From an uncultured virus (IMG/VR IMGVR_UViG_3300007514_000623) (lineage: Duplodnaviria; Heunggongvirae; Uroviricota; Caudoviricetes), in IMG/VR virus record IMGVR_UViG_3300007514_000623: DNA of 64,000 nt. One strand, given 5' to 3'. Positions 1 through 64,000 of the stretch are shown here, one piece after another. How positions within the stretch are numbered: position 1 is the stretch's first letter; each line of letters starts with the position of its first letter. The notes under the pieces were generated by a model. The model ran no database searches and was not told the DNA's origin. It saw only the letters and a list, made by a program, of their open reading frames with translations. The position numbers and the translations under genes were made by a program.

Positions 1-345
1 GGTGGCGGTTTTCGTAACCTAGAACGCATACCACAAAATTTACAGTACAATATAAGACATGAACCTAAATTGCGATTATTTCAAGCATTAGGAACTGAAT
101 TTACTCAACTGGAATGTTACACTACATTCAATATGGGTATTGGGATGATTTTGATAGTGAAACCCGAAGGACTAGATACGGTCTTAGAGATATATGATGG
201 TGAAGCACAAGTATTGGGTATGGTAACGGAATCAGATAGACCTAGAGTTATAGTGAACACTATGGAACTTGGAACTAGTGAACCCTATCCAGAAAAAGAA
301 GAAACAAAACAACAACAACTTGAATTTTCATTAACTGATAATTAG
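1..345 (+). CDS. purM: Phosphoribosylformylglycinamidine cyclo-ligase (AIR synthase), C-terminal part; 5' end lies outside the window
   Basis: Frame 1 is open from base 1 (GGGFRNLERIP) and contains the PurM C-terminal motif TFNMGIGMILIV; next to purC. Confidence 0.88.
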   Translation, partial: GGGFRNLERIPQNLQYNIRHEPKLRLFQALGTEFTQLECYTTFNMGIGMILIVKPEGLDTVLEIYDGEAQVLGMVTESDRPRVIVNTMELGTSEPYPEKEETKQQQLEFSLTDN

Positions 346-355
346 GAGTTATACA

Positions 356-1129
356 ATGAATACACAGGATATGCTATCTGTTAGAGATGGCGCAGAAAAA
401 CCTAAATACGAAGGTAAAGCAAAACAAATATTTGAAACATCTGATCCTCATGTATATCGTATGGTATTTAAGGATGATATAACAGCGGGTGATGGAGAAA
501 AAAAGGACACGCTTCCAAATAAGGGAAAACTGAACCAAACTATATCCAAAAGGATATTTGAGTATTTGCATGGTTGCCCCACAGGACGATATGATACTAA
601 GATCAGTACACATTACATATCTTCACCATCTGTTAATACTCAACTAGTGAAGCGATTAGAGATTATTCCAGTAGAAGTCATAATTCGTAATTTTGCAGCT
701 GGATCATTTTGCAGACGATATGGAATTGAATCGGGAAGAAAATTCCATAGTCCATTATTGGAGTTATTTTACAAAGATGACGATTTGCACGATCCCTTAG
801 TAAATGAAGATGTAGTTGTTGAAATGGGTTGGTGCGATATTTCTCTATTGAAGGAAATCAAGAGACAAGCACATATACTGAATTATCATATGCAAGAATA
901 CTGGGCAAAACATGATTTAATCCTAGTAGATCAAAAATTTGAGTTTGGTCTGGATGATGATGGATATGTCATGTTAGCAGATGAGATTACTTGTGATAGT
1001 CAACGACTATGGGATAAAGATGGCAAGTCATTGGATAAGGATGTATTTCGTAAAGGGAATGACATGGATAAGGTATCAGACGTTTACAATTATATCCATG
1101 GCCTAATTGGTGCTGACTCAATAGCATAA
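356..1129 (+). CDS. purC: SAICAR synthase
   Basis: YEGKAK, FKDDITAGDG, IPVEVIIRN.AAGS, FYKDD.LHDP, LVD.KFEFG, LADEI..DS.RLWD, DKDVFR; SD AGGAG. Confidence 0.97.
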   Translation: MNTQDMLSVRDGAEKPKYEGKAKQIFETSDPHVYRMVFKDDITAGDGEKKDTLPNKGKLNQTISKRIFEYLHGCPTGRYDTKISTHYISSPSVNTQLVKRLEIIPVEVIIRNFAAGSFCRRYGIESGRKFHSPLLELFYKDDDLHDPLVNEDVVVEMGWCDISLLKEIKRQAHILNYHMQEYWAKHDLILVDQKFEFGLDDDGYVMLADEITCDSQRLWDKDGKSLDKDVFRKGNDMDKVSDVYNYIHGLIGADSIA

Positions 1130-1764
1130 TGGATATTAAGGAAGATATATGGTTTCCAACTGTTATATGGAAAACCGAGTTAACGGATATTGATACGTTA
1201 AAAGTCCGTGATTATATATTCGGTTTATATGGTGATGATCCAGCAGGAAATCTCAAATCGAATAGTGGTGGGTGGCAAAGTCATACAGGGATGATAGATG
1301 ATGAAAGGCCACCAGAGTTAGAAAAACTGATTGTGGGAATACAAGAGGCTGTTGATGCTATCGATATTAAATCAGGATTTGCTAAATTAAAGATATCGCA
1401 TTATTGGTTTAATATTAATGATACAGGACATAACAATATTACCCATCAGCATTTTCCCAGTATATTGAGTGGTGTTTTCTACATTGATATACCAAAAAAG
1501 GAAATGGGTAATATCTGTTTTTATAGAGATGATGATGCTGAGTATTATATACCAGATAAACCATCTTTTAATAATCGAACTGCTATAACTTCTATTGATA
1601 CAAGTTATGCTCCAAAGACAGGACAATTATTGCTATTTCCTAGTTGGGTGAAGCATGATGTCAAGAGGAATATGTCAGACAAATTAAGGGTATCAATGTC
1701 TTTCAACGTATTTGAAGAAACTGTTGTTAACAATCAGAGGAACACATGGACTGGCGACTCTTGA
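1129..1764 (+). CDS. Phage-type putative 2OG-Fe(II) oxygenase (TIGR02466-like)
   Basis: FPT.IW start, SN.GGWQS, W.NIN, H.H...LSGVFY, G.LLLFPSW..H.V, R.S.SFN. Confidence 0.85.
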   Translation: MDIKEDIWFPTVIWKTELTDIDTLKVRDYIFGLYGDDPAGNLKSNSGGWQSHTGMIDDERPPELEKLIVGIQEAVDAIDIKSGFAKLKISHYWFNINDTGHNNITHQHFPSILSGVFYIDIPKKEMGNICFYRDDDAEYYIPDKPSFNNRTAITSIDTSYAPKTGQLLLFPSWVKHDVKRNMSDKLRVSMSFNVFEETVVNNQRNTWTGDS

Positions 1765-1856
1765 TATTTTATCTTGCTCCTATTTATGTACTGATAATCT
1801 TTACCAAAAACCCGATTATGGATTGGGTAGAAAGATGGGCTAAGAATGGAAAATAG
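1746..1856 (+). CDS. Small (36 aa) single-TM peptide MDWRLLIFYLAPIYVLIIFTKNPIMDWVERWAKNGK
   Basis: Translated by eye; GAGG SD at 1737-1740; fills the gap between the two oxygenases; below the ORF-track cutoff. Confidence 0.5.
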   Translation: MDWRLLIFYLAPIYVLIIFTKNPIMDWVERWAKNGK

Positions 1857-2619
1857 CATGATTGATAAACTAGCAGTTGGTGCGAGGCATACTGCTGGTG
1901 ATGACCATTATTACAAAATAGATGACCATACTGTAATTAACACTATTCCTGCTCTTCATATATTGCATGGTAAAGCAACTAAAGAAATGGTTGATAATGT
2001 ATATCAGTATTTGGACGAAACCAATAACAATAAAGCAGATTCATCATTAGTTGCTAATATTAGTGGAGATCAATCTAATTTGAATGTTGAACATCCATTA
2101 ATGAAACCTTATATCGAGCGTCTTTTTCAATCTTGCGTGGATTATGTAAACATCTATAGTGAAAGCCTTCAGAGGGAATTTACAAATTCACCAGAAAGGC
2201 GTATTGAGATTGATACGTGCTGGTCAGTAAAAATGAACCCAGGCGACTTCAACCCACATCACTTACACCAAACAGCAAATGCATATAGTGGTCTTGCAAC
2301 TGTTTTCTATGTTAAAGTGCCTGATTGGATATATGAGAATATGCATGATGGAATGAAAAAGAGTGAGCAAGAACAAAATCCACAATATCAGAGAATGGAT
2401 GGTTGCTTGGAATTTTTCTGGAACAATCAGCAGACCTTAGACGATTTTCATGCAAGGGATAAGACAGCTGTTATTCCTAGAGTTGGGGATTATTATGTAT
2501 TTCCCAAGTGGTTATATCATACGGTGTACCCTTTTGGTGGTACTGAACAGCGATGGAGTGTACAAACCAATTTTAATGTTTTTACTAATGAGGAATGGAG
2601 TAGATATAGAAATGCGTAG
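1846..2619 (+). CDS. Putative 2OG-Fe(II) oxygenase
   Basis: W.V.M..GDFNP.H.H, FYVKVP, G.LEF, P.VGD..VFP.WL.H.VYPF, R.S..TN. Confidence 0.85.
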   Translation: MENSMIDKLAVGARHTAGDDHYYKIDDHTVINTIPALHILHGKATKEMVDNVYQYLDETNNNKADSSLVANISGDQSNLNVEHPLMKPYIERLFQSCVDYVNIYSESLQREFTNSPERRIEIDTCWSVKMNPGDFNPHHLHQTANAYSGLATVFYVKVPDWIYENMHDGMKKSEQEQNPQYQRMDGCLEFFWNNQQTLDDFHARDKTAVIPRVGDYYVFPKWLYHTVYPFGGTEQRWSVQTNFNVFTNEEWSRYRNA

Positions 2620-2770
2620 AGAACAAAAAGAACTGATAGACCCCAAAGAGCTTGATGAGGAATTCGAGCGTAAGAAGGACACCAGACCAGGCTGGAAGAA
2701 ATTACTTGATAGGATGCGGAGAGTTGATCCTACCCAATCTGAAAAGTACAAACAGAGGGTAGGAGAATGA
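2612..2770 (+). CDS. Hypothetical protein (probable start MRREQKE)
   Basis: 3' part of ORF 2450-2770; GGAG upstream; overlaps the previous stop. Confidence 0.55.
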   Translation: MRREQKELIDPKELDEEFERKKDTRPGWKKLLDRMRRVDPTQSEKYKQRVGE

Positions 2771-2973
2771 CATTGATGACTGAGCATATACTTAATGAGA
2801 AAATCGAGGCACTTGAGACAGAATTAAAGGAAGCTAAGAAACATATAGCATATCTTGAGAAGGTAGTTCAGAATTTCAAGAAGTACTTTGACTGTTGGCC
2901 ACGTTTTATAACTCAACTAGGAATCAAAGATGACAACTCCAAACAACAAGAAGCCGATAGAAAGGGGATTTGA
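2767..2973 (+). CDS. Hypothetical coiled-coil protein
   Basis: ATGA overlap, AGGAG SD, heptad-like pattern. Confidence 0.55.
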   Translation: MTLMTEHILNEKIEALETELKEAKKHIAYLEKVVQNFKKYFDCWPRFITQLGIKDDNSKQQEADRKGI

Positions 2974-3322
2974 AGATAACCAATACTATATACCGAGAGA
3001 GACATTTAAGGAAATACCCGAATGGAAACCACATTTTAACTATGCACACCCGCCCTTATTTACTGAGGGGCATAGATACGAACCAGCGGAAGCAATAGTG
3101 AGACATTATAAGCATAATAATTGGGATATGGGAATCAAGTTTGTCAATGAGGTATCAGAGGTTGCACAGAAATATAATCATCACCCTAAAATCATTATAA
3201 ACTATGACATGGTGAGTGTCCAATATTATACTCACACAAAATCAGGAACAATTACAAATAAGGATTTATGGATGGCAAAGAAGATAGATGAAATAATGGA
3301 GAAATACGAAACAAATGAATGA
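2930..3322 (+). CDS. phhB: Pterin-4-alpha-carbinolamine dehydratase family protein
   Basis: FVN.V...A...NHHP.I...Y..V.V...TH..G.IT.KD..MA..ID matches the PCD signature. Confidence 0.88.
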   Translation: MTTPNNKKPIERGFEDNQYYIPRETFKEIPEWKPHFNYAHPPLFTEGHRYEPAEAIVRHYKHNNWDMGIKFVNEVSEVAQKYNHHPKIIINYDMVSVQYYTHTKSGTITNKDLWMAKKIDEIMEKYETNE

Positions 3323-3641
3323 TATAGAGCTATATGAGAAAATCGAGGAATACTTCAAGGACTTGGTACGTCCTATTCTCAATGCAGATGGCGGCGATAT
3401 CGAACTCCTTGAAGTAACCGAGAAACGTGTTATCGTACAATTTAGTGGAGCTTGTGGTACTTGTCCTTCATCAGCTGGTGGTACACTCCGAGGTATTCAA
3501 AGAGGATTAGAGACTATTGACCCTGAGCTTAAAATTTTTCCCATAGAGCCCGAAATCTCCGCACCGAATACTGGACTACAACACCCATTCGGAGGAGAAA
3601 CCTACGCAGAAACCCTTAAAAGAAAGGAAAATACTAGGTGA
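3315..3641 (+). CDS. NifU C-terminal domain (Nfu-type) Fe-S cluster carrier
   Basis: VRP.L..DGGDIEL......V.V...GACGTCPSS..TL..I (CxxC). Confidence 0.92.
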   Translation: MNDIELYEKIEEYFKDLVRPILNADGGDIELLEVTEKRVIVQFSGACGTCPSSAGGTLRGIQRGLETIDPELKIFPIEPEISAPNTGLQHPFGGETYAETLKRKENTR

Positions 3642-3647
3642 AGCATT

Positions 3648-3992
3648 ATGAAAACCATATATCGTGGAAAAGGTGAAACCATAGTGAAAGAGGGAGAAGA
3701 AACGGATGATGCATATATCATACTGGAAGGTGAAATCGAAGTTACCAAGAAAGGTAAATATGTAGCAACACTAACAGAAAACCAGATATTCGGTGAAATT
3801 GCATTGGTAGATCAACGTCCTAGAACTGCAACGTGTACCGCAAAGACAGCTGTAACACTAGGACAAGTTACCAGAAGCAATTACACTACATTACTTAAAC
3901 AACGACCCGAAGCTATAAATCCTTTACTAAGGATTGTTACAGACAGGATGCGTAATTTAATGAGTATGGTAGAGGAGATTTCCAAGATATAG
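3648..3992 (+). CDS. Stand-alone cyclic-nucleotide-binding domain protein
   Basis: GE.I..EG....AYII..G.IEV, FGEIAL....PRTAT..A phosphate-binding cassette; no HTH follows. Confidence 0.9.
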   Translation: MKTIYRGKGETIVKEGEETDDAYIILEGEIEVTKKGKYVATLTENQIFGEIALVDQRPRTATCTAKTAVTLGQVTRSNYTTLLKQRPEAINPLLRIVTDRMRNLMSMVEEISKI

Positions 3993-3999
3993 GTCTAAA

Positions 4000-4434
4000 A
4001 TGTCCAGATCAAAAATCATCACCGAGATATTCTTAAACTCGGCAACCTATGCAACGTGTGATTCAATACATATATACGAAAGCATGAAAGATGAAGTTGA
4101 TACCCAATATATCATTAAGTACGCAAAGAGAGATGGAAAACAGCTGTTCTATCCTACCAAAGACCCCCTAAAACAACCCAAAGCGGATATAGTGATATGT
4201 CCTGGCCGTAAATTCGACAAACGAATGACCAGACACGGCAGAGGACAAGGCTATTATGATAGATTCTTACACAATACACCAAGCTTAAGGATAGGAATTT
4301 GTTACGAAGAACAAATGCATGATAGGATAGAGAGGCAAAAACATGATATTCCTATGGACTTAGTAATCACCGAGTTAGGAATATATAACAGAAGGATTTT
4401 GATAAAAAAAAGAGACATACCCTATTCCACATAA
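4000..4434 (+). CDS. 5-formyltetrahydrofolate cyclo-ligase family protein (compact)
   Basis: D.VI.PG..FD....R.GRG.GYYDRFL and HD..MD.V.TE motifs. Confidence 0.88.
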   Translation: MSRSKIITEIFLNSATYATCDSIHIYESMKDEVDTQYIIKYAKRDGKQLFYPTKDPLKQPKADIVICPGRKFDKRMTRHGRGQGYYDRFLHNTPSLRIGICYEEQMHDRIERQKHDIPMDLVITELGIYNRRILIKKRDIPYST

Positions 4435-4446
4435 GGTATGTCTCTT
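4404..4446. terminator. Probable bidirectional terminator between converging units
   Basis: 12-bp stem AAGAGACATACC/GGTATGTCTCTT with an A run on the left (U tract for the - strand). Confidence 0.65.
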
Positions 4447-4459
4447 ATAAACCAGTATT

Positions 4460-4666
4460 TTATTCACACCAATTCGGCATATAACGTGTGATTTTTACAC
4501 CTTTCTCCGTTTTAACACTCTCAGTACGAGCATCATTGTATCGTTTCTTCCAATTCTTTTCCCGCTTTTCCAGCTTCTGACCATTATTCTGTTTCTCAAA
4601 TACACTCAAAGCTGTCTCATATTGTTTATCAATACTGTATATTTTCCTGTTTCTAAACTTATTCAT
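4460..4666 (-). CDS. Hypothetical basic protein
   Basis: ORF with AAGGAG SD. Confidence 0.6.
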   Translation of the reverse strand: MNKFRNRKIYSIDKQYETALSVFEKQNNGQKLEKREKNWKKRYNDARTESVKTEKGVKITRYMPNWCE

Positions 4667-4830
4667 ACATTCTCCTTAGTAACGGTGTTTATCATACCTT
4701 GAACCATGCGATTGCGTTCTGCTTTATCTGCATACTTATAGCAATAGTATTGTCTTAGAAATTCATCTTGTGTATGGTTAGGCTCTACGATCTCTGCATA
4801 TTCTCTGATTAAATCCTTAATTGTTTTCAT
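4663..4830 (-). CDS. Hypothetical protein (55 aa, MKTIKDLIREYAEIVEP...)
   Basis: Translated by eye; GGAGG SD; ATGA overlap with the next gene. Confidence 0.6.
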   Translation of the reverse strand: MKTIKDLIREYAEIVEPNHTQDEFLRQYYCYKYADKAERNRMVQGMINTVTKENV

Positions 4831-4889
4831 TGGCCTCCCTTATAGGGAAATACTGCTCCGATTAGTGTTAGAATTGCGATAATTGTTAT

Positions 4890-5092
4890 CATATAGTGTG
4901 CCTTTCTTAGGAAATGTAGTGTATATAGTGTTGTTTGGCGTATCATAGTGTAGCGTTGTGTCGAAATGTGTCGAATTCTTGGCGTATGTTGGAGTATCTT
5001 AGGAACTATCGGACTTAGTGAGGACGCTGTAAATTTCAGATTTTTACAACGTCCGTCCGAGAATTCTCCGAGATTCTTGGAGTAATCTCTAA
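4890..5092. repeat. Strand-skewed non-coding tract of short direct repeats and palindromes
   Basis: ATAGTGT x3, TTGG(C/A)GTA x4, TGTGTCGAA x2, hairpin GGACG-TGTAAA...TTTACA-CGTCC (5022-5054), palindrome GAGAATTCTC. Confidence 0.55.
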
Positions 5093-5095
5093 TAT

Positions 5096-5434
5096 TCAAG
5101 CGTAATACTCCAGCATATCAACGTCAATTTCCTTAATGCTACCCACATAACCTTCAATTTCCCTGCCATCAGCAGTTCTATTCGTAGGGTATTGCGGAGT
5201 GCATAAGATTTTCTCCATACTGAACGGAGCAAACGTAACGTGGCAGGGATTCCAATAGTGCCTGGGGCCACCATTAACAATGTTATACAAACCCATAAGC
5301 TTCTTCTTACGGCTCGCACCATACGAAGTATAGATAACATTAGCAATAAAGCTTAGCGGCGAGTTGGGTTCAGCAGACAAAACTCTGTAAATATCTGCGA
5401 GTTTCTTAGGCATTCTCTTAGTAATCTCTGTCAT
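5096..5434 (-). CDS. Hypothetical early protein (start MTEITKR)
   Basis: AGAGG SD before ATG 5434, directly downstream of the sigma70-type promoter. Confidence 0.65.
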   Translation of the reverse strand: MTEITKRMPKKLADIYRVLSAEPNSPLSFIANVIYTSYGASRKKKLMGLYNIVNGGPRHYWNPCHVTFAPFSMEKILCTPQYPTNRTADGREIEGYVGSIKEIDVDMLEYYA

Positions 5435-5468
5435 AATGTATAATCCTCTATTAGTTATTAACAGACCC

Positions 5469-5501
5469 AGCTTACTACAATTCCAGAGATTTGTCAAGGA
5501 A
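5469..5501 (-). promoter_or_regulatory. Sigma70-type early promoter TTCC-TTGACA-N17-TAAGCT
   Basis: Exact -35, 17-bp spacer, same -10 as the promoter at 11389-11417. Confidence 0.75.
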
Positions 5502-5528
5502 AATCTGTGGCATCTCTGCATTTTCTCC

Positions 5529-5554
5529 GTAACTCCTTATAAATCAATGACTTA
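5529..5554 (+). promoter_or_regulatory. IHF-like site upstream of an early promoter
   Basis: AATCAATGACTTA fits WATCAANNNNTTR; the 26-bp element recurs at 11458-11483. Confidence 0.55.
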
Positions 5555-5747
5555 GCAGGCAGGCATAGTTAGGGGTAACTCCGAGGATTCTCCGAGAATA
5601 TTGGCGGCTTGGATACACCTGAGCGAATAGGCGGCGGGCAACAGTAAATAGGGGCAGGGGGTGGCCAAAATATGAAACCCTACACCGAGCAGAGTTTTCT
5701 CTATGTAAACCCAGCGACTACTCCACTCCTTCCACAAGAAAAAAAGC

Positions 5748-5824
5748 TGGTCGGGGAGAAAGGATTTGAACCTTTGACCCCTCGCTCCCAAAGCGAGTAC
5801 TCTGCCAGACTGAGCTACACCCCG
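5748..5824 (-). tRNA. tRNA-Pro (anticodon TGG), encoded CCA
   Basis: Reverse complement CGGGGTGTAGCTCAGTCTGGCAGAGTACTCGCTTTGGGAGCGAGGGGTCAAAGGTTCAAATCCTTTCTCCCCGACCA folds as a cloverleaf; anticodon arm CTCGC-TTTGGGA-GCGAG; T loop GTTCAAATC. Confidence 0.95.
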
Positions 5825-6075
5825 ATAATACTTAAATCAAAAAATTTCACCAGCAAATAATCTATCATATAGATCAGGCCGCTACTCGCCATACAGAACA
5901 CAAGAACCAGCAGTAAGCATTGGATGCTAACTCCACAGCAGAGACAAGCATACTGCCAGAACTTCATATCATGCGGTAACGTATTGTATTTGTAATAGTC
6001 TATCTCAGGCAATCTTCCTGTTTTCTTTCCCTTACCTACTCTTTTTGTCGCTGTAGTATATGATCTAACCTTCAT
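5815..6075 (-). CDS. Hypothetical membrane protein (C-terminal end overlaps the tRNA start)
   Basis: Basic N-terminus followed by a long hydrophobic, Cys-containing segment. Confidence 0.45.
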   Translation of the reverse strand: MKVRSYTTATKRVGKGKKTGRLPEIDYYKYNTLPHDMKFWQYACLCCGVSIQCLLLVLVFCMASSGLIYMIDYLLVKFFDLSIIGV

Positions 6076-6760
6076 ATTGATATTTCTTTCCTTTGTTTAT
6101 ATCGTATTGCGTTTTAAAGTCTTTATGTTTTACACATATAACCAGATGAACCCGAATGATACTGGAAGCATTGTATTGAGTATGTCTATTCATTACATTT
6201 GCGAACCAGCACTCTCCCTCTTGCATATGAAGCATCTCATCTTCTATGATTAAGCGATTAGGTTTGGCAGTTATGATGGGGATATGTATATTAGGTTGAT
6301 CGTCTTGATGCCAGTCTAAGCAAGTGTTTGGATAGGATTGTCTCAAACGAGCACGTCCTGTTATCATATCACCTTTTGAAGCCCAATCTTGTATTGTTTC
6401 GTAAACTTCATTGAAATAAGTTTGTTTGAACTCTGGTATTACCTCATTATATTCAAATTCTTTATGGTTTTCGTCCTTTTCCCAATTTGGATATGCCTTT
6501 GTATTGTCATTTATCTTTACGTTGTCAGTTCCTTCTGATTTTCCTAACCATACATAGTAAGATTGTGGCGTTGACTCCTGATTTCGTCTGGTTATGCATA
6601 GTTGATGCAGAATTACTTGGTCATTGAGCGGTTTTGGTTTCCTCATAGGTATATTTTCCTGTATATCTACAGGAAACGGTACTATTTTCACCACTTCTGC
6701 TAGTGCATCTTGGAGTTTAAGCGGGTCAAAATCGAATGGAAGTCGTTTAAAGTGTTTCAT
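6065..6760 (-). CDS. Aspartyl/asparaginyl beta-hydroxylase-like 2OG-Fe(II) oxygenase
   Basis: GR.RL....P..CL.WH.D....IHIPI.T, H...N....R.HLV. Confidence 0.8.
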   Translation of the reverse strand: MKHFKRLPFDFDPLKLQDALAEVVKIVPFPVDIQENIPMRKPKPLNDQVILHQLCITRRNQESTPQSYYVWLGKSEGTDNVKINDNTKAYPNWEKDENHKEFEYNEVIPEFKQTYFNEVYETIQDWASKGDMITGRARLRQSYPNTCLDWHQDDQPNIHIPIITAKPNRLIIEDEMLHMQEGECWFANVMNRHTQYNASSIIRVHLVICVKHKDFKTQYDINKGKKYQYEG

Positions 6761-6953
6761 CTTTGTAGTTTTGTCTCTCTAATAGTTCTCTAGGTGTTAA
6801 CATTGTACCGCACGTTTTACATAATAGGACTTCATCTGGAATATCCGCTACATATTCTATATCTATCGGGGAATCCATGAAGTTGATAAAGTTATGGAAA
6901 CCTAGATCGCAACGGCGGTCTTGAAATGACATATCGAATATGGATTTTTTCAT
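6747..6953 (-). CDS. Hypothetical protein, possible Zn-binding (C...H...CxxC)
   Basis: RCDLGFH and LCKTCG motifs. Confidence 0.55.
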   Translation of the reverse strand: MKKSIFDMSFQDRRCDLGFHNFINFMDSPIDIEYVADIPDEVLLCKTCGTMLTPRELLERQNYKDETL

Positions 6954-7459
6954 TATCTTATTCTTTTTCCGTGTTCATATTCTTTTTTTAACTTGAGATT
7001 GCCGTATTCATCCCATTCTTTATACGTTCCATGTCTTTTACCATGTTGATAGTGCTGTTCATTTTGTTTAGAACCGTCCAGACGATAGGATATATGTCTG
7101 CCATGTCTCTTTGCATCATAGTATTCCAGTTCATAATGAAGTTGGCCAGAAGGATACCATGCCTTTGAAATTCCATGACGTTCACCTAGTTTATAATGCT
7201 TCTGAAATTTTTTGAAACCAGAATCAGGATAAAAACCAACAGCCTCTCCTTCTCTTTCGCCCATGTTATAGTTATATCTGTATTGCAGTTTGCCGTCTGG
7301 ATTGTATTCAAATTGATGTCCATGCTTTTCATCATTGACAAAATGATATTCGCATTTGATATTGCCATTATCCCAATGGATTTTATAATCATACTCCATT
7401 ATTTCTTGCCTTTCTTCTTGGGGGGAGTCTGGACTTCGTTTTGTAATAGAATATCCCAA
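6953..7459 (-). CDS. MORN-variant repeat protein (YwqK-like)
   Basis: Repeated Y..G.RHG....WY..G.L units. Confidence 0.8.
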   Translation of the reverse strand: MGYSITKRSPDSPQEERQEIMEYDYKIHWDNGNIKCEYHFVNDEKHGHQFEYNPDGKLQYRYNYNMGEREGEAVGFYPDSGFKKFQKHYKLGERHGISKAWYPSGQLHYELEYYDAKRHGRHISYRLDGSKQNEQHYQHGKRHGTYKEWDEYGNLKLKKEYEHGKRIR

Positions 7460-7680
7460 GACTGTGTTAGGATTTGCGTGGATTCATCCGTGAAAAATTT
7501 TCCAACACCTTTACCCTTAGGCATAACATCCTGTAGCCATAGTAAAACAGCGGAATCATTCTTGACAATCAGTTCTCTAAACTTTTCAAGAGTTCCCCAC
7601 TTGTCAATTATCTTTTGGTCTGGTACATGGTATATGTACAAACTTTTTCTTTGCGTAATGGTCTGATTTAAAAGTTGCAT
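7399..7680 (-). CDS. Hypothetical protein
   Basis: ORF in the - strand gene run. Confidence 0.55.
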   Translation of the reverse strand: MQLLNQTITQRKSLYIYHVPDQKIIDKWGTLEKFRELIVKNDSAVLLWLQDVMPKGKGVGKFFTDESTQILTQSWDILLQNEVQTPPKKKGKK

Positions 7681-7681
7681 A

Positions 7682-7765
7682 TTATTTGTGCTTTCCTGTT
7701 ATATAATCATGGACTACCCATGCGGTTAAAATAATAAAGGGTATCATGTGAGTAAATATTTCCAT
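7682..7765 (-). CDS. Small (27 aa) hydrophobic peptide MEIFTHMIPFIILTAWVVHDYITGKHK
   Basis: Translated by eye; GAGG SD; directly downstream of the candidate ncRNA. Confidence 0.45.
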   Translation of the reverse strand: MEIFTHMIPFIILTAWVVHDYITGKHK

Positions 7766-7797
7766 AAAGAAACCTCGACTTTAAATGTTAAGGCAAA

Positions 7798-8057
7798 GAA
7801 TGTAGGGAGCAGGATTTACTTACGTGCCTCATGGACACATGGCGCTCTTGGTTTACCGATAAGGAATAAGGACGTAAGGAATAGGCGTCCATTCGATATT
7901 ACCAAGACGGTGAAAGCTATTCACTAACCCGCCTACTATACATTCTACTAACGACAATGCCGTGCCGATCTTATCCCCGATAAGGAATCGCTGTACTTAT
8001 TCAAAGTACTTCTCATCATGTGCGACACACTAGGCGTTGACTAAGCGCCACGTCTTG
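7798..8057 (-). ncRNA. Candidate structured non-coding RNA (~260 nt), family unassigned
   Basis: GC-richer intergenic block with at least 7 helices, long-range pairings, G-U pairs favouring the - strand, and three AUUCCUUA motifs. Confidence 0.55.
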
Positions 8058-8726
8058 TTAAGTCAGTTCTTCGTATGCTATAACCATGTGGACTCGTTCT
8101 TCTTTACCGCCATTCATGGTACTGTGATTATTGTTTTTAGTTCGCATAATGGTAGTTGTTCCTGCTGGCATATGTACAACTTCATCTTCAACAATCATCC
8201 TAACACCTGTATTTGTTTTGATAGGTATATGTATCTTATCATCATTATCTATATGCCAAGATAAACAATGCTGTGGATAATTTCTTATTAATCTTATCCT
8301 GCCAATCTTTATGTTTACAGTTTTCAGTTCGTCATAAATTTCTTTAAAGTAGGTATGGTTAAATTCTGGAATAAACTCTGTATATTCCATTTCCTTTGCA
8401 TAATCATCTATCTCGCCAACGTGTTCTCTGGTCAGGGAGTTGGATGCGGTATCTTGATCTCTTAACTTTACCCGAAAATAATCAGAGGTTGTTTCTGGTT
8501 TCTTGGTCAATACGATTTGATTGACTACTGTATCAAGGTTTAACAGCTCTTCTTCAATATGGGATTCAACTATTTTTATAGGACTTCTAAAGTCTGCAAA
8601 TGTTTTAGTATGCTGGGTTATATATTTCCCTGCTATGGGAAAAGGCACTATCTTTAAAACTTGTTGTAGTGCCTCTTCCAGTTTATTTTTATCCCATAAT
8701 GGAGTCAGTCTGGTAAAATATTTCAT
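8058..8726 (-). CDS. Aspartyl/asparaginyl beta-hydroxylase-like 2OG-Fe(II) oxygenase (paralogue of 6065-6760)
   Basis: Shares MK.F.RL, KL..AL..V.KIVPFP, IPEF..TYF.E.Y, CL.WH.D...IHIPI.T, R.H.VI. Confidence 0.8.
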   Translation of the reverse strand: MKYFTRLTPLWDKNKLEEALQQVLKIVPFPIAGKYITQHTKTFADFRSPIKIVESHIEEELLNLDTVVNQIVLTKKPETTSDYFRVKLRDQDTASNSLTREHVGEIDDYAKEMEYTEFIPEFNHTYFKEIYDELKTVNIKIGRIRLIRNYPQHCLSWHIDNDDKIHIPIKTNTGVRMIVEDEVVHMPAGTTTIMRTKNNNHSTMNGGKEERVHMVIAYEELT

Positions 8727-8878
8727 TAAACTAATCCTAATTTTTTCTTTCTCTTATGGAGTTCCATTAAGGAATCATACTTGTTTGCGATACGCAATCG
8801 CTTACGGTTTGCGTTTCTTTCTACTCTTTTTCGATTGTGTTTCTTTTGCCGTTTTCTAACTAGGTTTCTTTTATTCAT
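8726..8878 (-). CDS. Small highly basic protein (50 aa, MNKRNLVRKRQKKHNRKR...)
   Basis: Translated by eye; AGGAG SD; TAATG junction with the next gene. Confidence 0.55.
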   Translation of the reverse strand: MNKRNLVRKRQKKHNRKRVERNANRKRLRIANKYDSLMELHKRKKKLGLV

Positions 8879-9031
8879 CTAAGCTCTCCTTTACATAACC
8901 AACATAACGTAATGCTTCTTTAATATCTGTTTCAACATCATCAAGACAAGTCCAACCTTCCAAGTTCTTGAGTAAGTCCTTGAGAGTATTCTCAACGTGA
9001 ATCATTCTATCCATTGGAGTTTCATCAAGTT

Positions 9032-9322
9032 TCAATTTAGTTTCTCCTTATCAATTTTAAATTGTACTTCATAACCCATATCTTCAGCCATTTGTTGGAT
9101 TACCCTTTCAAGATGTTCTAATCGGGTATGCAACTGAATACAAGTACCTGCTATCGTGTCAATAGCTTCTGTAATTTTTAATGCTTCTTCTTTCTTTTTC
9201 TTTGCAACTTCATCAAGAGACTTTTCAAGTTGCTTCAAAGATTTGTCTCGGAACTTTTTAATATCTTCCATTGACATACTTTGCATTTCTTCATAGGTTA
9301 ATTCTACTGGATGTTCTTTCAT
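9032..9322 (-). CDS. Hypothetical coiled-coil protein (start MKEHPVEL)
   Basis: AAGGA SD inside ORF 9032-9475. Confidence 0.6.
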   Translation of the reverse strand: MKEHPVELTYEEMQSMSMEDIKKFRDKSLKQLEKSLDEVAKKKKEEALKITEAIDTIAGTCIQLHTRLEHLERVIQQMAEDMGYEVQFKIDKEKLN

Positions 9323-9608
9323 ATTTTCCTTTCTAAAACCAAAGATAGATCGCTCCCCAAATAAGACCGCCCAGTAATGTCGCATCTGCGACAATGCACC
9401 AAGCGATATAAATTTTGAGTAGAGTCTTGGAATGTTTACTCTTTTTAATTTTGTCAACCAGGCTGTGCATTTCATTTTGATCCGTAAGTTGGTTTGCGAT
9501 ATACTCTAGGCCTTGTTACAGGTTTTGGTTTAGGCATTTCATATTGAGTAATCTTAATATCATTCTCTTTATACTCTCTAACTACTTTGGGTTTTGAATA
9601 TCGTGGTT

Positions 9609-9872
9609 TCATACGTTCACCTCATATTGTTTGATGTTTCGTGGTAGGAACATTTGAGTAATGATATGCGTAGCACGATACTTTTTAGGTATCGCTTTGT
9701 TTTCTTTTTCAGAAGCATACTTACTATATCGTTTACGCTGTTCTTCATTCATCTTAAATATAACCGTATCTTTCTTGGGATTGAATCTGATAAACCAGAC
9801 ATCATCCCATTCAAAAGCATTCGCCAATCTATCGTATTGGTTTCTCGGTATTTCTAAAACGTATTCTTTCAT
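9609..9872 (-). CDS. Hypothetical protein
   Basis: ORF with SD, in the early-gene run. Confidence 0.6.
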   Translation of the reverse strand: MKEYVLEIPRNQYDRLANAFEWDDVWFIRFNPKKDTVIFKMNEEQRKRYSKYASEKENKAIPKKYRATHIITQMFLPRNIKQYEVNV

Positions 9873-9879
9873 ATTTAGA

Positions 9880-10098
9880 TTACCTTGTTAAAGTGTTGTT
9901 GATAATTTGATAATCAAAATTGCCTGGCAGACTGCTTAACATTTGTTGCAATTCATCTTCTTCATAATCCTGTTCCAATAATGAAAGCCGGCGGGTGTTG
10001 ATTAACTTCATAATTCTAAAAAGAGGTTTACCCGATTTAGTTTTATTCAATTTTGATATTACAATTTTTGCTTTTCCACTCATCTTATAATCTCCCAA
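9880..10098 (-). CDS. Hypothetical protein
   Basis: ORF in the early-gene run; start probably at the second Met. Confidence 0.55.
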   Translation of the reverse strand: MGDYKMSGKAKIVISKLNKTKSGKPLFRIMKLINTRRLSLLEQDYEEDELQQMLSSLPGNFDYQIINNTLTR

Positions 10099-10307
10099 TC
10101 AAAGTTTTTATCGTGAAAGCGTTGAATCCAACGCCCGTTTTTAGGATTGTCTATTGAATCTAGTTCAATCCAATCTTTTCCCTCATCAAACATAACCGTT
10201 TCCGAAAATGAACTTACTTTGAAAAGGCAACCATCTCTATTGATGACTTGTTTCGCCTTTCCTGTTTTCGGATGTAATTTAATTGTATCGCCTTCCAGTA
10301 TCGTCAT
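10080..10307 (-). CDS. Hypothetical protein
   Basis: ATGA-coupled ORF. Confidence 0.6.
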   Translation of the reverse strand: MTILEGDTIKLHPKTGKAKQVINRDGCLFKVSSFSETVMFDEGKDWIELDSIDNPKNGRWIQRFHDKNFDWEIIR

Positions 10308-10492
10308 TTCTTTCCTAGTGCCTCCAGTTCTTTAAACGTCATGTTGTTTACAATATCCATAACGTCAGCCAGGGTTATAATATTTCCTCGGTAGTCAGTC
10401 CAACTCAACCAACCTTTATGCTTGTTGCGTGGTTTGAAGTTATGCACCTCAATAAACTTTCTAACATATCCCATTTCAGTTGTCATATCCAA
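10304..10492 (-). CDS. Hypothetical protein
   Basis: GAGGGGG SD; coupled ORF. Confidence 0.55.
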   Translation of the reverse strand: MDMTTEMGYVRKFIEVHNFKPRNKHKGWLSWTDYRGNIITLADVMDIVNNMTFKELEALGKK

Positions 10493-10587
10493 ACCCCCTC
10501 AATGTTTTCTTTAGGTTTCTTCTTTTCAATATCGGCACGAATTTCACCCAATATCATTTCAATAATATCTAAAAAAATAGTTTCCAT

Positions 10588-10833
10588 TTATCTAGACGCC
10601 TCCGCATCTAGATAGTTTTCAAGTTCCGAAACCGTATGGACACCATACTCTGCCCAATGGTCAGGGTCATTGGTAAGCATACCTACCCATAAGCCCTTTT
10701 CTTCTTCCATCATTTTTTTGGATTCAGAATTGATTTTGTCGATATGCTCAACAAGTTTTTCTCTTTGTTCCGCATACCATTCGATATTTGATTCAACCAT
10801 GTAATTCATATTAGCACCTCGCTTCTGCTTCAT
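10588..10833 (-). CDS. Hypothetical protein
   Basis: ORF with WVGMLT.D..HWAEYG; likely start at MNYMVES. Confidence 0.6.
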   Translation of the reverse strand: MKQKRGANMNYMVESNIEWYAEQREKLVEHIDKINSESKKMMEEEKGLWVGMLTNDPDHWAEYGVHTVSELENYLDAEASR

Positions 10834-11005
10834 TAATAAGTCGGTTCATCATTTCATCTTCGGAAATTCCAGATTCCCAATCTCTATCGCCTTTCGTTAT
10901 AGCAACCCATCCCTTTTTTTGGGATTTAACGAAGCGGACTTCTATTAATTCTTTTAAAAGTTTGCATGATTTTTTACTTAGCTTCATTATATAGCCTCCT
11001 ACCAA
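10811..11005 (-). CDS. Hypothetical protein
   Basis: AGGAGG SD before MKLSKK. Confidence 0.55.
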   Translation of the reverse strand: MVGGYIMKLSKKSCKLLKELIEVRFVKSQKKGWVAITKGDRDWESGISEDEMMNRLINEAEARC

Positions 11006-11268
11006 TTATCGTCAGTTGACATGGTGTTAGTAAAAATATCTTTAGCGGTTTCCGCATTAGGATATTTCCAAGATTCAAAAGGATTTGAATGTTCGCAATT
11101 TTTCCATTCAGCGACAATCCAATTATCCATTAACCAGAATTTATTTCCATTAGGTTTAACCATATACATTGAACAATTTTTCATAATGTTTCGATAATGT
11201 TTAACATTATCTAAAAGAGGTTTAACCATCTTATTCAAATTTTTTTCAGTAGTAGTATCTAGCATCAT
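10999..11268 (-). CDS. Hypothetical early protein (start MMLDTT)
   Basis: AGGA SD before ATG 11268. Confidence 0.55.
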   Translation of the reverse strand: MMLDTTTEKNLNKMVKPLLDNVKHYRNIMKNCSMYMVKPNGNKFWLMDNWIVAEWKNCEHSNPFESWKYPNAETAKDIFTNTMSTDDNW

Positions 11269-11273
11269 ATATC

Positions 11274-11354
11274 CTATAAACACATCATTAATATTATTGT
11301 TATTGCAAGTCCAGCAAAGAGTAAAAGGTCAGTTATTAAGTCCATTAAGTTCAT
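11274..11354 (-). CDS. Small (26 aa) single-TM peptide MNLMDLITDLLLFAGLAITIILMMCL
   Basis: Translated by eye; AAGGA SD; first ORF after the early promoter. Confidence 0.5.
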   Translation of the reverse strand: MNLMDLITDLLLFAGLAITIILMMCL

Positions 11355-11388
11355 TTATTAAATCCTTATTAATTATTAATACTAGACT

Positions 11389-11417
11389 AGCTTAACAGAT
11401 ATATCGGATAATGTCAA
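11389..11417 (-). promoter_or_regulatory. Sigma70-type early promoter TTGACA-N17-TAAGCT
   Basis: Exact -35, 17-bp spacer, TG extension; heads the leftward small-gene run. Confidence 0.78.
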
Positions 11418-11457
11418 CAAAAAAATGCATTATTTTTAAAAAAAGTGCATTTTCTTT

Positions 11458-11523
11458 GTAACTCCTTTGTTTTCAATGACTTACGGGAATTTCCCCCTAA
11501 GTCCTTGTATCTAAAGGGGTTAT
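11458..11523. promoter_or_regulatory. Inverted pair of IHF-like 26-bp elements between divergent promoters
   Basis: GTAACTCCTTTGTTTTCAATGACTTA (11458-11483) and, on the - strand, ATAACCCCTTTAGATACAAGGACTTA (11498-11523). Confidence 0.55.
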
Positions 11524-11538
11524 AGTTATTTTCACTTT

Positions 11539-11570
11539 TTCCTTGCATTATAATTAGAATATGATATGCT
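11539..11570 (+). promoter_or_regulatory. Rightward promoter TTCC-TTGCAT-N16-TATGCT with TG extension
   Basis: Matches the phage promoter family; precedes ORF 11603. Confidence 0.55.
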
Positions 11571-11602
11571 GGGGTCAGTTAAATTAAATGAGGTGATTCG
11601 TT

Positions 11603-11776
11603 ATGAAGTCAAGAGTGAAAATTTTTGGATGGAGCGAAAGTAGAAATACCAGTACAATTAATTATGGGAATTTTGATAGTTCCCGAAAAGTAACTATGGG
11701 TGATATTGAGACTGCTCGTAGAAAGCGTGAAAAAAAGAAAAGTAATGAAACACGTTTTGTCGTTACAACTAATTAA
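11603..11776 (+). CDS. Small basic hypothetical protein (57 aa, MKSRVKIFGWSESR...)
   Basis: Translated by eye; GAGGTG SD. Confidence 0.6.
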   Translation: MKSRVKIFGWSESRNTSTINYGNFDSSRKVTMGDIETARRKREKKKSNETRFVVTTN

Positions 11777-11816
11777 GGTTGTAACATTTCCCTGTAACTA
11801 AAAAAAGGAGTACATT

Positions 11817-11942
11817 ATGGAGAAGCAATCTTTGAAGGAAAAGGTTTACCCTTTGACTGCTGAGGAATTCAAACAATCTGAAAAGATTACAGATCAGAAT
11901 GTTCTGGATATTATTAACGAAGCTGATGTTGAAGTGGAATAA
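11817..11942 (+). CDS. Small acidic hypothetical protein (41 aa, MEKQSLKEKVYPL...)
   Basis: Translated by eye; AAGGAG SD. Confidence 0.55.
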   Translation: MEKQSLKEKVYPLTAEEFKQSEKITDQNVLDIINEADVEVE

Positions 11943-12019
11943 TCTGGAGAAATTTACTGAAGCGTTATCCCTTGAGTTGATCGTCAAGGAATGTAGGTAA
12001 GCTGATGTCTCAAAACTAT

Positions 12020-12066
12020 AAGGGAGATGGGGAATTGCACACGAGGCCGCCCATCTCCCTTTTTTT
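12020..12066 (+). terminator. Intrinsic terminator
   Basis: AGGGAGATGGG...CCCATCTCCCT followed by a T run; sits at the convergence point. Confidence 0.75.
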
Positions 12067-12068
12067 AT

Positions 12069-12167
12069 TTAATGTAAATTTGCCATAGCAGTTAATATTC
12101 TCACCGCCCAATACCCCACAAAACATATAGTACCAACAATCATTATTGTTTTAAACCATTTATTCAT
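12069..12167 (-). CDS. Small (32 aa) single-TM peptide MNKWFKTIMIVGTICFVGYWAVRILTAMANLH
   Basis: Translated by eye; AAGGA SD; last gene of the M15 peptidase unit. Confidence 0.5.
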   Translation of the reverse strand: MNKWFKTIMIVGTICFVGYWAVRILTAMANLH

Positions 12168-12171
12168 TTTT

Positions 12172-12999
12172 TTATCCTTTCGTAATAGTCCAAAATTTTC
12201 TTCCGCCGCTAACAGCAGGATTATCCCAACCATCTATAATGTAAGGCGGTTCAGTTTCCTCACCTATATCATTAAGCGGATATTTAAATTCTTCATTACA
12301 TGGGTTTGTGTAGATTAAATTATTTACATTTAAATCAGCATCATCATATCTAGTATAGTTAACCTTTAAAGTATCTAGTACTGCTTCTATTGAAGATACC
12401 GAGGGGAGACTTCCAATAGTAGGTTGATTATCGAATGTTCCAGGCCCGTGATATTCATGGTGATACTCAGGGTTTTCTATTACAAATGAAATCAGGTTAG
12501 AGAATTTATTTACAGCAGTTTCAAAGAAAAGAACTCGGCGAGTATTTTGGACAGCACATAGTAAATCTTGTTTCCAATTTTCTACATGGCAGGATAAACC
12601 TAAGTGTAGTACTATATCAAATGGTTCACTAGTACTCCAATCTTTTTCGTTATTAACCCTAAGTATTTTAGCTTCTTTATCTTTCTTTGCAATTTCATTT
12701 AAACAGTCTTGTCTAATATCAGAAAAGGTTACGTCTGCTCCTTGACTTTTATAATACAATCCTGTATTTCCAAATCCAGCACCACACTCTAAAATTGAAA
12801 GTTTACTTAAATCACCTATCTCTGTAGTGAGAGCAACTTTATTTTGATCTGGTTGTAGTTTTAATATCGAATTTATTTTTGCTACTCTTGCTTTTCTCCA
12901 ATCGTTAAACCAACCGCCAAAGATGTTGTTATTTTCAATCAACCATTCATCAGGATTGTTTTGTACGTCTAGTCCTAACGACTTATAAAAATCATTCAT
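12172..12999 (-). CDS. Class I SAM-dependent methyltransferase
   Basis: ILECGAGFG motif I, VTFSD, FDIVLHLGL..H. Confidence 0.8.
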   Translation of the reverse strand: MNDFYKSLGLDVQNNPDEWLIENNNIFGGWFNDWRKARVAKINSILKLQPDQNKVALTTEIGDLSKLSILECGAGFGNTGLYYKSQGADVTFSDIRQDCLNEIAKKDKEAKILRVNNEKDWSTSEPFDIVLHLGLSCHVENWKQDLLCAVQNTRRVLFFETAVNKFSNLISFVIENPEYHHEYHGPGTFDNQPTIGSLPSVSSIEAVLDTLKVNYTRYDDADLNVNNLIYTNPCNEEFKYPLNDIGEETEPPYIIDGWDNPAVSGGRKFWTITKG

Positions 13000-13012
13000 A
13001 CTATCTCCTTAA

Positions 13013-13420
13013 TTAATAAACAAAGACACCCTTTGGTTTTTCGGTATCAACGTCAACATGGATAAATTTTTTATGTACGCCTACTCTGTCAAACTGTTTT
13101 AATAGAATTTGCAAAAGTTTATGTCTCTCTCCCATATCAGTACAACCTATATCAGCCGCCAAACATTTAATATGCGAAGATGTATCTCTACTGCCTATGG
13201 AACGATTATGATTCAAGCATCTAATCCCGCTATTGATACGCATGGGTTTATCGTATTCAAGTCTTGCCAGTTCAAGAAGCTCTACCAGTTCCATACTTAT
13301 TTCACCAGTACCACAGCCACATTGACAGTCGAATTCTTTTCTGCTGAAATGTTCAGTTAAACGCCCTTTACCTAACATAGTTTTATTCCCTTCCATATCA
13401 TATACAAAAGCGTTAGGCAT
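13013..13420 (-). CDS. Peptidase M15A family (D-Ala-D-Ala Zn peptidase), candidate endolysin
   Basis: HFS..EF.C.CG, INSG.RC..HN..IG....S.H....AADI, FIHVD. Confidence 0.88.
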   Translation of the reverse strand: MPNAFVYDMEGNKTMLGKGRLTEHFSRKEFDCQCGCGTGEISMELVELLELARLEYDKPMRINSGIRCLNHNRSIGSRDTSSHIKCLAADIGCTDMGERHKLLQILLKQFDRVGVHKKFIHVDVDTEKPKGVFVY

Positions 13421-13666
13421 TTATCGTGCCTTTTTAGATGCCAGTTCCAATGCTTTACTTGGGGATTTCTTATCGGTGTATTTGACCTTTTTCCCGGCCT
13501 TAGTAATATAAACTTCATAGCCGCTGGATGTCAGGTTGAATTCCTCAATATCCCAGCCCTTTTTCTGCAACTCTTTAACATACTTTTCATCATACTTATC
13601 CAGCATACCAAGTTTGACTGCTCCTTTGAAGTCAAACTTTTCTTTTATAAAATCTCGATATTTCAT
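13421..13666 (-). CDS. Hypothetical basic late protein
   Basis: AAGGA SD; downstream of a - strand TATAAATA. Confidence 0.6.
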   Translation of the reverse strand: MKYRDFIKEKFDFKGAVKLGMLDKYDEKYVKELQKKGWDIEEFNLTSSGYEVYITKAGKKVKYTDKKSPSKALELASKKAR

Positions 13667-13714
13667 AGGTTTTCCTTTATTCTTAAAATAGTTTTTCTCC
13701 TGGCCATAATATAT

Positions 13715-13745
13715 TATTTATAATATTAAAAAAGTATTATAAATA
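13715..13745. promoter_or_regulatory. Divergent T4-type late promoters (TATAAATA on - at 13715-13722 and on + at 13738-13745)
   Basis: Exact gp55 consensus on both strands of an intergenic gap. Confidence 0.75.
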
Positions 13746-13768
13746 ATTAAAAATCTAGGAGGTGTAAA

Positions 13769-14239
13769 ATGAACCTTAAACAAGCAATAAATGAGTTTAG
13801 GGCCAGTTCTACATATAAGAAGCAGTCCGAGATTCATTGGTTTGTTTGGTTAATAGAAAACCCGAAATCCCCCCTGTCTTTAAATGGGGCTGTTGATTTA
13901 TACAACCATGATATTATTCATATCCTTATGGGATGTGGATTGACTCTACAGGACGAAGCTCTTGTGATAGGTTTTACAATGGGGAACAGCGAAAGACAAA
14001 GTGGATTTGTTAAATGGCTCTTTCTGTTATGTGCTAAATATCTATACCCTGATGGATATAGGTTCGGCAAAAAAGAAGTACAATTATTCAATAAAGGATA
14101 TTCCTACGGATTAACACGCCGTAAAAGAAACATTCATTTGGAGAGATTCAACTTATCTGAAATGGTAAATGATATTAGGAAAAGATTTGGCATTTATCCA
14201 ATAGACTTGAGAGATTATCCTAATTTATCAACATATTAA
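13769..14239 (+). CDS. Coq4-like metal-binding motif protein
   Basis: HDIIH-x11-E, the Coq4-family HDxxH(x)11E motif; AGGAGG SD. Confidence 0.55.
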   Translation: MNLKQAINEFRASSTYKKQSEIHWFVWLIENPKSPLSLNGAVDLYNHDIIHILMGCGLTLQDEALVIGFTMGNSERQSGFVKWLFLLCAKYLYPDGYRFGKKEVQLFNKGYSYGLTRRKRNIHLERFNLSEMVNDIRKRFGIYPIDLRDYPNLSTY

Positions 14240-14260
14240 TTAAAATATGCTAATTAACCT

Positions 14261-14268
14261 TATAAATA
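14261..14268 (+). promoter_or_regulatory. T4-type late promoter TATAAATA
   Basis: Exact consensus, intergenic. Confidence 0.7.
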
Positions 14269-14281
14269 CTGAAAAACGACT

Positions 14282-14419
14282 ATGGCAAAAGCAAAAGAGT
14301 TAATCAAAAAAGATAGGATTAAGAAAGTTACATCAATCGGGAGTTCAGTACGCTCAACTCCAAAGAACAAACATAAAAGAAGATGCTGGAAACGATATAG
14401 AGGACAAGGCAGAAAGTGA
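14282..14419 (+). CDS. Small basic protein ending YRGQGRK (45 aa), as seen upstream of gp25 in marine T4-like phages
   Basis: Translated by eye: MAKAKELIKKDRIKKVTSIGSSVRSTPKNKHKRRCWKRYRGQGRK. Confidence 0.7.
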   Translation: MAKAKELIKKDRIKKVTSIGSSVRSTPKNKHKRRCWKRYRGQGRK

Positions 14420-14436
14420 TAACTTTACTTAACACG

Positions 14437-14481
14437 GCTGACAAGCAAAGCCTATCATAACCAGAAGCACAATGTAAGGAA
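14437..14481 (-). promoter_or_regulatory. Repeated 45-bp promoter-like element, copy 1
   Basis: - strand TTCCTTACATTG-N11-ATGATAGGCTTTGCTTGTCAGC; near-identical copy at 57803-57847. Confidence 0.65.
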
Positions 14482-14494
14482 AAAGTTAAAAAAA

Positions 14495-14911
14495 ATGCCA
14501 ACTATTTTTACAAAACCTTTGAGTCAGGCTACTCGCCAATGGAGTGATCTGGACTTGAATTTCGAAGCTCACCCAGTTACCAAAGATGTTACACGAAAGC
14601 TGAATGTTGAGGCTATAAAAAGATCAGTAAAGAATCTCATCTTAACAAATAAGTATGAGCGTTTATTTCATCCAGAAATAGGGTCTGGTCTTACTGGTCT
14701 GTTATTTGAATTGGTTTCTCCGACTACAGCTGCTATTGTTGAATCTACTATTAGACAGACTATTAATAATTACGAGCCTAGAGTCATTCTTAATGATGTT
14801 CTTGTACAGGGCAATATAGATAGAAACGGATATAATGTTACAATAAACTTTGTAACAATAAATGTTTTGCAACCAGTAACGATAGAATTCTTCTTGGAGA
14901 GGTTAAGATAA
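14495..14911 (+). CDS. gp25: Baseplate wedge subunit gp25
   Basis: SDLDLNF..HPVT.D, AIKRSVKNLILT...ER.F.P..G, I.NYEPRV, FLERLR. Confidence 0.95.
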   Translation: MPTIFTKPLSQATRQWSDLDLNFEAHPVTKDVTRKLNVEAIKRSVKNLILTNKYERLFHPEIGSGLTGLLFELVSPTTAAIVESTIRQTINNYEPRVILNDVLVQGNIDRNGYNVTINFVTINVLQPVTIEFFLERLR

Positions 14912-16734
14912 TGCCATCAAAGAAATTAAATATAACTGATTTAGATTTTGATGATATAAAATCTAATTTAAAAACTTATCTAAGCTCTCAGGAACAATTT
15001 GAGGATTATGATTTTGAAGGTAGTTCCATGAGCATTTTGTTAGATATATTATCTTACAATACTCATTACATGGGTTTCTATGCTAACATGCTTGCGAATG
15101 AAATGTTTTTAGATTCTTCAGCGTTGAGAGATTCTATTGTTTCTCATTCTAAACATCTTAACTTTACACCCACTTCAAAACGATCCGCTACTGCAAAATT
15201 AGATTTTACTTTTACTCCATCTGGTTCACCATCTCAAATAACTATACTAAAAGGTACAACTTTCACTTCAAGTATTGATGGTGTTAGATATACTTTTACT
15301 ACAGATGAAGCACATACAGTACCAAGAGCATTGGATGGTACATATAGTCTTACTGGTGTTAAAATAGTTGAGGGTAAAGTTTTAAATAAAAGATATACTG
15401 TTAATGGTGCAGATAAAACACAAAGATTTATTTTACCAAATTCTGATATTGATACGCAATCAATTAAAATGAATATTCAAACATCTGGAAGTGATACTAC
15501 ACTTGAGACATTTACTAATGCTTCAAGTATAGATATTAATGTGATTAAAAGTACTGATGCTGTATTTTGGGTAGAAGAAATAAAAGATCAAGAATACGAA
15601 ATTATTTTTGGAGATGGTTCAGTTGGTAAACAGTTGATAGATGGAAATATTGTTTTCATAGAATACATGACTACAAATGGATCAGCTGCAAATAATGCTA
15701 GTACCTTTACTGCAACGAGCGTAGTTGCTGGTTTGGATTCTGGAAATTATGTTATAACAACTAACACAATCGCAAATGGTGGTTCTGATATTCAGACATC
15801 TGATTCTGTAAAATTTCTTGCACCAAAATTATATTCTGCACAGAAAAGAGCTTGTACAAAAGAAGATTATAAAGCAATTTTGTTAGAACAAAGACCAGAC
15901 ATTGAATCCATAACTGTTTATGGTGGTGAGGAGGCAGACCCAGTACAGTATGGAAAAGTTTTTATTGCAGCCAAACCAGCTGGTAATAATGTTTATAGTA
16001 CTTCTACTAAAGAGAATATTCGTGATACCGTTCTTAAAAAGTTAAATGTTGTTACAATACAACCAGAGATTATTGATCCAGTTTTCTTTTATGTTCTAAT
16101 TGATAGTGTAATAAATTTTGATCCTGTTAAACTGTTAACAGATCAGACTACTCTTTCGACAAATATCAATACATCTATTCAATCTTACATTCAGAATAAT
16201 CTAGAAAAGTTCGATCAAAAGTTTAGGTATTCACAATTAGTTTCTTCTATTGATGATACTAGTTCTGCTATTAGAAATAATAAAACAATGATTAAGTATC
16301 GCCAAAGAGTTATACCAACTCTTTTGAATCAAGCACAGACCTTTACAATGAATTTTAATAATGCAATAAAAAAGGGAAGTATTACCTCAGAATCTTTTGT
16401 TGGTTCAGACGGAAACACATATGTATTGATTGATGATTCGGAAGGAAAAATTAAAGCTGCAAAAACTACTAATGGTGTACAGGATGCTCCTGCTGTTTAC
16501 TTAGTACAACCAGACGGTACAAAGAATCAAGGTGAGATTGATTATACTACTGGTAAGATAACATTAAATAGTTTAACTATCGTTTCAATTACATCTGGTG
16601 AACAATTTATTAGATTTACTGTAACACCTGATAGTAATAATTCGGATATTACTCCTTTGAGAGAACAAATTTTAACTTATGATGTAAATGAAACAGATGC
16701 TATTACTATAACAATGGTTTCAGAAACAATTTAA
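14911..16734 (+). CDS. gp6: Baseplate wedge subunit gp6
   Basis: LDFD.IK.NLK.YL..Q..F.DYDFEGS, NE.FLDS, Q.RA.T..DY, YGKVFI. Confidence 0.95.
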   Translation: MPSKKLNITDLDFDDIKSNLKTYLSSQEQFEDYDFEGSSMSILLDILSYNTHYMGFYANMLANEMFLDSSALRDSIVSHSKHLNFTPTSKRSATAKLDFTFTPSGSPSQITILKGTTFTSSIDGVRYTFTTDEAHTVPRALDGTYSLTGVKIVEGKVLNKRYTVNGADKTQRFILPNSDIDTQSIKMNIQTSGSDTTLETFTNASSIDINVIKSTDAVFWVEEIKDQEYEIIFGDGSVGKQLIDGNIVFIEYMTTNGSAANNASTFTATSVVAGLDSGNYVITTNTIANGGSDIQTSDSVKFLAPKLYSAQKRACTKEDYKAILLEQRPDIESITVYGGEEADPVQYGKVFIAAKPAGNNVYSTSTKENIRDTVLKKLNVVTIQPEIIDPVFFYVLIDSVINFDPVKLLTDQTTLSTNINTSIQSYIQNNLEKFDQKFRYSQLVSSIDDTSSAIRNNKTMIKYRQRVIPTLLNQAQTFTMNFNNAIKKGSITSESFVGSDGNTYVLIDDSEGKIKAAKTTNGVQDAPAVYLVQPDGTKNQGEIDYTTGKITLNSLTIVSITSGEQFIRFTVTPDSNNSDITPLREQILTYDVNETDAITITMVSETI

Positions 16735-16735
16735 T

Positions 16736-18793
16736 ATGACAACTAAAGTAAAACCAAATCAACCTATTCATCCTAAGTTTGATGAGAGACTTAGTGTAAG
16801 AATAGAAGGACAACTTCCTGAGTTTGTCAAAACAGATCATCCTACGTTTGTAGCTTTTCTTGAAGCGTATTACGAATATATGGAACAGCAGGGGAAACCC
16901 TACGAGATCATTGGTAATTTAAATAATTATGCAGACCTCGGAAGTACTACGGAAGATTTTTTAAAATACTTTAAAGAGCAGTATGCCGTAGATATTCCAG
17001 AAGCAGTTTTTGCAAACACAAGTAAACCATTTGTATTAAAACATCTCAGAGATTTCTATCGTGCAAAGGGTAGTGAGAAATCATTTCAGTTATTTTTTAG
17101 ATTACTTTATAATCAAGAAATAGAACTTTATTTTCCTGCCACGGATATGCTTCGTACCTCTGATGGTAGATATAATAAAAGTAAAATTATAAGAGTGATT
17201 GATACTAGTGCTGATGATAGTGTATTTAAATTAGTAGGAAAAAAAATTACTGGTCAAACTTCTACCGCTACTGCTATTGTTGAAAATATATTGAAAGAGA
17301 GTGTAGGTTCTTATGTTGTTTCTACATTATATCTTTCTGGTGTTCTAGGCACCTTCTCAATGAATGAAGTTATTTCAGATGGAACATTAACATTTACATT
17401 GGGGTCAATGGTAACTGGTAGTTCCATACAAGTTGCTGGAAATAATTATTCTGTTGGAAGTTCAATACCAATATCTGGCGGTGGTGCAAATAATTCTGGT
17501 GCGGTTATAAAGATTAATAAATTAACCGCTGGTAGTATATTGAAAGTTAATATTACCAATGGTGGTACTGGTTATCAAGTTGGTGATAAGTTTGTTTTCA
17601 ATAATTCTGGTAAGATGAATATTAATGGTAGAACTGCAAGTTTAATTGTCAAAGCTGTTGATGGTAGTGGAACGATTACGGAACTTGAATTAGAAAACAT
17701 GGGTAGAGGTTACACTTCCCTACCAACAATATCTGGTGGTAGTGGTAATGGTTTTGTTCCAGAAATTATTGGATGGAACATTGGTGGTATTTCAGAATTA
17801 AAAATTCAAAATAATGGTTTCGGTTTTAGTAGTACACCAACATTAGATTTAACAGGACTTGGTGATGGTGATGCACAGGTAAGTGTTACAGTAGGTTCAT
17901 ATGAACCAAAGTTCAATGTTGGTTTTATTTCTGATAATGGATTTCTATCTGCTAATAAATATTTACAGGATAGTAATTACTATCAATTATTTTCTTATGT
18001 TCTTACTGTTGGAGAAACGATTGATAAATGGAGAGACATTGTTAAACGTGCGATACATCCAGCTGGTCTAGCGTTGTTTGGAAGGTATCAATTAATATCT
18101 AATATAAAAACAAATTTCTCTTTAACTAATCTTGATTTATCTGATAGATATACAATTATTTTCCATGATGGCGATATTGAACCGCCAGTAAGATTAAATT
18201 TAAAAATAGATTCATGTGAAGGTGATAGTGAACTAATTGTTAATGCTGAAGATTATAAACTTATTTCTGATAGTGTAGAGGAAACGGAAGATCATGGTTT
18301 GATAACACAGATGGTTGATGATGGTGAGGACTATAAATTAATATCTCAACTTGTTAGTGCATTTTCTGAACCAACTAAATGTCAGATTTATGAGCAAGAC
18401 TTAGGTATTCAGAAATTAGTTGATGGTGGTTTTGATGATTACCTTTTTGTTAATGTAGTTGCTACTAGAAGTGGAGATTTTGGTTTCATAGTTGGCCCAA
18501 CTGCTAACCCTATGGATTATGGTACTGTTAGTGAGTCAGACCAATTCGGTTCTTCACAATTAAGACTTGGGCCGATAAGAAGAAGCCTGGATAGAATGAA
18601 GTTTCTCAATCAAGGTGGGTATAGTCAGGTTATTGGTTCTGGCAATCAGTCTGGTACAACTATTGAGAATTTTAAAAATGAAATAATTTCAGAGTATGTT
18701 TTCTTTAATGGAAAGAAACATAGAAGATTAACGAATGCTACAGTAACTCAATATGTAACTGGTGATGAAGCAAATGCTTTACCGCCTTCATAA
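16736..18793 (+). CDS. gp7: Baseplate wedge initiator, gp7-like
   Basis: Q.PEFV..D.P.FV.FL.AYY, FY..KG...S...FFR.L, LQDS.YYQ.FSY, HPAG..LFG; position between gp6 and gp8. Confidence 0.8.
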   Translation: MTTKVKPNQPIHPKFDERLSVRIEGQLPEFVKTDHPTFVAFLEAYYEYMEQQGKPYEIIGNLNNYADLGSTTEDFLKYFKEQYAVDIPEAVFANTSKPFVLKHLRDFYRAKGSEKSFQLFFRLLYNQEIELYFPATDMLRTSDGRYNKSKIIRVIDTSADDSVFKLVGKKITGQTSTATAIVENILKESVGSYVVSTLYLSGVLGTFSMNEVISDGTLTFTLGSMVTGSSIQVAGNNYSVGSSIPISGGGANNSGAVIKINKLTAGSILKVNITNGGTGYQVGDKFVFNNSGKMNINGRTASLIVKAVDGSGTITELELENMGRGYTSLPTISGGSGNGFVPEIIGWNIGGISELKIQNNGFGFSSTPTLDLTGLGDGDAQVSVTVGSYEPKFNVGFISDNGFLSANKYLQDSNYYQLFSYVLTVGETIDKWRDIVKRAIHPAGLALFGRYQLISNIKTNFSLTNLDLSDRYTIIFHDGDIEPPVRLNLKIDSCEGDSELIVNAEDYKLISDSVEETEDHGLITQMVDDGEDYKLISQLVSAFSEPTKCQIYEQDLGIQKLVDGGFDDYLFVNVVATRSGDFGFIVGPTANPMDYGTVSESDQFGSSQLRLGPIRRSLDRMKFLNQGGYSQVIGSGNQSGTTIENFKNEIISEYVFFNGKKHRRLTNATVTQYVTGDEANALPPS

Positions 18794-18808
18794 ACTTTAA
18801 AAAAGTAT

Positions 18809-18816
18809 TATAAATA
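18809..18816 (+). promoter_or_regulatory. T4-type late promoter TATAAATA
   Basis: Exact consensus upstream of gp8; context AAAAAAGTATTATAAATA is shared with 13738. Confidence 0.75.
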
Positions 18817-18858
18817 TCGAAGTACAGATAACAAAACAATTAAAAGGAACGAATAATT

Positions 18859-20187
18859 ATGAGTGCTATAATCCATAACAGTTTTAGAAAATATAACGCA
18901 GATAACTTTATTGATTCATTAGGATCGAATAAGGTCTATTTGATGATCGGTAAAGATTCGCCTTGGAGTGGAGCTAGCGCTGGTGAATATAACGAAACAA
19001 CGCCGAGTGATACTATTATACCCATTCCGATTGATACTACATCATCTCAATATATACATCATGCTTCTATGATTGCAGCTAAACTAATTCCCGCTTCTAG
19101 TGTTTCTCATGTTATCAAGAGAGTTGATTGGACTACTGGTACAGTTTATGTTGAGTATGATAATTTGACAGATGATATTATAGATCAGGACTTCTTTGTT
19201 TTTACAAGTGCATTTAGAGTTTATAAGTGTATTAGTAATTATGGTGGAGCCGCTTCTACGGTAGAACCAACTGGTGTTTCTGCTGACATTATTGAAACAG
19301 CAGATAATTATAGATGGAAGTTTATGTTTGAAGTTCCACAAGGAGATGTTTTAAAATTCGTAACAACCGATTGGATTCCAGTAAAAACTCCAGCGACTGC
19401 TGGTACGGATCAGGAAACAGTAGAAGGTGCAGCTGTTGATGGAGCATTAGATCATATAGCAGTTACTGGTGGTGGTACTGGATATAAATTCCATGTTGGT
19501 ACTGCACAGTCAGGATCAGGAACTACTGCTGTTCTAGATGTTGGTGCTGATGCTACAGATGATTATTATAATGGAATGACAATCTTTATTACAAATGGTG
19601 AAGGTAATGGACAGTTAAGAACAATTACAGATTATGATGGAACAACTAAAACAGCTACAATCGATTCTGCATGGTCAACTGATTTAAATAACACAAGTGA
19701 TTTTTCTGTTGCACCAGTTGTAACAATAACTCCTAGTGCTAATGATGGTACTGGTGCAGTTGCTAGAGTTTCAAGTGTAGAGTCAGGTGTCGTTAAAAAA
19801 ATATCTATGGTAACAATCGGTTCTGGATATCGTTTTGTAACTGCAGCTGTAACAAGTGGTGGTGGTGCTGGTGCCGTAATTAATCCTATAATTTCACCTA
19901 CGGGCGGACATGGTAGTAATGCTGTAAGTGAATTGGGTGGTGCATTTGTTATGTTGAATGCTAGACTAGTTGGTAATGAAGGTGCTGACTTTCCAGTAGG
20001 AGATGATTTTAGAAAAGTACATCTCTTGGCTAATCCTAAAACTGGTGGTGTTGCAGCTACTGGTACAACCTATAACGCTGATGAAATAGATGACGGTTCG
20101 GGTTCAATAATTTATACAGAATTTAGAACACCAATTAATAGAGCATCTGATTCAACCGAAGATATAAAACTAGTTGTCGAATTCTAG
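18859..20187 (+). CDS. gp8: Baseplate wedge subunit gp8
   Basis: R.DW..GT.Y..YD, VYKC.SN.....ST..P, D.Y.WKF.F, GHG..A..ELG, I.R..D..EDIK.V.EF. Confidence 0.92.
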   Translation: MSAIIHNSFRKYNADNFIDSLGSNKVYLMIGKDSPWSGASAGEYNETTPSDTIIPIPIDTTSSQYIHHASMIAAKLIPASSVSHVIKRVDWTTGTVYVEYDNLTDDIIDQDFFVFTSAFRVYKCISNYGGAASTVEPTGVSADIIETADNYRWKFMFEVPQGDVLKFVTTDWIPVKTPATAGTDQETVEGAAVDGALDHIAVTGGGTGYKFHVGTAQSGSGTTAVLDVGADATDDYYNGMTIFITNGEGNGQLRTITDYDGTTKTATIDSAWSTDLNNTSDFSVAPVVTITPSANDGTGAVARVSSVESGVVKKISMVTIGSGYRFVTAAVTSGGGAGAVINPIISPTGGHGSNAVSELGGAFVMLNARLVGNEGADFPVGDDFRKVHLLANPKTGGVAATGTTYNADEIDDGSGSIIYTEFRTPINRASDSTEDIKLVVEF

Positions 20188-20195
20188 TATAAATA
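20188..20195 (+). promoter_or_regulatory. T4-type late promoter TATAAATA
   Basis: Exact consensus upstream of the 1781-aa gene. Confidence 0.75.
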
Positions 20196-20219
20196 ATTAA
20201 AAAAAACTAAAGGTAAATT

Positions 20220-23200
20220 ATGTCTAATAACATTACAGTCAATACAAACCAGAATCCTTATTTTGATGATTTTGATGAGAATGATAATTTTCATCAGGTC
20301 ATGTATAAACCATCTCTGCCCGTACAAGCTAGAGAATTAACTACGCAACAATCCATACTCCGAGATCAAGTAAAGAAATTCGGAGATCATGTTTTTAAAA
20401 ATGGAAGTAAAGTAACTGGCGCTGATGTAACATTAAATTTAGATTATGAGTTTGTTAAACTACAAAGTCAGTTAAATGGTGTAGATATTAATGTTGATAA
20501 CTTTGCTGGTAAAACTATTACTGGTAATGAATCTGGAACTAAAGCTTTAGTTATTGGTACTGCTAAACTTGATACTGATTCTGGCGATCCTAATACAGTA
20601 TTTGTTAAGTATATTACTGGTGGTGCAGTAACGGACGGTGTACAGGGAATTAAAGTTCTCAATGTTGGTTCTGGATATACTAGTGTTCCTACAGTAGTTA
20701 TTACGCCAACAAATGGAGGTTCTGGTGCTACTGCTGTTGCGAATGTTAACAATGGTACAGTAACTTCCGTTGATGTAACCAATTCTGGAACTGGTTATCT
20801 TTCTGCTCCAACAATTACTTTTGCAGGCGGTAGTGGTTCGGGTACAACCGCAACATCTACGATTGAAACATCACCAACATTTCTTGGTAATGAAAGAGTA
20901 AGTGCAACTGATTTAAGTATATCTGCATTGACACAATCAAGTTCACCTACTGGTACTGGTAGTTCTGTTTCTTTAAGTGAAGGTGTTTTCTATATCAATG
21001 GTAATTTTGTTAAAACAGCTACACAGACAATCGTTCTTGACAAATATACAAATACCCCTTCTTATAAAATTGGTGTAACCGTACTAGAGAGTATTATAAC
21101 TTCTGGTGATGATTCAACATTGTTGGATAATGCACAAGGTTCTTTTAACTTCTCTGCTCCTGGCGCAGATCGTTTGAAACTTGCATTGACATTAACAAAG
21201 AAAACACTTGATTCGGAAGATGATACAGACTTCTTTGAAGTGTTAAGAGTCGATAACGGTTTAAAACAATTAGATGTTGCTGTTCCTCTTTATTCTGCTT
21301 TGGAACAAACATTTGCAAGAAGAACATTTGATGAGTCTGGTAGTTATACTGTAAGACCTTTTAACATTCAGTTAAAAGACGATCCATTAGATAGTACAAA
21401 ATTTATTGCAAGACTTGATCCTGGCAAAGCTTTCATTGAAGGTTTTGAATATGAAACAATTATTTCAACAGACTTGTCTATTGAAAAAGCACGAACAACA
21501 GTAAACGTAAATAACTTTGATCGTCTAATGCAATATGGTAACTATATTATTGTAACAGGCTACAAAGGTATGTTTGATATTACATCTAATGTAAAGATTG
21601 ACTTGCATAATGCTGATCATGCATCTATCGTTACAACTGATTCTGGAACTTATGCAAACACAAAAATTGGTGAAGCACGTATTAGAAGTGTTCAACATAT
21701 TTCTGGTACTGGTGTAACTGCTACATATAGATTATATATCTATGATATTCAAATAACAACTTCTACCTTTGCAGAGGTTGAATCGGTTGTAATACCAGAA
21801 AGTCCTCTATCTGGTGCTATTGATTTTATTGGTTATGCTAATATTGATGATAGTGGTAAGGATGGTGGAACATCTGGTGGCGATGCAAAGTTATTTGAAA
21901 CATCTGAGAATAGTATGTTATTCAAACTTCCTCAGAATACTATACAAACTATTCGTGATGAAAGTTCTGGTATTGACACAAGTTATACTATAAAAAGAGT
22001 TTTTAAAGATGTTCCGTTTACAGTAGGTCAAGCAACGATTCCTACTGGTGGTGTTACTGAAACATTTTTAGGTACTGGTAGTTTAAGTAATACTAATAAA
22101 GTAGAGAACTATCTTATTACGGTAAAAACAGTTGGAACTTCTGCTTTTAGTGTAGGTGATGTTATTTCTTTAGATGATCCAGCAACTGCAACTGTTAATG
22201 GCCCAGATAATATATCGGTTACATTTGATGCTAATACCGCTACAAACTTTACAGCAGATATTATTGCGACATTGAATATCGATAATAAACAAGAGAAAAC
22301 AAAAGCGTTAACTAAGTGTCATAGTAAAACTATTGCATCTCCTAATACATCTATGTTGAGTAGTGATTCATTGGAAATTTCTGATGTTTATACTCTTGAT
22401 GCGGTTTATGATTCTGAAGATTTAGCAACTGATCCTACTCTACCAACATTGAATGTTAATCAAACATCAGATTCATTGACACCAGGCGAAACTATAACAG
22501 GATTAACTTCTGGTGCAAAGGGTAAAGTAATTGCAGGCGCTGGTGGAACAACAACAGTTACTTATGTATTAATGAGTGGAACTTTTGTTGTAGAGGATGT
22601 TATTGGAGCAACATCTGGATTTACAAAAACTGTTACAACTGTTGTTGCTGGTTCACCAGAAATTTCATCTAGATATTCTCTTAATACTGGCCAGAAAGAT
22701 AATTTTTACGATCATGGTTCTATTAAGTTGAAAGATGGTTCAACCGCACCTACTGGAAGAATTACTGCTGTCTTTACTTATTTTACTCATACTGGTATAG
22801 GATATTTTTCAGTTGACTCTTATACATCATCCGTTGGTTTTGATAATATTCCAACTTATACATCACCCATAACTGGTGATACAGTTGAGTTAAGAGATTG
22901 TATTGATTTTAGACCAAGACGAGATGATGGTGGTGTTGGTGTTTCAAATGCTGAAGTACCATCACCCAATACAAACTGGTCTGCTGATTATAGTTATTAT
23001 CTCCCAAGAGTTGATACTGTTTATTTAAGTAGAGAAAGAAAATTCGGAAGTAACATGGGTGTTCCTTCCTTAACAACTGTACCCCCTATTAGATTAGATG
23101 GTACTATGAACTTGTATGCATTGGAGATTCCAGCATATACATTTAAAGCATCAGACGTTAATGCAAAATATATTGAAAACAAAAGATACACAATGCGAGA

Positions 23201-25565
23201 CATTGGTGCATTGGAAAAACGTATAGACAATATAGAATATTATGCTTCATTATCTTTATTAGAAAGTGAAACAGAAGCATTAGTTATTAAGGATGCAAAT
23301 GGTTTAGATAGATTTAAGAATGGAATTTTAGCTGATCCGTTTAGGGGTCATGGTGTTGGTGATGTTTTAAGTGCAGATTATAAATGTGCAATCGATTTTG
23401 CAGAACAAACATTAAGACCAAGTTTTAATTCTAATATTACAGATGTGTCTTATGAATCTGGTGATTCACAGAACGTAACGAAAAAGGGAGATTTAATTAC
23501 ACTTCCATATACTACTGCAACATTTGTAAATCAAACAATAGCATCCCAATCGATTAATGTTAATCCTTATGCGGTATTAGCATGGATAGGAACGGTTGAT
23601 CTTACACCGCCTAATGATAACTGGATTGATACTGCTAATCAACCCGAAGTAGTTGTAAACCTTCAAGGTGAAAATGATGCATGGTCAAGATTAGTTGGTC
23701 TAGGGTTTGGTACACAGTTTAATGATTGGCAAGATATTGGTACTGGTCGAAATGAAAGGGTAACGGGAACGCAAGGAAGTTTTGTATCGGGTCGTGCTAT
23801 TATTCAAAGACAAACTGTTAGAGTAGATCAACAACAAAGTCGAACTGGTATTCGTAATGAAATTGTTGGAACAGATACAGTAAGAAATAGTATCGGTGAT
23901 AGAGTAGTTGATGTTTCTGTTATACCATTTATTCGTTCAAGGGATGTAGCGGTTTCTGTTACTGGAATGAAACCAAACACTAGAGTATATGCTTTCTTTG
24001 ATGGTGTTGACGTTACTGCTCATTGTACACCAACAGAATTATATACAGATTCATCTGGTGCTATTACATTAACCTTTACTATTCCCAATACTGATACACT
24101 ACGATTCAGAACTGGTGAAAGACAATTCCTGTTAGTCGATAATACAAATGGGGATTTAATTTCTGCATCTACATATGCGGAAGTTATTTATCAAGCACAA
24201 GGTTTATTGCAAACAAGAGAAAATGTTGTAGTATCTTCAAGAGTTCCTAGAATACAACAGTTTGCTATGGGTAGTGCTACAGAGTTTAGAACAACGACAA
24301 ATCAGTTTACCAGAAATGCAGTAGTAGGATGGATTGATCCTCTTGCTGAAACATTCTTGGTTGATGAAGCATTATATCCAGATGGAATTTTTGTTTCAGA
24401 CGTTGATTTGTTTTTCAAAACAAAAGATACAGATGGTTTACCAGTAACACTACAAATTAGAGATACACTAAATGGTTATCCAACTCAAACAATATTACCA
24501 TTCTCGGATGTTGCTTTAACACCCGATCAAGTTAATATAAGTGAGGATGCGACAAGTGCAACTAAGTTTACATTCCCATCATTGGTTTACTTGCAGCCTG
24601 GTGAATATGCTCTTGTTATCATAAGTAATAGTACGAAATATGAAGCGTTCATTTCTGAAATGGGGCAGAACATTATTGGTACAAACCGAAAGGTATCTGA
24701 ACAACCTTATGCTGGTGTATTCTTCAAATCACAGAATGCTTCAACATGGAGTCCAGATCAGAATCAAGATTTAACTTTTAGAATTAATAAAGCAGTGTTT
24801 GATAATACTTTAACATCAGAAGCTGTCTTTAAGGATGGAACAGCGTCTGCTGATGTTAAAGCAGATATTATTGATATAATTCCTCAAACGGTTAGGGTTA
24901 ATAGTACGGATATTGCTTGGGGAGTTAAGATGACAAGTGTAGGTACATCATTATTAGATACTAGTTATACTTCCGTAACACAAAATAATAATTACCAATG
25001 GAATGTACAAAAACTTATTACTCAATCAGCAGGAAGTTATATACAAAGAGGAACATTGACATCTTCTAGTATTCACGTTAGTCCTGTTATTGATACAGCG
25101 AGGAATAGTGTTATTACCATTGAAAATATTATTAACAATTTAACTAGTGGTGAGGAAGTTCAAGAAGGTGGAGATGCACTTGCGAGATATCTTTCAAGAA
25201 GGGTAACACTAAAGGATGGTTTTGATGCTACAGACTTAAAAGTTTATATGACTGCTAATAGACAAAGTGGTACAACAATTACTATGTATTATAAAGTCCT
25301 TTCGCAATTTGATGCTGACGATTTTGATGATAAGTTATGGGTAAAAATGCAAGAGGTAACAAATACAAATACAGTTTCCGCAAATGATGATAGTGAAGAA
25401 TATTTGGAACTGGAATTTTCACCTAGTACAGCTAATACAAATTATACAGTTGGTGCAGTAACATATGATAGTTTTAAAACATTTGCAGTTAAAATTGTTA
25501 TGACATCAACCAATACAACTAAAGTTCCTCTTATTAAAGACCTAAGATGTATTGCATTGGCATAA
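20220..25565 (+). CDS. Large virion structural protein (VrlC/DUF4815-like)
   Basis: PYFDDFD, VQARELT..Q, APGADR.K, ARRT.DESG.Y, YTMRDIG.LE.RI, RFKNG, DPLA.TF, LFKSQN.STW, C-terminal DLR.IALA. Confidence 0.88.
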   Translation: MSNNITVNTNQNPYFDDFDENDNFHQVMYKPSLPVQARELTTQQSILRDQVKKFGDHVFKNGSKVTGADVTLNLDYEFVKLQSQLNGVDINVDNFAGKTITGNESGTKALVIGTAKLDTDSGDPNTVFVKYITGGAVTDGVQGIKVLNVGSGYTSVPTVVITPTNGGSGATAVANVNNGTVTSVDVTNSGTGYLSAPTITFAGGSGSGTTATSTIETSPTFLGNERVSATDLSISALTQSSSPTGTGSSVSLSEGVFYINGNFVKTATQTIVLDKYTNTPSYKIGVTVLESIITSGDDSTLLDNAQGSFNFSAPGADRLKLALTLTKKTLDSEDDTDFFEVLRVDNGLKQLDVAVPLYSALEQTFARRTFDESGSYTVRPFNIQLKDDPLDSTKFIARLDPGKAFIEGFEYETIISTDLSIEKARTTVNVNNFDRLMQYGNYIIVTGYKGMFDITSNVKIDLHNADHASIVTTDSGTYANTKIGEARIRSVQHISGTGVTATYRLYIYDIQITTSTFAEVESVVIPESPLSGAIDFIGYANIDDSGKDGGTSGGDAKLFETSENSMLFKLPQNTIQTIRDESSGIDTSYTIKRVFKDVPFTVGQATIPTGGVTETFLGTGSLSNTNKVENYLITVKTVGTSAFSVGDVISLDDPATATVNGPDNISVTFDANTATNFTADIIATLNIDNKQEKTKALTKCHSKTIASPNTSMLSSDSLEISDVYTLDAVYDSEDLATDPTLPTLNVNQTSDSLTPGETITGLTSGAKGKVIAGAGGTTTVTYVLMSGTFVVEDVIGATSGFTKTVTTVVAGSPEISSRYSLNTGQKDNFYDHGSIKLKDGSTAPTGRITAVFTYFTHTGIGYFSVDSYTSSVGFDNIPTYTSPITGDTVELRDCIDFRPRRDDGGVGVSNAEVPSPNTNWSADYSYYLPRVDTVYLSRERKFGSNMGVPSLTTVPPIRLDGTMNLYALEIPAYTFKASDVNAKYIENKRYTMRDIGALEKRIDNIEYYASLSLLESETEALVIKDANGLDRFKNGILADPFRGHGVGDVLSADYKCAIDFAEQTLRPSFNSNITDVSYESGDSQNVTKKGDLITLPYTTATFVNQTIASQSINVNPYAVLAWIGTVDLTPPNDNWIDTANQPEVVVNLQGENDAWSRLVGLGFGTQFNDWQDIGTGRNERVTGTQGSFVSGRAIIQRQTVRVDQQQSRTGIRNEIVGTDTVRNSIGDRVVDVSVIPFIRSRDVAVSVTGMKPNTRVYAFFDGVDVTAHCTPTELYTDSSGAITLTFTIPNTDTLRFRTGERQFLLVDNTNGDLISASTYAEVIYQAQGLLQTRENVVVSSRVPRIQQFAMGSATEFRTTTNQFTRNAVVGWIDPLAETFLVDEALYPDGIFVSDVDLFFKTKDTDGLPVTLQIRDTLNGYPTQTILPFSDVALTPDQVNISEDATSATKFTFPSLVYLQPGEYALVIISNSTKYEAFISEMGQNIIGTNRKVSEQPYAGVFFKSQNASTWSPDQNQDLTFRINKAVFDNTLTSEAVFKDGTASADVKADIIDIIPQTVRVNSTDIAWGVKMTSVGTSLLDTSYTSVTQNNNYQWNVQKLITQSAGSYIQRGTLTSSSIHVSPVIDTARNSVITIENIINNLTSGEEVQEGGDALARYLSRRVTLKDGFDATDLKVYMTANRQSGTTITMYYKVLSQFDADDFDDKLWVKMQEVTNTNTVSANDDSEEYLELEFSPSTANTNYTVGAVTYDSFKTFAVKIVMTSTNTTKVPLIKDLRCIALA

Positions 25566-25566
25566 T

Positions 25567-25764
25567 ATGAAAATAGTAAATAAACAATTAGAACGTGATA
25601 TGAATTCTAAAGCTATTCTGAATACTAACAGGAGTGCTTTAGAACAATATAAGATAGAACGTGAAAGACGACAAAAGGAAAAGGACGATATAAATAATAT
25701 TAAAAAAGATTTAGCAGAACTTAAAGATATGGTTCAAAAACTTATAGGAAAACAAGATGGCTAA
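25567..25764 (+). CDS. Small coiled-coil protein conserved after VrlC-like genes
   Basis: L.RD..S.AI.N....Y pattern followed by heptads. Confidence 0.7.
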   Translation: MKIVNKQLERDMNSKAILNTNRSALEQYKIERERRQKEKDDINNIKKDLAELKDMVQKLIGKQDG

Positions 25765-26851
25765 TATTATACAAAGACGTAGGGGAACAACTTTACAGCA
25801 TAGTACATTTACAGGTGCTGAAGGTGAAATAACGATTGACTTGGACAAAGATACCGTAGTTGTCCATGACTCAGTTCAAGTTGGTGGATTTCCATTAGCA
25901 AGAGAGGACATGAGTAATGTTATAAACGGTGTTGGAGTTCAAGCGTTAAAACTTTCAGAAGGTACAGCAGGACAAGTTCTACAAACAGATGGTGCTGGTA
26001 CTATTAGTTTTACCAGTTCACCAAATATAAGTTCAGCTGCAGTTGGTGGTGATGTTACTGGTACGGTTGGTTCAATTCAAATTGGTGCAAACTCAATCGG
26101 TGTAACAGAATTAAATCTTTCGGATGGTACTGCTGGTCAAGTATTAACCACAGATGGTAATGGTAATATAAGTTTCGGTAGTACGGTTGATGTTGGTAGT
26201 GCTGTTGTTGGTGGTGATCTTTCTGGTACAGTAGGTAATGCACAAATTAATGTTGGTGCTGTTGGAGATCAAGAACTTGCAGATGATGCTGTAACAACAA
26301 CTAAAATTTTAGATTTGAATGTTACTAATCAAAAATTGGCAGTAGACGCTGTAACAGCTGCTAAAATTAAAGATGGTGAAGTAACCAATTCTAAGATCGT
26401 ATCAATGTCATCAAGTAAACTAACTGGTGCTTTACCCCCTGTTAGCGGATTTGCATTAACCAGTATTGATCCTACTAGTCATGTTCATACCAATCCATAT
26501 GACGTATCATTTATAGCAGGGTATGATGCGGAAACACTAGCTGATGATATAGTTGTTCAAATATACGGTGAAATGGTTATGGCAAGAACTGGAACATTTG
26601 AAGGGGAACAAGCACATATAGAAGTTGGCCCTGCTGGTTCTGCATTAATTATTGACATAGAGAAAAATGGATCATCAATCTATTCTACTAAACCAGAATA
26701 TGCAGATGCTGCTGGTGCAGGCGGATTAACTGCTGGTGTAATCGCAACATCTGGTTTTGTTGCTGGTGATAGAGTTACTTTTAGAGTAACGCAAATTGGT
26801 TCTGGAACTGCTGGTAAAGGTTTAAGATTTATGATGAAATGTTCGGTATAA
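25757..26851 (+). CDS. Tail fibre-like protein with Mtd-type N-terminal domain
   Basis: QRRRGTT..H..FTGA.GE.T.D.D..T.VVHD...GG.PL; repeats DGT.GQVL.TDG.G..SF and VGGD..G. Confidence 0.75.
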   Translation: MANIIQRRRGTTLQHSTFTGAEGEITIDLDKDTVVVHDSVQVGGFPLAREDMSNVINGVGVQALKLSEGTAGQVLQTDGAGTISFTSSPNISSAAVGGDVTGTVGSIQIGANSIGVTELNLSDGTAGQVLTTDGNGNISFGSTVDVGSAVVGGDLSGTVGNAQINVGAVGDQELADDAVTTTKILDLNVTNQKLAVDAVTAAKIKDGEVTNSKIVSMSSSKLTGALPPVSGFALTSIDPTSHVHTNPYDVSFIAGYDAETLADDIVVQIYGEMVMARTGTFEGEQAHIEVGPAGSALIIDIEKNGSSIYSTKPEYADAAGAGGLTAGVIATSGFVAGDRVTFRVTQIGSGTAGKGLRFMMKCSV

Positions 26852-26854
26852 CAA

Positions 26855-27700
26855 ATGGCATTTATTAATAGTCAAAGACATATTGGTACTGTTGGTTTAC
26901 AACCGCCAGAAACTCTTGGTGGAACTGAAACCTTCTACAGTAATTTTAAAGTACATACGTTTTTAACATCTGGAACATTTACTGTTTTAGGTAGTGAGGA
27001 TGTAACGTGTGATGTACTTGCGATTGCTGGTGGAGGCGGAGGCGGAACAAACCAAGGCGGTGGCGGAGCAGGAGGCATGGTTGAACAACCTACTGTAACA
27101 ATTTCGCCTGGCGTTTATAACATTGTAGTTGGAAATGGTGGAACGCAAACCTCGGATGGTTTTGATACTACCACAGGAATTTCTGGTGTAGCAACTGCTG
27201 TTGGTGGCGGACATAACAACGGGGCAGGTGGTTCTGGTTCGGGTGGTGGAACGTCAAGCCAAGGTGGTGGGGCTGGAACAGCTGGACAAGGAAATAATGG
27301 CGGGGGCGGAGCAAACTGCGGAGGCGTAACTGGTGGCGGAGGCGGTGGCGGTGCAGGAGCCGCTGGTAATGGAGCGCCAGGTTTTGGTGGATGCCCAGGC
27401 TGTGGTGGATGTAACGGTGGTGGTTCTGGCGTTGGCGGAGTTGGATTAGAAAATTTATTTCGTACAGGATCAAATCAATTTTACGCTGGAGGCGGCGGAG
27501 GCGGAGGCGGTAACGTATCTGGTAATGGTGGTGAAGCTGCTGGTGGTAATGGTGGCGGTGGAAATCCAGGCGCAAGTCCAGGCCCTGCTGACGGTGGTGA
27601 AAATCAAGGTGGTGGTGGACATGGACAGGGTAGTGGTTCAAATCCAGGCACTGGCGGAAGGGGAATAGTTGTTATACGAGCACCTTTCCCGATAGTATAA
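26855..27700 (+). CDS. Glycine-rich domain virion/fibre-associated protein
   Basis: HTF..SGTF, V.AGGGGG....GGGGAGG, Y.I.VG.GG, YAGGGGG, GG.G.V.IR. Confidence 0.75.
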   Translation: MAFINSQRHIGTVGLQPPETLGGTETFYSNFKVHTFLTSGTFTVLGSEDVTCDVLAIAGGGGGGTNQGGGGAGGMVEQPTVTISPGVYNIVVGNGGTQTSDGFDTTTGISGVATAVGGGHNNGAGGSGSGGGTSSQGGGAGTAGQGNNGGGGANCGGVTGGGGGGGAGAAGNGAPGFGGCPGCGGCNGGGSGVGGVGLENLFRTGSNQFYAGGGGGGGGNVSGNGGEAAGGNGGGGNPGASPGPADGGENQGGGGHGQGSGSNPGTGGRGIVVIRAPFPIV

Positions 27701-27710
27701 GGAACTTATT

Positions 27711-28214
27711 ATGGGAAGTTATGCCAAGGTTATAAATAATAAAGTAGTTAATGTTATTGCCGCTACAAAAGAATTCATAGATAACTATGATGATGGTTTA
27801 GGTGGTGAGTGGATTAAAACCTCTTACAATACGCATGGTGGAAAACATTACGATCCTGTTACTGGTTTAGAAGATGATAAACCAGCATTAAGATATAATT
27901 ATGCTGGTAGAGATTTTACTTATGATCCAGTAAAGGATGCGTTTATACCTCCGAAACCATTTCCAAGTTTTGTATTAAACGAAACAACTATGAGGTATGA
28001 ACCCCCTATCCCTTATCCAGAAGGGTTAGACGGTGGGCCGAATAGATTTATTTGGGTTGAAGAATGGTATCAAGAACATGGTGAGTGGTTTGATCGCTGG
28101 GACACTTCCGATTCTCATTCGCAATACAATCCAGATTCAAAATATTATTTGGAAGATTTACCGAAGTATGAAGATGCGGATTATCCATTTGATGATAAAG
28201 GATGGCGATGGTAA
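27711..28214 (+). CDS. Conserved phage protein usually found beside glycine-rich genes
   Basis: A.....V..VI, W..TSYNT.GG.H, R.NYAG....YD...DAFI.P.PF.S..L. Confidence 0.7.
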   Translation: MGSYAKVINNKVVNVIAATKEFIDNYDDGLGGEWIKTSYNTHGGKHYDPVTGLEDDKPALRYNYAGRDFTYDPVKDAFIPPKPFPSFVLNETTMRYEPPIPYPEGLDGGPNRFIWVEEWYQEHGEWFDRWDTSDSHSQYNPDSKYYLEDLPKYEDADYPFDDKGWRW

Positions 28215-28217
28215 TAT

Positions 28218-28505
28218 ATGAAAGCAAGTGAAGCGAGAGAACAAGCACGAACTCAAGCACAGCGGGAACAAAATATGACATGGCAGGAAATTCGTGATGA
28301 CTCTATTAGTAAATTAAAAGATATAGCAACAGCAGTAACTAGTGGTTTTATAGAAAAAGAAATACAAGCTGAACGATATTCAATATGTGAGGATTGTTCT
28401 CAATTTAAAAAATCAACAAGACAATGTAAAATATGTAGTTGTTTTATGCCTGCAAAGACATTGTTTAATAGGTCGAGATGTCCTAAAGGTTATTGGAATA
28501 AATAA
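28218..28505 (+). CDS. Small Cys-motif (metal-binding) protein
   Basis: R..IC..C, C..C.CFM..K......CP...W. Confidence 0.7.
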   Translation: MKASEAREQARTQAQREQNMTWQEIRDDSISKLKDIATAVTSGFIEKEIQAERYSICEDCSQFKKSTRQCKICSCFMPAKTLFNRSRCPKGYWNK

Positions 28506-28519
28506 AAGGGTAAACTCTT

Positions 28520-30157
28520 ATGGCTAAACAAGTAAAAAGACGAAGGGGTACAACATCAGAACATGGAGCCTTTACTGGTGCTGTTGGTGAGACAACTGTT
28601 GATACTGATTTAAACACAGTTGTCGTACATGACGGCTTATTGGCTGGTGGTTATCCTCTTGCTAAAGCAGACTTAACAAATGCTGATCTTTCAAATAAAA
28701 TAAATGTTAATGAGTTAGCAACTACGGATGGAAGTGCTGGAGATGTTTTAACTACAGATGGTGCTGGGAATGTTACATTTACATCACCAGGCGGTGTTAA
28801 TCCAAACTCAGTTGGTGTAACCGAACTTAATACGAGTGATGGTCTTGCTGGAACTCATTTAACAACAAACGGTGCTGGTGTATTATCTTTCTCCGCTCCA
28901 AGTGTCGGTGTTGATGAATTAGAATGTGCAGATGGTACAGCAGGACAAGTATTGACCACAGATGGTGCTGGTGGAATAAGTTTTACTACACCAGCAACTG
29001 GATCATTAACTCCAAATTCAGTTGGTATAACGGAACTCAATACAAGTGATGGTTCAAATGGTCAAGTCTTATCCACAGACGGTATGGGTAACTTATCATT
29101 CGTAACTCAAACTGGTGTTGGTGGTTCTGGTAGTTCTAATTTTGTTGAAGATACTTTTTCTGGTAATGGTTCAACTGCAACATTCACTTTAAGTACAGCT
29201 GCACCTTCCGAAGAAAGTATTTTATGTTTTGTTGATGGTGTTTCTCAACCAACCACTTCATATACTTTACCAACAACAACTAGTATTACTTTCTCTCCCG
29301 CTCCTCCGAATGGTTCTGCAATAAAAGTATTACACTTAGGAATTGCAAGTACAGTTGCTGATGGTAGTGTAACAACTGCTAAGTTAGCTAACAATTCAGT
29401 TACCATAGAAAAACTTGCAGTAGCGGATGGAACAGCTGGACAAGTACTTACTACGGATGGTGCTGGAACATTATCATTCGCAGATGATTCTACAAATGTT
29501 GGTGCAACTGCTGTTGGTGGTGATGTTACTGGTACAGTTTCTAATATTACAATTCCGAATAATACTATTACATCTGCTATGATCGGGAACGGTGTTATTG
29601 TTGCACAAGACATCGCTACGAATTCTATAAACGGAACACATCTCGCTATGGGGTCTGATGCTCTTGGTGATTTGTTACGCAATAATGGTACAGACTTTGA
29701 AAGATTACCTATCGGTACTGTTGGTCAGATACTATCAGTAGTAGGAGGCGTACCAACATGGACAAGTGGTGGTGCGTTACAAGCAGCTGTTATAGGTGGC
29801 GGTGGAACTTTTAGTGGTTCAACTACTCAGACTCTTACTGGTACTGGGTTTACGCCGACAGTTGCTATATTATTTGGTAGTAGTACATCTGGTGCTGGTA
29901 CGAGATGGTCGATAGGGGTTGCTGGTGCTGGTGGAAATTCTAATATTTGTGTAGGAACAACCGACTCTGACAATTATGATGCGACTTTGTTATATACGGA
30001 TCGTTGTTTAATGATTGGTGATATTGACACATCAAATGGCGGCAGTGGTGGTTCAACATCATATACTTTTAATGCTTTTAATAATGATGGTGCTGTTTTT
30101 AATATCTCAGGTCATGCAAATATTAATGTAACATTACAGGTATTATTTTTAGGATAA
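28520..30157 (+). CDS. Tail fibre-like protein with Mtd-type N-terminal domain (paralogue of 25757-26851)
   Basis: KRRRGTT..H..FTGA.GE; five or more DG..GQVLTTDG.G..SF repeats; F.G.GS...FTL...V.GV.Q domain. Confidence 0.75.
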   Translation: MAKQVKRRRGTTSEHGAFTGAVGETTVDTDLNTVVVHDGLLAGGYPLAKADLTNADLSNKINVNELATTDGSAGDVLTTDGAGNVTFTSPGGVNPNSVGVTELNTSDGLAGTHLTTNGAGVLSFSAPSVGVDELECADGTAGQVLTTDGAGGISFTTPATGSLTPNSVGITELNTSDGSNGQVLSTDGMGNLSFVTQTGVGGSGSSNFVEDTFSGNGSTATFTLSTAAPSEESILCFVDGVSQPTTSYTLPTTTSITFSPAPPNGSAIKVLHLGIASTVADGSVTTAKLANNSVTIEKLAVADGTAGQVLTTDGAGTLSFADDSTNVGATAVGGDVTGTVSNITIPNNTITSAMIGNGVIVAQDIATNSINGTHLAMGSDALGDLLRNNGTDFERLPIGTVGQILSVVGGVPTWTSGGALQAAVIGGGGTFSGSTTQTLTGTGFTPTVAILFGSSTSGAGTRWSIGVAGAGGNSNICVGTTDSDNYDATLLYTDRCLMIGDIDTSNGGSGGSTSYTFNAFNNDGAVFNISGHANINVTLQVLFLG

Positions 30158-30175
30158 GAATAGAGGAATAAAAAC

Positions 30176-31048
30176 ATGGCATTAATAACTGTCAATTTAG
30201 TAGACACCTTTGATGAGTGGAGAGTTAAGACCAATAGTATTAGTGTAACTACTGGTGATCTTAATTCACTTAACACAAGTAATCAAAATAGTTTAGTAGA
30301 ATCCATTAATGAATTATTGGTAATCTCTGCAAGCAATTTGGATAATGTCGTTGAAGATACAACGCCTGAGCTTGGTGGCGATTTAGACTTGAATGGAAAC
30401 AACATAACTGGAACTGGTAATATATCTATTACTGGTACTTTTAGTGGAGTACTTTCTGGAACGGTTACTGGTGTTACTCAAACAACTGGTGATGTTTCAG
30501 ATAAACTTGCTACTACACAATTTGTTGCTAATACAACTATGTTACTTCCTCTTGCTGGTGATATTACTGGTAATGCTGGAGCAACTCAAATTGCTACGAA
30601 TGTTGTTGGTATTACAGAGTTAGATGTTAGTGATGGAACAAATGGACAGTTACTTTCTACGGATGGTTCTGGAAATTTAAGTTTTGTTGATTCGGATTTA
30701 ACAGTTGGTGGTGATTTATCAGGTACGTTAAGTAATGCACAGATAGTTGCTAATTCAGTTGGTATCAATGAACTTAATTTAGTGGATGGCACATCAGGTC
30801 AAGTATTAACGACAGATGGTTCTGGTGGAATAAGTTTTAAAACTGTTTTTACCGAAACTACTGTTACTCCAACCGCTAATCAAACAATATTTCCAATAGT
30901 ATATGAAGTAGGTAGAATTTGTGTATATTTAAATGGTGTTAAGTTAGTAGGTGGTGGTTTAGACTATACTGCTAGTAATGGTACAGACGTTACCCTTACT
31001 GCTGGTGTTAATACAACTGATACAGTCGAGTTCCATACATTTTTATAA
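30176..31048 (+). CDS. Fibre/baseplate-associated structural protein
   Basis: DTFDEWR.KTN start, VEDT.P.LGG.LDLNG, C-terminal VYLNGVKL...DYTA.NGT domain. Confidence 0.7.
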   Translation: MALITVNLVDTFDEWRVKTNSISVTTGDLNSLNTSNQNSLVESINELLVISASNLDNVVEDTTPELGGDLDLNGNNITGTGNISITGTFSGVLSGTVTGVTQTTGDVSDKLATTQFVANTTMLLPLAGDITGNAGATQIATNVVGITELDVSDGTNGQLLSTDGSGNLSFVDSDLTVGGDLSGTLSNAQIVANSVGINELNLVDGTSGQVLTTDGSGGISFKTVFTETTVTPTANQTIFPIVYEVGRICVYLNGVKLVGGGLDYTASNGTDVTLTAGVNTTDTVEFHTFL

Positions 31049-31089
31049 AAATTAATTTAAAATAATCTGCTATTTGAGATAGTCGATTT

Positions 31090-31097
31090 TATAAATA
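31090..31097 (+). promoter_or_regulatory. T4-type late promoter TATAAATA heading the modification cassette
   Basis: Exact consensus, intergenic. Confidence 0.7.
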
Positions 31098-31124
31098 TAT
31101 TATAATGCAATAAAGAGGAGAGAA

Positions 31125-32009
31125 ATGTCAGAGTTTATTTTAAATGACCAAGATGTAAATGCGAATGATAAGTACTTGTCTGATAAACACCCACTTAAAT
31201 CACTTTTTAGTATAAAGCAGTGTTGGACAACCCCTATTGGAGAGATAGATATAAATCTTCCAGAGGATATGCGAATAGCATTGATTGAGTATATTGCATC
31301 AAAGGGTTACTGTACAACAATGGGAACTCATAAGAGAACTCAAACTAGAGAGTTTGAAGAAAATCATTATAATCTTTTTGATGAGAAAGATAATAACGAA
31401 CATATAAAAAAGTTTGAGGAATATTCTTCTGAATTGATTAGGTATTATATTGCCAATGGTTATAATATTGGGAATGTAGAAACCTTTGATATTGATGCTA
31501 GAGCATTTGGTAATATGCAAACAGCGGGAAGAAGAACTTATCCGCATTATCATCATGGGTTTGATGGAGTTATGATATGCTATCTTACAGTAGGAAGTGA
31601 ATTTGTATTAACGACAGATTTAGAAGGTACAGATGATACGCAATTAGTTGTATCGCCTGGTTCTAGTATTTGTCGAATACCACAAACCGAATTAAAAAAA
31701 ATAGAAGATACTTCAAATGAAGTAAAAGCAGATTATGGTAGTTTTGAGTTAAAGGTACAGGATATGCCGTGTGAGGGTGATGGTACTATGTTACTCCAAG
31801 ACCCACGGCCTGCGATTAATTATCCTTATAATAATAAAGCTCAAGACTATCAACCGAAAGTTGGGAGATGTGTTTTTCACCCAGCATATATTTGGCATGA
31901 GTCCAACACCTATAACACTAAGGGTGTTCGGGCAGCAGTTGTAGTTAACTACCGTGTGCTTACACACAATAATAGTGGATTAGTAAGACCTTTATCAAAA
32001 CCCGAATAG
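31125..32009 (+). CDS. Putative 2OG-Fe(II) oxygenase (cassette enzyme 1)
   Basis: FGN.Q...RTYPHYH, YL, QDPRP.INYP, P.VG....HPAY.WHE.N, R...VVNY. Confidence 0.75.
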   Translation: MSEFILNDQDVNANDKYLSDKHPLKSLFSIKQCWTTPIGEIDINLPEDMRIALIEYIASKGYCTTMGTHKRTQTREFEENHYNLFDEKDNNEHIKKFEEYSSELIRYYIANGYNIGNVETFDIDARAFGNMQTAGRRTYPHYHHGFDGVMICYLTVGSEFVLTTDLEGTDDTQLVVSPGSSICRIPQTELKKIEDTSNEVKADYGSFELKVQDMPCEGDGTMLLQDPRPAINYPYNNKAQDYQPKVGRCVFHPAYIWHESNTYNTKGVRAAVVVNYRVLTHNNSGLVRPLSKPE

Positions 32010-32081
32010 TAGTAAATACATTTATATTATAACCTATATATAGAAATATTATAAATTTTAATCTTATAAGAGGAAAAAGAA

Positions 32082-32495
32082 ATGACTATTGCACGACAAA
32101 TCGCTGACCTAATTGATACAGGTGGAGATGTTAAATTAAGTAACTTGGATAATGTTCCGCCTAGTGATTGGAATACTCTTTTGAATAGACCAGATCATGC
32201 GAATACAGATACACGAAATGCAAGCAACATCACTTCTGGTACTTTGTCCCAAGCTCGTATGGGTTCTGGAACAACGAATAGTTCAACATACTTGCGTGGT
32301 GATGGTACATGGACTGCTGCTTGTCAAACTACAGTTTATACAAATTGTAATAACACAAGTGGAAACTGTACAAACCATGCGAATTGTGCCACAGCTGGTA
32401 GTTCTTATACCAACTGTAACTTTTCAACATCTAAAGTAAATCAAATTAATGCATTTAATTGTGCTTGCGATTGTGCTTGCGCTTGTAACTGTTAA
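32082..32495 (+). CDS. Small fibre-motif protein with 11-Cys C-terminal tail; candidate substrate of the radical SAM enzyme
   Basis: MT.AR.IADL start and NASNITSGTL..AR.GSGT...TYLRGDGTW fibre motif, then Asn-Cys repeats ending NCACDCACACNC. Confidence 0.8.
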   Translation: MTIARQIADLIDTGGDVKLSNLDNVPPSDWNTLLNRPDHANTDTRNASNITSGTLSQARMGSGTTNSSTYLRGDGTWTAACQTTVYTNCNNTSGNCTNHANCATAGSSYTNCNFSTSKVNQINAFNCACDCACACNC

Positions 32496-32547
32496 TAAAG
32501 AGACACTAATTTTTTAATGACACTAATAATAAAGGAGTAATAAAAAA

Positions 32548-33618
32548 ATGTTTAGAAAAATGTATGACAGTCTCTCTATGCCAGTTCACGTTGAATTATT
32601 GGTATCAGATGATAATATCTGTCTAAAAACATGGGTAAGAATTACAGAAGAAATTTATAACATGAGTTATAATGATAGCTCACGTGGAGATGATAAACCT
32701 TCAAGAAGTTTGTTGATTAACAACAATACCGCTTACATGGATTTCCCAGGCGATTCATCTGGTGTTTATCATACTAAACTTCCTGCTGGTCGTTTCGGTG
32801 GTGGAACAAAAGCAAGAGGGGAAGATTTTTTACCAAATATTCCTGCTGATATCAGGGATGATTATACCGACAAACTTGCTGGTACATACTGGCAGTGTAA
32901 TTCATATAGTTGGATTGATCCAACTGATCCATCTATCTTAGGTGGTGAATTATCTGATGCAGCTTGTTGGAGTATTGGTATTGGTGCTCGTACTTTACCT
33001 GAAATTAAAGTTGATCCAGATGAAGAGCAATATCATTCTATGTATATGCATCTTTATCCTGCTTATCCATCACAGAATGCTTTGGCAATATCTAGAAACA
33101 CAAAAGGACATCCGCTTCGTGAATCACGAAGATATGGTGCTCCTGTTTCTTTGATGGTTTATCAACCTTTCATGGATACAGCATTTACTGCAAGTTCAAT
33201 GACCTTGAAGTATAATAAAGCTTCTGGTTTCTCTACTAACATAGGGGATTGGACAGTTGGTGTTGACCATAAAGAAATGTTTAATATGTCTGGTACAGGA
33301 TATAACTATCTTGGACATCTTAAAGAAGGTTTGCCTGGTTTTGAAGTAACAAGTGGCGGTGGTTCTATTGACGCTGATGGTTATGATACCGTTAATTTTA
33401 AAATGGTAGATAATGACGGTTCAACAATTAACCATGCAACAACCGTTCATCTTGAACATACAGGCGGTTATTTACCTCACCAACGTATCGACATAACTGA
33501 TGGTACAGGATCATTCAAAGTTGGTGCTTTAGGAATGACAAGTGGAGATGTATTTAAAGTAAAAATTGGTTTTAGAAATTATACTGGTGTTGCAGACGTA
33601 GAATATACTGTAGCATAA
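32548..33618 (+). CDS. Unknown protein in the radical SAM cassette; beta-rich C-terminal domain
   Basis: AAGGAG SD; C-terminus GYLP..R...DG.G.FKV.ALG...GD..KVKIGF..YTG; no catalytic motif recognised. Confidence 0.7.
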   Translation: MFRKMYDSLSMPVHVELLVSDDNICLKTWVRITEEIYNMSYNDSSRGDDKPSRSLLINNNTAYMDFPGDSSGVYHTKLPAGRFGGGTKARGEDFLPNIPADIRDDYTDKLAGTYWQCNSYSWIDPTDPSILGGELSDAACWSIGIGARTLPEIKVDPDEEQYHSMYMHLYPAYPSQNALAISRNTKGHPLRESRRYGAPVSLMVYQPFMDTAFTASSMTLKYNKASGFSTNIGDWTVGVDHKEMFNMSGTGYNYLGHLKEGLPGFEVTSGGGSIDADGYDTVNFKMVDNDGSTINHATTVHLEHTGGYLPHQRIDITDGTGSFKVGALGMTSGDVFKVKIGFRNYTGVADVEYTVA

Positions 33619-33639
33619 GTATAGTAGTAATACACAATG

Positions 33640-33674
33640 TTAGAGGGGGGAAAATTTATTCCCCCCTAATTTTT
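33640..33674 (+). terminator. Intrinsic terminator inside the cassette
   Basis: GGGGGGAA/TTCCCCCC stem followed by TAATTTTT. Confidence 0.65.
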
Positions 33675-33692
33675 ACAGTTGAGAGGAAACGG

Positions 33693-34508
33693 ATGAGCAA
33701 ACCAGAACATTTAAAATACTACGAAAATTTAGAACCAGAGGCAAAAGATACTAGAAAGCATCATTTAGACGATCATGTAAGAATAGATCATAAGTGGACA
33801 ACACCATTTTTTGAAATGGATGGTGTATTGCCTAAAAAAATGAGAGATGATTTATGTCGAGTCTTGGAAAAAAAAGAACTTGACATGAAAGCTGTGAAAG
33901 AAAAAGAACCCGAATTTTATTCTATTGCACAATCAAAGGGTTTCTATGCAACAACTCATTACAATCTTTTTGCTGAAGAAGATATGAATGAGTTTCCAAA
34001 TGAAAAAGAATCCATACTAGCTTATGAAAAATTAGCTATGGAGCAAATTCGTTATTACATTCGTAAAGGTTGGGGTGTACAACAAGCAGATGACATGAGA
34101 CTTGAAGGAAGATGTTTTGGTAATGTCCAAAGTGCAAGTGATCAGCAAGGTGGAGCTCGAACTTATCCTCACTATCATCAAGATATGAATGGTGTATTAG
34201 TTCATTACCTAAGAATCGGTGATGAAGAAGTGCCTCTTGATAAACAACTACAAGTTGGTCAGGAGCAGTCATCAAGACATGGTTCACATCAAGTTTTATT
34301 TCAAGACCCTCGCCCCTCTATCAACTATCCTTTTTGGGAAAAGATTTATGCGGTATCGCCGAGAGTAGGACTTACACTCATTCATCCAAACTATGTTTGG
34401 CATGAAACTAATCCATGGCTAGGAAAAGGTACAAGGGTATGCATTGTTGTTAATTTTAGAGTTATGTCGCATGGATATAACGAATTGTCAATACCACTTA
34501 GGGGATAA
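33693..34508 (+). CDS. Putative 2OG-Fe(II) oxygenase (cassette enzyme 2, paralogue of 31125-32009)
   Basis: W.TP, HYNLF, IRYYI..G, FGN.Q, RTYPHYH, QDPRP.INYP, HP.Y.WHE.N, VVNFRV. Confidence 0.75.
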   Translation: MSKPEHLKYYENLEPEAKDTRKHHLDDHVRIDHKWTTPFFEMDGVLPKKMRDDLCRVLEKKELDMKAVKEKEPEFYSIAQSKGFYATTHYNLFAEEDMNEFPNEKESILAYEKLAMEQIRYYIRKGWGVQQADDMRLEGRCFGNVQSASDQQGGARTYPHYHQDMNGVLVHYLRIGDEEVPLDKQLQVGQEQSSRHGSHQVLFQDPRPSINYPFWEKIYAVSPRVGLTLIHPNYVWHETNPWLGKGTRVCIVVNFRVMSHGYNELSIPLRG

Positions 34509-34514
34509 TATAAT

Positions 34515-35894
34515 ATGGCACAGTTTAAATTTTATTTAGAGAGAGCTGCTACAGAAGATCGGCCTGCAGAAAAAGATGTTTTAACTTATGATAACATGAC
34601 CTCTCAAATGTGGATGCAAAATGGTGATATCTGTTTACCTCAAGATTTGTTTAATGATTGGGATGAGCTTGAAGCATGGAAGATGAATGCTGGTAAAGGA
34701 AACCTAAAGAAAATAAAAATCAACTTGGGATTAAAATGTAATTACTCTTGTGATTATTGTTCACAGAGATTTGTTCCAAGAAATAAAGACGATCATTTGG
34801 ACACATCAGATTTTTATAGTATATCTGATGCAGAGATCGAAGAATATGTTAACAAGTTTGACAGCATAAGCATAGATAAAGAACCCCACTTTGAGTTATG
34901 GGGTGGTGAACCATTTTTATATTGGAAAACAATGAAACCTTTAATTGAAAGGTTACATGAAAAATGGCCAGAATCTACTTATAGTGTTATTACTAATGGT
35001 TCAATGTTTACAGATGAAATTATAGATTTCATTGTTAAACATAATATACAAATTTCTGTTTCACATGATGGGCCAGGACAACCAACTAGAGGGCCTGATC
35101 CATTTGATGATCCAGAAAAAGCAAAGATGATTCAGAAACTAAAAAACAAATTAGCACCTAATGGTAAGATGTCTTTTAATTCTATGATTCATAAAGACAA
35201 TCCAAGTAGGGCTGAAGTTCAAAGATATTTTCGCAACAAAGTAGGAAATATGCCTATTGGAGAAGGTGGTACAGTAGATGCATATGATGAAGGTGGATTA
35301 AATAATTCTTGGCGTACCGAAGAAGAACATTTAGAGTATAGAAGAAATGCTTTTTCAGAAATTGTTACAGGAAAAGCACCAAACTTTATTATCATAAGAC
35401 AAAAGATTGATAATTGGGTTAAATCACTAAGAGGACAAAGACCTGCTGAAGCATTAAATCAAAAGTGTGGTATGGATGATCCTCAAACTATGGCAGTTGA
35501 TATGAATGGTAATATAACAACTTGTCAAAATGTTACAGCATCATCAACCAATAGTGCTGGAATAAGTCATAAGATTGGAAATCTTGATGAAGGGGATGAA
35601 GGTCTTTCAAAAATCAAGATCAATCCAGGCACACATTGGTCTGATAGAAAAGAATGTGGTGATTGTCCTGTATTACAATTATGTCATGGGTCTTGTTTAT
35701 TTCTTGCACCCGATTCAGAGTATTGGGATATATCTTGTAACAATGCTTTTAGTGATAATGTAGTTTGGTTAGCAGCTGCATTATATGAGTTGTCAAATGG
35801 AATGGTACTTTATAAAATCGAAGGCCCACAAAGGGAATCTAGACAAGATATATTTGGATTTGAGGCGATAGAAAATGCAAGTAACAATAACTAA
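34515..35894 (+). CDS. Radical SAM enzyme with SPASM domain (peptide/protein maturase-like)
   Basis: CNYSCDYC (CxxxCxxC), WGGEP, ITNG, SHDG; SPASM: KCG...D..G....C...C..C.....C.G.C...C. Confidence 0.93.
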   Translation: MAQFKFYLERAATEDRPAEKDVLTYDNMTSQMWMQNGDICLPQDLFNDWDELEAWKMNAGKGNLKKIKINLGLKCNYSCDYCSQRFVPRNKDDHLDTSDFYSISDAEIEEYVNKFDSISIDKEPHFELWGGEPFLYWKTMKPLIERLHEKWPESTYSVITNGSMFTDEIIDFIVKHNIQISVSHDGPGQPTRGPDPFDDPEKAKMIQKLKNKLAPNGKMSFNSMIHKDNPSRAEVQRYFRNKVGNMPIGEGGTVDAYDEGGLNNSWRTEEEHLEYRRNAFSEIVTGKAPNFIIIRQKIDNWVKSLRGQRPAEALNQKCGMDDPQTMAVDMNGNITTCQNVTASSTNSAGISHKIGNLDEGDEGLSKIKINPGTHWSDRKECGDCPVLQLCHGSCLFLAPDSEYWDISCNNAFSDNVVWLAAALYELSNGMVLYKIEGPQRESRQDIFGFEAIENASNNN

Positions 35895-36777
35895 AAAAGA
35901 TTCTTTCAAATCTTGGATTGAAAAAACAAATTTAATCTCTGAAAATATTGGGGATTTAGATGATTTGAATACTACAAATAAAAGTAATATTGTTAATCCA
36001 ATCAATGAAACATTAGGAACACTTCAAGGTGAATTGCAAAATGTTGTAGAAGATACTAACCCTGCTTTGGGTGGCCATTTAGACTTGAATAGTTTTAAGA
36101 TTACTGGGAATGGCAATATATCTATTATTGGTACAATGGATGTTACAAGTATTGTTGGTTCAACATTAGGATTCACTCAACTGTTGACAGACGAATCTGA
36201 TAAAATAGCAACAACAGCATATACAGGTGCAAAGGTAAGTGCTGTCGCTCCATCCGTTACATTTTCGGGTGATATATCAGGTGCTCCGCTTAGTAATCAA
36301 ATTGAACCAAATGTAGTTGGTTTAACTGAATTAGATACAACCTTTTTTGATTCAGGTGGTCTTTTATTTGTCTCAACTCAAGGTAATGGGCAATTAAAGT
36401 TTATAAATACAGATAGTGTAGGTGCGATTGGTGGCGGTGATATCTCTGGTTCTATTGACTACCTAGAGATTAATCAAGGAGTAATAAACGTCGCTGAACT
36501 TGATTTAGCAGATAGTTCAGTAGGACATATTGCGACTACGGATGGTGTGGGTGTAATTAATTTTAGACCTTCCGTGATAATTGATACGTTAACGCCCAAT
36601 ATCGGAGATCACACGTTTTTAGTTAATTATAATATTGGTAAAATAGTGGTTTATATGAACGGCATTAAGTTGGTTAATGGGGTTGATTTTACAGCAACCA
36701 ATGGAACTCAGGTAGTGCTAACGCCTGCGGTTTCAACAAATAATACGACTCTTGAGTTTCAAAGATATTGTGTTTAA
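35875..36777 (+). CDS. Fibre/baseplate-associated structural protein (paralogue of 30176-31048)
   Basis: DSF..W..KTN, VEDT.P.LGG.LDLN, VYMNG.KL..G.DFTA.NGT. Confidence 0.7.
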   Translation: MQVTITKKDSFKSWIEKTNLISENIGDLDDLNTTNKSNIVNPINETLGTLQGELQNVVEDTNPALGGHLDLNSFKITGNGNISIIGTMDVTSIVGSTLGFTQLLTDESDKIATTAYTGAKVSAVAPSVTFSGDISGAPLSNQIEPNVVGLTELDTTFFDSGGLLFVSTQGNGQLKFINTDSVGAIGGGDISGSIDYLEINQGVINVAELDLADSSVGHIATTDGVGVINFRPSVIIDTLTPNIGDHTFLVNYNIGKIVVYMNGIKLVNGVDFTATNGTQVVLTPAVSTNNTTLEFQRYCV

Positions 36778-36842
36778 GTATTAAGGAATGAGTAGTCAAA
36801 TAAATCTAATAATAACTTTATAGAAATAAGGAAACACGCCAA

Positions 36843-37169
36843 ATGGGTACAAACACATTTAAAAATGCACAAGCAGCATCTGTTACAAGTGTTACAACGG
36901 TTTATGCAGCTCCCGCTGGTAAATCATCAATCGTATTGGAATTGGACGTAGCTAATACATCTGGCAGTACAGCATCTATTGACGTAATAGTTATAGATAG
37001 TTCTGGTGGAACATCTGCATATCTTGTTAAAGGTACAAACGTATTAGCTGGTTCATCTATGAAAATAGTATCTGGACAAAAAATTGTTTTGGATGGTAGT
37101 GATTCAATTACGGTTACATCTGACCAAACAGTAGATGTTATGTGTTCAGTTCTTGAAGATGTTAATTAA
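36843..37169 (+). CDS. Conserved small virion-region protein (M.NTFKN type)
   Basis: NTFKN, Y..P.......L..AN, KIVL...D.I.V, D...S.LE. Confidence 0.7.
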   Translation: MGTNTFKNAQAASVTSVTTVYAAPAGKSSIVLELDVANTSGSTASIDVIVIDSSGGTSAYLVKGTNVLAGSSMKIVSGQKIVLDGSDSITVTSDQTVDVMCSVLEDVN

Positions 37170-37223
37170 TACAATTCAGTAATTTAAATTTACATAATAC
37201 TTTCATAGAAAAGGAAAATAAAT

Positions 37224-37481
37224 ATGTCATCAACAACAGATTTTATGGGAACGCAACCATCTGGTGTGAGGAGCATGATCGTTACACCTACAGCGAACCA
37301 GACGGTATTTAGTATAACATATACACCCAATAGGTTGTTCGTGTTTCTCAATGGTATTAAGTTAATAAGTGGTACAGATTATACTGCAACAAACGGAACG
37401 AGCGTTACTTTTACTACTGGTGTGCAAACATCAGATAGAGTTGAATTTAATTGTTTCGATCTATGGGATGCTGACGTATAA
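37224..37481 (+). CDS. Small structural protein, stand-alone version of the V.LNG.KL...DYTATNGT domain
   Basis: Matches the C-terminal domains of 30176-31048 and 35875-36777. Confidence 0.7.
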   Translation: MSSTTDFMGTQPSGVRSMIVTPTANQTVFSITYTPNRLFVFLNGIKLISGTDYTATNGTSVTFTTGVQTSDRVEFNCFDLWDADV

Positions 37482-37534
37482 TCAATTATATATTAACTAA
37501 CACATCAACAACATTACAATAGGGGAAACGACGA

Positions 37535-40039
37535 ATGGCTGCAATATCTGAATCACTAAGGATGATAGCCGGTGAGCAAAAACCAAGTAATTTGACTTTC
37601 TCACGGGCATCACAAGGTACAAGAGTAAATAAAATTGGACACATTGAAACCATGGCAACGGATGAAGTTCGTATGGACTATTATCCTTCCATGAGTTTGG
37701 TTGGTGTTCGCAGAGGTTATTTGTTAGAAGAAGCTTCTACAAATATGCTTTTACAATCATCAGATTTTTCTACAACATGGGCAGTTGATACAGCTGCTAC
37801 CTTAACAAACTTAGGTGGTATGTCTGCAAATGGTACAGATTTCATGTCGCCTGACGGTTTGAAAACTGGTGATTATCTTAACGCTGCTTCAACTGGTACT
37901 GGTATCGTAGCAGCAAGACAAACAGGATTGACTTTTACAAACGGAACAAAATATACAGTTTCAGTTTGGGCTAGAAAATCATTAGGTTATGATTATCTTG
38001 AAATATCTAATCTTGATAATGATGCCGCTGGACGTACATTCGCAAAAACATTTAATCTTTCTACTGGTGCGGTTGGAACAGCTGGTAACGGTGCAGATGC
38101 TTCTGGAATGGACGAATATTCTGGTGGATGGTATCGCTGTTGGGTAACTTTTACTGCTGATGCTTCTTCAGCTGGTGAAATTTATTTCAAAGCAAGAAAT
38201 GATGATGATATTTCTACGACTTCAGCACATACTGCTGGTAATAAGATTCATCTTTGGGGTGCTCAATGTGAAGCACTTGCATACATGACTTCTTATGTTC
38301 CAACAACTACATCTACAGTTGCAAGAGCTGCTGACGTTGCTTTGATTTCTGCTACGGATGATGCATGGAACTGGAACGCTGGTGTTTCTATGTGGTGTGA
38401 TTATGTTCCTTTGAACACTACTGAAACAGTAACACCAATTTTTCATTATGCTGATTCTACTAATGCAAACTACATGACATTGTTGAGTGATGGTAAAGTT
38501 AGAGTTGTATCTAACTCCGAATCTCAATTAGCAAGTGATCCTTTTGATGCTGGTATTGGTTTAGTATCAAAGACACAATATCGTGGTTTGATGTCAATGA
38601 AGATTAATCATTTCCATTATTCATCTAATGGTGTTTTGTCTGCAAATCTTCCAGATACATCAATTACAGTACCTTTGAAAACTGGTAGTTCTAATTATTC
38701 TGCTAAGTTCTTTCATGGTACAGGATATGCTAACTCAGGTAGTGGTTGGTTGAAGGGTTTTGAGATTTATCCTCAAGCACTTGCTACAATCGATATGCAA
38801 AATCGTTCTATTGAAGTTAATACTGATCTTTCTACAATTCAGATTTCTTCATCTGGTACGGTTTCAGATAATACTGTTAGTGAATCTAAGTTAATGGCTG
38901 GTTCAGTTACAGAAACTAAGATTGGTGCTAGTGCGGTAACGGAAGGTAAACTTGCTGATGGAGCAGTTACTGGAAATAAATTAGGTAATGACTCTATTGC
39001 ACAAAACCATATCCAAGATAATGCAATTCAAAACGAACACATCTTAGATAATGCAATTACATCTAGTAAGATTGCCTTTGATGTTATCGTTGCTGATGAT
39101 ATTGCTAATAATGCAATTACAGTTGCAGAATTGAGTAATGATGCAGTTGAAACTGCTAAGATCAAAGACTTGAATGTTACAAGAGCAAAACTTGCTAATG
39201 ATGTTATTGATGGAACTAAAATTGCTGATGATGCAGTTGATAGTGAACATTTAGCTGCTGGTGGTATCGACGCTGAACATATAGCTAACGACGCTGTTGA
39301 TTCTCAACATTATGCTGCTGGTTCTATCGACGCTGAACATATAGCTAACGACGCTGTTGATTCTCAACATTATGCTGATGGTTCTATCGACACAGCTCAC
39401 ATTGGCGATCTTCAAGTTACAGTTGACAAGGTTGGAAGTAATGCAATCACAACTGCTAAGATTGTTGACTTGAATGTTACAAATGCTAAGTTGGCTGCTG
39501 ATTCAGTAACAACTGCTAAGATAGTAGATGGTAATATTACATCAGCTAAGATTGCTGCTGGACAGATCAATGCTTCTCATATTGCTGATGGTACTGTTGT
39601 TGAAGCAGAACTTGCTGACAATTCAGTAACCGCTAACAAACTTGCTGATGATTCAGTTGATACAGCTGCAATCGTTGATGCGAATGTTACGGAAGCAAAA
39701 ATTGCTGATGGTGCAGTTACAAATGCTAAGTTGGGTGCAAACTCAATTACATCTGATAAGATCGCACTTGACATTATCGTTGCTGAAGACTTAGCAGCTA
39801 ATAGTGTTACATTTGCAGAGATTCAAGATGGTGCAGTAAGACTTGCTAAGATTCAAGATGGTGCTGTTGATGGTACTAAGATTGAATTGACAGGTAATGC
39901 ACATGGCGACATTATGTACTATGATGGAACTGATTGGGTAAGACTCGAAGCTGTAGAAAGTTGTTATTTACAGTCTAACGGTGCTGGTGCAGCTCCTTCA
40001 TGGGTAAGTAGTTCTACTTTAGCAATCGCTCTAGGTTAA
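37535..40039 (+). CDS. Head-spike/fibre-like protein with long D.AVT..KI repeat shaft
   Basis: TF.RAS..T.....G.I, G.L.EE..TN.L..S, GWYRC, WGAQ.E....TSY.PT...V.RAAD, then many 10-residue repeats. Confidence 0.75.
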   Translation: MAAISESLRMIAGEQKPSNLTFSRASQGTRVNKIGHIETMATDEVRMDYYPSMSLVGVRRGYLLEEASTNMLLQSSDFSTTWAVDTAATLTNLGGMSANGTDFMSPDGLKTGDYLNAASTGTGIVAARQTGLTFTNGTKYTVSVWARKSLGYDYLEISNLDNDAAGRTFAKTFNLSTGAVGTAGNGADASGMDEYSGGWYRCWVTFTADASSAGEIYFKARNDDDISTTSAHTAGNKIHLWGAQCEALAYMTSYVPTTTSTVARAADVALISATDDAWNWNAGVSMWCDYVPLNTTETVTPIFHYADSTNANYMTLLSDGKVRVVSNSESQLASDPFDAGIGLVSKTQYRGLMSMKINHFHYSSNGVLSANLPDTSITVPLKTGSSNYSAKFFHGTGYANSGSGWLKGFEIYPQALATIDMQNRSIEVNTDLSTIQISSSGTVSDNTVSESKLMAGSVTETKIGASAVTEGKLADGAVTGNKLGNDSIAQNHIQDNAIQNEHILDNAITSSKIAFDVIVADDIANNAITVAELSNDAVETAKIKDLNVTRAKLANDVIDGTKIADDAVDSEHLAAGGIDAEHIANDAVDSQHYAAGSIDAEHIANDAVDSQHYADGSIDTAHIGDLQVTVDKVGSNAITTAKIVDLNVTNAKLAADSVTTAKIVDGNITSAKIAAGQINASHIADGTVVEAELADNSVTANKLADDSVDTAAIVDANVTEAKIADGAVTNAKLGANSITSDKIALDIIVAEDLAANSVTFAEIQDGAVRLAKIQDGAVDGTKIELTGNAHGDIMYYDGTDWVRLEAVESCYLQSNGAGAAPSWVSSSTLAIALG
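39265..39391 (+). repeat. Near-perfect 60-bp tandem duplication within the fibre gene
   Basis: 39265-39331 equals 39325-39391 except for one base. Confidence 0.9.
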
Positions 40040-40063
40040 TTTTTTCTTAAAGGAGTATAAACA

Positions 40064-40405
40064 ATGCCAATGAATAGAAATGATTATTTGTTATTATCAA
40101 CTCAAGGTGAGAAATATGCAAAAGAAAAGTTAACTTTTTTAACAGCTGAAGATAACTTTACTGGTGAATTGATTTGGGAAAAATCAACTATTGAATATAG
40201 TTGGAATCCCTTTGGTAAATTAATTAAAAAACCGGCTAGGATACTCCCCAATGGGAGTATCCTTGAGCATAAAAAACATTACCATGGCTGGTTTGGTATG
40301 TTAAATTGCACAGATGAATTTTATGAAAAACATAAAGAAGTCCTTGACGAATTCATTACTACTGATAAATTTTTTAGTAGAAAATGGTTGCCAAAGACTT
40401 TATAA
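40064..40405 (+). CDS. Hypothetical protein
   Basis: AAGGAG SD; aromatic-rich ORF. Confidence 0.65.
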   Translation: MPMNRNDYLLLSTQGEKYAKEKLTFLTAEDNFTGELIWEKSTIEYSWNPFGKLIKKPARILPNGSILEHKKHYHGWFGMLNCTDEFYEKHKEVLDEFITTDKFFSRKWLPKTL

Positions 40406-40408
40406 ATA
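40401..40408 (+). promoter_or_regulatory. T4-type late promoter TATAAATA
   Basis: Exact consensus upstream of 40442. Confidence 0.65.
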
Positions 40409-40441
40409 ATTCAAAAATCTAACAGATTGTAATTTTTTGTT

Positions 40442-42241
40442 ATGACAATAAAGATAAAAATAAAAAGAAGCGAATCTGCCAATTCCGTTCCTACTACTAG
40501 CGAATTAGAAGTAGGTGAAATCTGCATGAATGTCGCAGATCAAAAAATCTATACTAGGAAGTCAGATGATTCAATCGTTACGATTTCTGAAACAAACACA
40601 GGTAAGCCTTCTTTAGAATTGACATCTACGGATGCTGGTTCTACGGAAGGCCCAACCTTAAATTTATATAGAAATTCTTTTTCTCCATTTGACTCTGATG
40701 CTATCGGGAATATAAGGTTTTATGGAGAGAATGATAATACTAATAAAATTGTATATGCGAATATTGTAAGTAAAATAAATGATGCAACTTCTTCAACGGA
40801 AGATGGTGAATTAGAACTTCAAGTTAGAAATGATGGTGCGGTTGAACAAATTGCAACCGTAAAAACGGATGGTTTACATATTGCAAGTGGTAAAGCATTA
40901 AATTTTGCAGATGGAACATCCATGACAACTAAGCCTGGGGATGAATATGGTATTGCCCTAGACGGTCTTTTAGTTAAAAATCCAGATGGTAGTAGTGGTG
41001 GTATTTCGATTGATGGGATATTAACCAAAGCGGGTGCGAATGATGCAATAGGAAAGATTGGTAAGCTACTGGATGATACTTCACCAATGCTTGGTGGCAC
41101 ATTAGATTTAAACAACAATAATATATCTGGTACTGGTACGGTAACTGCAACAAGTTTTCACGGTGATGGATCAGCATTAACAGGGGTTGGAGTTGATCTC
41201 TCTGGTATTCAGGCAGACATTTTAAAATTAGCAATTAGTCAAGCGGTAGATGGTAATAGAGTTGCATTTAGTTTAAATGATTGTTTCATAGATGGCTTTG
41301 AAGATGATACAGGGATAGCTACTGAAACTACAGTTGATCGTGATGTAGATGATGAGTATGTTGCAAGTGTCATACAGAGTTTGGTTGAAACTCCAATAGC
41401 TGCTTCTGATTGGGGTGGGGGAACAAGTGGATATACTTTGACTACTGGTGGTGCAGATCAAACATCAAGTAATTATAGTATCTATACAACCAAAACCTTT
41501 TCGGGTGATTTTACTTTTCAAGCAGATAATAGTTGGACAGGCAATACAACTGGATTTGTTGGTATTTTTGATAACAATGAATTAGGTTCTTTTGGTAGTT
41601 ACCCAAAAGATAGAGGTAACTTAGAAAATATGACGGTAAGTTATCATGCTGATTCATGGTATCCCGGCAGTAACGGAAATCAGGCTTATTATGGGGGGAG
41701 TACACAGGGTAGCACATATCCATCTGTTGCAAACGGCGAGACAATTAAGTTTGAAAGAGTTGGAACAACCATCAAACTTTATATAGGTGGCAACCTGAGA
41801 CATACTTACGCATCTCACCCTTCAAGTGCTACTTTTAGAGGTGCAATAGCAGGACAAGATGCTAGTACGAATATGACAAATATTAAGTGGACAGAAACGC
41901 AAACAACTTGTAATAGTTCAACTGGTACTTTAGTTTCTGTTACACAAACTGCTTCATCAAGTAGAACTTCTCTTTCGGGAGTAGTTGTGTACGAAGATTC
42001 AGAGGGTACAGCTACGTTAGGTACTGATTTAAAGATTTACTTTACTGCTGATAACGGAAGCAACTGGACAGAAGCAAGTAGTTATGGAAATGCGAATACT
42101 TTTACTGGAACTAAAAAAATAGTTTCTTTAGGAAATACAACCGTAACAAGCGGAACGCAAATAGCTTTGAAAGCAGTTTGGGCTAATCAATCAAGTGGAT
42201 CAAAGGAAACTCGACTTCATGGTTGGGCGGTTAACTATTAA
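40442..42241 (+). CDS. Tail fibre/adhesin-like protein
   Basis: IKIKRS.....P....L..GE...N..D..IY N-terminus; DTSP.LGG.LDLN; beta-rich C-terminal region. Confidence 0.7.
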   Translation: MTIKIKIKRSESANSVPTTSELEVGEICMNVADQKIYTRKSDDSIVTISETNTGKPSLELTSTDAGSTEGPTLNLYRNSFSPFDSDAIGNIRFYGENDNTNKIVYANIVSKINDATSSTEDGELELQVRNDGAVEQIATVKTDGLHIASGKALNFADGTSMTTKPGDEYGIALDGLLVKNPDGSSGGISIDGILTKAGANDAIGKIGKLLDDTSPMLGGTLDLNNNNISGTGTVTATSFHGDGSALTGVGVDLSGIQADILKLAISQAVDGNRVAFSLNDCFIDGFEDDTGIATETTVDRDVDDEYVASVIQSLVETPIAASDWGGGTSGYTLTTGGADQTSSNYSIYTTKTFSGDFTFQADNSWTGNTTGFVGIFDNNELGSFGSYPKDRGNLENMTVSYHADSWYPGSNGNQAYYGGSTQGSTYPSVANGETIKFERVGTTIKLYIGGNLRHTYASHPSSATFRGAIAGQDASTNMTNIKWTETQTTCNSSTGTLVSVTQTASSSRTSLSGVVVYEDSEGTATLGTDLKIYFTADNGSNWTEASSYGNANTFTGTKKIVSLGNTTVTSGTQIALKAVWANQSSGSKETRLHGWAVNY

Positions 42242-42252
42242 AGGGATAAAAA

Positions 42253-42597
42253 ATGGCATCAACAATATGGAATCAAGACATTAACGCTGGTGAGAATTGG
42301 AACGCTGAGATTGTTCTTGCATTTTCTACTGGTGCGCCTCGTGATCTTACTGGACATACCTTAGCATCAGGAATAAAGAGACATTACAAATCCGTAGGAC
42401 ATAAAGAAACTATGGGTATAACAGTATTGGATGCGGTCAACGGAAAAATAAAATTTCATTTAACAAATGCACAAACTTCTAATTTAAAATCTGGAAAATA
42501 TTTGTATGATGTAGAATTAACTAATGATGCAACAACAGAAAAAGAAAGAGTAATTGAAGGAACGATAACAGTTAGACCAGAGGTTACAATCACATGA
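42253..42597 (+). CDS. Conserved virion-region protein (DLTG.T...G.Y.YDV type)
   Basis: DLTG.T, G.I...LT..QT..L..G.Y.YDVE, RV.EG...V.P.VT. Confidence 0.75.
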   Translation: MASTIWNQDINAGENWNAEIVLAFSTGAPRDLTGHTLASGIKRHYKSVGHKETMGITVLDAVNGKIKFHLTNAQTSNLKSGKYLYDVELTNDATTEKERVIEGTITVRPEVTIT

Positions 42598-42860
42598 TTA
42601 CGATAATAAGTAACACATCAGGTATTACTTTCTCATCACCTCAAGAAGGCGGTGTACAACTAGACCCTGAGCTTGATGAGACTACTTCAACACTTACTGC
42701 AGCTGAGACACCTATATCTGATATTAATATGGTTGACTTAGCAGACGTTAATCCTACTAGTTTAAATCATAATGACGTATTAGTTTTTGATGCTGTAAAT
42801 GGTAAATTTAAACCTATTGATATAGATGAAATAAACAACAATGATGGTGGTACATTTTAA
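42594..42860 (+). CDS. Small structural protein ending DGGTF
   Basis: DL.DV.......VLV.D.....F repeat unit and C-terminal DGG.F. Confidence 0.65.
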   Translation: MITIISNTSGITFSSPQEGGVQLDPELDETTSTLTAAETPISDINMVDLADVNPTSLNHNDVLVFDAVNGKFKPIDIDEINNNDGGTF

Positions 42861-42986
42861 AAAGTTTTTCAAATGAGGTACATTTTAAACAATGACCAAA
42901 ACAAAGCGAGTATATTGAATTTAATGTTGACAATGCGAGTAAATGACTAAACTCAATTATAATAAAAGTTAAAAAAGGAAACAATA

Positions 42987-44249
42987 ATGGCTAATAACAG
43001 AATTCAAATTAAAAGGAATGACGGGCAAGCGACCCCTTCTGGATTGCTTGCTGGTGAACTTGCATGGTCTGATAATAACGCATCAACAGGCGGTGGTGGA
43101 GCAGCTGGTTATTTGTATATTGGTGATGTTCGCTCTGTAGCGAATGGTGGTACTGCTATACACAAAATCGGTGGCCCAGGTTGGGGTACAGAACTTCTAA
43201 CCGACACAACTCTATTGGGAACTCCCCTGATAACAACTACGCCGGCAGCAGATGATAACTCTCTCAAAATTGCGAGTACAGCGTATGTTGATAGACAGGT
43301 TTCAAATGCAGCTCCTGCTATGAATGATATTTCTGATGCTACCGTAGCTTCAGAAACTGATGCAGATTTGCTCGTATGGAATGATAGTAATTCCGCATGG
43401 GAAAACAAAGCGTTGTCAGGACACGTTGCTATTACTGCAGCTGGTGTTGCAACGGTTTCTAATGTTGCAGATGGTATCGTAACTCTCGGAACAAAGACAT
43501 CTGGTGCTTATGTTTCTACAGTTGCTGCTGGTGATAACATTACTATTACTGGTGCTGGTGGTGAAGGTTCTACACCAAGTATCGCATTGTCAAACAATGT
43601 AACAATCGCTGGTAACTTGACAGTTAGTGGTACAACTACAACAGTTGAATCATCAACCGTTTCTGTTTCTGATCCAGTATTCGTAGTTGGTGGAGATGTT
43701 ATCAACGATACTACTGATCGTGGTATTTCTTTCAAATGGAATGATGACGATTCTACTGCAAATGCAGGCGCTGGTAATACCAAAGAAGGTTTCTTTGGAT
43801 ATGACAAAACAGATGGTAAATTCAAATATATCATGGATGCTAGTAACAGTTCTGAACAGTTTTCTGGCACATTGGGTGATGCTGCTTTCGGAGATATCGA
43901 AGGTACATTGACAACTGCTAGTCAACCAAACATTACTGGTGTTGGTACAATCGCAACTGGTGTGTGGAATGGTACTGCTATTCCTCAAACTCACGGTGGT
44001 ACTGGTGGAGATTCTTCTAGTGCTTCTGGTGTTGCTGTTGTAACTACTGGTAACTGGACGTATGAATCTAATCTGGATGTTGGATTTGGTGGTACTGGTC
44101 TTTCTACCATCGAAGCAAATGCAATCGTTCTTGGTAACGGTGCAGGCAACATGACAGTTGTTTCATCTACAGGTAACAATGGTAAGGTTCTCCGAGTTGA
44201 ATCTGGCGTACCTACATGGTCTGATACAATAGATGCTGGTACTTTCTAA
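42987..44249 (+). CDS. Tail fibre-like protein ending DAGTF
   Basis: IQIKR.......L..GELA, GNLTV.GTTTTV.S..V...D, GGTG repeats. Confidence 0.75.
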   Translation: MANNRIQIKRNDGQATPSGLLAGELAWSDNNASTGGGGAAGYLYIGDVRSVANGGTAIHKIGGPGWGTELLTDTTLLGTPLITTTPAADDNSLKIASTAYVDRQVSNAAPAMNDISDATVASETDADLLVWNDSNSAWENKALSGHVAITAAGVATVSNVADGIVTLGTKTSGAYVSTVAAGDNITITGAGGEGSTPSIALSNNVTIAGNLTVSGTTTTVESSTVSVSDPVFVVGGDVINDTTDRGISFKWNDDDSTANAGAGNTKEGFFGYDKTDGKFKYIMDASNSSEQFSGTLGDAAFGDIEGTLTTASQPNITGVGTIATGVWNGTAIPQTHGGTGGDSSSASGVAVVTTGNWTYESNLDVGFGGTGLSTIEANAIVLGNGAGNMTVVSSTGNNGKVLRVESGVPTWSDTIDAGTF

Positions 44250-44286
44250 TCTTAGTATTTTGAAAGTTCTAAAAGCATTTTGAAAC

Positions 44287-44324
44287 AGAGGGGGATGAGG
44301 CTTAGTCCTTATCCCCCTTTTTTT
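44287..44324 (+). terminator. Intrinsic terminator
   Basis: AGGGGGATGAGG/CCTTATCCCCCT stem plus T run. Confidence 0.85.
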
Positions 44325-44329
44325 CTTTG

Positions 44330-44337
44330 TATAAATA
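44330..44337 (+). promoter_or_regulatory. T4-type late promoter TATAAATA
   Basis: Exact consensus directly after the terminator. Confidence 0.75.
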
Positions 44338-44358
44338 CATTTAAAGATAGGTGTAAAA

Positions 44359-44652
44359 ATGGAATTCGACCAAACCGCAGAACTAATTGAAAAGTTAGGG
44401 ATGCCGATTGTTGGTTTATTATTGGTAGGGTGGGGTTTCTGGAAAGTTGTTAAGTGGTTACAAGAATCTATGACAGGAAAAATAAGTTATCAAACCGATA
44501 TACTTATACAACTTATAGATAGAATTCGTGTATTGCAAACAGACATTTTAAAATTAGATACTATGATAAGAACTCGCTATGGTTTGGATGCAGATGAAGA
44601 AAGAATCGCAAGAGCAGATGAAGTTAGAAGAAAAAATAAAAGAACTAAATAA
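44359..44652 (+). CDS. Single-TM protein, holin-like
   Basis: I..LG.PIV.....GW..W TM segment, coiled coil, basic C-terminus; late promoter. Confidence 0.5.
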   Translation: MEFDQTAELIEKLGMPIVGLLLVGWGFWKVVKWLQESMTGKISYQTDILIQLIDRIRVLQTDILKLDTMIRTRYGLDADEERIARADEVRRKNKRTK

Positions 44653-44678
44653 TAATTTTATATTAAGGAGTATGTGAA

Positions 44679-44924
44679 ATGAATGAAGAAGCGAAAGTGG
44701 AAGAAGAAATAAGTGCAGAAGAGCAGGTAATCCAACTAACGGGCAAATTAAAATATGCACAAAAATTGATTACCAATTTACAAACAAAATTGAATGAACA
44801 ACTTGGTATTATTATTCAGCTTGAAGCAAAACTTCAACTTGCTGAAGAAGATCATCAAGGAATTACCAAACAGCTGGAAGAATATGGCCTTAATGCACAG
44901 AAGGGCGTAGCTGCAAAAAAATAA
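44679..44924 (+). CDS. Coiled-coil hypothetical protein
   Basis: AAGGAG SD; heptads. Confidence 0.65.
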   Translation: MNEEAKVEEEISAEEQVIQLTGKLKYAQKLITNLQTKLNEQLGIIIQLEAKLQLAEEDHQGITKQLEEYGLNAQKGVAAKK

Positions 44925-44938
44925 AGGAATAAATTACT

Positions 44939-45685
44939 ATGGCTAGTGTAACCTCAAGACAAGGACTGATAGATTATTGTTTACGAAGATTGGGTCAGCC
45001 CGTTGTTGAAATCAATGTGGATGAAGATCAATTAGAAGAAAGAATTGATGACGCTATTGCCTTTTTCCAAGAATATCATTTTGACGGAGTAGAAAAGGTA
45101 TTTAACAAGCACGTATTAACGCAATCTAACATAGATAATGAATATGTTAGTATTGATAATACAGTTATTAGTGTAGTTAGAGTTTTGCCAGTTCCTAGTT
45201 TTGATTCATTTCAAGGTGGTTTCTTCAATGAAGAATATCAAATGCGTTTAAATGATTTGAATAATTTTTCTGGTTCATCTTTAATTCAATGGAGTATGAA
45301 GTTAAGAAATTTCGCTCAAATTGAACAATTATTTTCTATTGCACCACAAATGATGTTTAATAGAAAACAAGATAGACTTTACTTAGAAACTGATTGGGCG
45401 GATAAATTTAATGTTGGAAGTATTTTAATAGTTGAGGCGTATCGTGCTTTAAATGCTGAAACTTGGCCACAAGTATATAATGATTTATTCTTGAAACAGT
45501 ATGCAACTGCTTTAATAAAAAGACAATGGGGAGAAAACATTAAGAAGTTTGCTGGTGTCGTATTACCAGGCGGTATTACTCTTGATGGTAAAACAATCTA
45601 TGACGAAGCGGTAGAAGAAATAAGACTTATAGAAGAACAAATGAGTCTTAAATATGAACTTCCTATTGATGGATATATGGGTTAA
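44939..45685 (+). CDS. gp13: Neck protein gp13
   Basis: YCLR.LG.PV.EINV...Q, YH.DG, YATAL.K.QWG.N..KF....LPGG...DG. Confidence 0.95.
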   Translation: MASVTSRQGLIDYCLRRLGQPVVEINVDEDQLEERIDDAIAFFQEYHFDGVEKVFNKHVLTQSNIDNEYVSIDNTVISVVRVLPVPSFDSFQGGFFNEEYQMRLNDLNNFSGSSLIQWSMKLRNFAQIEQLFSIAPQMMFNRKQDRLYLETDWADKFNVGSILIVEAYRALNAETWPQVYNDLFLKQYATALIKRQWGENIKKFAGVVLPGGITLDGKTIYDEAVEEIRLIEEQMSLKYELPIDGYMG

Positions 45686-45688
45686 GAT

Positions 45689-46555
45689 ATGCCAACTAAT
45701 CAATATTTTCAGAATTTTAATTCCTTACCACAACAACAGTTAGTTGATGATATTGCTAAGGAAGTAATAAAAATAAATGGAACGGATGTACTTTATCTTC
45801 CTAGAAATTTAGTTAGAAGGGATGATGTTTTAAATGAAGCTCCTATTTCTGTTTTTGAAACAGCATTTGAAGTTGAAGCATATATTCAGAATACAGATGC
45901 TTTTTCTGGACAGGGAGATATTATTGGAAAGTTTGGTTTAAATGTCGAAGATGAAATAATATTTGTAGTACATAAAGAAAGATTCAAAGAAGAAACAAAA
46001 TTAGTTTCACCTAAAGAGGGTGATTTAATTTATCTTTATATGTCTAAAAGTTTATTTCAAATTTCATTTGTTGAACATGAAAAACCATTTTATTCAATGG
46101 GAAAAAATCAAGTGTTTGAAATTACTTGTGAGAAGTTCACATACAGTAATGAAAAATTCCTGATACCAGCTGCACAGATGGGATCATTGTTTGATGGGTT
46201 TGAAAGAGAGTATGCAATTAAAACAGCATTAACATTAGCAGACGTTGAAGGTAATTATACAATAGGTGAAGTAGTATCACAAACAAGTCTAAGTACAACA
46301 GTAAGCGGTGTTGTATCATCATTCGATCCACTTACGCATAAAATTTATCTTTACAATGTGGTTGGTGGAGAATTTACTACTGGTGAAAATTTAATTGGTG
46401 CTAATAGTGCAACAACAAAAAATGTAATTGCTGTGAACGATCAAGAATTATCTGCTAAGGCAGATTCCTATGATGAGAATATTACTTTTGAAACAGAAGG
46501 TGATAACATATTAGACTTTAGTGAAATTGATCCGTGGGCTGAAGGAGACTTATAA
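45689..46555 (+). CDS. gp14: Neck protein gp14
   Basis: E.I...G.DV.YLPR, KFG....DE, P.EGDLIY, VEHE.PFY..GK, LDF.E..P. Confidence 0.93.
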   Translation: MPTNQYFQNFNSLPQQQLVDDIAKEVIKINGTDVLYLPRNLVRRDDVLNEAPISVFETAFEVEAYIQNTDAFSGQGDIIGKFGLNVEDEIIFVVHKERFKEETKLVSPKEGDLIYLYMSKSLFQISFVEHEKPFYSMGKNQVFEITCEKFTYSNEKFLIPAAQMGSLFDGFEREYAIKTALTLADVEGNYTIGEVVSQTSLSTTVSGVVSSFDPLTHKIYLYNVVGGEFTTGENLIGANSATTKNVIAVNDQELSAKADSYDENITFETEGDNILDFSEIDPWAEGDL

Positions 46556-47314
46556 ATGTTTGGTAAACATTTTTATAATAAAAATATTAGAAATATCATT
46601 ATTGTTTTTGGTACAATATTTAACGATATTACAATCGTAAGACAAAACCTCGCTGGTGGTGCAGATCAAAGATTTAAAGTACCTATTGCTTACGGGCCGA
46701 CAGAAAAATGGTTAGCGAGAATAGATCAAAGAAGAATAGATGGTAAAGATAATTTGGCTATTACATTACCACGAATGTCATTTGAAATTACAGCGATGAC
46801 ATATGATACCCAAAGAAAATTACAAAAAACAAAAAGAATTAAAAAAGATATAGCTGCTGATAATACGAAATTGTTAACAGCATATACGCCTGTTCCATAT
46901 ACTTTCGATATTGAATTGAATGTATTAGTCAAGAATAGTGATGATGGTGCTCAGATACTTGAACAAATCATGCCATTCTTTACACCAGAATTTCATGTTA
47001 CCATGAATGAAATGAGTAATTTGGATGTTAAAAGAGACATCCCAATTATTATGACTTCAATCGTTACTAGTGATAGTTACGAAGGTGATATGATAACAAG
47101 ACGTGCTTTAATACATACCTTGAATTTTCAAGTTTTGGGTTTTGTTTATGGGCCAACATCTCAAGTAAGTTTGATAAGGGAAGTGGATGTTAATCTTGGA
47201 GCGCAGATACCAGACCCCGAAGAATTTGATAGAAATGTTGATATTAAACCTAATCCAGCAGATGCTGGGCCAGAAGATGATTTTGGATTTTCCACAACTA
47301 TTAGTGATGTATAA
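46556..47314 (+). CDS. gp15: Tail sheath stabilizer/terminator gp15
   Basis: FY...IR......FG..F, VP..YGP..K.L, LPRMSFE, EQI.P.F.P, RDIPI. Confidence 0.95.
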   Translation: MFGKHFYNKNIRNIIIVFGTIFNDITIVRQNLAGGADQRFKVPIAYGPTEKWLARIDQRRIDGKDNLAITLPRMSFEITAMTYDTQRKLQKTKRIKKDIAADNTKLLTAYTPVPYTFDIELNVLVKNSDDGAQILEQIMPFFTPEFHVTMNEMSNLDVKRDIPIIMTSIVTSDSYEGDMITRRALIHTLNFQVLGFVYGPTSQVSLIREVDVNLGAQIPDPEEFDRNVDIKPNPADAGPEDDFGFSTTISDV

Positions 47315-47319
47315 AATGT

Positions 47320-47736
47320 ATGAAGAAAGAGACTATACAAAAATTAAATGATGTCTTAGATATTGCTGATGATATTATTGATGTTGAAGAACCTACAGAA
47401 ATTGTAAAGAAATCACCAACTGTAGATGTTAACACTACAGACTTAACTGCTGATTATCAATTTTCAAGAGATCAATATCAAACATTAATTGAAAAAGGTA
47501 ATGACGCCCTTGAAGAACTCTTAACGATTGCAAAGGAGGGTGAACAACCTAGAGCATTTGAAGTTGCGACTCAATTAATAAATTCATTAACAGCAACAAC
47601 TAAAGAACTTTTGCAGTTACAAAAAACAAAAGGAGAGATTGAAAAGAAGGATAAATCTGTTGCTAAAACAGAAAACAATCTTTTCATTGGAAGTACAAAA
47701 GAACTGCAAGAGTTGTTAGAACAAAAGAAAAAATAA
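47320..47736 (+). CDS. gp16: Terminase small subunit gp16
   Basis: DY...R......I.KG, PRAFEV, NN.F.GST.ELQ. Confidence 0.93.
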   Translation: MKKETIQKLNDVLDIADDIIDVEEPTEIVKKSPTVDVNTTDLTADYQFSRDQYQTLIEKGNDALEELLTIAKEGEQPRAFEVATQLINSLTATTKELLQLQKTKGEIEKKDKSVAKTENNLFIGSTKELQELLEQKKK

Positions 47737-47737
47737 T

Positions 47738-49354
47738 ATGGCAGATGATAATTCTTATTTAGGTAATAACCTTTTAAAAGGTTTGAACGTACCGCATAAG
47801 TTTACTAAAAAAGAAGTAGAGGAATATGTTAAGTGCCACGATGATCCTATCTACTTTTTGGAAAACTATGTCAAAATTGTCCACGTTGACGAAGGACTTG
47901 TACCTTTTAAGATGTACCCCTTTCAAAGAAATTTGGTTGAAGCAATAATTGAAAACAGAAATGTTATCGTAAAAACTGGTAGGCAGGTTGGTAAAACAAC
48001 TACAACTATTGGTTGGTTATTACATTATATTCTTTTTAATAAAGAAAAAATTGTAGGTATTCTTGCGAATAAAGCTATCACCGCTCGAGAAATTCTTAGT
48101 CGAGTTCAAACATCCTATCAACATCTCCCCAAGTTTCTCCAACAAGGATTAAGAGAATGGAATAAAGGTTCTATGGAACTTGAGAACGGAAGTAAGGTTA
48201 TTGCTTCTTCTACATCCTCAAGTGCAATTCGTGGATTTTCATTTTCTTGTATTCTCTTAGATGAGTTTGCCCATGTTCAAAGACATATTGCAAATGAGTT
48301 TATTCGTTCAGTTTATCCTACGATTTCATCTGGTAAAGAAACGAAAGTTATTATAGTATCTACTCCAAACGGATTTAATTTGTTTTACAAGTTCTGGAAT
48401 GATGCTGAAAACAAAAATAATACATTTTATCCATTCAAGGTACATTGGTCTAATGTGCCAGGCAGAGATGATGCTTGGTATAAACGAACTGTCTCAACTA
48501 TTGGTGAGGATTCTTTCAGACAAGAGTACGAAGCAGAGTTTTTGGGCTCTACGAATACTCTGATTTCGACTGAAAAATTACAAGAAATGTCTTACAATGA
48601 TCCGATCTTTTCTAGAGAAGGATTGGATGTCCATGAAGAACCCAAAGAAGGACACAGTTATACTATTACAGTTGACGTGGCAAGGGGGCAGGGAAACGAT
48701 TATTCGGCCTTCTCGGTTTTCGATACTACTGAAATTCCGTACAAAATAGTTGCAAAATACCGCAATAACACAGTGGCACCCCTACACTTTCCCAATATTA
48801 TAAATACTATAGGTAAGAGATATAATTATGCGTATATTTTAGTAGAAATAAATGACATTGGATCACAAGTTGCTGACGTGCTTCACCATGATTTAGAATA
48901 TGAGCATCTATTTTCGACATCATGGTATGGTAGGCATGGACAGCAAATAAGTAGTGGTGCAAAGAAGGAATCTTCTTTTGGTGTTAGAACAACTAAATCT
49001 ATGAAGAAAATAGGTTGTTCAAATTTAAAATCACTTATAGAAGAAAACAAACTTCTGTTTACTGATTATGATATCATATCAGAACTAACAACATTTATTG
49101 CTACTGGTGAAACCTATTCGGGAGAAGATGGAACAAATGATGATTTAGTAATTACAATGGTATTATTTGCATGGTTGGTAGATCAACAATATTTTAAAGA
49201 TTTAGTTAATCAAAATATAAGAGATAATTTATACCAAAACAACTTAGCAAATTTAGAAGATCATCTAACGCCATTTGGAATTATTAATGATGGTTTAAAT
49301 CAAGATAAATATGAAATAGACTCGGATGGTACAATTTGGGAAAAAGTATCTTAA
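47738..49354 (+). CDS. gp17: Terminase large subunit gp17
   Basis: RQ.GKTT Walker A, LDEFA Walker B, STP.G.N, DV..G...DYS, DDLV. Confidence 0.97.
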   Translation: MADDNSYLGNNLLKGLNVPHKFTKKEVEEYVKCHDDPIYFLENYVKIVHVDEGLVPFKMYPFQRNLVEAIIENRNVIVKTGRQVGKTTTTIGWLLHYILFNKEKIVGILANKAITAREILSRVQTSYQHLPKFLQQGLREWNKGSMELENGSKVIASSTSSSAIRGFSFSCILLDEFAHVQRHIANEFIRSVYPTISSGKETKVIIVSTPNGFNLFYKFWNDAENKNNTFYPFKVHWSNVPGRDDAWYKRTVSTIGEDSFRQEYEAEFLGSTNTLISTEKLQEMSYNDPIFSREGLDVHEEPKEGHSYTITVDVARGQGNDYSAFSVFDTTEIPYKIVAKYRNNTVAPLHFPNIINTIGKRYNYAYILVEINDIGSQVADVLHHDLEYEHLFSTSWYGRHGQQISSGAKKESSFGVRTTKSMKKIGCSNLKSLIEENKLLFTDYDIISELTTFIATGETYSGEDGTNDDLVITMVLFAWLVDQQYFKDLVNQNIRDNLYQNNLANLEDHLTPFGIINDGLNQDKYEIDSDGTIWEKVS

Positions 49355-49425
49355 AATAATTAAATTATGCATTTGATGAAAATATATTAATATAAAAAAT
49401 GTAATTAATTGTAAAGGAGATTAAA

Positions 49426-51159
49426 ATGCCATTTCAAGTATCGCCGGGAGTTAATATTTCCGAAACCGATTTAACTACGATTGTACCAAATGTTGCGACA
49501 AGTATTGGTGCAATGGCTGGATCTTTTCAATGGGGCCCAGTATTAGAAAGAACACAGATAACAACAGAAGGTGAATTGGTTAAAGTATTTGGAGAACCAA
49601 ATGATAGCACCTTTAAAAGTTGGTATGTCGCATCTAATTATCTTTCATATTCTAACAACTTGCTTGTTGTTCGTAACGTACTTGATAGTGCAAGGAATGC
49701 TACAGTTGGTTCAGTTGGAACTCCAATCCTTGTAGAGAACGCTACAGAGTATGATGCAAAAACATTTACCAATCAAATGTTTGTTGCTAAGTATCCAGGC
49801 TTACTTGGAAATAGTTTGAAAGTTCATGCTATTGATAGTGTAGCGTGGACTAACGCAGTTGCTGCTGGTGCAGAAACAACTCTGCGAAATTTATTCAGAT
49901 CAAACTTTGATCGTGCCCCTGGCACATCTCAAGACGTTGCTAACTCTGGTGGTGCAAATGATGAAATGCACATTTTAGTTATTGACGAAGATGGTTTATG
50001 GACAGGAACTCCAGGCGAAGTTCTGGAAACACACGCTTATGTAAGTAAAGCATCTGATGCAAAACGTGTTGATGGTTCATCCAACTATGTTAAAAATGTT
50101 TTGCGTAACGAATCTGCATATGTTTGGTTGGGATTACCTGCTGAATTAACTGCTGATTCAGTTGCAGCTGGTGCAGACGCTGGTTCAGATAAAACAAGTA
50201 CATTTAAAAACTTTGATAGTGCAACTGATGGTGAAAAAATGCCAGGCGGTTCACTTGCTGGTGCTGTTGATGGTGATACAATTACAGATGGTGAATATCA
50301 AACTGCTTATGATCTGTATAAAGAACCACAAGTAGTTGACTTCAATTTGATTATGCAAGGAGCGGGTAGTACAACTGTTGGTGCATATATCAATGACAAC
50401 ATCGCTGAAACACGAAAAGATTGTGTCGCTCTACTTTCTCCTAATCAGTCATCCGTTGTTAATGCTGGTGCTAACCAACAACTGACTGCTTTGGAAACTG
50501 ACAAAACAACTTTGAGTGCTTCAAGTTATGCTATCATGGATAGTGTATATAAATATCAGTACGACAAGTATAATGATGTTTTCCGTTTTGTTCCAATGAA
50601 CGGTGATATGGCTGGTTTATGTGCAAGAACAGATTTTACGCATGATTCATGGTGGAGTCCTGCTGGTTTAACAAGAGGTGTTATTAAGAATGTTGTAAAA
50701 CTTTCTTGGGAGCCTTCAAAAGCAGATCGTGATAAAATGTATCAGTTGGGAATCAACCCAATTATTACTCAAAGAGGTAGTGGTGTAGTTCTTTGGGGAG
50801 ATAAAACGTGTCAAACAATTCCGAGTGCATTTGATCGAATCAATGTACGAAGATTGTTTATCATTCTTGAGAAAGCAATTAGTATTGTTGCAAAATCTAT
50901 GTTGTTTGAATTCAATGACGAGTTTACTCGCTCACAATTCATCAACCTTGTTTCTCCATTTTTGAGAGAAGTTCAAGGACGTAGAGGTATTACAGACTTC
51001 AAAGTAGTTTGTGATTCATCTAATAATACAGGACAAATAGTTGACTCTAATCAGTTTGTTGGTGATATTTTTGTCAAACCGACACGATCAATTAACTATA
51101 TCCAGTTGAACTTTATTGCCGCTCGATCAGATGTATCTTTTACAGAAATCGGTGGTTAA
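49426..51159 (+). CDS. gp18: Tail sheath protein gp18
   Basis: SPGV...E.D, F.WGP, W.SPAG..RG, GDKT, FDRINVRRLF, FEFND.FTR. Confidence 0.97.
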   Translation: MPFQVSPGVNISETDLTTIVPNVATSIGAMAGSFQWGPVLERTQITTEGELVKVFGEPNDSTFKSWYVASNYLSYSNNLLVVRNVLDSARNATVGSVGTPILVENATEYDAKTFTNQMFVAKYPGLLGNSLKVHAIDSVAWTNAVAAGAETTLRNLFRSNFDRAPGTSQDVANSGGANDEMHILVIDEDGLWTGTPGEVLETHAYVSKASDAKRVDGSSNYVKNVLRNESAYVWLGLPAELTADSVAAGADAGSDKTSTFKNFDSATDGEKMPGGSLAGAVDGDTITDGEYQTAYDLYKEPQVVDFNLIMQGAGSTTVGAYINDNIAETRKDCVALLSPNQSSVVNAGANQQLTALETDKTTLSASSYAIMDSVYKYQYDKYNDVFRFVPMNGDMAGLCARTDFTHDSWWSPAGLTRGVIKNVVKLSWEPSKADRDKMYQLGINPIITQRGSGVVLWGDKTCQTIPSAFDRINVRRLFIILEKAISIVAKSMLFEFNDEFTRSQFINLVSPFLREVQGRRGITDFKVVCDSSNNTGQIVDSNQFVGDIFVKPTRSINYIQLNFIAARSDVSFTEIGG

Positions 51160-51163
51160 GTCT

Positions 51164-51171
51164 TATAAATA
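51164..51171 (+). promoter_or_regulatory. T4-type late promoter TATAAATA
   Basis: Exact consensus upstream of gp19. Confidence 0.8.
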
Positions 51172-51196
51172 TACGAAAATAAAGGAGTAATAAAAA

Positions 51197-51787
51197 ATGG
51201 CAACAATATCAGATTTTAAGAATAACTTTAGAGGTGGTGTTCGACCAAACTTATTTCAAGTTGTAATCACTGCTCCAATATTTGGGTCAATGAACTTGGA
51301 ATTTCTTGGAAAAACCACAAGTCTCCCTTCTTCTACTGTAGCTCAGTTTCCAGTAGATTATCGTGGACGACAACTAAAAGTTCCAGGCGATAGAACTTTC
51401 GCTGATTGGGCGGTTACAATTTTGAATGATCCCGAATGGGAAAATCGAACAAAGATTGAACAATGGATGAACGCTATTACAGCACACTCCCAAAATCTTA
51501 GTACAATTTCAAATGCTAATATTTATGGTAGTGCAGCTGTTTCTCAATTAAGTCGAGAAGGAAATGTATTGCGTACATATCGTATGCTAGACATTTTCCC
51601 TGTTGAATGTGCGGCTATTGAGTTGGGTATGGGTTCTAATGATACGGTTGAAGAATTCGCCGTAACATTTGCAGTTAACAACTACACCATTGATGGAAAT
51701 GGCCCAGACGGTAGTGCTACTGGTCTTGGTATTGATATTTCTCTGAATGGTAGAACTAATATCGGTGGTTTATCAATTAATATCTAA
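51197..51787 (+). CDS. gp19: Tail tube protein gp19
   Basis: GG.RPNLF.V, RGR.LK.PGDRTF..W..T..ND, EEF.VTF. Confidence 0.95.
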   Translation: MATISDFKNNFRGGVRPNLFQVVITAPIFGSMNLEFLGKTTSLPSSTVAQFPVDYRGRQLKVPGDRTFADWAVTILNDPEWENRTKIEQWMNAITAHSQNLSTISNANIYGSAAVSQLSREGNVLRTYRMLDIFPVECAAIELGMGSNDTVEEFAVTFAVNNYTIDGNGPDGSATGLGIDISLNGRTNIGGLSINI

Positions 51788-51792
51788 TTGAT

Positions 51793-51820
51793 AGAGGGGG
51801 GAATTTTCCCCCCTTTACTT
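51793..51820 (+). terminator. Intrinsic terminator
   Basis: AGGGGGGAA/TTCCCCCCT stem plus TTTACTT. Confidence 0.75.
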
Positions 51821-51844
51821 TCATAATGAAAAGAGGATACTTTT

Positions 51845-53365
51845 ATGGCATTTGAATTATTTGGATTCACGTTTGATAAAAAAAAGAAAGATACTGGAAG
51901 TTTTATAACTCCGCAAAAAGATGATGGAGCCCTTACTTATATAGAGGGTGGCGGATTTGTAGGAACATATCTCAATACGGATGTTGATGCAAAAGATGAA
52001 AATCTTTTAATTCAAAAATATCGTGAGATGGCTATGACTCAAGAAGTTGATCTTGCATTAACTGACGTTGTTAATGAAGCTGTTTTACACGGCGGAGATC
52101 ATGGTAGAGATGCGGTTGCAATTTCTTTAGAGAATTTAGATTTAAGCGAATCTATAAAAACAAAAATTTCTACGGAATTTCAATCAGTTCTAAAGTTATT
52201 AGACTTCAATCATAATGGTTCTGATCTTTTTAGAAAATGGTATGTTGATGGAAAACTTTATCATCATATTATTATTGATGACGAAAATCCAAGAAAGGGA
52301 ATTAAGCATTTAGTTCCTGTTGATGCATTAGATATCAAAAAAGTTCGTGAGATTCAAAAAGAAAAAGACCCTGTAACAAATATTGAATTTATCACAAACA
52401 TAGAAGAATATTTTATTTACAAACCAGATCAGTTGTCTGGACAGTTTTATCCTCATGGAAGATATCAAGAGGAAATAAAAGTTTCTGCTGATTCAATTTC
52501 CTATGTTCATTCTGGAATGATTGATTCTCAGAAACAAGTTGTTATAGGTTATCTATATAAGTCAATTAAACCTTATAACCAATTAAGGATGATTGAGGAT
52601 TCTTTAGTTATCTATCGCTTGGCAAGAGCACCAGAACGAAGAATTTTTTATATAGATGTTGGTAACTTGCCGAAATTAAAAGCAGAACAATACTTACGTT
52701 CTGTTATGGACAAGTATAAACAAAAGGTTGTTTATAACGCAACTACTGGTGAAGTAGAAGATCAGAAAAAGCAGATGTCAATGCTAGAAGATTTCTGGTT
52801 GCCACGAAGGGAAGGCGGTAGAGGTACAGAGATTAATACCTTACCTAGTGGACAGAATCTTGGTGAGATCGAAGATATAGAATATTTTAGAAAGAAACTA
52901 TATCAAGCATTGAATGTTCCTATCTCTAGAATAGAGGGAACGGAACAAACTGCATTTAATCTTGGAAGAACATCCGAGATTAATAGAGATGAAATTAAGT
53001 TTTCAAAATTTATTACGAAAATACGATATAAATTTTCATCTTTATTTTCAGAATTATTGCGAGTGCAACTTCTTCTTAAAGGAATTATTAGTGAAGATGA
53101 TTGGCACCAGATTAAAGACGGATTAGATTATATATGGACTAAAGATTCACACTATGTTGAATTAAAAGAGAATGAAATTTATAGAGAAAGATTTGAAATT
53201 CTCCAGCAAATGGATGAATATATTGGAAAATATATTTCTAATGAATGGGTAAGAAAGAGTGTTTTACGACAATCAGAACAAGATATAAAAGATATTGATG
53301 CCCAGATTGCGAAAGAAAAACCAGAAGAAGAAGAAACTGATTCTGGTGATGATGATGAATTTTAA
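51845..53365 (+). CDS. gp20: Portal vertex protein gp20
   Basis: WY.DG, NQLRMIED..VIYR..RAPERR.FYIDVGN.P..KAEQY, EDFWLPRR.G..GTEI..LP. Confidence 0.97.
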   Translation: MAFELFGFTFDKKKKDTGSFITPQKDDGALTYIEGGGFVGTYLNTDVDAKDENLLIQKYREMAMTQEVDLALTDVVNEAVLHGGDHGRDAVAISLENLDLSESIKTKISTEFQSVLKLLDFNHNGSDLFRKWYVDGKLYHHIIIDDENPRKGIKHLVPVDALDIKKVREIQKEKDPVTNIEFITNIEEYFIYKPDQLSGQFYPHGRYQEEIKVSADSISYVHSGMIDSQKQVVIGYLYKSIKPYNQLRMIEDSLVIYRLARAPERRIFYIDVGNLPKLKAEQYLRSVMDKYKQKVVYNATTGEVEDQKKQMSMLEDFWLPRREGGRGTEINTLPSGQNLGEIEDIEYFRKKLYQALNVPISRIEGTEQTAFNLGRTSEINRDEIKFSKFITKIRYKFSSLFSELLRVQLLLKGIISEDDWHQIKDGLDYIWTKDSHYVELKENEIYRERFEILQQMDEYIGKYISNEWVRKSVLRQSEQDIKDIDAQIAKEKPEEEETDSGDDDEF

Positions 53366-53378
53366 TCCATAATTAAAT

Positions 53379-53618
53379 ATGAAAATTTCTAAATCCAGTT
53401 TTATTGAAAATTATAAGAAGAAGGTTTCTGACTTGCCTGAAAAGGAAAGGATACAGGAAGCAATTTATTTTGCGTTTGATTTAACAGATCAATATGGTAT
53501 CGTTAGAATTAATAAGGCGATTGCAGAATCCGCAATTAAGTTTAATATCAACGAAGATATACTTAGAGAAAAAATTAACGACTCTGATTTTATTTTAAAT
53601 GAAAGGAAAGCGAAATGA
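53379..53618 (+). CDS. Hypothetical head-region protein
   Basis: ORF between gp20 and gp21. Confidence 0.6.
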   Translation: MKISKSSFIENYKKKVSDLPEKERIQEAIYFAFDLTDQYGIVRINKAIAESAIKFNINEDILREKINDSDFILNERKAK

Positions 53619-53845
53619 GTGATGCAGATACAAGATCAACTAATGTTAGTTTTATAAAACAAATTGTAGATAAAAAATTTAGTAAATCAAATGTTACATT
53701 AGCCGATATGATGAAAAATAAGGCGATGTCAGTTATTGATGATTTCAAAAATTCGTTTAAGTATGTTCCTAATGCTAGTTCACCAACAACAGAACCTAAA
53801 GGTGAGACAAGTACGGAAACAGAAACAGATAATACCACAGGATAA
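53615..53845 (+). CDS. Probable prohead core protein (gp67-like by position)
   Basis: Small ORF with acidic tail after the portal gene; synteny only. Confidence 0.5.
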   Translation: MSDADTRSTNVSFIKQIVDKKFSKSNVTLADMMKNKAMSVIDDFKNSFKYVPNASSPTTEPKGETSTETETDNTTG

Positions 53846-53851
53846 TATAAA

Positions 53852-54196
53852 ATGGATGAAGCACTAACAATCTCTCAAAGATTGAAACGATCTAGAATAA
53901 TGAAAATGAAGTCTGGTATTATTAAAAGAAAACGTGAGATCGCTTTAAACAAAAGAGCAAGTCCTGAGAAAATATTTAACAGAGCGATGAAAAAGGCTCG
54001 TGATATTCTTAGAAAAAAACATACAGCTGGTAAAAGTGCAAAAGACTTATCTATGTCTCAAAAAGAAAAAGTTGAAAAGTTGTTAAGCAAGAAGAAAGGT
54101 ATAATTAAAAAAATTGCTAAAAAATTATTTCCTAAAATGAAGTCTGCTGAAGGGGAGAGATTAAAAGCACGAAGGGCGAAAAAGGGAGAGAAATAA
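53852..54196 (+). CDS. Basic probable prohead core protein (gp68-like by position)
   Basis: EAL...QR.KR...M, very Lys/Arg rich, directly before gp21. Confidence 0.6.
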   Translation: MDEALTISQRLKRSRIMKMKSGIIKRKREIALNKRASPEKIFNRAMKKARDILRKKHTAGKSAKDLSMSQKEKVEKLLSKKKGIIKKIAKKLFPKMKSAEGERLKARRAKKGEK

Positions 54197-54826
54197 ATGA
54201 AACTAATAACAGAACATACCAGCGAAGTTGAATATATTGTTGAAGGTAAAGATAAACAACAATATATTAAAGGTATCTTTATGCAATCTGATATTAAGAA
54301 TCAGAATGGTAGAGTTTATCCATATCCAGTTCTTAAAAAGCAGGTAAAGAAATTTAATGAGAACTTTGTAAAACAAGATAGAGCGTTGGGAGAGTTAGGA
54401 CATCCAGACGGCCCAACCGTTAATCTTGATAGGGTTTCTCATATAATAACAGAATTAAAAGAAGATGGAAAAAATTTCATTGGAAAAGCAAAGATAATCG
54501 ATACACCGAATGGAAAGATTGTAAAAAATCTTCTTGAATCAGGTGTTCGTTTGGGAGTGAGTTCTAGAGGTCTTGGTTCAGTTAAGACAAATAAAGATGG
54601 TGTGAATGAAGTTCAAGATGACTTTGTTCTTTCTACTGTTGATATTGTTTCTGACCCAAGTGCCCCTGACGCATTTGTTAATGGCATTATGGAAGGTAGA
54701 GAATTTAGTCTCACAGGAGAACTTGAGTATGATATTCGTAAAGAGATTAAGAGTACAATATCCAAAAGACTAGATGAAAAGAAGATAAAACTATTTCAAA
54801 GTTTTATGAAAAAATTACAATCTTAA
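54197..54826 (+). CDS. gp21: Prohead protease gp21
   Basis: MKLI.E, N.NGR.YP, ALGELGHP, GVSSRG.GS, D.V.DPSAP.A.V. Confidence 0.97.
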   Translation: MKLITEHTSEVEYIVEGKDKQQYIKGIFMQSDIKNQNGRVYPYPVLKKQVKKFNENFVKQDRALGELGHPDGPTVNLDRVSHIITELKEDGKNFIGKAKIIDTPNGKIVKNLLESGVRLGVSSRGLGSVKTNKDGVNEVQDDFVLSTVDIVSDPSAPDAFVNGIMEGREFSLTGELEYDIRKEIKSTISKRLDEKKIKLFQSFMKKLQS

Positions 54827-54853
54827 TTAGATATTTAAAAGGAGTAGTTAAAA

Positions 54854-55981
54854 ATGGCTAAACAAAATGGACAAACTGATGCAGAGATGATGGAAGATAG
54901 TGAGATCGAAAAAAAGATAAACGAAAAAGTAAAAGATTCTAACAAAGAAGCTGGACTTCCTGAGATCGATCCAGATACAGGTCGAGATGAATCAGAGGAA
55001 GATGGAGAAGAAGGAACATCTAAAGCTTCCGAACCTAAAACTTCTAAGTCTCACGCATCTGCAAAAGCAGAAGGTAAAAAAGTGAAAAAAGAGATGGATG
55101 ACGAAGAAGAAGATGAAGAAGAATGGGAAGAATCCAAGAAATCTAAGAAAGAGGAATTCCCCCCTGCTGATGACGAAGATGAAGATGAAGAAGATGAGGA
55201 TGAAGAAGAAGCAGAGGAATCTAAGAAAGCTAAGAAAGAAGAAATCGAAATTAATGTAGATGAAGATGTAGCTGCATTGGTTGATGGTGAAGAACTTTCT
55301 GAAGAATTCAAAACTAAAGCTGCTACAATCTTTGAAGCCGCTGTTAAATCCAAAATTGCAAAAGTTCGCAAACAGATTCGTGAAGAATCTAAGAAAGAAC
55401 TTAATGAGCGTGTTGAGACAATTCAAACAGAGATGTCTGAAAATGTTGATAAATACCTCAACTATGCAACTGAAGAATGGATGAAAGAAAACAAACTTGT
55501 CGTAGAACAAGGTGTTCGTAACGAAGTTACGGAGAGTTTTATTGCTGGATTGAAAAAATTGTTTGAGGAACATTATATTGACGTTCCCGAAGAAAAAGAA
55601 GATGTATTTGAAAGTCTAGTTGTTGAAGTTGCAGAACTTGAACAGAAATTAGACGAACAAACTGAGAAGCACATGGACACCGTGAAAGAGTTAAATACAT
55701 ATAAGGCTGCTTCTGTATTTAAGACCGTATCAGAAGGTATGGTTGACACAGACATTGAAAAACTAAAAGAATTGACAGAGGATGTTGATTACGATACTGA
55801 TGCTAAGTATGCGGAAAAACTGAACACTATCAAGAATAGTTATTTCAAATCTGACAAGAAAGAAGTTGTGGACAATAAGAAAGCAACTGCTGGCACTAAC
55901 AACCCTGTTGTAGATGGAACTGGTGATAGTCGTATGGATAGTGTTATGAGTGCAATTTCTAATTTGTCAAAAAAACAATAA
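54854..55981 (+). CDS. gp22: Prohead scaffold protein gp22
   Basis: Acidic N-terminus, LSEEFK.KA.TIFEAAV, YL.Y...EW..EN, LF.EHYI.VP. Confidence 0.93.
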   Translation: MAKQNGQTDAEMMEDSEIEKKINEKVKDSNKEAGLPEIDPDTGRDESEEDGEEGTSKASEPKTSKSHASAKAEGKKVKKEMDDEEEDEEEWEESKKSKKEEFPPADDEDEDEEDEDEEEAEESKKAKKEEIEINVDEDVAALVDGEELSEEFKTKAATIFEAAVKSKIAKVRKQIREESKKELNERVETIQTEMSENVDKYLNYATEEWMKENKLVVEQGVRNEVTESFIAGLKKLFEEHYIDVPEEKEDVFESLVVEVAELEQKLDEQTEKHMDTVKELNTYKAASVFKTVSEGMVDTDIEKLKELTEDVDYDTDAKYAEKLNTIKNSYFKSDKKEVVDNKKATAGTNNPVVDGTGDSRMDSVMSAISNLSKKQ

Positions 55982-56044
55982 TAATGGATTGACTGAATTT
56001 TAACATTAATTAATTAAACAAAATTATTTACAAGGAGTACAATT

Positions 56045-57313
56045 ATGTATTTATCAGAAGATATTTCGGATAAGTGGAAGCCGGTAATGGAACACGGCGA
56101 TCTTCCCGAAGTTAAAGATTCATATCGCAGAGATGTTACTTTGCGTTTGTTGGAAAACCAAGAGAACTTCTTAAAAGAAGCAGCACCCACTAATTCTACT
56201 GGTGGGAGCGTAGATAACTGGGATCCAATTTTAATTAGTCTTGTAAGACGTGCTATGCCTCAAATGATTGCATATGACGTTGCAGGCGTTCAACCTATGA
56301 CTGGGCCAACTGGTTTGATTTTCGCTATGAAATCAAAATACAATGCTCAGACAGGTGGATCAGGTGGAGTTGCTGGTGGTGAGAGTGTTGAAGCGTTCGG
56401 TGCAGCTGGTACAGGTGCAGACGAAGCAGATACTCAACATTCTGGTACTGGTACACATACCACAACCGACAATACCAATAATCCTTTTGGTGGCACATGG
56501 AATTATGGTACTGGTATGGCAACAGCTGACGCTGAAGATTTAGGCGCTGGTGGAACTTTTGGCGAGATGGCTTTCACAATCGACAAAACTTCCGTAACCG
56601 CTAAATCACGTGCTCTTAAAGCTGAGTACTCTACGGAGTTGGCTCAAGACTTGAAAGCAGTACATGGTTTGGATGCAGAAACAGAATTGGCGAATATTCT
56701 TTCTACGGAAATCTTGCAAGAGATTAACCGTGAAGTTATCCGTACAATTTATGTAACTGCTAACGACGGTGCTTCTACAACTACATCAGCAGGTACATTC
56801 GATCTTGACCTTGATAGTTCTGGTCGTTGGTCTGTTGAAAAATTCAAAGGTTTGATGTTCCAAATCGAGCGTGATCGAAATGAAATCGGTCATAACACTC
56901 GCCGAGGAAAAGGTAACTTTATGATCTGTTCCGCTGACGTTGCTTCTGCTATGTCAATGGGTGGTATGTTGGAATCAGGTCATGCGTTGAATGTAGATGA
57001 TACAATGTCAACTTATGCTGGTATGATGAACGGCATGAAAGTTTATGTTGATCCTTACTACACATCAAACGCTGGTCAATTCTATGTAGTTGGTTATAAG
57101 GGTGCAAGTCCTTATGATGCTGGTCTTTTCTACTGTCCTTACGTTCCTCTACAGATGGTACGTGCTATGGGTGAAAACACATTCCAACCAAAAATCGGAT
57201 TTAAGACACGCTACGGCATGATTAAGAATCCTTTTGTTGGTGATGGTTCTCAAACCATGACAGCAGACGAAAACCAATATTACAGAAAAGTGAAAGTCAA
57301 TAACCTACTGTAA
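56045..57313 (+). CDS. gp23: Major capsid protein gp23
   Basis: LISLVRR..P, GVQPM.GPTGLIFA, AKSRALKA.Y..ELAQDL.A.HG.DA, YCPYVPL, FQP.IGFKTRYG. Confidence 0.98.
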   Translation: MYLSEDISDKWKPVMEHGDLPEVKDSYRRDVTLRLLENQENFLKEAAPTNSTGGSVDNWDPILISLVRRAMPQMIAYDVAGVQPMTGPTGLIFAMKSKYNAQTGGSGGVAGGESVEAFGAAGTGADEADTQHSGTGTHTTTDNTNNPFGGTWNYGTGMATADAEDLGAGGTFGEMAFTIDKTSVTAKSRALKAEYSTELAQDLKAVHGLDAETELANILSTEILQEINREVIRTIYVTANDGASTTTSAGTFDLDLDSSGRWSVEKFKGLMFQIERDRNEIGHNTRRGKGNFMICSADVASAMSMGGMLESGHALNVDDTMSTYAGMMNGMKVYVDPYYTSNAGQFYVVGYKGASPYDAGLFYCPYVPLQMVRAMGENTFQPKIGFKTRYGMIKNPFVGDGSQTMTADENQYYRKVKVNNLL

Positions 57314-57334
57314 TTTTAGTTTGGTTTAAATCAA

Positions 57335-57369
57335 GAGGGGTAAGGGTTTTGCCCTTACCCCTTTTTTTT
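57335..57369 (+). terminator. Intrinsic terminator after gp23
   Basis: AGGGGTAAGGG/CCCTTACCCCT stem plus T run. Confidence 0.88.
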
Positions 57370-57382
57370 ATGGAGTCTATTT

Positions 57383-57802
57383 ATGTATGAATACCGAGCT
57401 CGTGTTAAACGGATTATCGATGGCGATACTATTAGGTGTGATATTGATTTGGGGTTTGATTTGTTTCTTGCTAATCAAACTATACGATTACATGGCATAG
57501 ATGCACCAGAGTCAAGGACGAAAGATAAAGAAGAAAAGTATTACGGAAACCTCGCAAAAGAGTTTTTAAATGATTATTGCCCTAAAGGTAGTGAAATAAA
57601 AATAAGAACTATTAAAGATGGAAAAGGAAAGTTTGGTAGAATATTAGGTGATATTATAATGAACGGAGTTTCATTAAATGAACAAATGGTTGAAGAAAAC
57701 CTTGCCGTATTCTATGACGGGCAATCTAAAGAAGATATACAGAAAGAACATCAAGTTAACAGAGTAGCATTAAATAGAAAAGGTTATAAATATATAACAT
57801 AG
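57383..57802 (+). CDS. Thermonuclease (SNase-like) protein
   Basis: DGDT...IDLGF, RL.GIDAPE.RT, GKFGRILG, N..MV....A..Y.G. Confidence 0.9.
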   Translation: MYEYRARVKRIIDGDTIRCDIDLGFDLFLANQTIRLHGIDAPESRTKDKEEKYYGNLAKEFLNDYCPKGSEIKIRTIKDGKGKFGRILGDIIMNGVSLNEQMVEENLAVFYDGQSKEDIQKEHQVNRVALNRKGYKYIT

Positions 57803-57847
57803 TTCCTTACATTGACTATTTTTTCATGGTAGGCTTTGCTTGTCAGC
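57803..57847 (+). promoter_or_regulatory. Repeated 45-bp promoter-like element, copy 2
   Basis: TTCCTTACATTG-N11-ATGGTAGGCTTTGCTTGTCAGC. Confidence 0.65.
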
Positions 57848-57858
57848 TTGGTCAATAG

Positions 57859-57866
57859 TATAAATA
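57859..57866 (+). promoter_or_regulatory. T4-type late promoter TATAAATA
   Basis: Exact consensus upstream of gp3. Confidence 0.75.
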
Positions 57867-57900
57867 GATTTAATACACTTAACATAAAGCAATTAATAAT

Positions 57901-58434
57901 ATGCCATTTAATACACCAACTGAAATAAATTATCTTAATCCAGTATCTTTTGAAACTAGTTTTCTAAGATTACCTGATGTTAGTTTTATGACTCAAGAAG
58001 TAACAATTCCTAGTGTAGCATTAGGTATAACTTCTTATGCTTCTTTCTTTAGTGATTTACCTATCGAAGGCGATAAAATTAACTTTGAACAATTAAGTAT
58101 TTCTTTTATAGTAGCAGAAGATTTATCTAATTATCTTGAAATATATAACTGGTTGTTAGCAATCGGATTTCCAGAAGATTTTGACCAATTTAAATTAAAA
58201 GAATCTATTGTTTCCACAGCATCAGGCACAGGCCTTGATACGCTTAAATCCGATATGTCTATTATAGTGAATACTAACAAATCAAATCCAAATTACGAAA
58301 TCGTATTTCGTGATTCATTTCCTGTATCTCTATCCAGTATCTCATTCCAAGCAAATGCTGCCGCTATAGAACCGATTATAGTTACTGCAAATTTCGCATA
58401 TGCAGGGCAGTTCCAGATTAAAAAACTTACCTAA
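57901..58434 (+). CDS. gp3: Tail tube terminator gp3
   Basis: NYL.P..F.....P...F..Q...IP, GD...F..L...F.V.E...NY.EI..W, FP.SL....F. Confidence 0.88.
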   Translation: MPFNTPTEINYLNPVSFETSFLRLPDVSFMTQEVTIPSVALGITSYASFFSDLPIEGDKINFEQLSISFIVAEDLSNYLEIYNWLLAIGFPEDFDQFKLKESIVSTASGTGLDTLKSDMSIIVNTNKSNPNYEIVFRDSFPVSLSSISFQANAAAIEPIIVTANFAYAGQFQIKKLT

Positions 58435-58439
58435 ACTAA

Positions 58440-58472
58440 TTCCTTGTATATGAATTAATCCTTTGTTATACT
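58440..58472 (+). promoter_or_regulatory. Sigma70-type promoter TTCC-TTGTAT-N17-TATACT (TG-extended) for uvsY-uvsW
   Basis: Fits the promoter family; the -10 ends 6 bp before the uvsY ATG. Confidence 0.65.
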
Positions 58473-58478
58473 TATATT

Positions 58479-58916
58479 ATGAATATTAATGATATCAAAG
58501 AAATGATTACGGAAGATTCTATCTTTTTTAAAGATGAGGCTAATATAGATATCGCATCTTTATCCGTGCCCGAGATGAGCGGAAAATACCATCAATTAAT
58601 CGCTGACGAAACTATGGGTTTGCGATTACTTAAAAAAGATTATGATGTTCTTTATAAAGAAAGATGGTTATTTTATTCTGGAAAAGCAGACCCCGAAGAA
58701 TACGAAAAAGAAGAATTTGATTTAAAAATTCTTAAATCAGATATTGACAAATTTTTAAATTCAGATGAAGCGTTAAATAAATTAAAAGATAAGATTACGT
58801 TACAAGAAATCAAGATTAACTTGCTAACAGATTTTACTAAATCTATTACGTCAGCATCTTTTAATATTGGTAATGCAATTAAATGGAAGAAGTTTTTATC
58901 TGGTGAACTTGGATGA
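58479..58916 (+). CDS. uvsY: Recombination mediator UvsY
   Basis: S...P....KY, W..Y.GKA....Y, D.K..K.D....L..D, I.NAI.W.KF..G. Confidence 0.9.
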   Translation: MNINDIKEMITEDSIFFKDEANIDIASLSVPEMSGKYHQLIADETMGLRLLKKDYDVLYKERWLFYSGKADPEEYEKEEFDLKILKSDIDKFLNSDEALNKLKDKITLQEIKINLLTDFTKSITSASFNIGNAIKWKKFLSGELG

Positions 58917-60397
58917 TTGTTGTTGGTAAAGTTAATGAATCTTTCTTACAGATTTCTTGTGAGAGACATATCGCATATGAGCTTAATGAATACTTTAGTT
59001 TTAAAGTACCTAATGCTCAATTCCATCCTAAGTTTAAAGCGAAATTGTGGGATGGTAAGATACGTTTATTTAATATCAATACAGGAAAGATGTATCTAGG
59101 TTTATATCCTTATCTTAAAGAGTGGGCATCTAAACATAGTTACGAAATAAAAACAGATATAATAGAAGTAAAAGGTCATAAGATTGATTATGATAACTGC
59201 AAGAAGTATATGGAATCATTAATGCCTCTTGTTAAGGGAAAGAAGATTATACCAAGAGATTATCAAGTTGAATCTTTTGTTGAGTGTATTAAACAAGAAA
59301 GAGCGTTGTTACTTTCCCCGACATCATCTGGAAAGAGTTTAGTTATCTATTCTTTAATAAGATGGCATCAACAATTTCTAGAGAGGGATAAGATTTTAAT
59401 TCTTGTACCTACTACAAATCTTGTTACGCAAATGTACAATGATTTTAAAGATTATTCTTCAAAATTAAAAGATTGGAATGTTGAAGAACAATGTCATGTA
59501 ATTTATTCGGGTAAAGAAAAGGATTCAGAGAAACAGATATATATAAGCACATGGCAGTCGTTGTATCGATTAGGTGCTCCATACTTCCGCAAATTCGGAA
59601 TGGTTGTAGGTGATGAAGCTCACCTATGTAATGCCCAAAGTCTTAAAGGTATTCTGGAAAAGATGATTAACACCAGATATCGTTTCGGAACTACTGGAAC
59701 AATTACCGATTCTAAGACACATAAATTAGTATTAGAAGGTTTGTTTGGTAAAACATATACAGCGGTTACTTCAAAGAAATTGATGGAAGATAAACATATA
59801 TCTGATTTACGGATTGATTGTTTAGTATTAAAATATAATGATGCAGAAAGAAAACAATTAGCAAGAGCTTCTTATAAAGAAGAAATTGATTTTGTTGTAC
59901 AACATAAATTAAGAAATCAGTTTATCCGTGATCTTGCTTTACTTAGAAAAGGTAACGTGTTAATTCTTTTTAATTATGTTGAGAAACATGGTAAAGTATT
60001 ACATAAGATGTTGCAACAAAAAAATAGTAAAGATAGAAATATCTTTTTTATAGCAGGTGAAACGTCTGTTGAAGATAGAGAGAAAATTCGTAGTTTAGCT
60101 GAAGTTGAGAATTCCATAATAGTCGCTTCGTCTGGTGTATTATCAACTGGTGTGAATATCAAGAATTTGCAGACTTTAATTTTTGCTCATCCTTATAAAG
60201 CGAAGATAAGAAATCTTCAATCAATAGGTAGGGTATTAAGATTAGATGATAAAGATAATAAAGCAATTCTGTTTGATATTGTTGATGATCTTTCATGGAA
60301 AGCACACCAAAATTATGGTGTTAAACATTGGAAAGAACGTGTTAACACTTATCTAGCAGAACAATTTGACTATATATGTAAGGAAATCACTTTATGA
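58913..60397 (+). CDS. uvsW: RNA-DNA/DNA helicase UvsW
   Basis: WDGKIRLF, RDYQ, SPT.SGKS, DEAH, G.TGT, STG.NI..L, QSIGR.LR. Confidence 0.95.
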   Translation: MIVVGKVNESFLQISCERHIAYELNEYFSFKVPNAQFHPKFKAKLWDGKIRLFNINTGKMYLGLYPYLKEWASKHSYEIKTDIIEVKGHKIDYDNCKKYMESLMPLVKGKKIIPRDYQVESFVECIKQERALLLSPTSSGKSLVIYSLIRWHQQFLERDKILILVPTTNLVTQMYNDFKDYSSKLKDWNVEEQCHVIYSGKEKDSEKQIYISTWQSLYRLGAPYFRKFGMVVGDEAHLCNAQSLKGILEKMINTRYRFGTTGTITDSKTHKLVLEGLFGKTYTAVTSKKLMEDKHISDLRIDCLVLKYNDAERKQLARASYKEEIDFVVQHKLRNQFIRDLALLRKGNVLILFNYVEKHGKVLHKMLQQKNSKDRNIFFIAGETSVEDREKIRSLAEVENSIIVASSGVLSTGVNIKNLQTLIFAHPYKAKIRNLQSIGRVLRLDDKDNKAILFDIVDDLSWKAHQNYGVKHWKERVNTYLAEQFDYICKEITL

Positions 60398-60406
60398 GGA
60401 AAAAAA

Positions 60407-60583
60407 ATGGGCAAGACATTTAAGAAATTTGTTAAGAATCGTTTTGAGAAAAAGAAGTTTAATCGTTACAAAAACAGAAAACGTAAATTTATGGAAGGGG
60501 TTAATGATGGACAAGAGGAACTGGACGAGGATGGCGAAGTGCGACAGGTGCAAAAAGAAAACGACACAAGAGAATCGGAGTGA
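60407..60583 (+). CDS. Small protein with basic N-half and acidic C-half (58 aa, MGKTFKKF...)
   Basis: Translated by eye; GAGGA SD directly after the uvsW stop. Confidence 0.6.
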   Translation: MGKTFKKFVKNRFEKKKFNRYKNRKRKFMEGVNDGQEELDEDGEVRQVQKENDTRESE

Positions 60584-60701
60584 GGGATTTGCTGGAAAAG
60601 TCTATTACGAAGATTGGTATTGTTTAGATTGTGATTGTATTATGTTAGAGAAAAAAAGAGGTAATCCCAAGTTTGAAACTGAATGGTGTATTAGCGGATG
60701 A
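60531..60701 (+). CDS. Small Zn-ribbon-like protein (CxxC...CxxC)
   Basis: MAKCDRC...WYCLDC; ATGA overlap with the glycosyltransferase. Confidence 0.55.
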   Translation: MAKCDRCKKKTTQENRSEGFAGKVYYEDWYCLDCDCIMLEKKRGNPKFETEWCISG

Positions 60702-61717
60702 GAATTGTTTTACCATATAATATGCATTTTGGAAAATATAATACGGACATTATCGCTGGTGGAATTGAAAAGTTTTGCCATCAGATAGTTGAAACCTTTG
60801 ATGATGTTCATGTTGTTAATATTGATAATGATGAGACAGCGAAAGATAATGCGAATAAAATTATCGATTATTCCAGAAAGGTTGATGCGGATATTATAAT
60901 ATCAAACTGGTATCAAGCATCTTTTGCTGGTTCACATATATTAGATTCCGAGTTTCCTATTATGTTGATACTGCATGGGTGTATTGGGATGGGTTCTTTG
61001 TTGTCCACTATTAACAATCTTAGGGAAAAAGAACATTCATGTTTTATGGTGAGTGAATTTCAATTTGATTTTTATAAGAGTATGGCAGATAGATTTAGAA
61101 CTAATGTTGCTATTGATGGTTATATTGATTCTAGTTATGTCAAGGGAAACAAACCAGAATTATTAGAAATAGAATATGATTGCGTAACAATAGGGAGATG
61201 TTGTCCGCTTGAAAAAAGACCTTTTCTATTAAAGGAGTATTTAAAAGATACCGATTATAAAACTGTTTTGATGTCAAATACTCCAAGAGATGAAAAGGAA
61301 AGGACATACTTAGAAAAGAATAAGAAGTATGATGGTGTTTTATTTGATCTAGAACATAAAGAGGTTATGAAAACGCTTTCAAAATCTATGACTTACTTTT
61401 CTACATCTTGGCAAGAAACATGGGGTATTACTGCATTAGAAGCTTTATCGCATGGTGTTCCAGTAATATTAAACAGTAAAGATAACAAACATGGATCGAC
61501 TATTATTCCTAGTCAGGATAATCATTATAGGATGATAGACCATGATCCTCACGAACTTATAATGGCGATAGAAAGTTTAAGAGGTTGTGATAGAAAAGAA
61601 ATCCAAGATAAAACTTGGGATAAACATAATCATAATAATTGGAAAAATAAATTTTCTAATATGATTGATAGTACAGTAGAAAAATATAAAAAACCAAACT
61701 TGGTTCAATTCATGTAA
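60698..61717 (+). CDS. Glycosyltransferase, GT-B/family 4-like
   Basis: GG.EKF, IGR....KRP, ETWGITALEAL..GVPVI (Ex7E). Confidence 0.85.
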   Translation: MRIVLPYNMHFGKYNTDIIAGGIEKFCHQIVETFDDVHVVNIDNDETAKDNANKIIDYSRKVDADIIISNWYQASFAGSHILDSEFPIMLILHGCIGMGSLLSTINNLREKEHSCFMVSEFQFDFYKSMADRFRTNVAIDGYIDSSYVKGNKPELLEIEYDCVTIGRCCPLEKRPFLLKEYLKDTDYKTVLMSNTPRDEKERTYLEKNKKYDGVLFDLEHKEVMKTLSKSMTYFSTSWQETWGITALEALSHGVPVILNSKDNKHGSTIIPSQDNHYRMIDHDPHELIMAIESLRGCDRKEIQDKTWDKHNHNNWKNKFSNMIDSTVEKYKKPNLVQFM

Positions 61718-61720
61718 AGG

Positions 61721-62158
61721 ATGATTGCTATGTTAAAAGTTAAAATGGTGAACAAGAGTGATAATGCATTACCTAAGTATGCAAAAGATGGTGATGCTGG
61801 TATGGATATATGCTCTCTGGAAGATGTTGAATTAGGGGCATTTCAATGGCAACCAATACCTACTGGAATATATATGGAACTTCCAGAAGGTTATGAATGT
61901 CAAATCAGGTCAAGGTCTGGTTTAGCGGCTAAAGAGGGTATTCAAGTTTTAAATAGCCCAGGCACTATTGATTCTGGTTATCGTGGCGAGGTTAAAGTTA
62001 TTTTAAAAAATAATGCATACGCTCCATATAAAATTAAAAAAGGTGATAGGATTGCACAAATGGTTTTTGCACCAGTAACAAATGTTGCTCCTGTTGAAGT
62101 TGAAGAACTTTCCGCATCTGATAGAGGTGAGGGTGGATTGGGGAGTACAGGAACATGA
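61721..62158 (+). CDS. dut: dUTPase
   Basis: AG.D, RSGLA, N.PGTID..YRGE, RIAQ, RG.GG.GSTG. Confidence 0.96.
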   Translation: MIAMLKVKMVNKSDNALPKYAKDGDAGMDICSLEDVELGAFQWQPIPTGIYMELPEGYECQIRSRSGLAAKEGIQVLNSPGTIDSGYRGEVKVILKNNAYAPYKIKKGDRIAQMVFAPVTNVAPVEVEELSASDRGEGGLGSTGT

Positions 62159-62679
62159 CAGATAAAAGAAAACACTATGTAGATAATGAGAAGTTTTTTG
62201 ATGAAATGAAGAAATGGAAACAGCGGGTTTTAGATGCAAGGGAAGTTGACGAACCTGATCCGCCTTCTACTGAATTTATGGGTGAATGTTTTTTAAAGAT
62301 TTGTGAACATTTAATCATGCGCCCTAATTTTATTAATTACACATTCCGAGATGATTTGATTTCTGATGGCATTGAGAATTGTTTGTTATACGCTCACAAT
62401 TTCAATCCAGAAAAATCGAAGAATCCTTTTTCATATTTTACACAAATTATACATCATGCATACGTTAGGAGAATTGTTAAAGAAAGAAAGTTAATGCATA
62501 TTAAATATCTTTTTGTTGAAAGGTCTGGAATACTAGATGAATTAAATCCAGAGAATGAGGACAATAAAAGGGTTACTAAGGTCTGGTTGGACTATCTAAA
62601 GACTCACGAAAAGTATGCTGTTAATCCAGATAAAAAGAAAAAGAAACCAAAACCTGATTTAGAATTGTACTTTAAATAG
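62155..62679 (+). CDS. gp55: Late-transcription sigma factor gp55
   Basis: HYV.N..F, GECFLKI..HL...PNF.NY..R.D.I.DG.ENC, NPF.YFTQI...A..RRI..E. Confidence 0.95.
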   Translation: MTDKRKHYVDNEKFFDEMKKWKQRVLDAREVDEPDPPSTEFMGECFLKICEHLIMRPNFINYTFRDDLISDGIENCLLYAHNFNPEKSKNPFSYFTQIIHHAYVRRIVKERKLMHIKYLFVERSGILDELNPENEDNKRVTKVWLDYLKTHEKYAVNPDKKKKKPKPDLELYFK

Positions 62680-62693
62680 AGGATTCTACTTAA

Positions 62694-62726
62694 TTCCTTA
62701 CATTCCTATAACTTTTTTGATAGACT
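62694..62726 (+). promoter_or_regulatory. Promoter TTCC-TTACAT-N17-TAGACT (TG-extended) for the gp47-gp46 unit
   Basis: Same architecture as 57803 and 14437. Confidence 0.6.
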
Positions 62727-62738
62727 AAGGACTAAACA

Positions 62739-62987
62739 TTGGATTATCACGTTATGATTTTTGAAGAATGTCAGAAGTGTAAACAATTTGAACCAGATCA
62801 TTCATTTAAACATTGTTCATTTACAATGACTAAGTTAGATGATGGAAAAGCTCTACAAGAGTTTGAATGTTCAAGATGTAATTTTAAATGGGAAAGAATA
62901 TATGAAAGTAGCACTAATAACGGATCAACATTTCGGGGGGAAGCAAGACAGTCAGAACTTTTTGAATCACATAAGGAAATTTTATGA
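62739..62987 (+). CDS. Small Zn-ribbon-like protein
   Basis: ECQKC...FECSRC...W; 3' end overlaps gp47. Confidence 0.55.
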   Translation: MDYHVMIFEECQKCKQFEPDHSFKHCSFTMTKLDDGKALQEFECSRCNFKWERIYESSTNNGSTFRGEARQSELFESHKEIL

Positions 62988-63990
62988 AGAACAGTTTTTT
63001 CCATATTTGTTTGAACATAATATTAGTACTGTTATTGATCTTGGCGACACATTTGATCGCCGAAAGTACGTTAACTTTAATACATTAAATGAAGTTAAGA
63101 AATTTTACTTTGATGTATTCTATGAACGTGATATTCAACTACATTCTATTGTAGGTAATCATTCTACTTATTATAGAAATACAAATTCTGTTAACAGTTC
63201 TGAATTACTTTATGGACATTATGATAATATTGAAGTATATCCAGAAGCTAAAACAATTCATGTGGGTGAATATGTAGATAGTGAAATTGCTATTGATTTA
63301 ATTCCGTGGATTAATTCAGAAAATTATGATAAGACAATGAATTTTATCAAGAATTCTAAATCACAAATTGCTCTTGGTCATTTAGAAGTAGCAGGGTTTG
63401 CTATGTACAAAGGATATAATTCAGAGGATGGAATATCTAAAACTACATTTAAAGGATATGAGTTAGTATGTTCTGGACATTATCATCATAAGTCAAGTGA
63501 GGATAACATTCATTATCTTGGAGCTCCTTATGAGATTACTTGGAATGATTATGATGACCCTAGAGGGTTTCATATATTAGATACAGAAACCAGAGAAATA
63601 GAGTTTATTCGTAATAAGTTTAGATTGTTTGAAAAGATTTATTATGATGATAATAAGTCCGATTATTCAAATGTTGATACAGCGGAATATAAAGATAAAA
63701 TAGTTAAACTTATAGTTGAGAATAAAAAAGACACATCTACTTATGAAAATTTTATTGATAAGTTGTATGCTTCTGATTTGGCAGACTTGACTATACTTGA
63801 GGATTTATCGGAATATAGTGCGAGGTATGAAGGTACACAGGAAGATGATATTGAGGTAGGAAATACATCTGATTTCCTAGATGAATATGTTGATAGTATG
63901 CCTTCTAATAGTGCAAAGATAGATGAACGAACAAAGATAAAGAAACTATTAAAAGTTATATATAATGAAGCACTTAACATGGAAGAATAA
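62902..63990 (+). CDS. gp47: Recombination endonuclease gp47 (Mre11/SbcD-like)
   Basis: ITDQHFG, LGD.FD.RK, GNH, GHLE, SGHYH, YLG.PYE.TW.D; start MKVALITD. Confidence 0.95.
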   Translation: MKVALITDQHFGGKQDSQNFLNHIRKFYEEQFFPYLFEHNISTVIDLGDTFDRRKYVNFNTLNEVKKFYFDVFYERDIQLHSIVGNHSTYYRNTNSVNSSELLYGHYDNIEVYPEAKTIHVGEYVDSEIAIDLIPWINSENYDKTMNFIKNSKSQIALGHLEVAGFAMYKGYNSEDGISKTTFKGYELVCSGHYHHKSSEDNIHYLGAPYEITWNDYDDPRGFHILDTETREIEFIRNKFRLFEKIYYDDNKSDYSNVDTAEYKDKIVKLIVENKKDTSTYENFIDKLYASDLADLTILEDLSEYSARYEGTQEDDIEVGNTSDFLDEYVDSMPSNSAKIDERTKIKKLLKVIYNEALNMEE

Positions 63991-64000
63991 TGATTAGATT
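63990..64000 (+). CDS. gp46: Probable start of gp46 (Rad50/SbcC-like), cut by the window edge
   Basis: TAATG overlap giving MIR...; synteny only. Confidence 0.45.

Follow-up and report, generated by a model that had tools for sequence, protein, structure and literature searches.

A probable modification cassette among tail-fibre genes

Among the tail-fibre genes of a marine T4-like phage lies a cassette that encodes an iron-sulfur enzyme of the radical SAM type, a pair of oxygenases and a helper protein, which raises the question whether such phages chemically modify the tip of their own fibre. They probably do, judging from sequence comparisons, because in many unrelated phages the enzymes and the helper are found together with fibre proteins whose C-terminus is a ladder of Cys alternating with Asn, Ala or Asp. 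Our best reading, to which we give a probability of about 0.6, is that of a mobile phage-borne protein-maturation cassette that would staple the fibre tip with thioethers by radical SAM chemistry. The original prediction, according to which the phage crosslinks and hydroxylates a virion appendage with RiPP chemistry, is partly supported by the results given below. The features of the locus are as follows; coordinates are those of the window, i.e. the whole stretch of 64,000 nt that was analysed.

28520..31048, +: upstream flanking fibre genes, 545 aa (Mtd_N) and 290 aa; locus cluster 9; context only
31090..31097, +: TATAAATA, late-promoter-like motif of T4 type, 27 nt upstream of the first ATG
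31125..32009, +: 2OG-Fe(II) oxygenase paralogue 1, 294 aa; PF13759 22 bits (cut-off 27); phrog_81 6.9e-10
32082..32495, +: 137-aa fibre-like protein, presumed substrate; conserved N-terminal part, Cys-rich C-terminal half
32322..32492, +: Cys-rich region of the 137-aa protein, residues 81-137, 11 Cys
32457..32492, +: terminal ladder NCACDCACACNC, residues 126-137 of the 137-aa protein
32548..33618, +: U, 356-aa conserved partner; no Pfam/PHROG/NCBIfam family; C-terminal Ig-like domain (model)
33644..33667, +: terminator-like GC hairpin with T run, 9 pairs (6 GC), between U and oxygenase 2
33693..34508, +: 2OG-Fe(II) oxygenase paralogue 2, 271 aa; PF13759 31.9 bits (cut-off 27); phrog_81 3.5e-07
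34515..35894, +: radical SAM/SPASM enzyme, 459 aa; PF04055 41.1 bits; phrog_1802 1.5e-58
35875..40039, +: downstream flanking fibre genes, 300, 108, 85 and 834 aa; phrog_25848, phrog_18345, phrog_892 2e-56; context only

All five predicted co-oriented genes were confirmed as ORFs on the + strand, separated by gaps of 72, 52, 74 and 6 nt in this order. Their surroundings are of fibre type, as had been claimed (Mtd_N, phrog_892, phrog_9648 and others), and the downstream fibre gene starting at 35875 overlaps the radical SAM enzyme gene by 20 nt. The late motif mentioned in the original prediction is present upstream of the first gene; however, such motifs are not enriched in the window, which has 16 matches (15 of them on the + strand) versus 10.35 ± 3.27 in shuffles, and 16 was reached in 7 of 100 shuffles. 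The picture of a single operon is qualified by the terminator-like hairpin between U and oxygenase 2. A 19.5-kb contig from a separate study covers the entire cassette, with 47 substitutions, and its listed indels are all within the 32503-32524 intergenic spacer. One RNA-library contig that stops at 33684, near the hairpin, is a weak hint only.

An alternating Cys ladder at the C-terminus

The 11 Cys residues of the 137-aa protein all lie within its last 57 residues, as predicted, at positions 81, 89, 96, 102, 112, 127, 129, 131, 133, 135 and 137, and the preceding residue is N in six cases, A in four and D in one. No Pfam family matched this protein, and its only family signal was a weak tail-fibre match (phrog_5342, E 0.0012); a tail-fibre PHROG was matched by 3 of its 16 relatives (best 3.4e-5). 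Every sequence in the family alignment (A3, n = 16) ends in an invariant CACNC. A similarly restricted composition was observed for the (x-Cys)n runs encoded beside the enzyme, in which x was N 146, A 72, D 41 and Q 7 times out of 282, so that N, A and D make up 259.

Among 70 distinct tails the ladder was located exactly at the C-terminus in 33 and within 1-6 residues of it in 27 (60/70 at most 6 residues away), and over 100 further residues come after it in the other 10. Five of these 10 have an intein-like Hint domain next, whose N-terminal Cys motif is found 0-6 residues after the ladder; locus L189 is a sixth case of a Hint-type domain in this position. N-terminal autocleavage at the Hint domain would re-expose the ladder as C-terminus. 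Some enzymes are accompanied by tail proteins in tandem (three at L032/L035 and at L056, four at L033), which resembles multi-precursor RiPP clusters.

Enzyme and ladder are associated in both directions

The original prediction proposed examining whether a Cys-rich ORF adjoins homologues of the enzyme. We surveyed 108 enzyme loci with 1436 co-oriented predicted proteins, dereplicated the enzymes at 90% identity into 68 clusters, and scored co-oriented neighbours for a run of CxCxCxC or for CxCxC at the terminus. An (x-Cys)n neighbour was present in 60 of the 68 clusters, and in 54 of the 59 having at least 4 kb upstream. The 100 motif proteins fall into 11 sequence clusters whose bodies differ. 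Exceptions are L060 and L061, which have full flanks and no motif, and L036, RSP15 and L059, which carry merely broken or short versions of it.

For the opposite direction, 80 IMG/VR loci were fetched solely by a back-translated NCNCNC[N/D]C DNA pattern, and in 49 of these an ORF with a length of 80 aa or more carried the motif in frame and at most 10 aa from its end. In 45 of the 49 the same strand encodes the enzyme at a distance of up to 5 kb, and the four loci without it have just 210-1071 nt of downstream flank. As a control, pattern loci lacking an in-frame motif held the enzyme in only 1 of 19 cases. Hence the absence of co-occurrence that had been named as a refutation was not what we found. 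Minimal cassettes consist of tail protein and enzyme alone (e.g. L016, L069 and L080), and the association spans very different phage backbones. We infer that the enzyme very likely acts on the ladder.

The radical SAM/SPASM enzyme and the nature of its product

Both sets of cofactor ligands claimed for the enzyme were recovered: the CxxxCxxC motif (C75/C79/C82) and a complete SPASM array (C318-x13-G-x4-C337, C381xxC384x5C390x3C394, C408). PF04055 (41.1 bits) and TIGR04085 (36.1) score above their cut-offs of 29.5 and 27, respectively, and CxxxCxxC and the seven SPASM Cys are kept in 92-93 of 93 distinct relatives. The enzymes of Achromobacter phages JWF and 2-1 and of Ralstonia phage RSP15 are 40-45% identical to it. 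The top curated-model matches are thioether maturases (PapB 4e-19, CcpM 1.9e-16), with scores far under the cut-offs (PapB 69 vs 340; SCIFF maturase 36.3 vs 425; TIGR04463 32.2 vs 525), and a Pfam search detected no RiPP recognition element at the N-terminus. The low scores and the missing element count against thioether stapling, and so does the closest solved structure by sequence, 8vpo, which is cited in a paper on a cyclopropylglycine synthase and is not a thioether former. Six "catalytic proximity" residues, read off sequence alignments at positions named in PMC10288494, are S-W-I-S-Q-N in the window enzyme, F-F-T-S-H-Q in CteB and F-Q-Q-S-D-F in anSME; as aligned, the phage residues are distinct from both. 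The 3+4 arrangement of SPASM Cys, shared with the archaeal enzyme CrpC, counted for thioether chemistry, and a thioether is the likely product.

The enzyme could also act on the ladder without crosslinking it, by oxidising Cys (e.g. to formylglycine or a thioaldehyde) or by some other non-bridging change that would give a reactive or polar tip. This is unlikely, even though anSME, alone among the solved relatives, can be aligned with almost the entire enzyme (profile positions 67-375, E 4.6e-9), also has no N-terminal recognition domain, and gave its name to the JWF gene, labelled anaerobic sulfatase-maturating enzyme by its depositors. The TIGR03942 match spans 71-394 but scores 56.8 against a cut-off of 349.45, and the extra auxiliary-cluster Cys that anSME has between the first two SPASM Cys was found in 0 of 93 distinct family members. 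The sulfatase motif that is recognised is Cys-x-Pro/Ala-x-Arg, and the tails are without it; moreover, the strong N/A/D preference beside every Cys suggests that the neighbouring residue matters.

Slightly less probable again is a ladder whose main role is to bind metal or iron-sulfur clusters as a needle of the trimeric fibre, in analogy to the His-x-His iron sites at the tip of the T4 long tail fibre, with the enzyme, U and the oxygenases serving assembly or metal loading. Alternate residues of a beta-strand share one face, so that metal sites lined by Cys could arise from three chains, and the archaeal Cys-repeat protein CrpA is suspected of metal binding too (PMC13692751). Metal binding, however, needs no dedicated radical SAM/SPASM enzyme, yet one accompanies nearly all tail loci, and by itself it leaves the restriction of x to N, A and D unexplained. 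Modification of the ladder by thioether formation is the reading we prefer.

Carriers of the ladder and their neighbours

Among the ladder carriers of sipho-, Ackermann- and T4-like phages are proteins that match families of tail fibres; GenBank lists two carriers, JWF gp028 and RSP15 gp048, as fibre proteins. Tail-fibre PHROGs were matched by 4 of 10 representative carriers (e.g. phrog_5073 at 2e-104), and matches to tail-fibre families and to collagen-like fibre repeats extend to carriers as long as 691 aa. The cassette is located inside the tail modules of three morphotypes, typically in the order tail J-like, fibre, U, oxygenase, enzyme, then lysis genes. The fibre nature assumed in the original prediction is thus seen in many carriers, but the 137-aa protein of the window itself gives only the weak fibre signal mentioned above.

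A released product cut from the tail protein, such as a bacteriocin-like RiPP or a lysis/competition factor, is very unlikely. The enzyme class, the Cys-rich C-terminal "core" and the tandem precursors at some loci do resemble RiPP clusters, and for the small carriers (82-137 aa) no strong match to a family of structural proteins was obtained. The long fibre-like carriers and the position within tail modules argue against it, and so does the fact that no protease or exporter/transporter was found among recurrent cassette neighbours. Finally, chance placement of unrelated auxiliary metabolic genes is extremely improbable, being already contradicted by the two-way association with its internal control and across backbones, although this phage encodes further 2OG oxygenases (1129-1764 and 1846-2619) and a variable fibre region may be an insertion hot spot.

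Helper protein U and the oxygenases

U has 58 homologues, none of them named, and matched no Pfam, PHROG or NCBIfam family. In its predicted model (pLDDT 87.4) the C-terminal domain (residues 262-356) appears related to GH2/intimin-type Ig domains (Z 11.1, rmsd 2.3, 92 residues aligned), and structure comparison matched no fold to the N-terminal domain (best Z 4.9). The expectation that U homologues adjoin Cys-tailed ORFs was borne out, the U superfamily being conserved with enzyme and tail in 46 of the 59 clusters having at least 4 kb upstream; 2OG oxygenases are present in 42 of these. The two oxygenases of the window are indeed paralogous (34% identity, E 3e-48), and oxygenase 1 belongs to locus cluster 3, found in 47 loci. 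U-type helpers and 2OG oxygenases are therefore frequent accessories of the cassette.

Proposed mechanism

The core pair would be the radical SAM/SPASM enzyme and a fibre or fibre-like protein ending in Cys that alternates with small residues (Asn, Ala, Asp). The flexible C-terminal tail would enter the enzyme, a substrate Cys would bind to the first auxiliary cluster at its open iron, and the 5'-deoxyadenosyl radical would take a hydrogen from a neighbouring Asn, Ala or Asp carbon, yielding a C-S thioether. Repetition along the ladder would produce a rigid, reduction-proof, covalently stapled fibre end, which we propose as the benefit to the virion. The rings could be overlapping N-x-x-C beta-thioethers, since NCNC contains NxxC, or links between adjacent residues or between chains of the fibre trimer. 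We further propose that U, encoded directly 3' of the tail protein gene, works at the fibre tip as a partner protein, either as an assembly helper or as a distal adhesin, and that tailoring by the 2OG-Fe(II) oxygenases is optional and probably consists in hydroxylating that region. The companion oxygenases need O2 and the hosts are probably aerobes, but enzymes of the radical SAM class are oxygen-labile, which counts against stapling.

Comparison with known systems

Literature searches found no phage case of such a cassette and no experiment on any member. The statement that no characterised example is known accordingly holds for phages in the literature searched, but there is an archaeal precedent with a protein substrate, CrpC/CrpA (PMC13692751). 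In that report, CrpC of Methanococcus voltae is a SPASM radical SAM enzyme that forms ranthionine crosslinks on CrpA, a 28.8-kDa Cys-repeat protein; it has a 3+4 SPASM Cys pattern, an open iron is proposed to accept the substrate Cys, and modification is more extensive with the accessory protein CrpB (PMC13692751). As in the phage cassette, a folded protein with a C-terminal Cys-repeat region is encoded beside a seven-Cys SPASM enzyme. As far as described there, CrpC differs in having a predicted recognition element, the CrpA motifs are C-x-x-Q/D in 17-residue repeats whereas the phage ladder is strictly alternating and terminal, and the system is cellular and archaeal, neither viral nor structural, and without oxygenases. 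The low TIGR04463 score of the window enzyme also sets the two apart.

NxxcB joins Cys to the Asn beta-carbon and tolerates Ala, Gln and Asp as acceptor (PMC9389541). PapB (freyrasin) uses Asp/Glu, and together these acceptor sets match the N, A, D and Q spectrum of the ladder. PapB is also the best curated-model match, yet far below its cut-off, and NxxcA and PapA are short leader-core peptides that are released, whereas the phage enzyme has no detected recognition element; spacing at every second residue was not described for these systems in the literature examined. The enzyme anSME (PDB 4k37; TIGR03942) is similar in its protein substrate, its lack of a recognition domain and its full-length sequence similarity, but differs in its extra auxiliary-cluster Cys, its substrate motif and its product, formylglycine rather than crosslinks.

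The SPASM enzyme QhpD makes Cys-Asp/Glu thioethers in QhpC, a small structural subunit of quinohemoprotein amine dehydrogenase. The window enzyme matched TIGR03906 with E 2.2e-15 (score 56.3, cut-off 453); QhpC, however, is a periplasmic enzyme subunit and not a virion fibre, and has no ladder motif. Among phage fibres, the long tail fibre tip of T4, gp37, has, close to the distal end of the trimer, His-x-His iron sites as a motif of alternating residues, whereas the ladder uses Cys and has a dedicated radical enzyme. Some other phage fibres have self-cleaving C-terminal domains that are removed after folding; in some ladder proteins the removable domain is instead Hint/intein-like.

Setting of the cassette and properties of its five genes

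The window corresponds to the structural region of a T4-like myovirus, with genes for baseplate wedge, a 1781-aa structural protein, fibre, neck, terminase, sheath, tube, portal, prohead protease, scaffold and major capsid proteins. Its capsid protein most resembles those of Methylophilales phage Melnitz (61.7%) and of Pelagibacter phages Mosig (61.0%) and HTVC008M (57.9%). A relative of the 459-aa radical SAM/SPASM protein of the cassette (the enzyme) occurs in 24 phage records, none of them from these three phages. Eight studies of marine, seawater and estuary metagenomes contain near-identical DNA, and one of them may be the source of the window itself. A blastn search of the 5-kb cassette against 50,697 phage records gave no match.

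The five genes predicted to form a RiPP-like cassette in the fibre region (oxygenase 1, a 137-aa protein, the 356-aa protein U, oxygenase 2 and the enzyme) all agree with the original prediction, both as ORFs and in their coordinates. The two oxygenases, described there as paralogous 2-oxoglutarate-Fe(II) (2OG) enzymes, are indeed of the PF13759 type: oxygenase 2 passes the cut-off of 27 with a score of 31.9, and oxygenase 1 scores 22, below the cut-off, but is a paralogue of oxygenase 2 at E 3e-48. The 137-aa protein is encoded among fibre genes. Its 11 Cys residues all fall within the last 57 residues, each preceded by Asn (six), Ala (four) or Asp (one), and its C-terminus reads NCACDCACACNC. 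We refer to such a C-terminal run of Asn, Ala or Asp alternating with Cys as a ladder, and to a fibre or fibre-like protein bearing it as a carrier. Neither the 137-aa protein nor U matched a Pfam or NCBIfam family, or a PHROG at E <= 0.001. The former has a weak tail-fibre PHROG match (E 0.0012), and a weak fibre match was also obtained for three of its 16 relatives (best 3.4e-5). BLASTP with composition correction detected no match between the 137-aa protein and 30 proteins of the window, neighbouring fibres included.

The late-promoter-like sequence TATAAATA noted upstream of the first gene is present at 31090; its count in the window is not statistically enriched over shuffles. One terminator-like feature lies within the cassette:

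33644-33667: strong terminator-like GC hairpin with a T run, separating the first three cassette genes from the last two

Three small contigs from one metatranscriptome library fall on the cassette (32401-32660, 33448-33684 and 34308-34471). Because carry-over of DNA is possible, we do not claim expression; that one contig ends at 33684, 17 nt past the hairpin, is a hint only, and parts of the window lacking such contigs do not count as silent. A 19.5-kb contig from another study spans the whole cassette with 47 substitutions, and its listed indels all lie in the spacer between carrier and U, which fits genes that are kept intact.

At 28218-28505 the window encodes a protein of 95 aa with the Cys pattern CxxC...CxxCxC...C (phrog_13558, 9e-13), possibly a fibre-module protein of zinc-ribbon type; its protein cluster (23) is found beside fibre genes in 11 loci. 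Far from the cassette (356-2619), a purC-like gene (phrog_1112, 3.9e-56) is followed by two more 2OG-Fe(II) oxygenase genes (phrog_81, 1.4e-35 and 1.3e-19).

The ladder accompanies relatives of the enzyme

By tblastn, three cultured phages of quite different kinds encode the enzyme (40-45% identity): Achromobacter siphophages JWF and 2-1, and Ralstonia phage RSP15, a member of the Ackermannviridae. In both records opened (JWF and RSP15) the enzyme gene adjoins a fibre gene. JWF gp028 holds ...QNCNCDCNCNCSC with a Hint-type sequence directly after it, and RSP15 gp048 has the C-terminus ...NTNCQCGN.

Loci holding relatives (each given here as L with a number) were collected from IMG/VR, where a single-protein query yielded 16 and a nine-sequence profile at least 596 candidate stretches with at least 531 confirmed relatives, of which the best 80 were kept. 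A one-genome-per-species search added 14 loci, including contigs of Limnohabitans, Polaromonas, Castellaniella and Burkholderia paludis MSh1. L019-L023 were left out, being on the same contigs as L006-L010. The survey set comprised 108 loci including the window, the 1436 co-oriented predicted proteins of which were clustered; at 90% identity the enzymes formed 68 clusters. A co-oriented neighbour was scored as ladder-bearing if it contained CxCxCxC, or CxCxC at most six residues from its end.

The expectation that a Cys-repeat ORF would accompany relatives of the enzyme was borne out. Such a neighbour was present in 60 of the 68 enzyme clusters, and in 54 of the 59 whose upstream flank reached 4 kb or more. 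Among the eight clusters without the strict motif, three are cut by a contig end or flank limit (L037/L038, L052 and L039), three have broken or short ladders (L036, ...ACNCAGGACDCG; RSP15, ...NCQCGN; L059, ...CSNCSCGSK), and L060 and L061 are real exceptions. The motif was borne by 100 of the 1436 proteins, all within 11 sequence clusters whose bodies are mutually unrelated. This indicates that the tail, and not one particular protein, travels with the enzyme. One contig (L098) carries a pair of enzyme genes together with two ladder-tailed proteins that differ from each other (1047-1337 and 4009-4554).

The reverse survey started from a degenerate DNA pattern for N-C-N-C-N-C-[N/D]-C, which gave at least 120 stretches in IMG/VR; 80 with flanks were examined. 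An enzyme was called by hmmsearch with the A1 profile at E < 1e-10 within 5 kb.

Table. Enzyme genes near ladder-encoding DNA
Class of locus; loci; loci with enzyme
In-frame ladder at most 10 residues from the C-terminus of an ORF of 80 aa or more; 49; 45, each on the same strand as the ladder
DNA pattern that forms no in-frame motif in an ORF of 50 aa or more; 19; 1
Remaining in-frame loci (motif internal, or in short ORFs); 12; 5

In the four loci of the first class without an enzyme, the downstream flank measures only 210-1071 nt. A Cys-rich candidate substrate beside the enzyme, one criterion for a RiPP system, was found in 60 of 68 and 45 of 49 cases by two surveys that are not fully independent, since at least eight loci of the second lie on contigs of the first set. 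The low scores of some positives (40-115 bits) suggest that variant tails have partners in more distant enzyme families. Distant radical SAM relatives occur in L123, L157 and L186 (about 115 bits) and in L127, L135 and L191 (40-98 bits), beside the variant tails ...NCNCNCDCSDDSGGG and ...ST(A/N)CNCNCNC(N/A)C(T/S/G)RG..; in L123, L157 and L186 another ladder protein flanks the enzyme on its opposite side.

Carriers and the position of the ladder

The residues between the ladder cysteines of 70 distinct tails were N (146), A (72), D (41), Q (7), V (5), T (3), Y (3), S (2), C (2) and R (1). The ladder ended exactly at the C-terminus in 33 tails and 1-6 residues short of it in 27, and in the other ten the protein extended more than 100 residues beyond it. 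All 16 small carriers of the T4-like lineage share an invariant terminal CACNC, with many more Asn-Cys pairs upstream. Carriers are 82-691 aa long (apart from the motif in a 1921-aa protein) and many match fibre families: four of ten representatives have a tail-fibre PHROG match, and one matches collagen-like fibre families at 2e-104. The usual siphophage-type gene order is J-like tail gene, two small tail genes, carrier, U, oxygenase, enzyme and lysis genes (lysis as annotated in JWF). A short leader-core precursor with protease and transporter genes in the cluster, another criterion for a RiPP system, was not found; the genes that recur around the enzyme are those for tail, helper, oxygenase and lysis proteins. 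In some loci two to four tandem ladder-tailed paralogues precede one U and one enzyme, as in multi-precursor RiPP clusters:

L032/L035 2621-3979: tandem ladder array
L033 1-1887: tandem ladder array
L056 3687-4569: tandem ladder array
L069 4763-5623: tandem ladder array

In five of the ten long-extension tails (JWF, a B. paludis prophage, L064, L077 and L014) the domain after the ladder begins Cys-Phe/Leu-x-x-x-Thr. Each of four such proteins scanned, all fibre proteins of relatives and none in the window, matched two to four Hint-clan Pfam families starting at the Cys after the ladder, with E 1e-6 to 1e-2 and scores all below gathering (best 29.4 vs 32.1). GenBank names JWF gp028 a Hom_end-associated Hint family protein. 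As far as readable, the Hint-type domains end in NG-x-x-x-(S/T), not His-Asn. The reverse survey added a further member, L189, one of the five enzyme-positive loci in the last class of the Table:

L002 (JWF) 5631-7079: fibre protein, putative intein-like Hint domain 0-6 residues past the ladder
L108 3610-5136: fibre protein, same arrangement
L064 3013-4434: fibre protein, same arrangement
L077 3993-5135: same Hint class, ladder then Hint 0-6 residues on
L014 2023-2838: same Hint class and arrangement
L189 4485-5558: same Hint class and arrangement

Hint domains cleave the bond preceding their first Cys. Such a cut would leave the ladder 0-6 residues from the newly formed C-terminus, the range seen in directly terminated genes. 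The sequences of the Hint-type carriers suggest N-terminal cleavage only. We infer that the enzyme needs a free, flexible C-terminal ladder, since only the terminal tail of a folded, probably trimeric fibre would reach a buried active site.

Four other long-extension tails (cluster 46) continue into a conserved 'SKIIC(T/A)KLY' domain, with hydrophobic segments at the end in the three complete ones. This domain of about 175 residues, membrane-like at its end in complete copies, has no family match; NCBIfam searches with Hint-type and 'SKIIC'-type carriers gave weak intein-region matches or nothing. The reverse survey added L134, likewise from the last class of the Table, and in all five loci the carrier gene lies downstream of the enzyme:

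L012 9908-10807: 'SKIIC' carrier
L013 5069-5977: 'SKIIC' carrier
L102 3064-3750: 'SKIIC' carrier
L109 3025-3927: 'SKIIC' carrier
L134 4632-5531 (reverse-strand numbering): 'SKIIC' carrier

In the tenth tail, NCNCACDC is internal to the 1921-aa protein (L089 1-5763) and is followed by eight Gly. The 1781-aa structural protein of the window (20220-25565) falls into the same protein cluster (26), together with L001 9346-14277 and L060 2-5791; this family directly adjoins the enzyme in RSP15 and L060.

U and other companion proteins

Members of the U superfamily (clusters 1, 28, 272, 232 and 80, joined by hhalign at 97-99% probability) were present in 46 of the 59 well-flanked enzyme clusters, almost always immediately following the carrier. 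Helpers of a third type (clusters 35, 120 and 300, including JWF gp029) accounted for six more, so that 52 of 59 have a helper of some type. A tblastn search of U against 50,697 phage records gave no match. The structural model of U (pLDDT 87.4) has an Ig-like fold of the intimin/invasin/GH2 type in its last 95 residues (Z 11.1, rmsd 2.3, 92 aligned), and Foldseek and VIA searches with full-length U matched this domain only. The N-terminal domain (residues 1-261, folded alone, pLDDT 82.8) matched nothing at Z >= 5 among 48,161 PDB representatives. Its best matches, SPP1 gp22 (Z 4.9, rmsd 4.4, 112 aligned) and, at Z 3.0, cyanophage A-1(L) tail fibre and Mtd, are suggestive of tail proteins but below the trustworthy level; in the ESM Atlas residues 1-260 reached at best 0.87 (fucose isomerase C-terminal clusters), below the meaningful level. 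Complex prediction for U with the 137-aa protein, using both alignments, scored 0.00 against a mark of 0.32 in a run without controls, and counts neither way. A fibre assembly helper, a distal adhesin and a substrate-presenting helper fit U equally well in view of its position directly after the fibre gene and its adhesin-type Ig domain.

2OG oxygenases, in up to seven copies, were found in 42 of the 59 clusters and are PF13759-like (clusters 3, 51, 4 and 45; hhalign 95-97%) or resemble prolyl hydroxylases of PF13640 (clusters 22 and 42). Cluster 33 (RSP15 gp046; H-x-D...H by eye) occurs in six, bringing the clusters with either type to 48 of 59. The minimal cassettes L016, L069 and L080 consist of carrier and enzyme only. 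We therefore reject the oxygenases as core components, given their absence from minimal cassettes and their presence in only 42 of 59 clusters. One lineage (L039, L040, L042, L044 and L047; e.g. L047 4650-5396) has one or two copies of a protein of roughly 250 aa (cluster 29) with hydrophobic segments and His-rich boxes (H-x-x-x-x-H and HDEHH by eye). Without a Pfam match, it is reminiscent in sequence of membrane di-iron hydroxylases or desaturases.

The enzyme and its probable chemistry

The enzyme belongs to the radical SAM superfamily (PF04055, 41.1 bits vs 29.5), with a CxxxCxxC motif (C75/C79/C82) that is kept in all 93 distinct relatives. It also has a SPASM domain (TIGR04085, 36.1 bits vs 27), defined by the pattern C-x9-15-G-x4-C ... 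CxxCx5Cx3C ... C and two auxiliary 4Fe-4S clusters; its array is C318-x13-G332-x4-C337, C381/C384/C390/C394 and C408. These seven SPASM Cys are conserved in 92-93 of the 93 sequences, and 33 of the sequences have one more Cys much further downstream, at position 430.

All cut-offs of the maturase families compared were missed, by PapB (NF047865, 69 vs 340), CteB-type (TIGR03974, 36.3 vs 425), CcpM (TIGR04068, 60 vs 500), CrpC (TIGR04463, 32.2 vs 525) and anSME (TIGR03942, 56.8 vs 349.45) models alike. The enzyme, near no curated maturase cut-off, thus forms a family of its own (phrog_1802, 1.5e-58), with 2126 clusters (90% identity, E <= 1e-20), the best 120 listed being 41-98% identical. No Pfam match to a PqqD-type recognition element was found on the enzyme, which has a 65-residue N-terminal extension, or on U.

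By sequence, the nearest solved structures are 8vpo (6.9e-20), CteB (3e-11) and anSME (4.6e-9), of which only anSME aligned over the full length. The extra auxiliary-cluster Cys of anSME, after the first SPASM Cys, is absent from all 93 relatives. Sulfatases are modified at the motif Cys/Ser-x-Pro/Ala-x-Arg, and no motif of this type was found in the ladder tails. The entry 8vpo is cited in a paper on cyclopropylglycine synthases. The six 'proximity' positions described in PMC10288494, placed from HMMER alignments, are S, W, I, S, Q and N in the enzyme, are nearly invariant among relatives, and differ from both CteB and anSME, the two enzymes compared.

Three observations favour thioether formation as the modification of the ladder. 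First, the enzyme has the seven-Cys SPASM pattern without the extra Cys of anSME; according to the CrpC paper (PMC13692751), this same pattern leaves an open iron for a substrate Cys. Second, the residues between the ladder cysteines are the acceptor set of NxxcB, for which Asn is native and Ala, Gln and Asp are reported as tolerated (PMC9389541); Asp is also described as an acceptor for PapB (PMC12373016). Third, NCNC contains overlapping NxxC units. Since TqqB is reported to link adjacent residues (PMC9389541), rings between neighbours in the ladder would be possible as well.

Discussion

In its boldest form, to which we give roughly one chance in three, the proposal is that the final 8-20 residues of a fibre protein on the receptor side become a continuous 'thioether zipper' in tailed phages of several morphotypes. 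Every Cys of the (Asn/Ala/Asp-Cys)n ladder would be linked by the radical SAM enzyme to a carbon of a neighbouring residue, in overlapping NxxC-type or adjacent-residue rings, possibly across three chains. The ladder would have to be a free C-terminus, which lineages with an extended gene would restore through a self-cutting, intein-like Hint domain, and the 2OG oxygenases would add hydroxyls.

If true, this would be the first case in which an enzyme covalently staples the host-recognition organelle of a virion, the radical SAM enzyme hardening or functionalising the host-facing fibre end, and a new class of RiPP-like proteins, with U as its dedicated helper, would be defined. To our knowledge, radical SAM enzymes have until now been linked to secreted peptides and a small number of cellular proteins; here, phages would apply natural-product chemistry to their own particle. 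The cassette ranges over marine T4-like phages, freshwater betaproteobacterial siphophages and prophages, and one Ackermannviridae phage, and is directly testable since the family includes cultured phages. Radical SAM and 2OG genes of marine phages are often read as metabolic; the zipper reading would account for these abundant genes, at least in fibre modules. It would also make (N-C)n at a C-terminus a defined, very short tag for enzymatic protein stapling, and add a new variable to the biology of host range and virion stability. The combination of an oxygen-labile enzyme with O2-dependent oxygenases in one pathway, probably in aerobic hosts, would be a biochemical puzzle.

Full-text literature searches found no radical SAM modification of a phage fibre and no paper on the cassette; PMC7159879, considered as a phage case, concerns other systems. 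The closest published system is CrpC/CrpA (2026), which is archaeal and cellular. As its genes read, the cassette would bring SPASM-type Cys chemistry to a virion fibre, with a helper of its own, oxygenases and, in some lineages, a Hint domain that removes itself.
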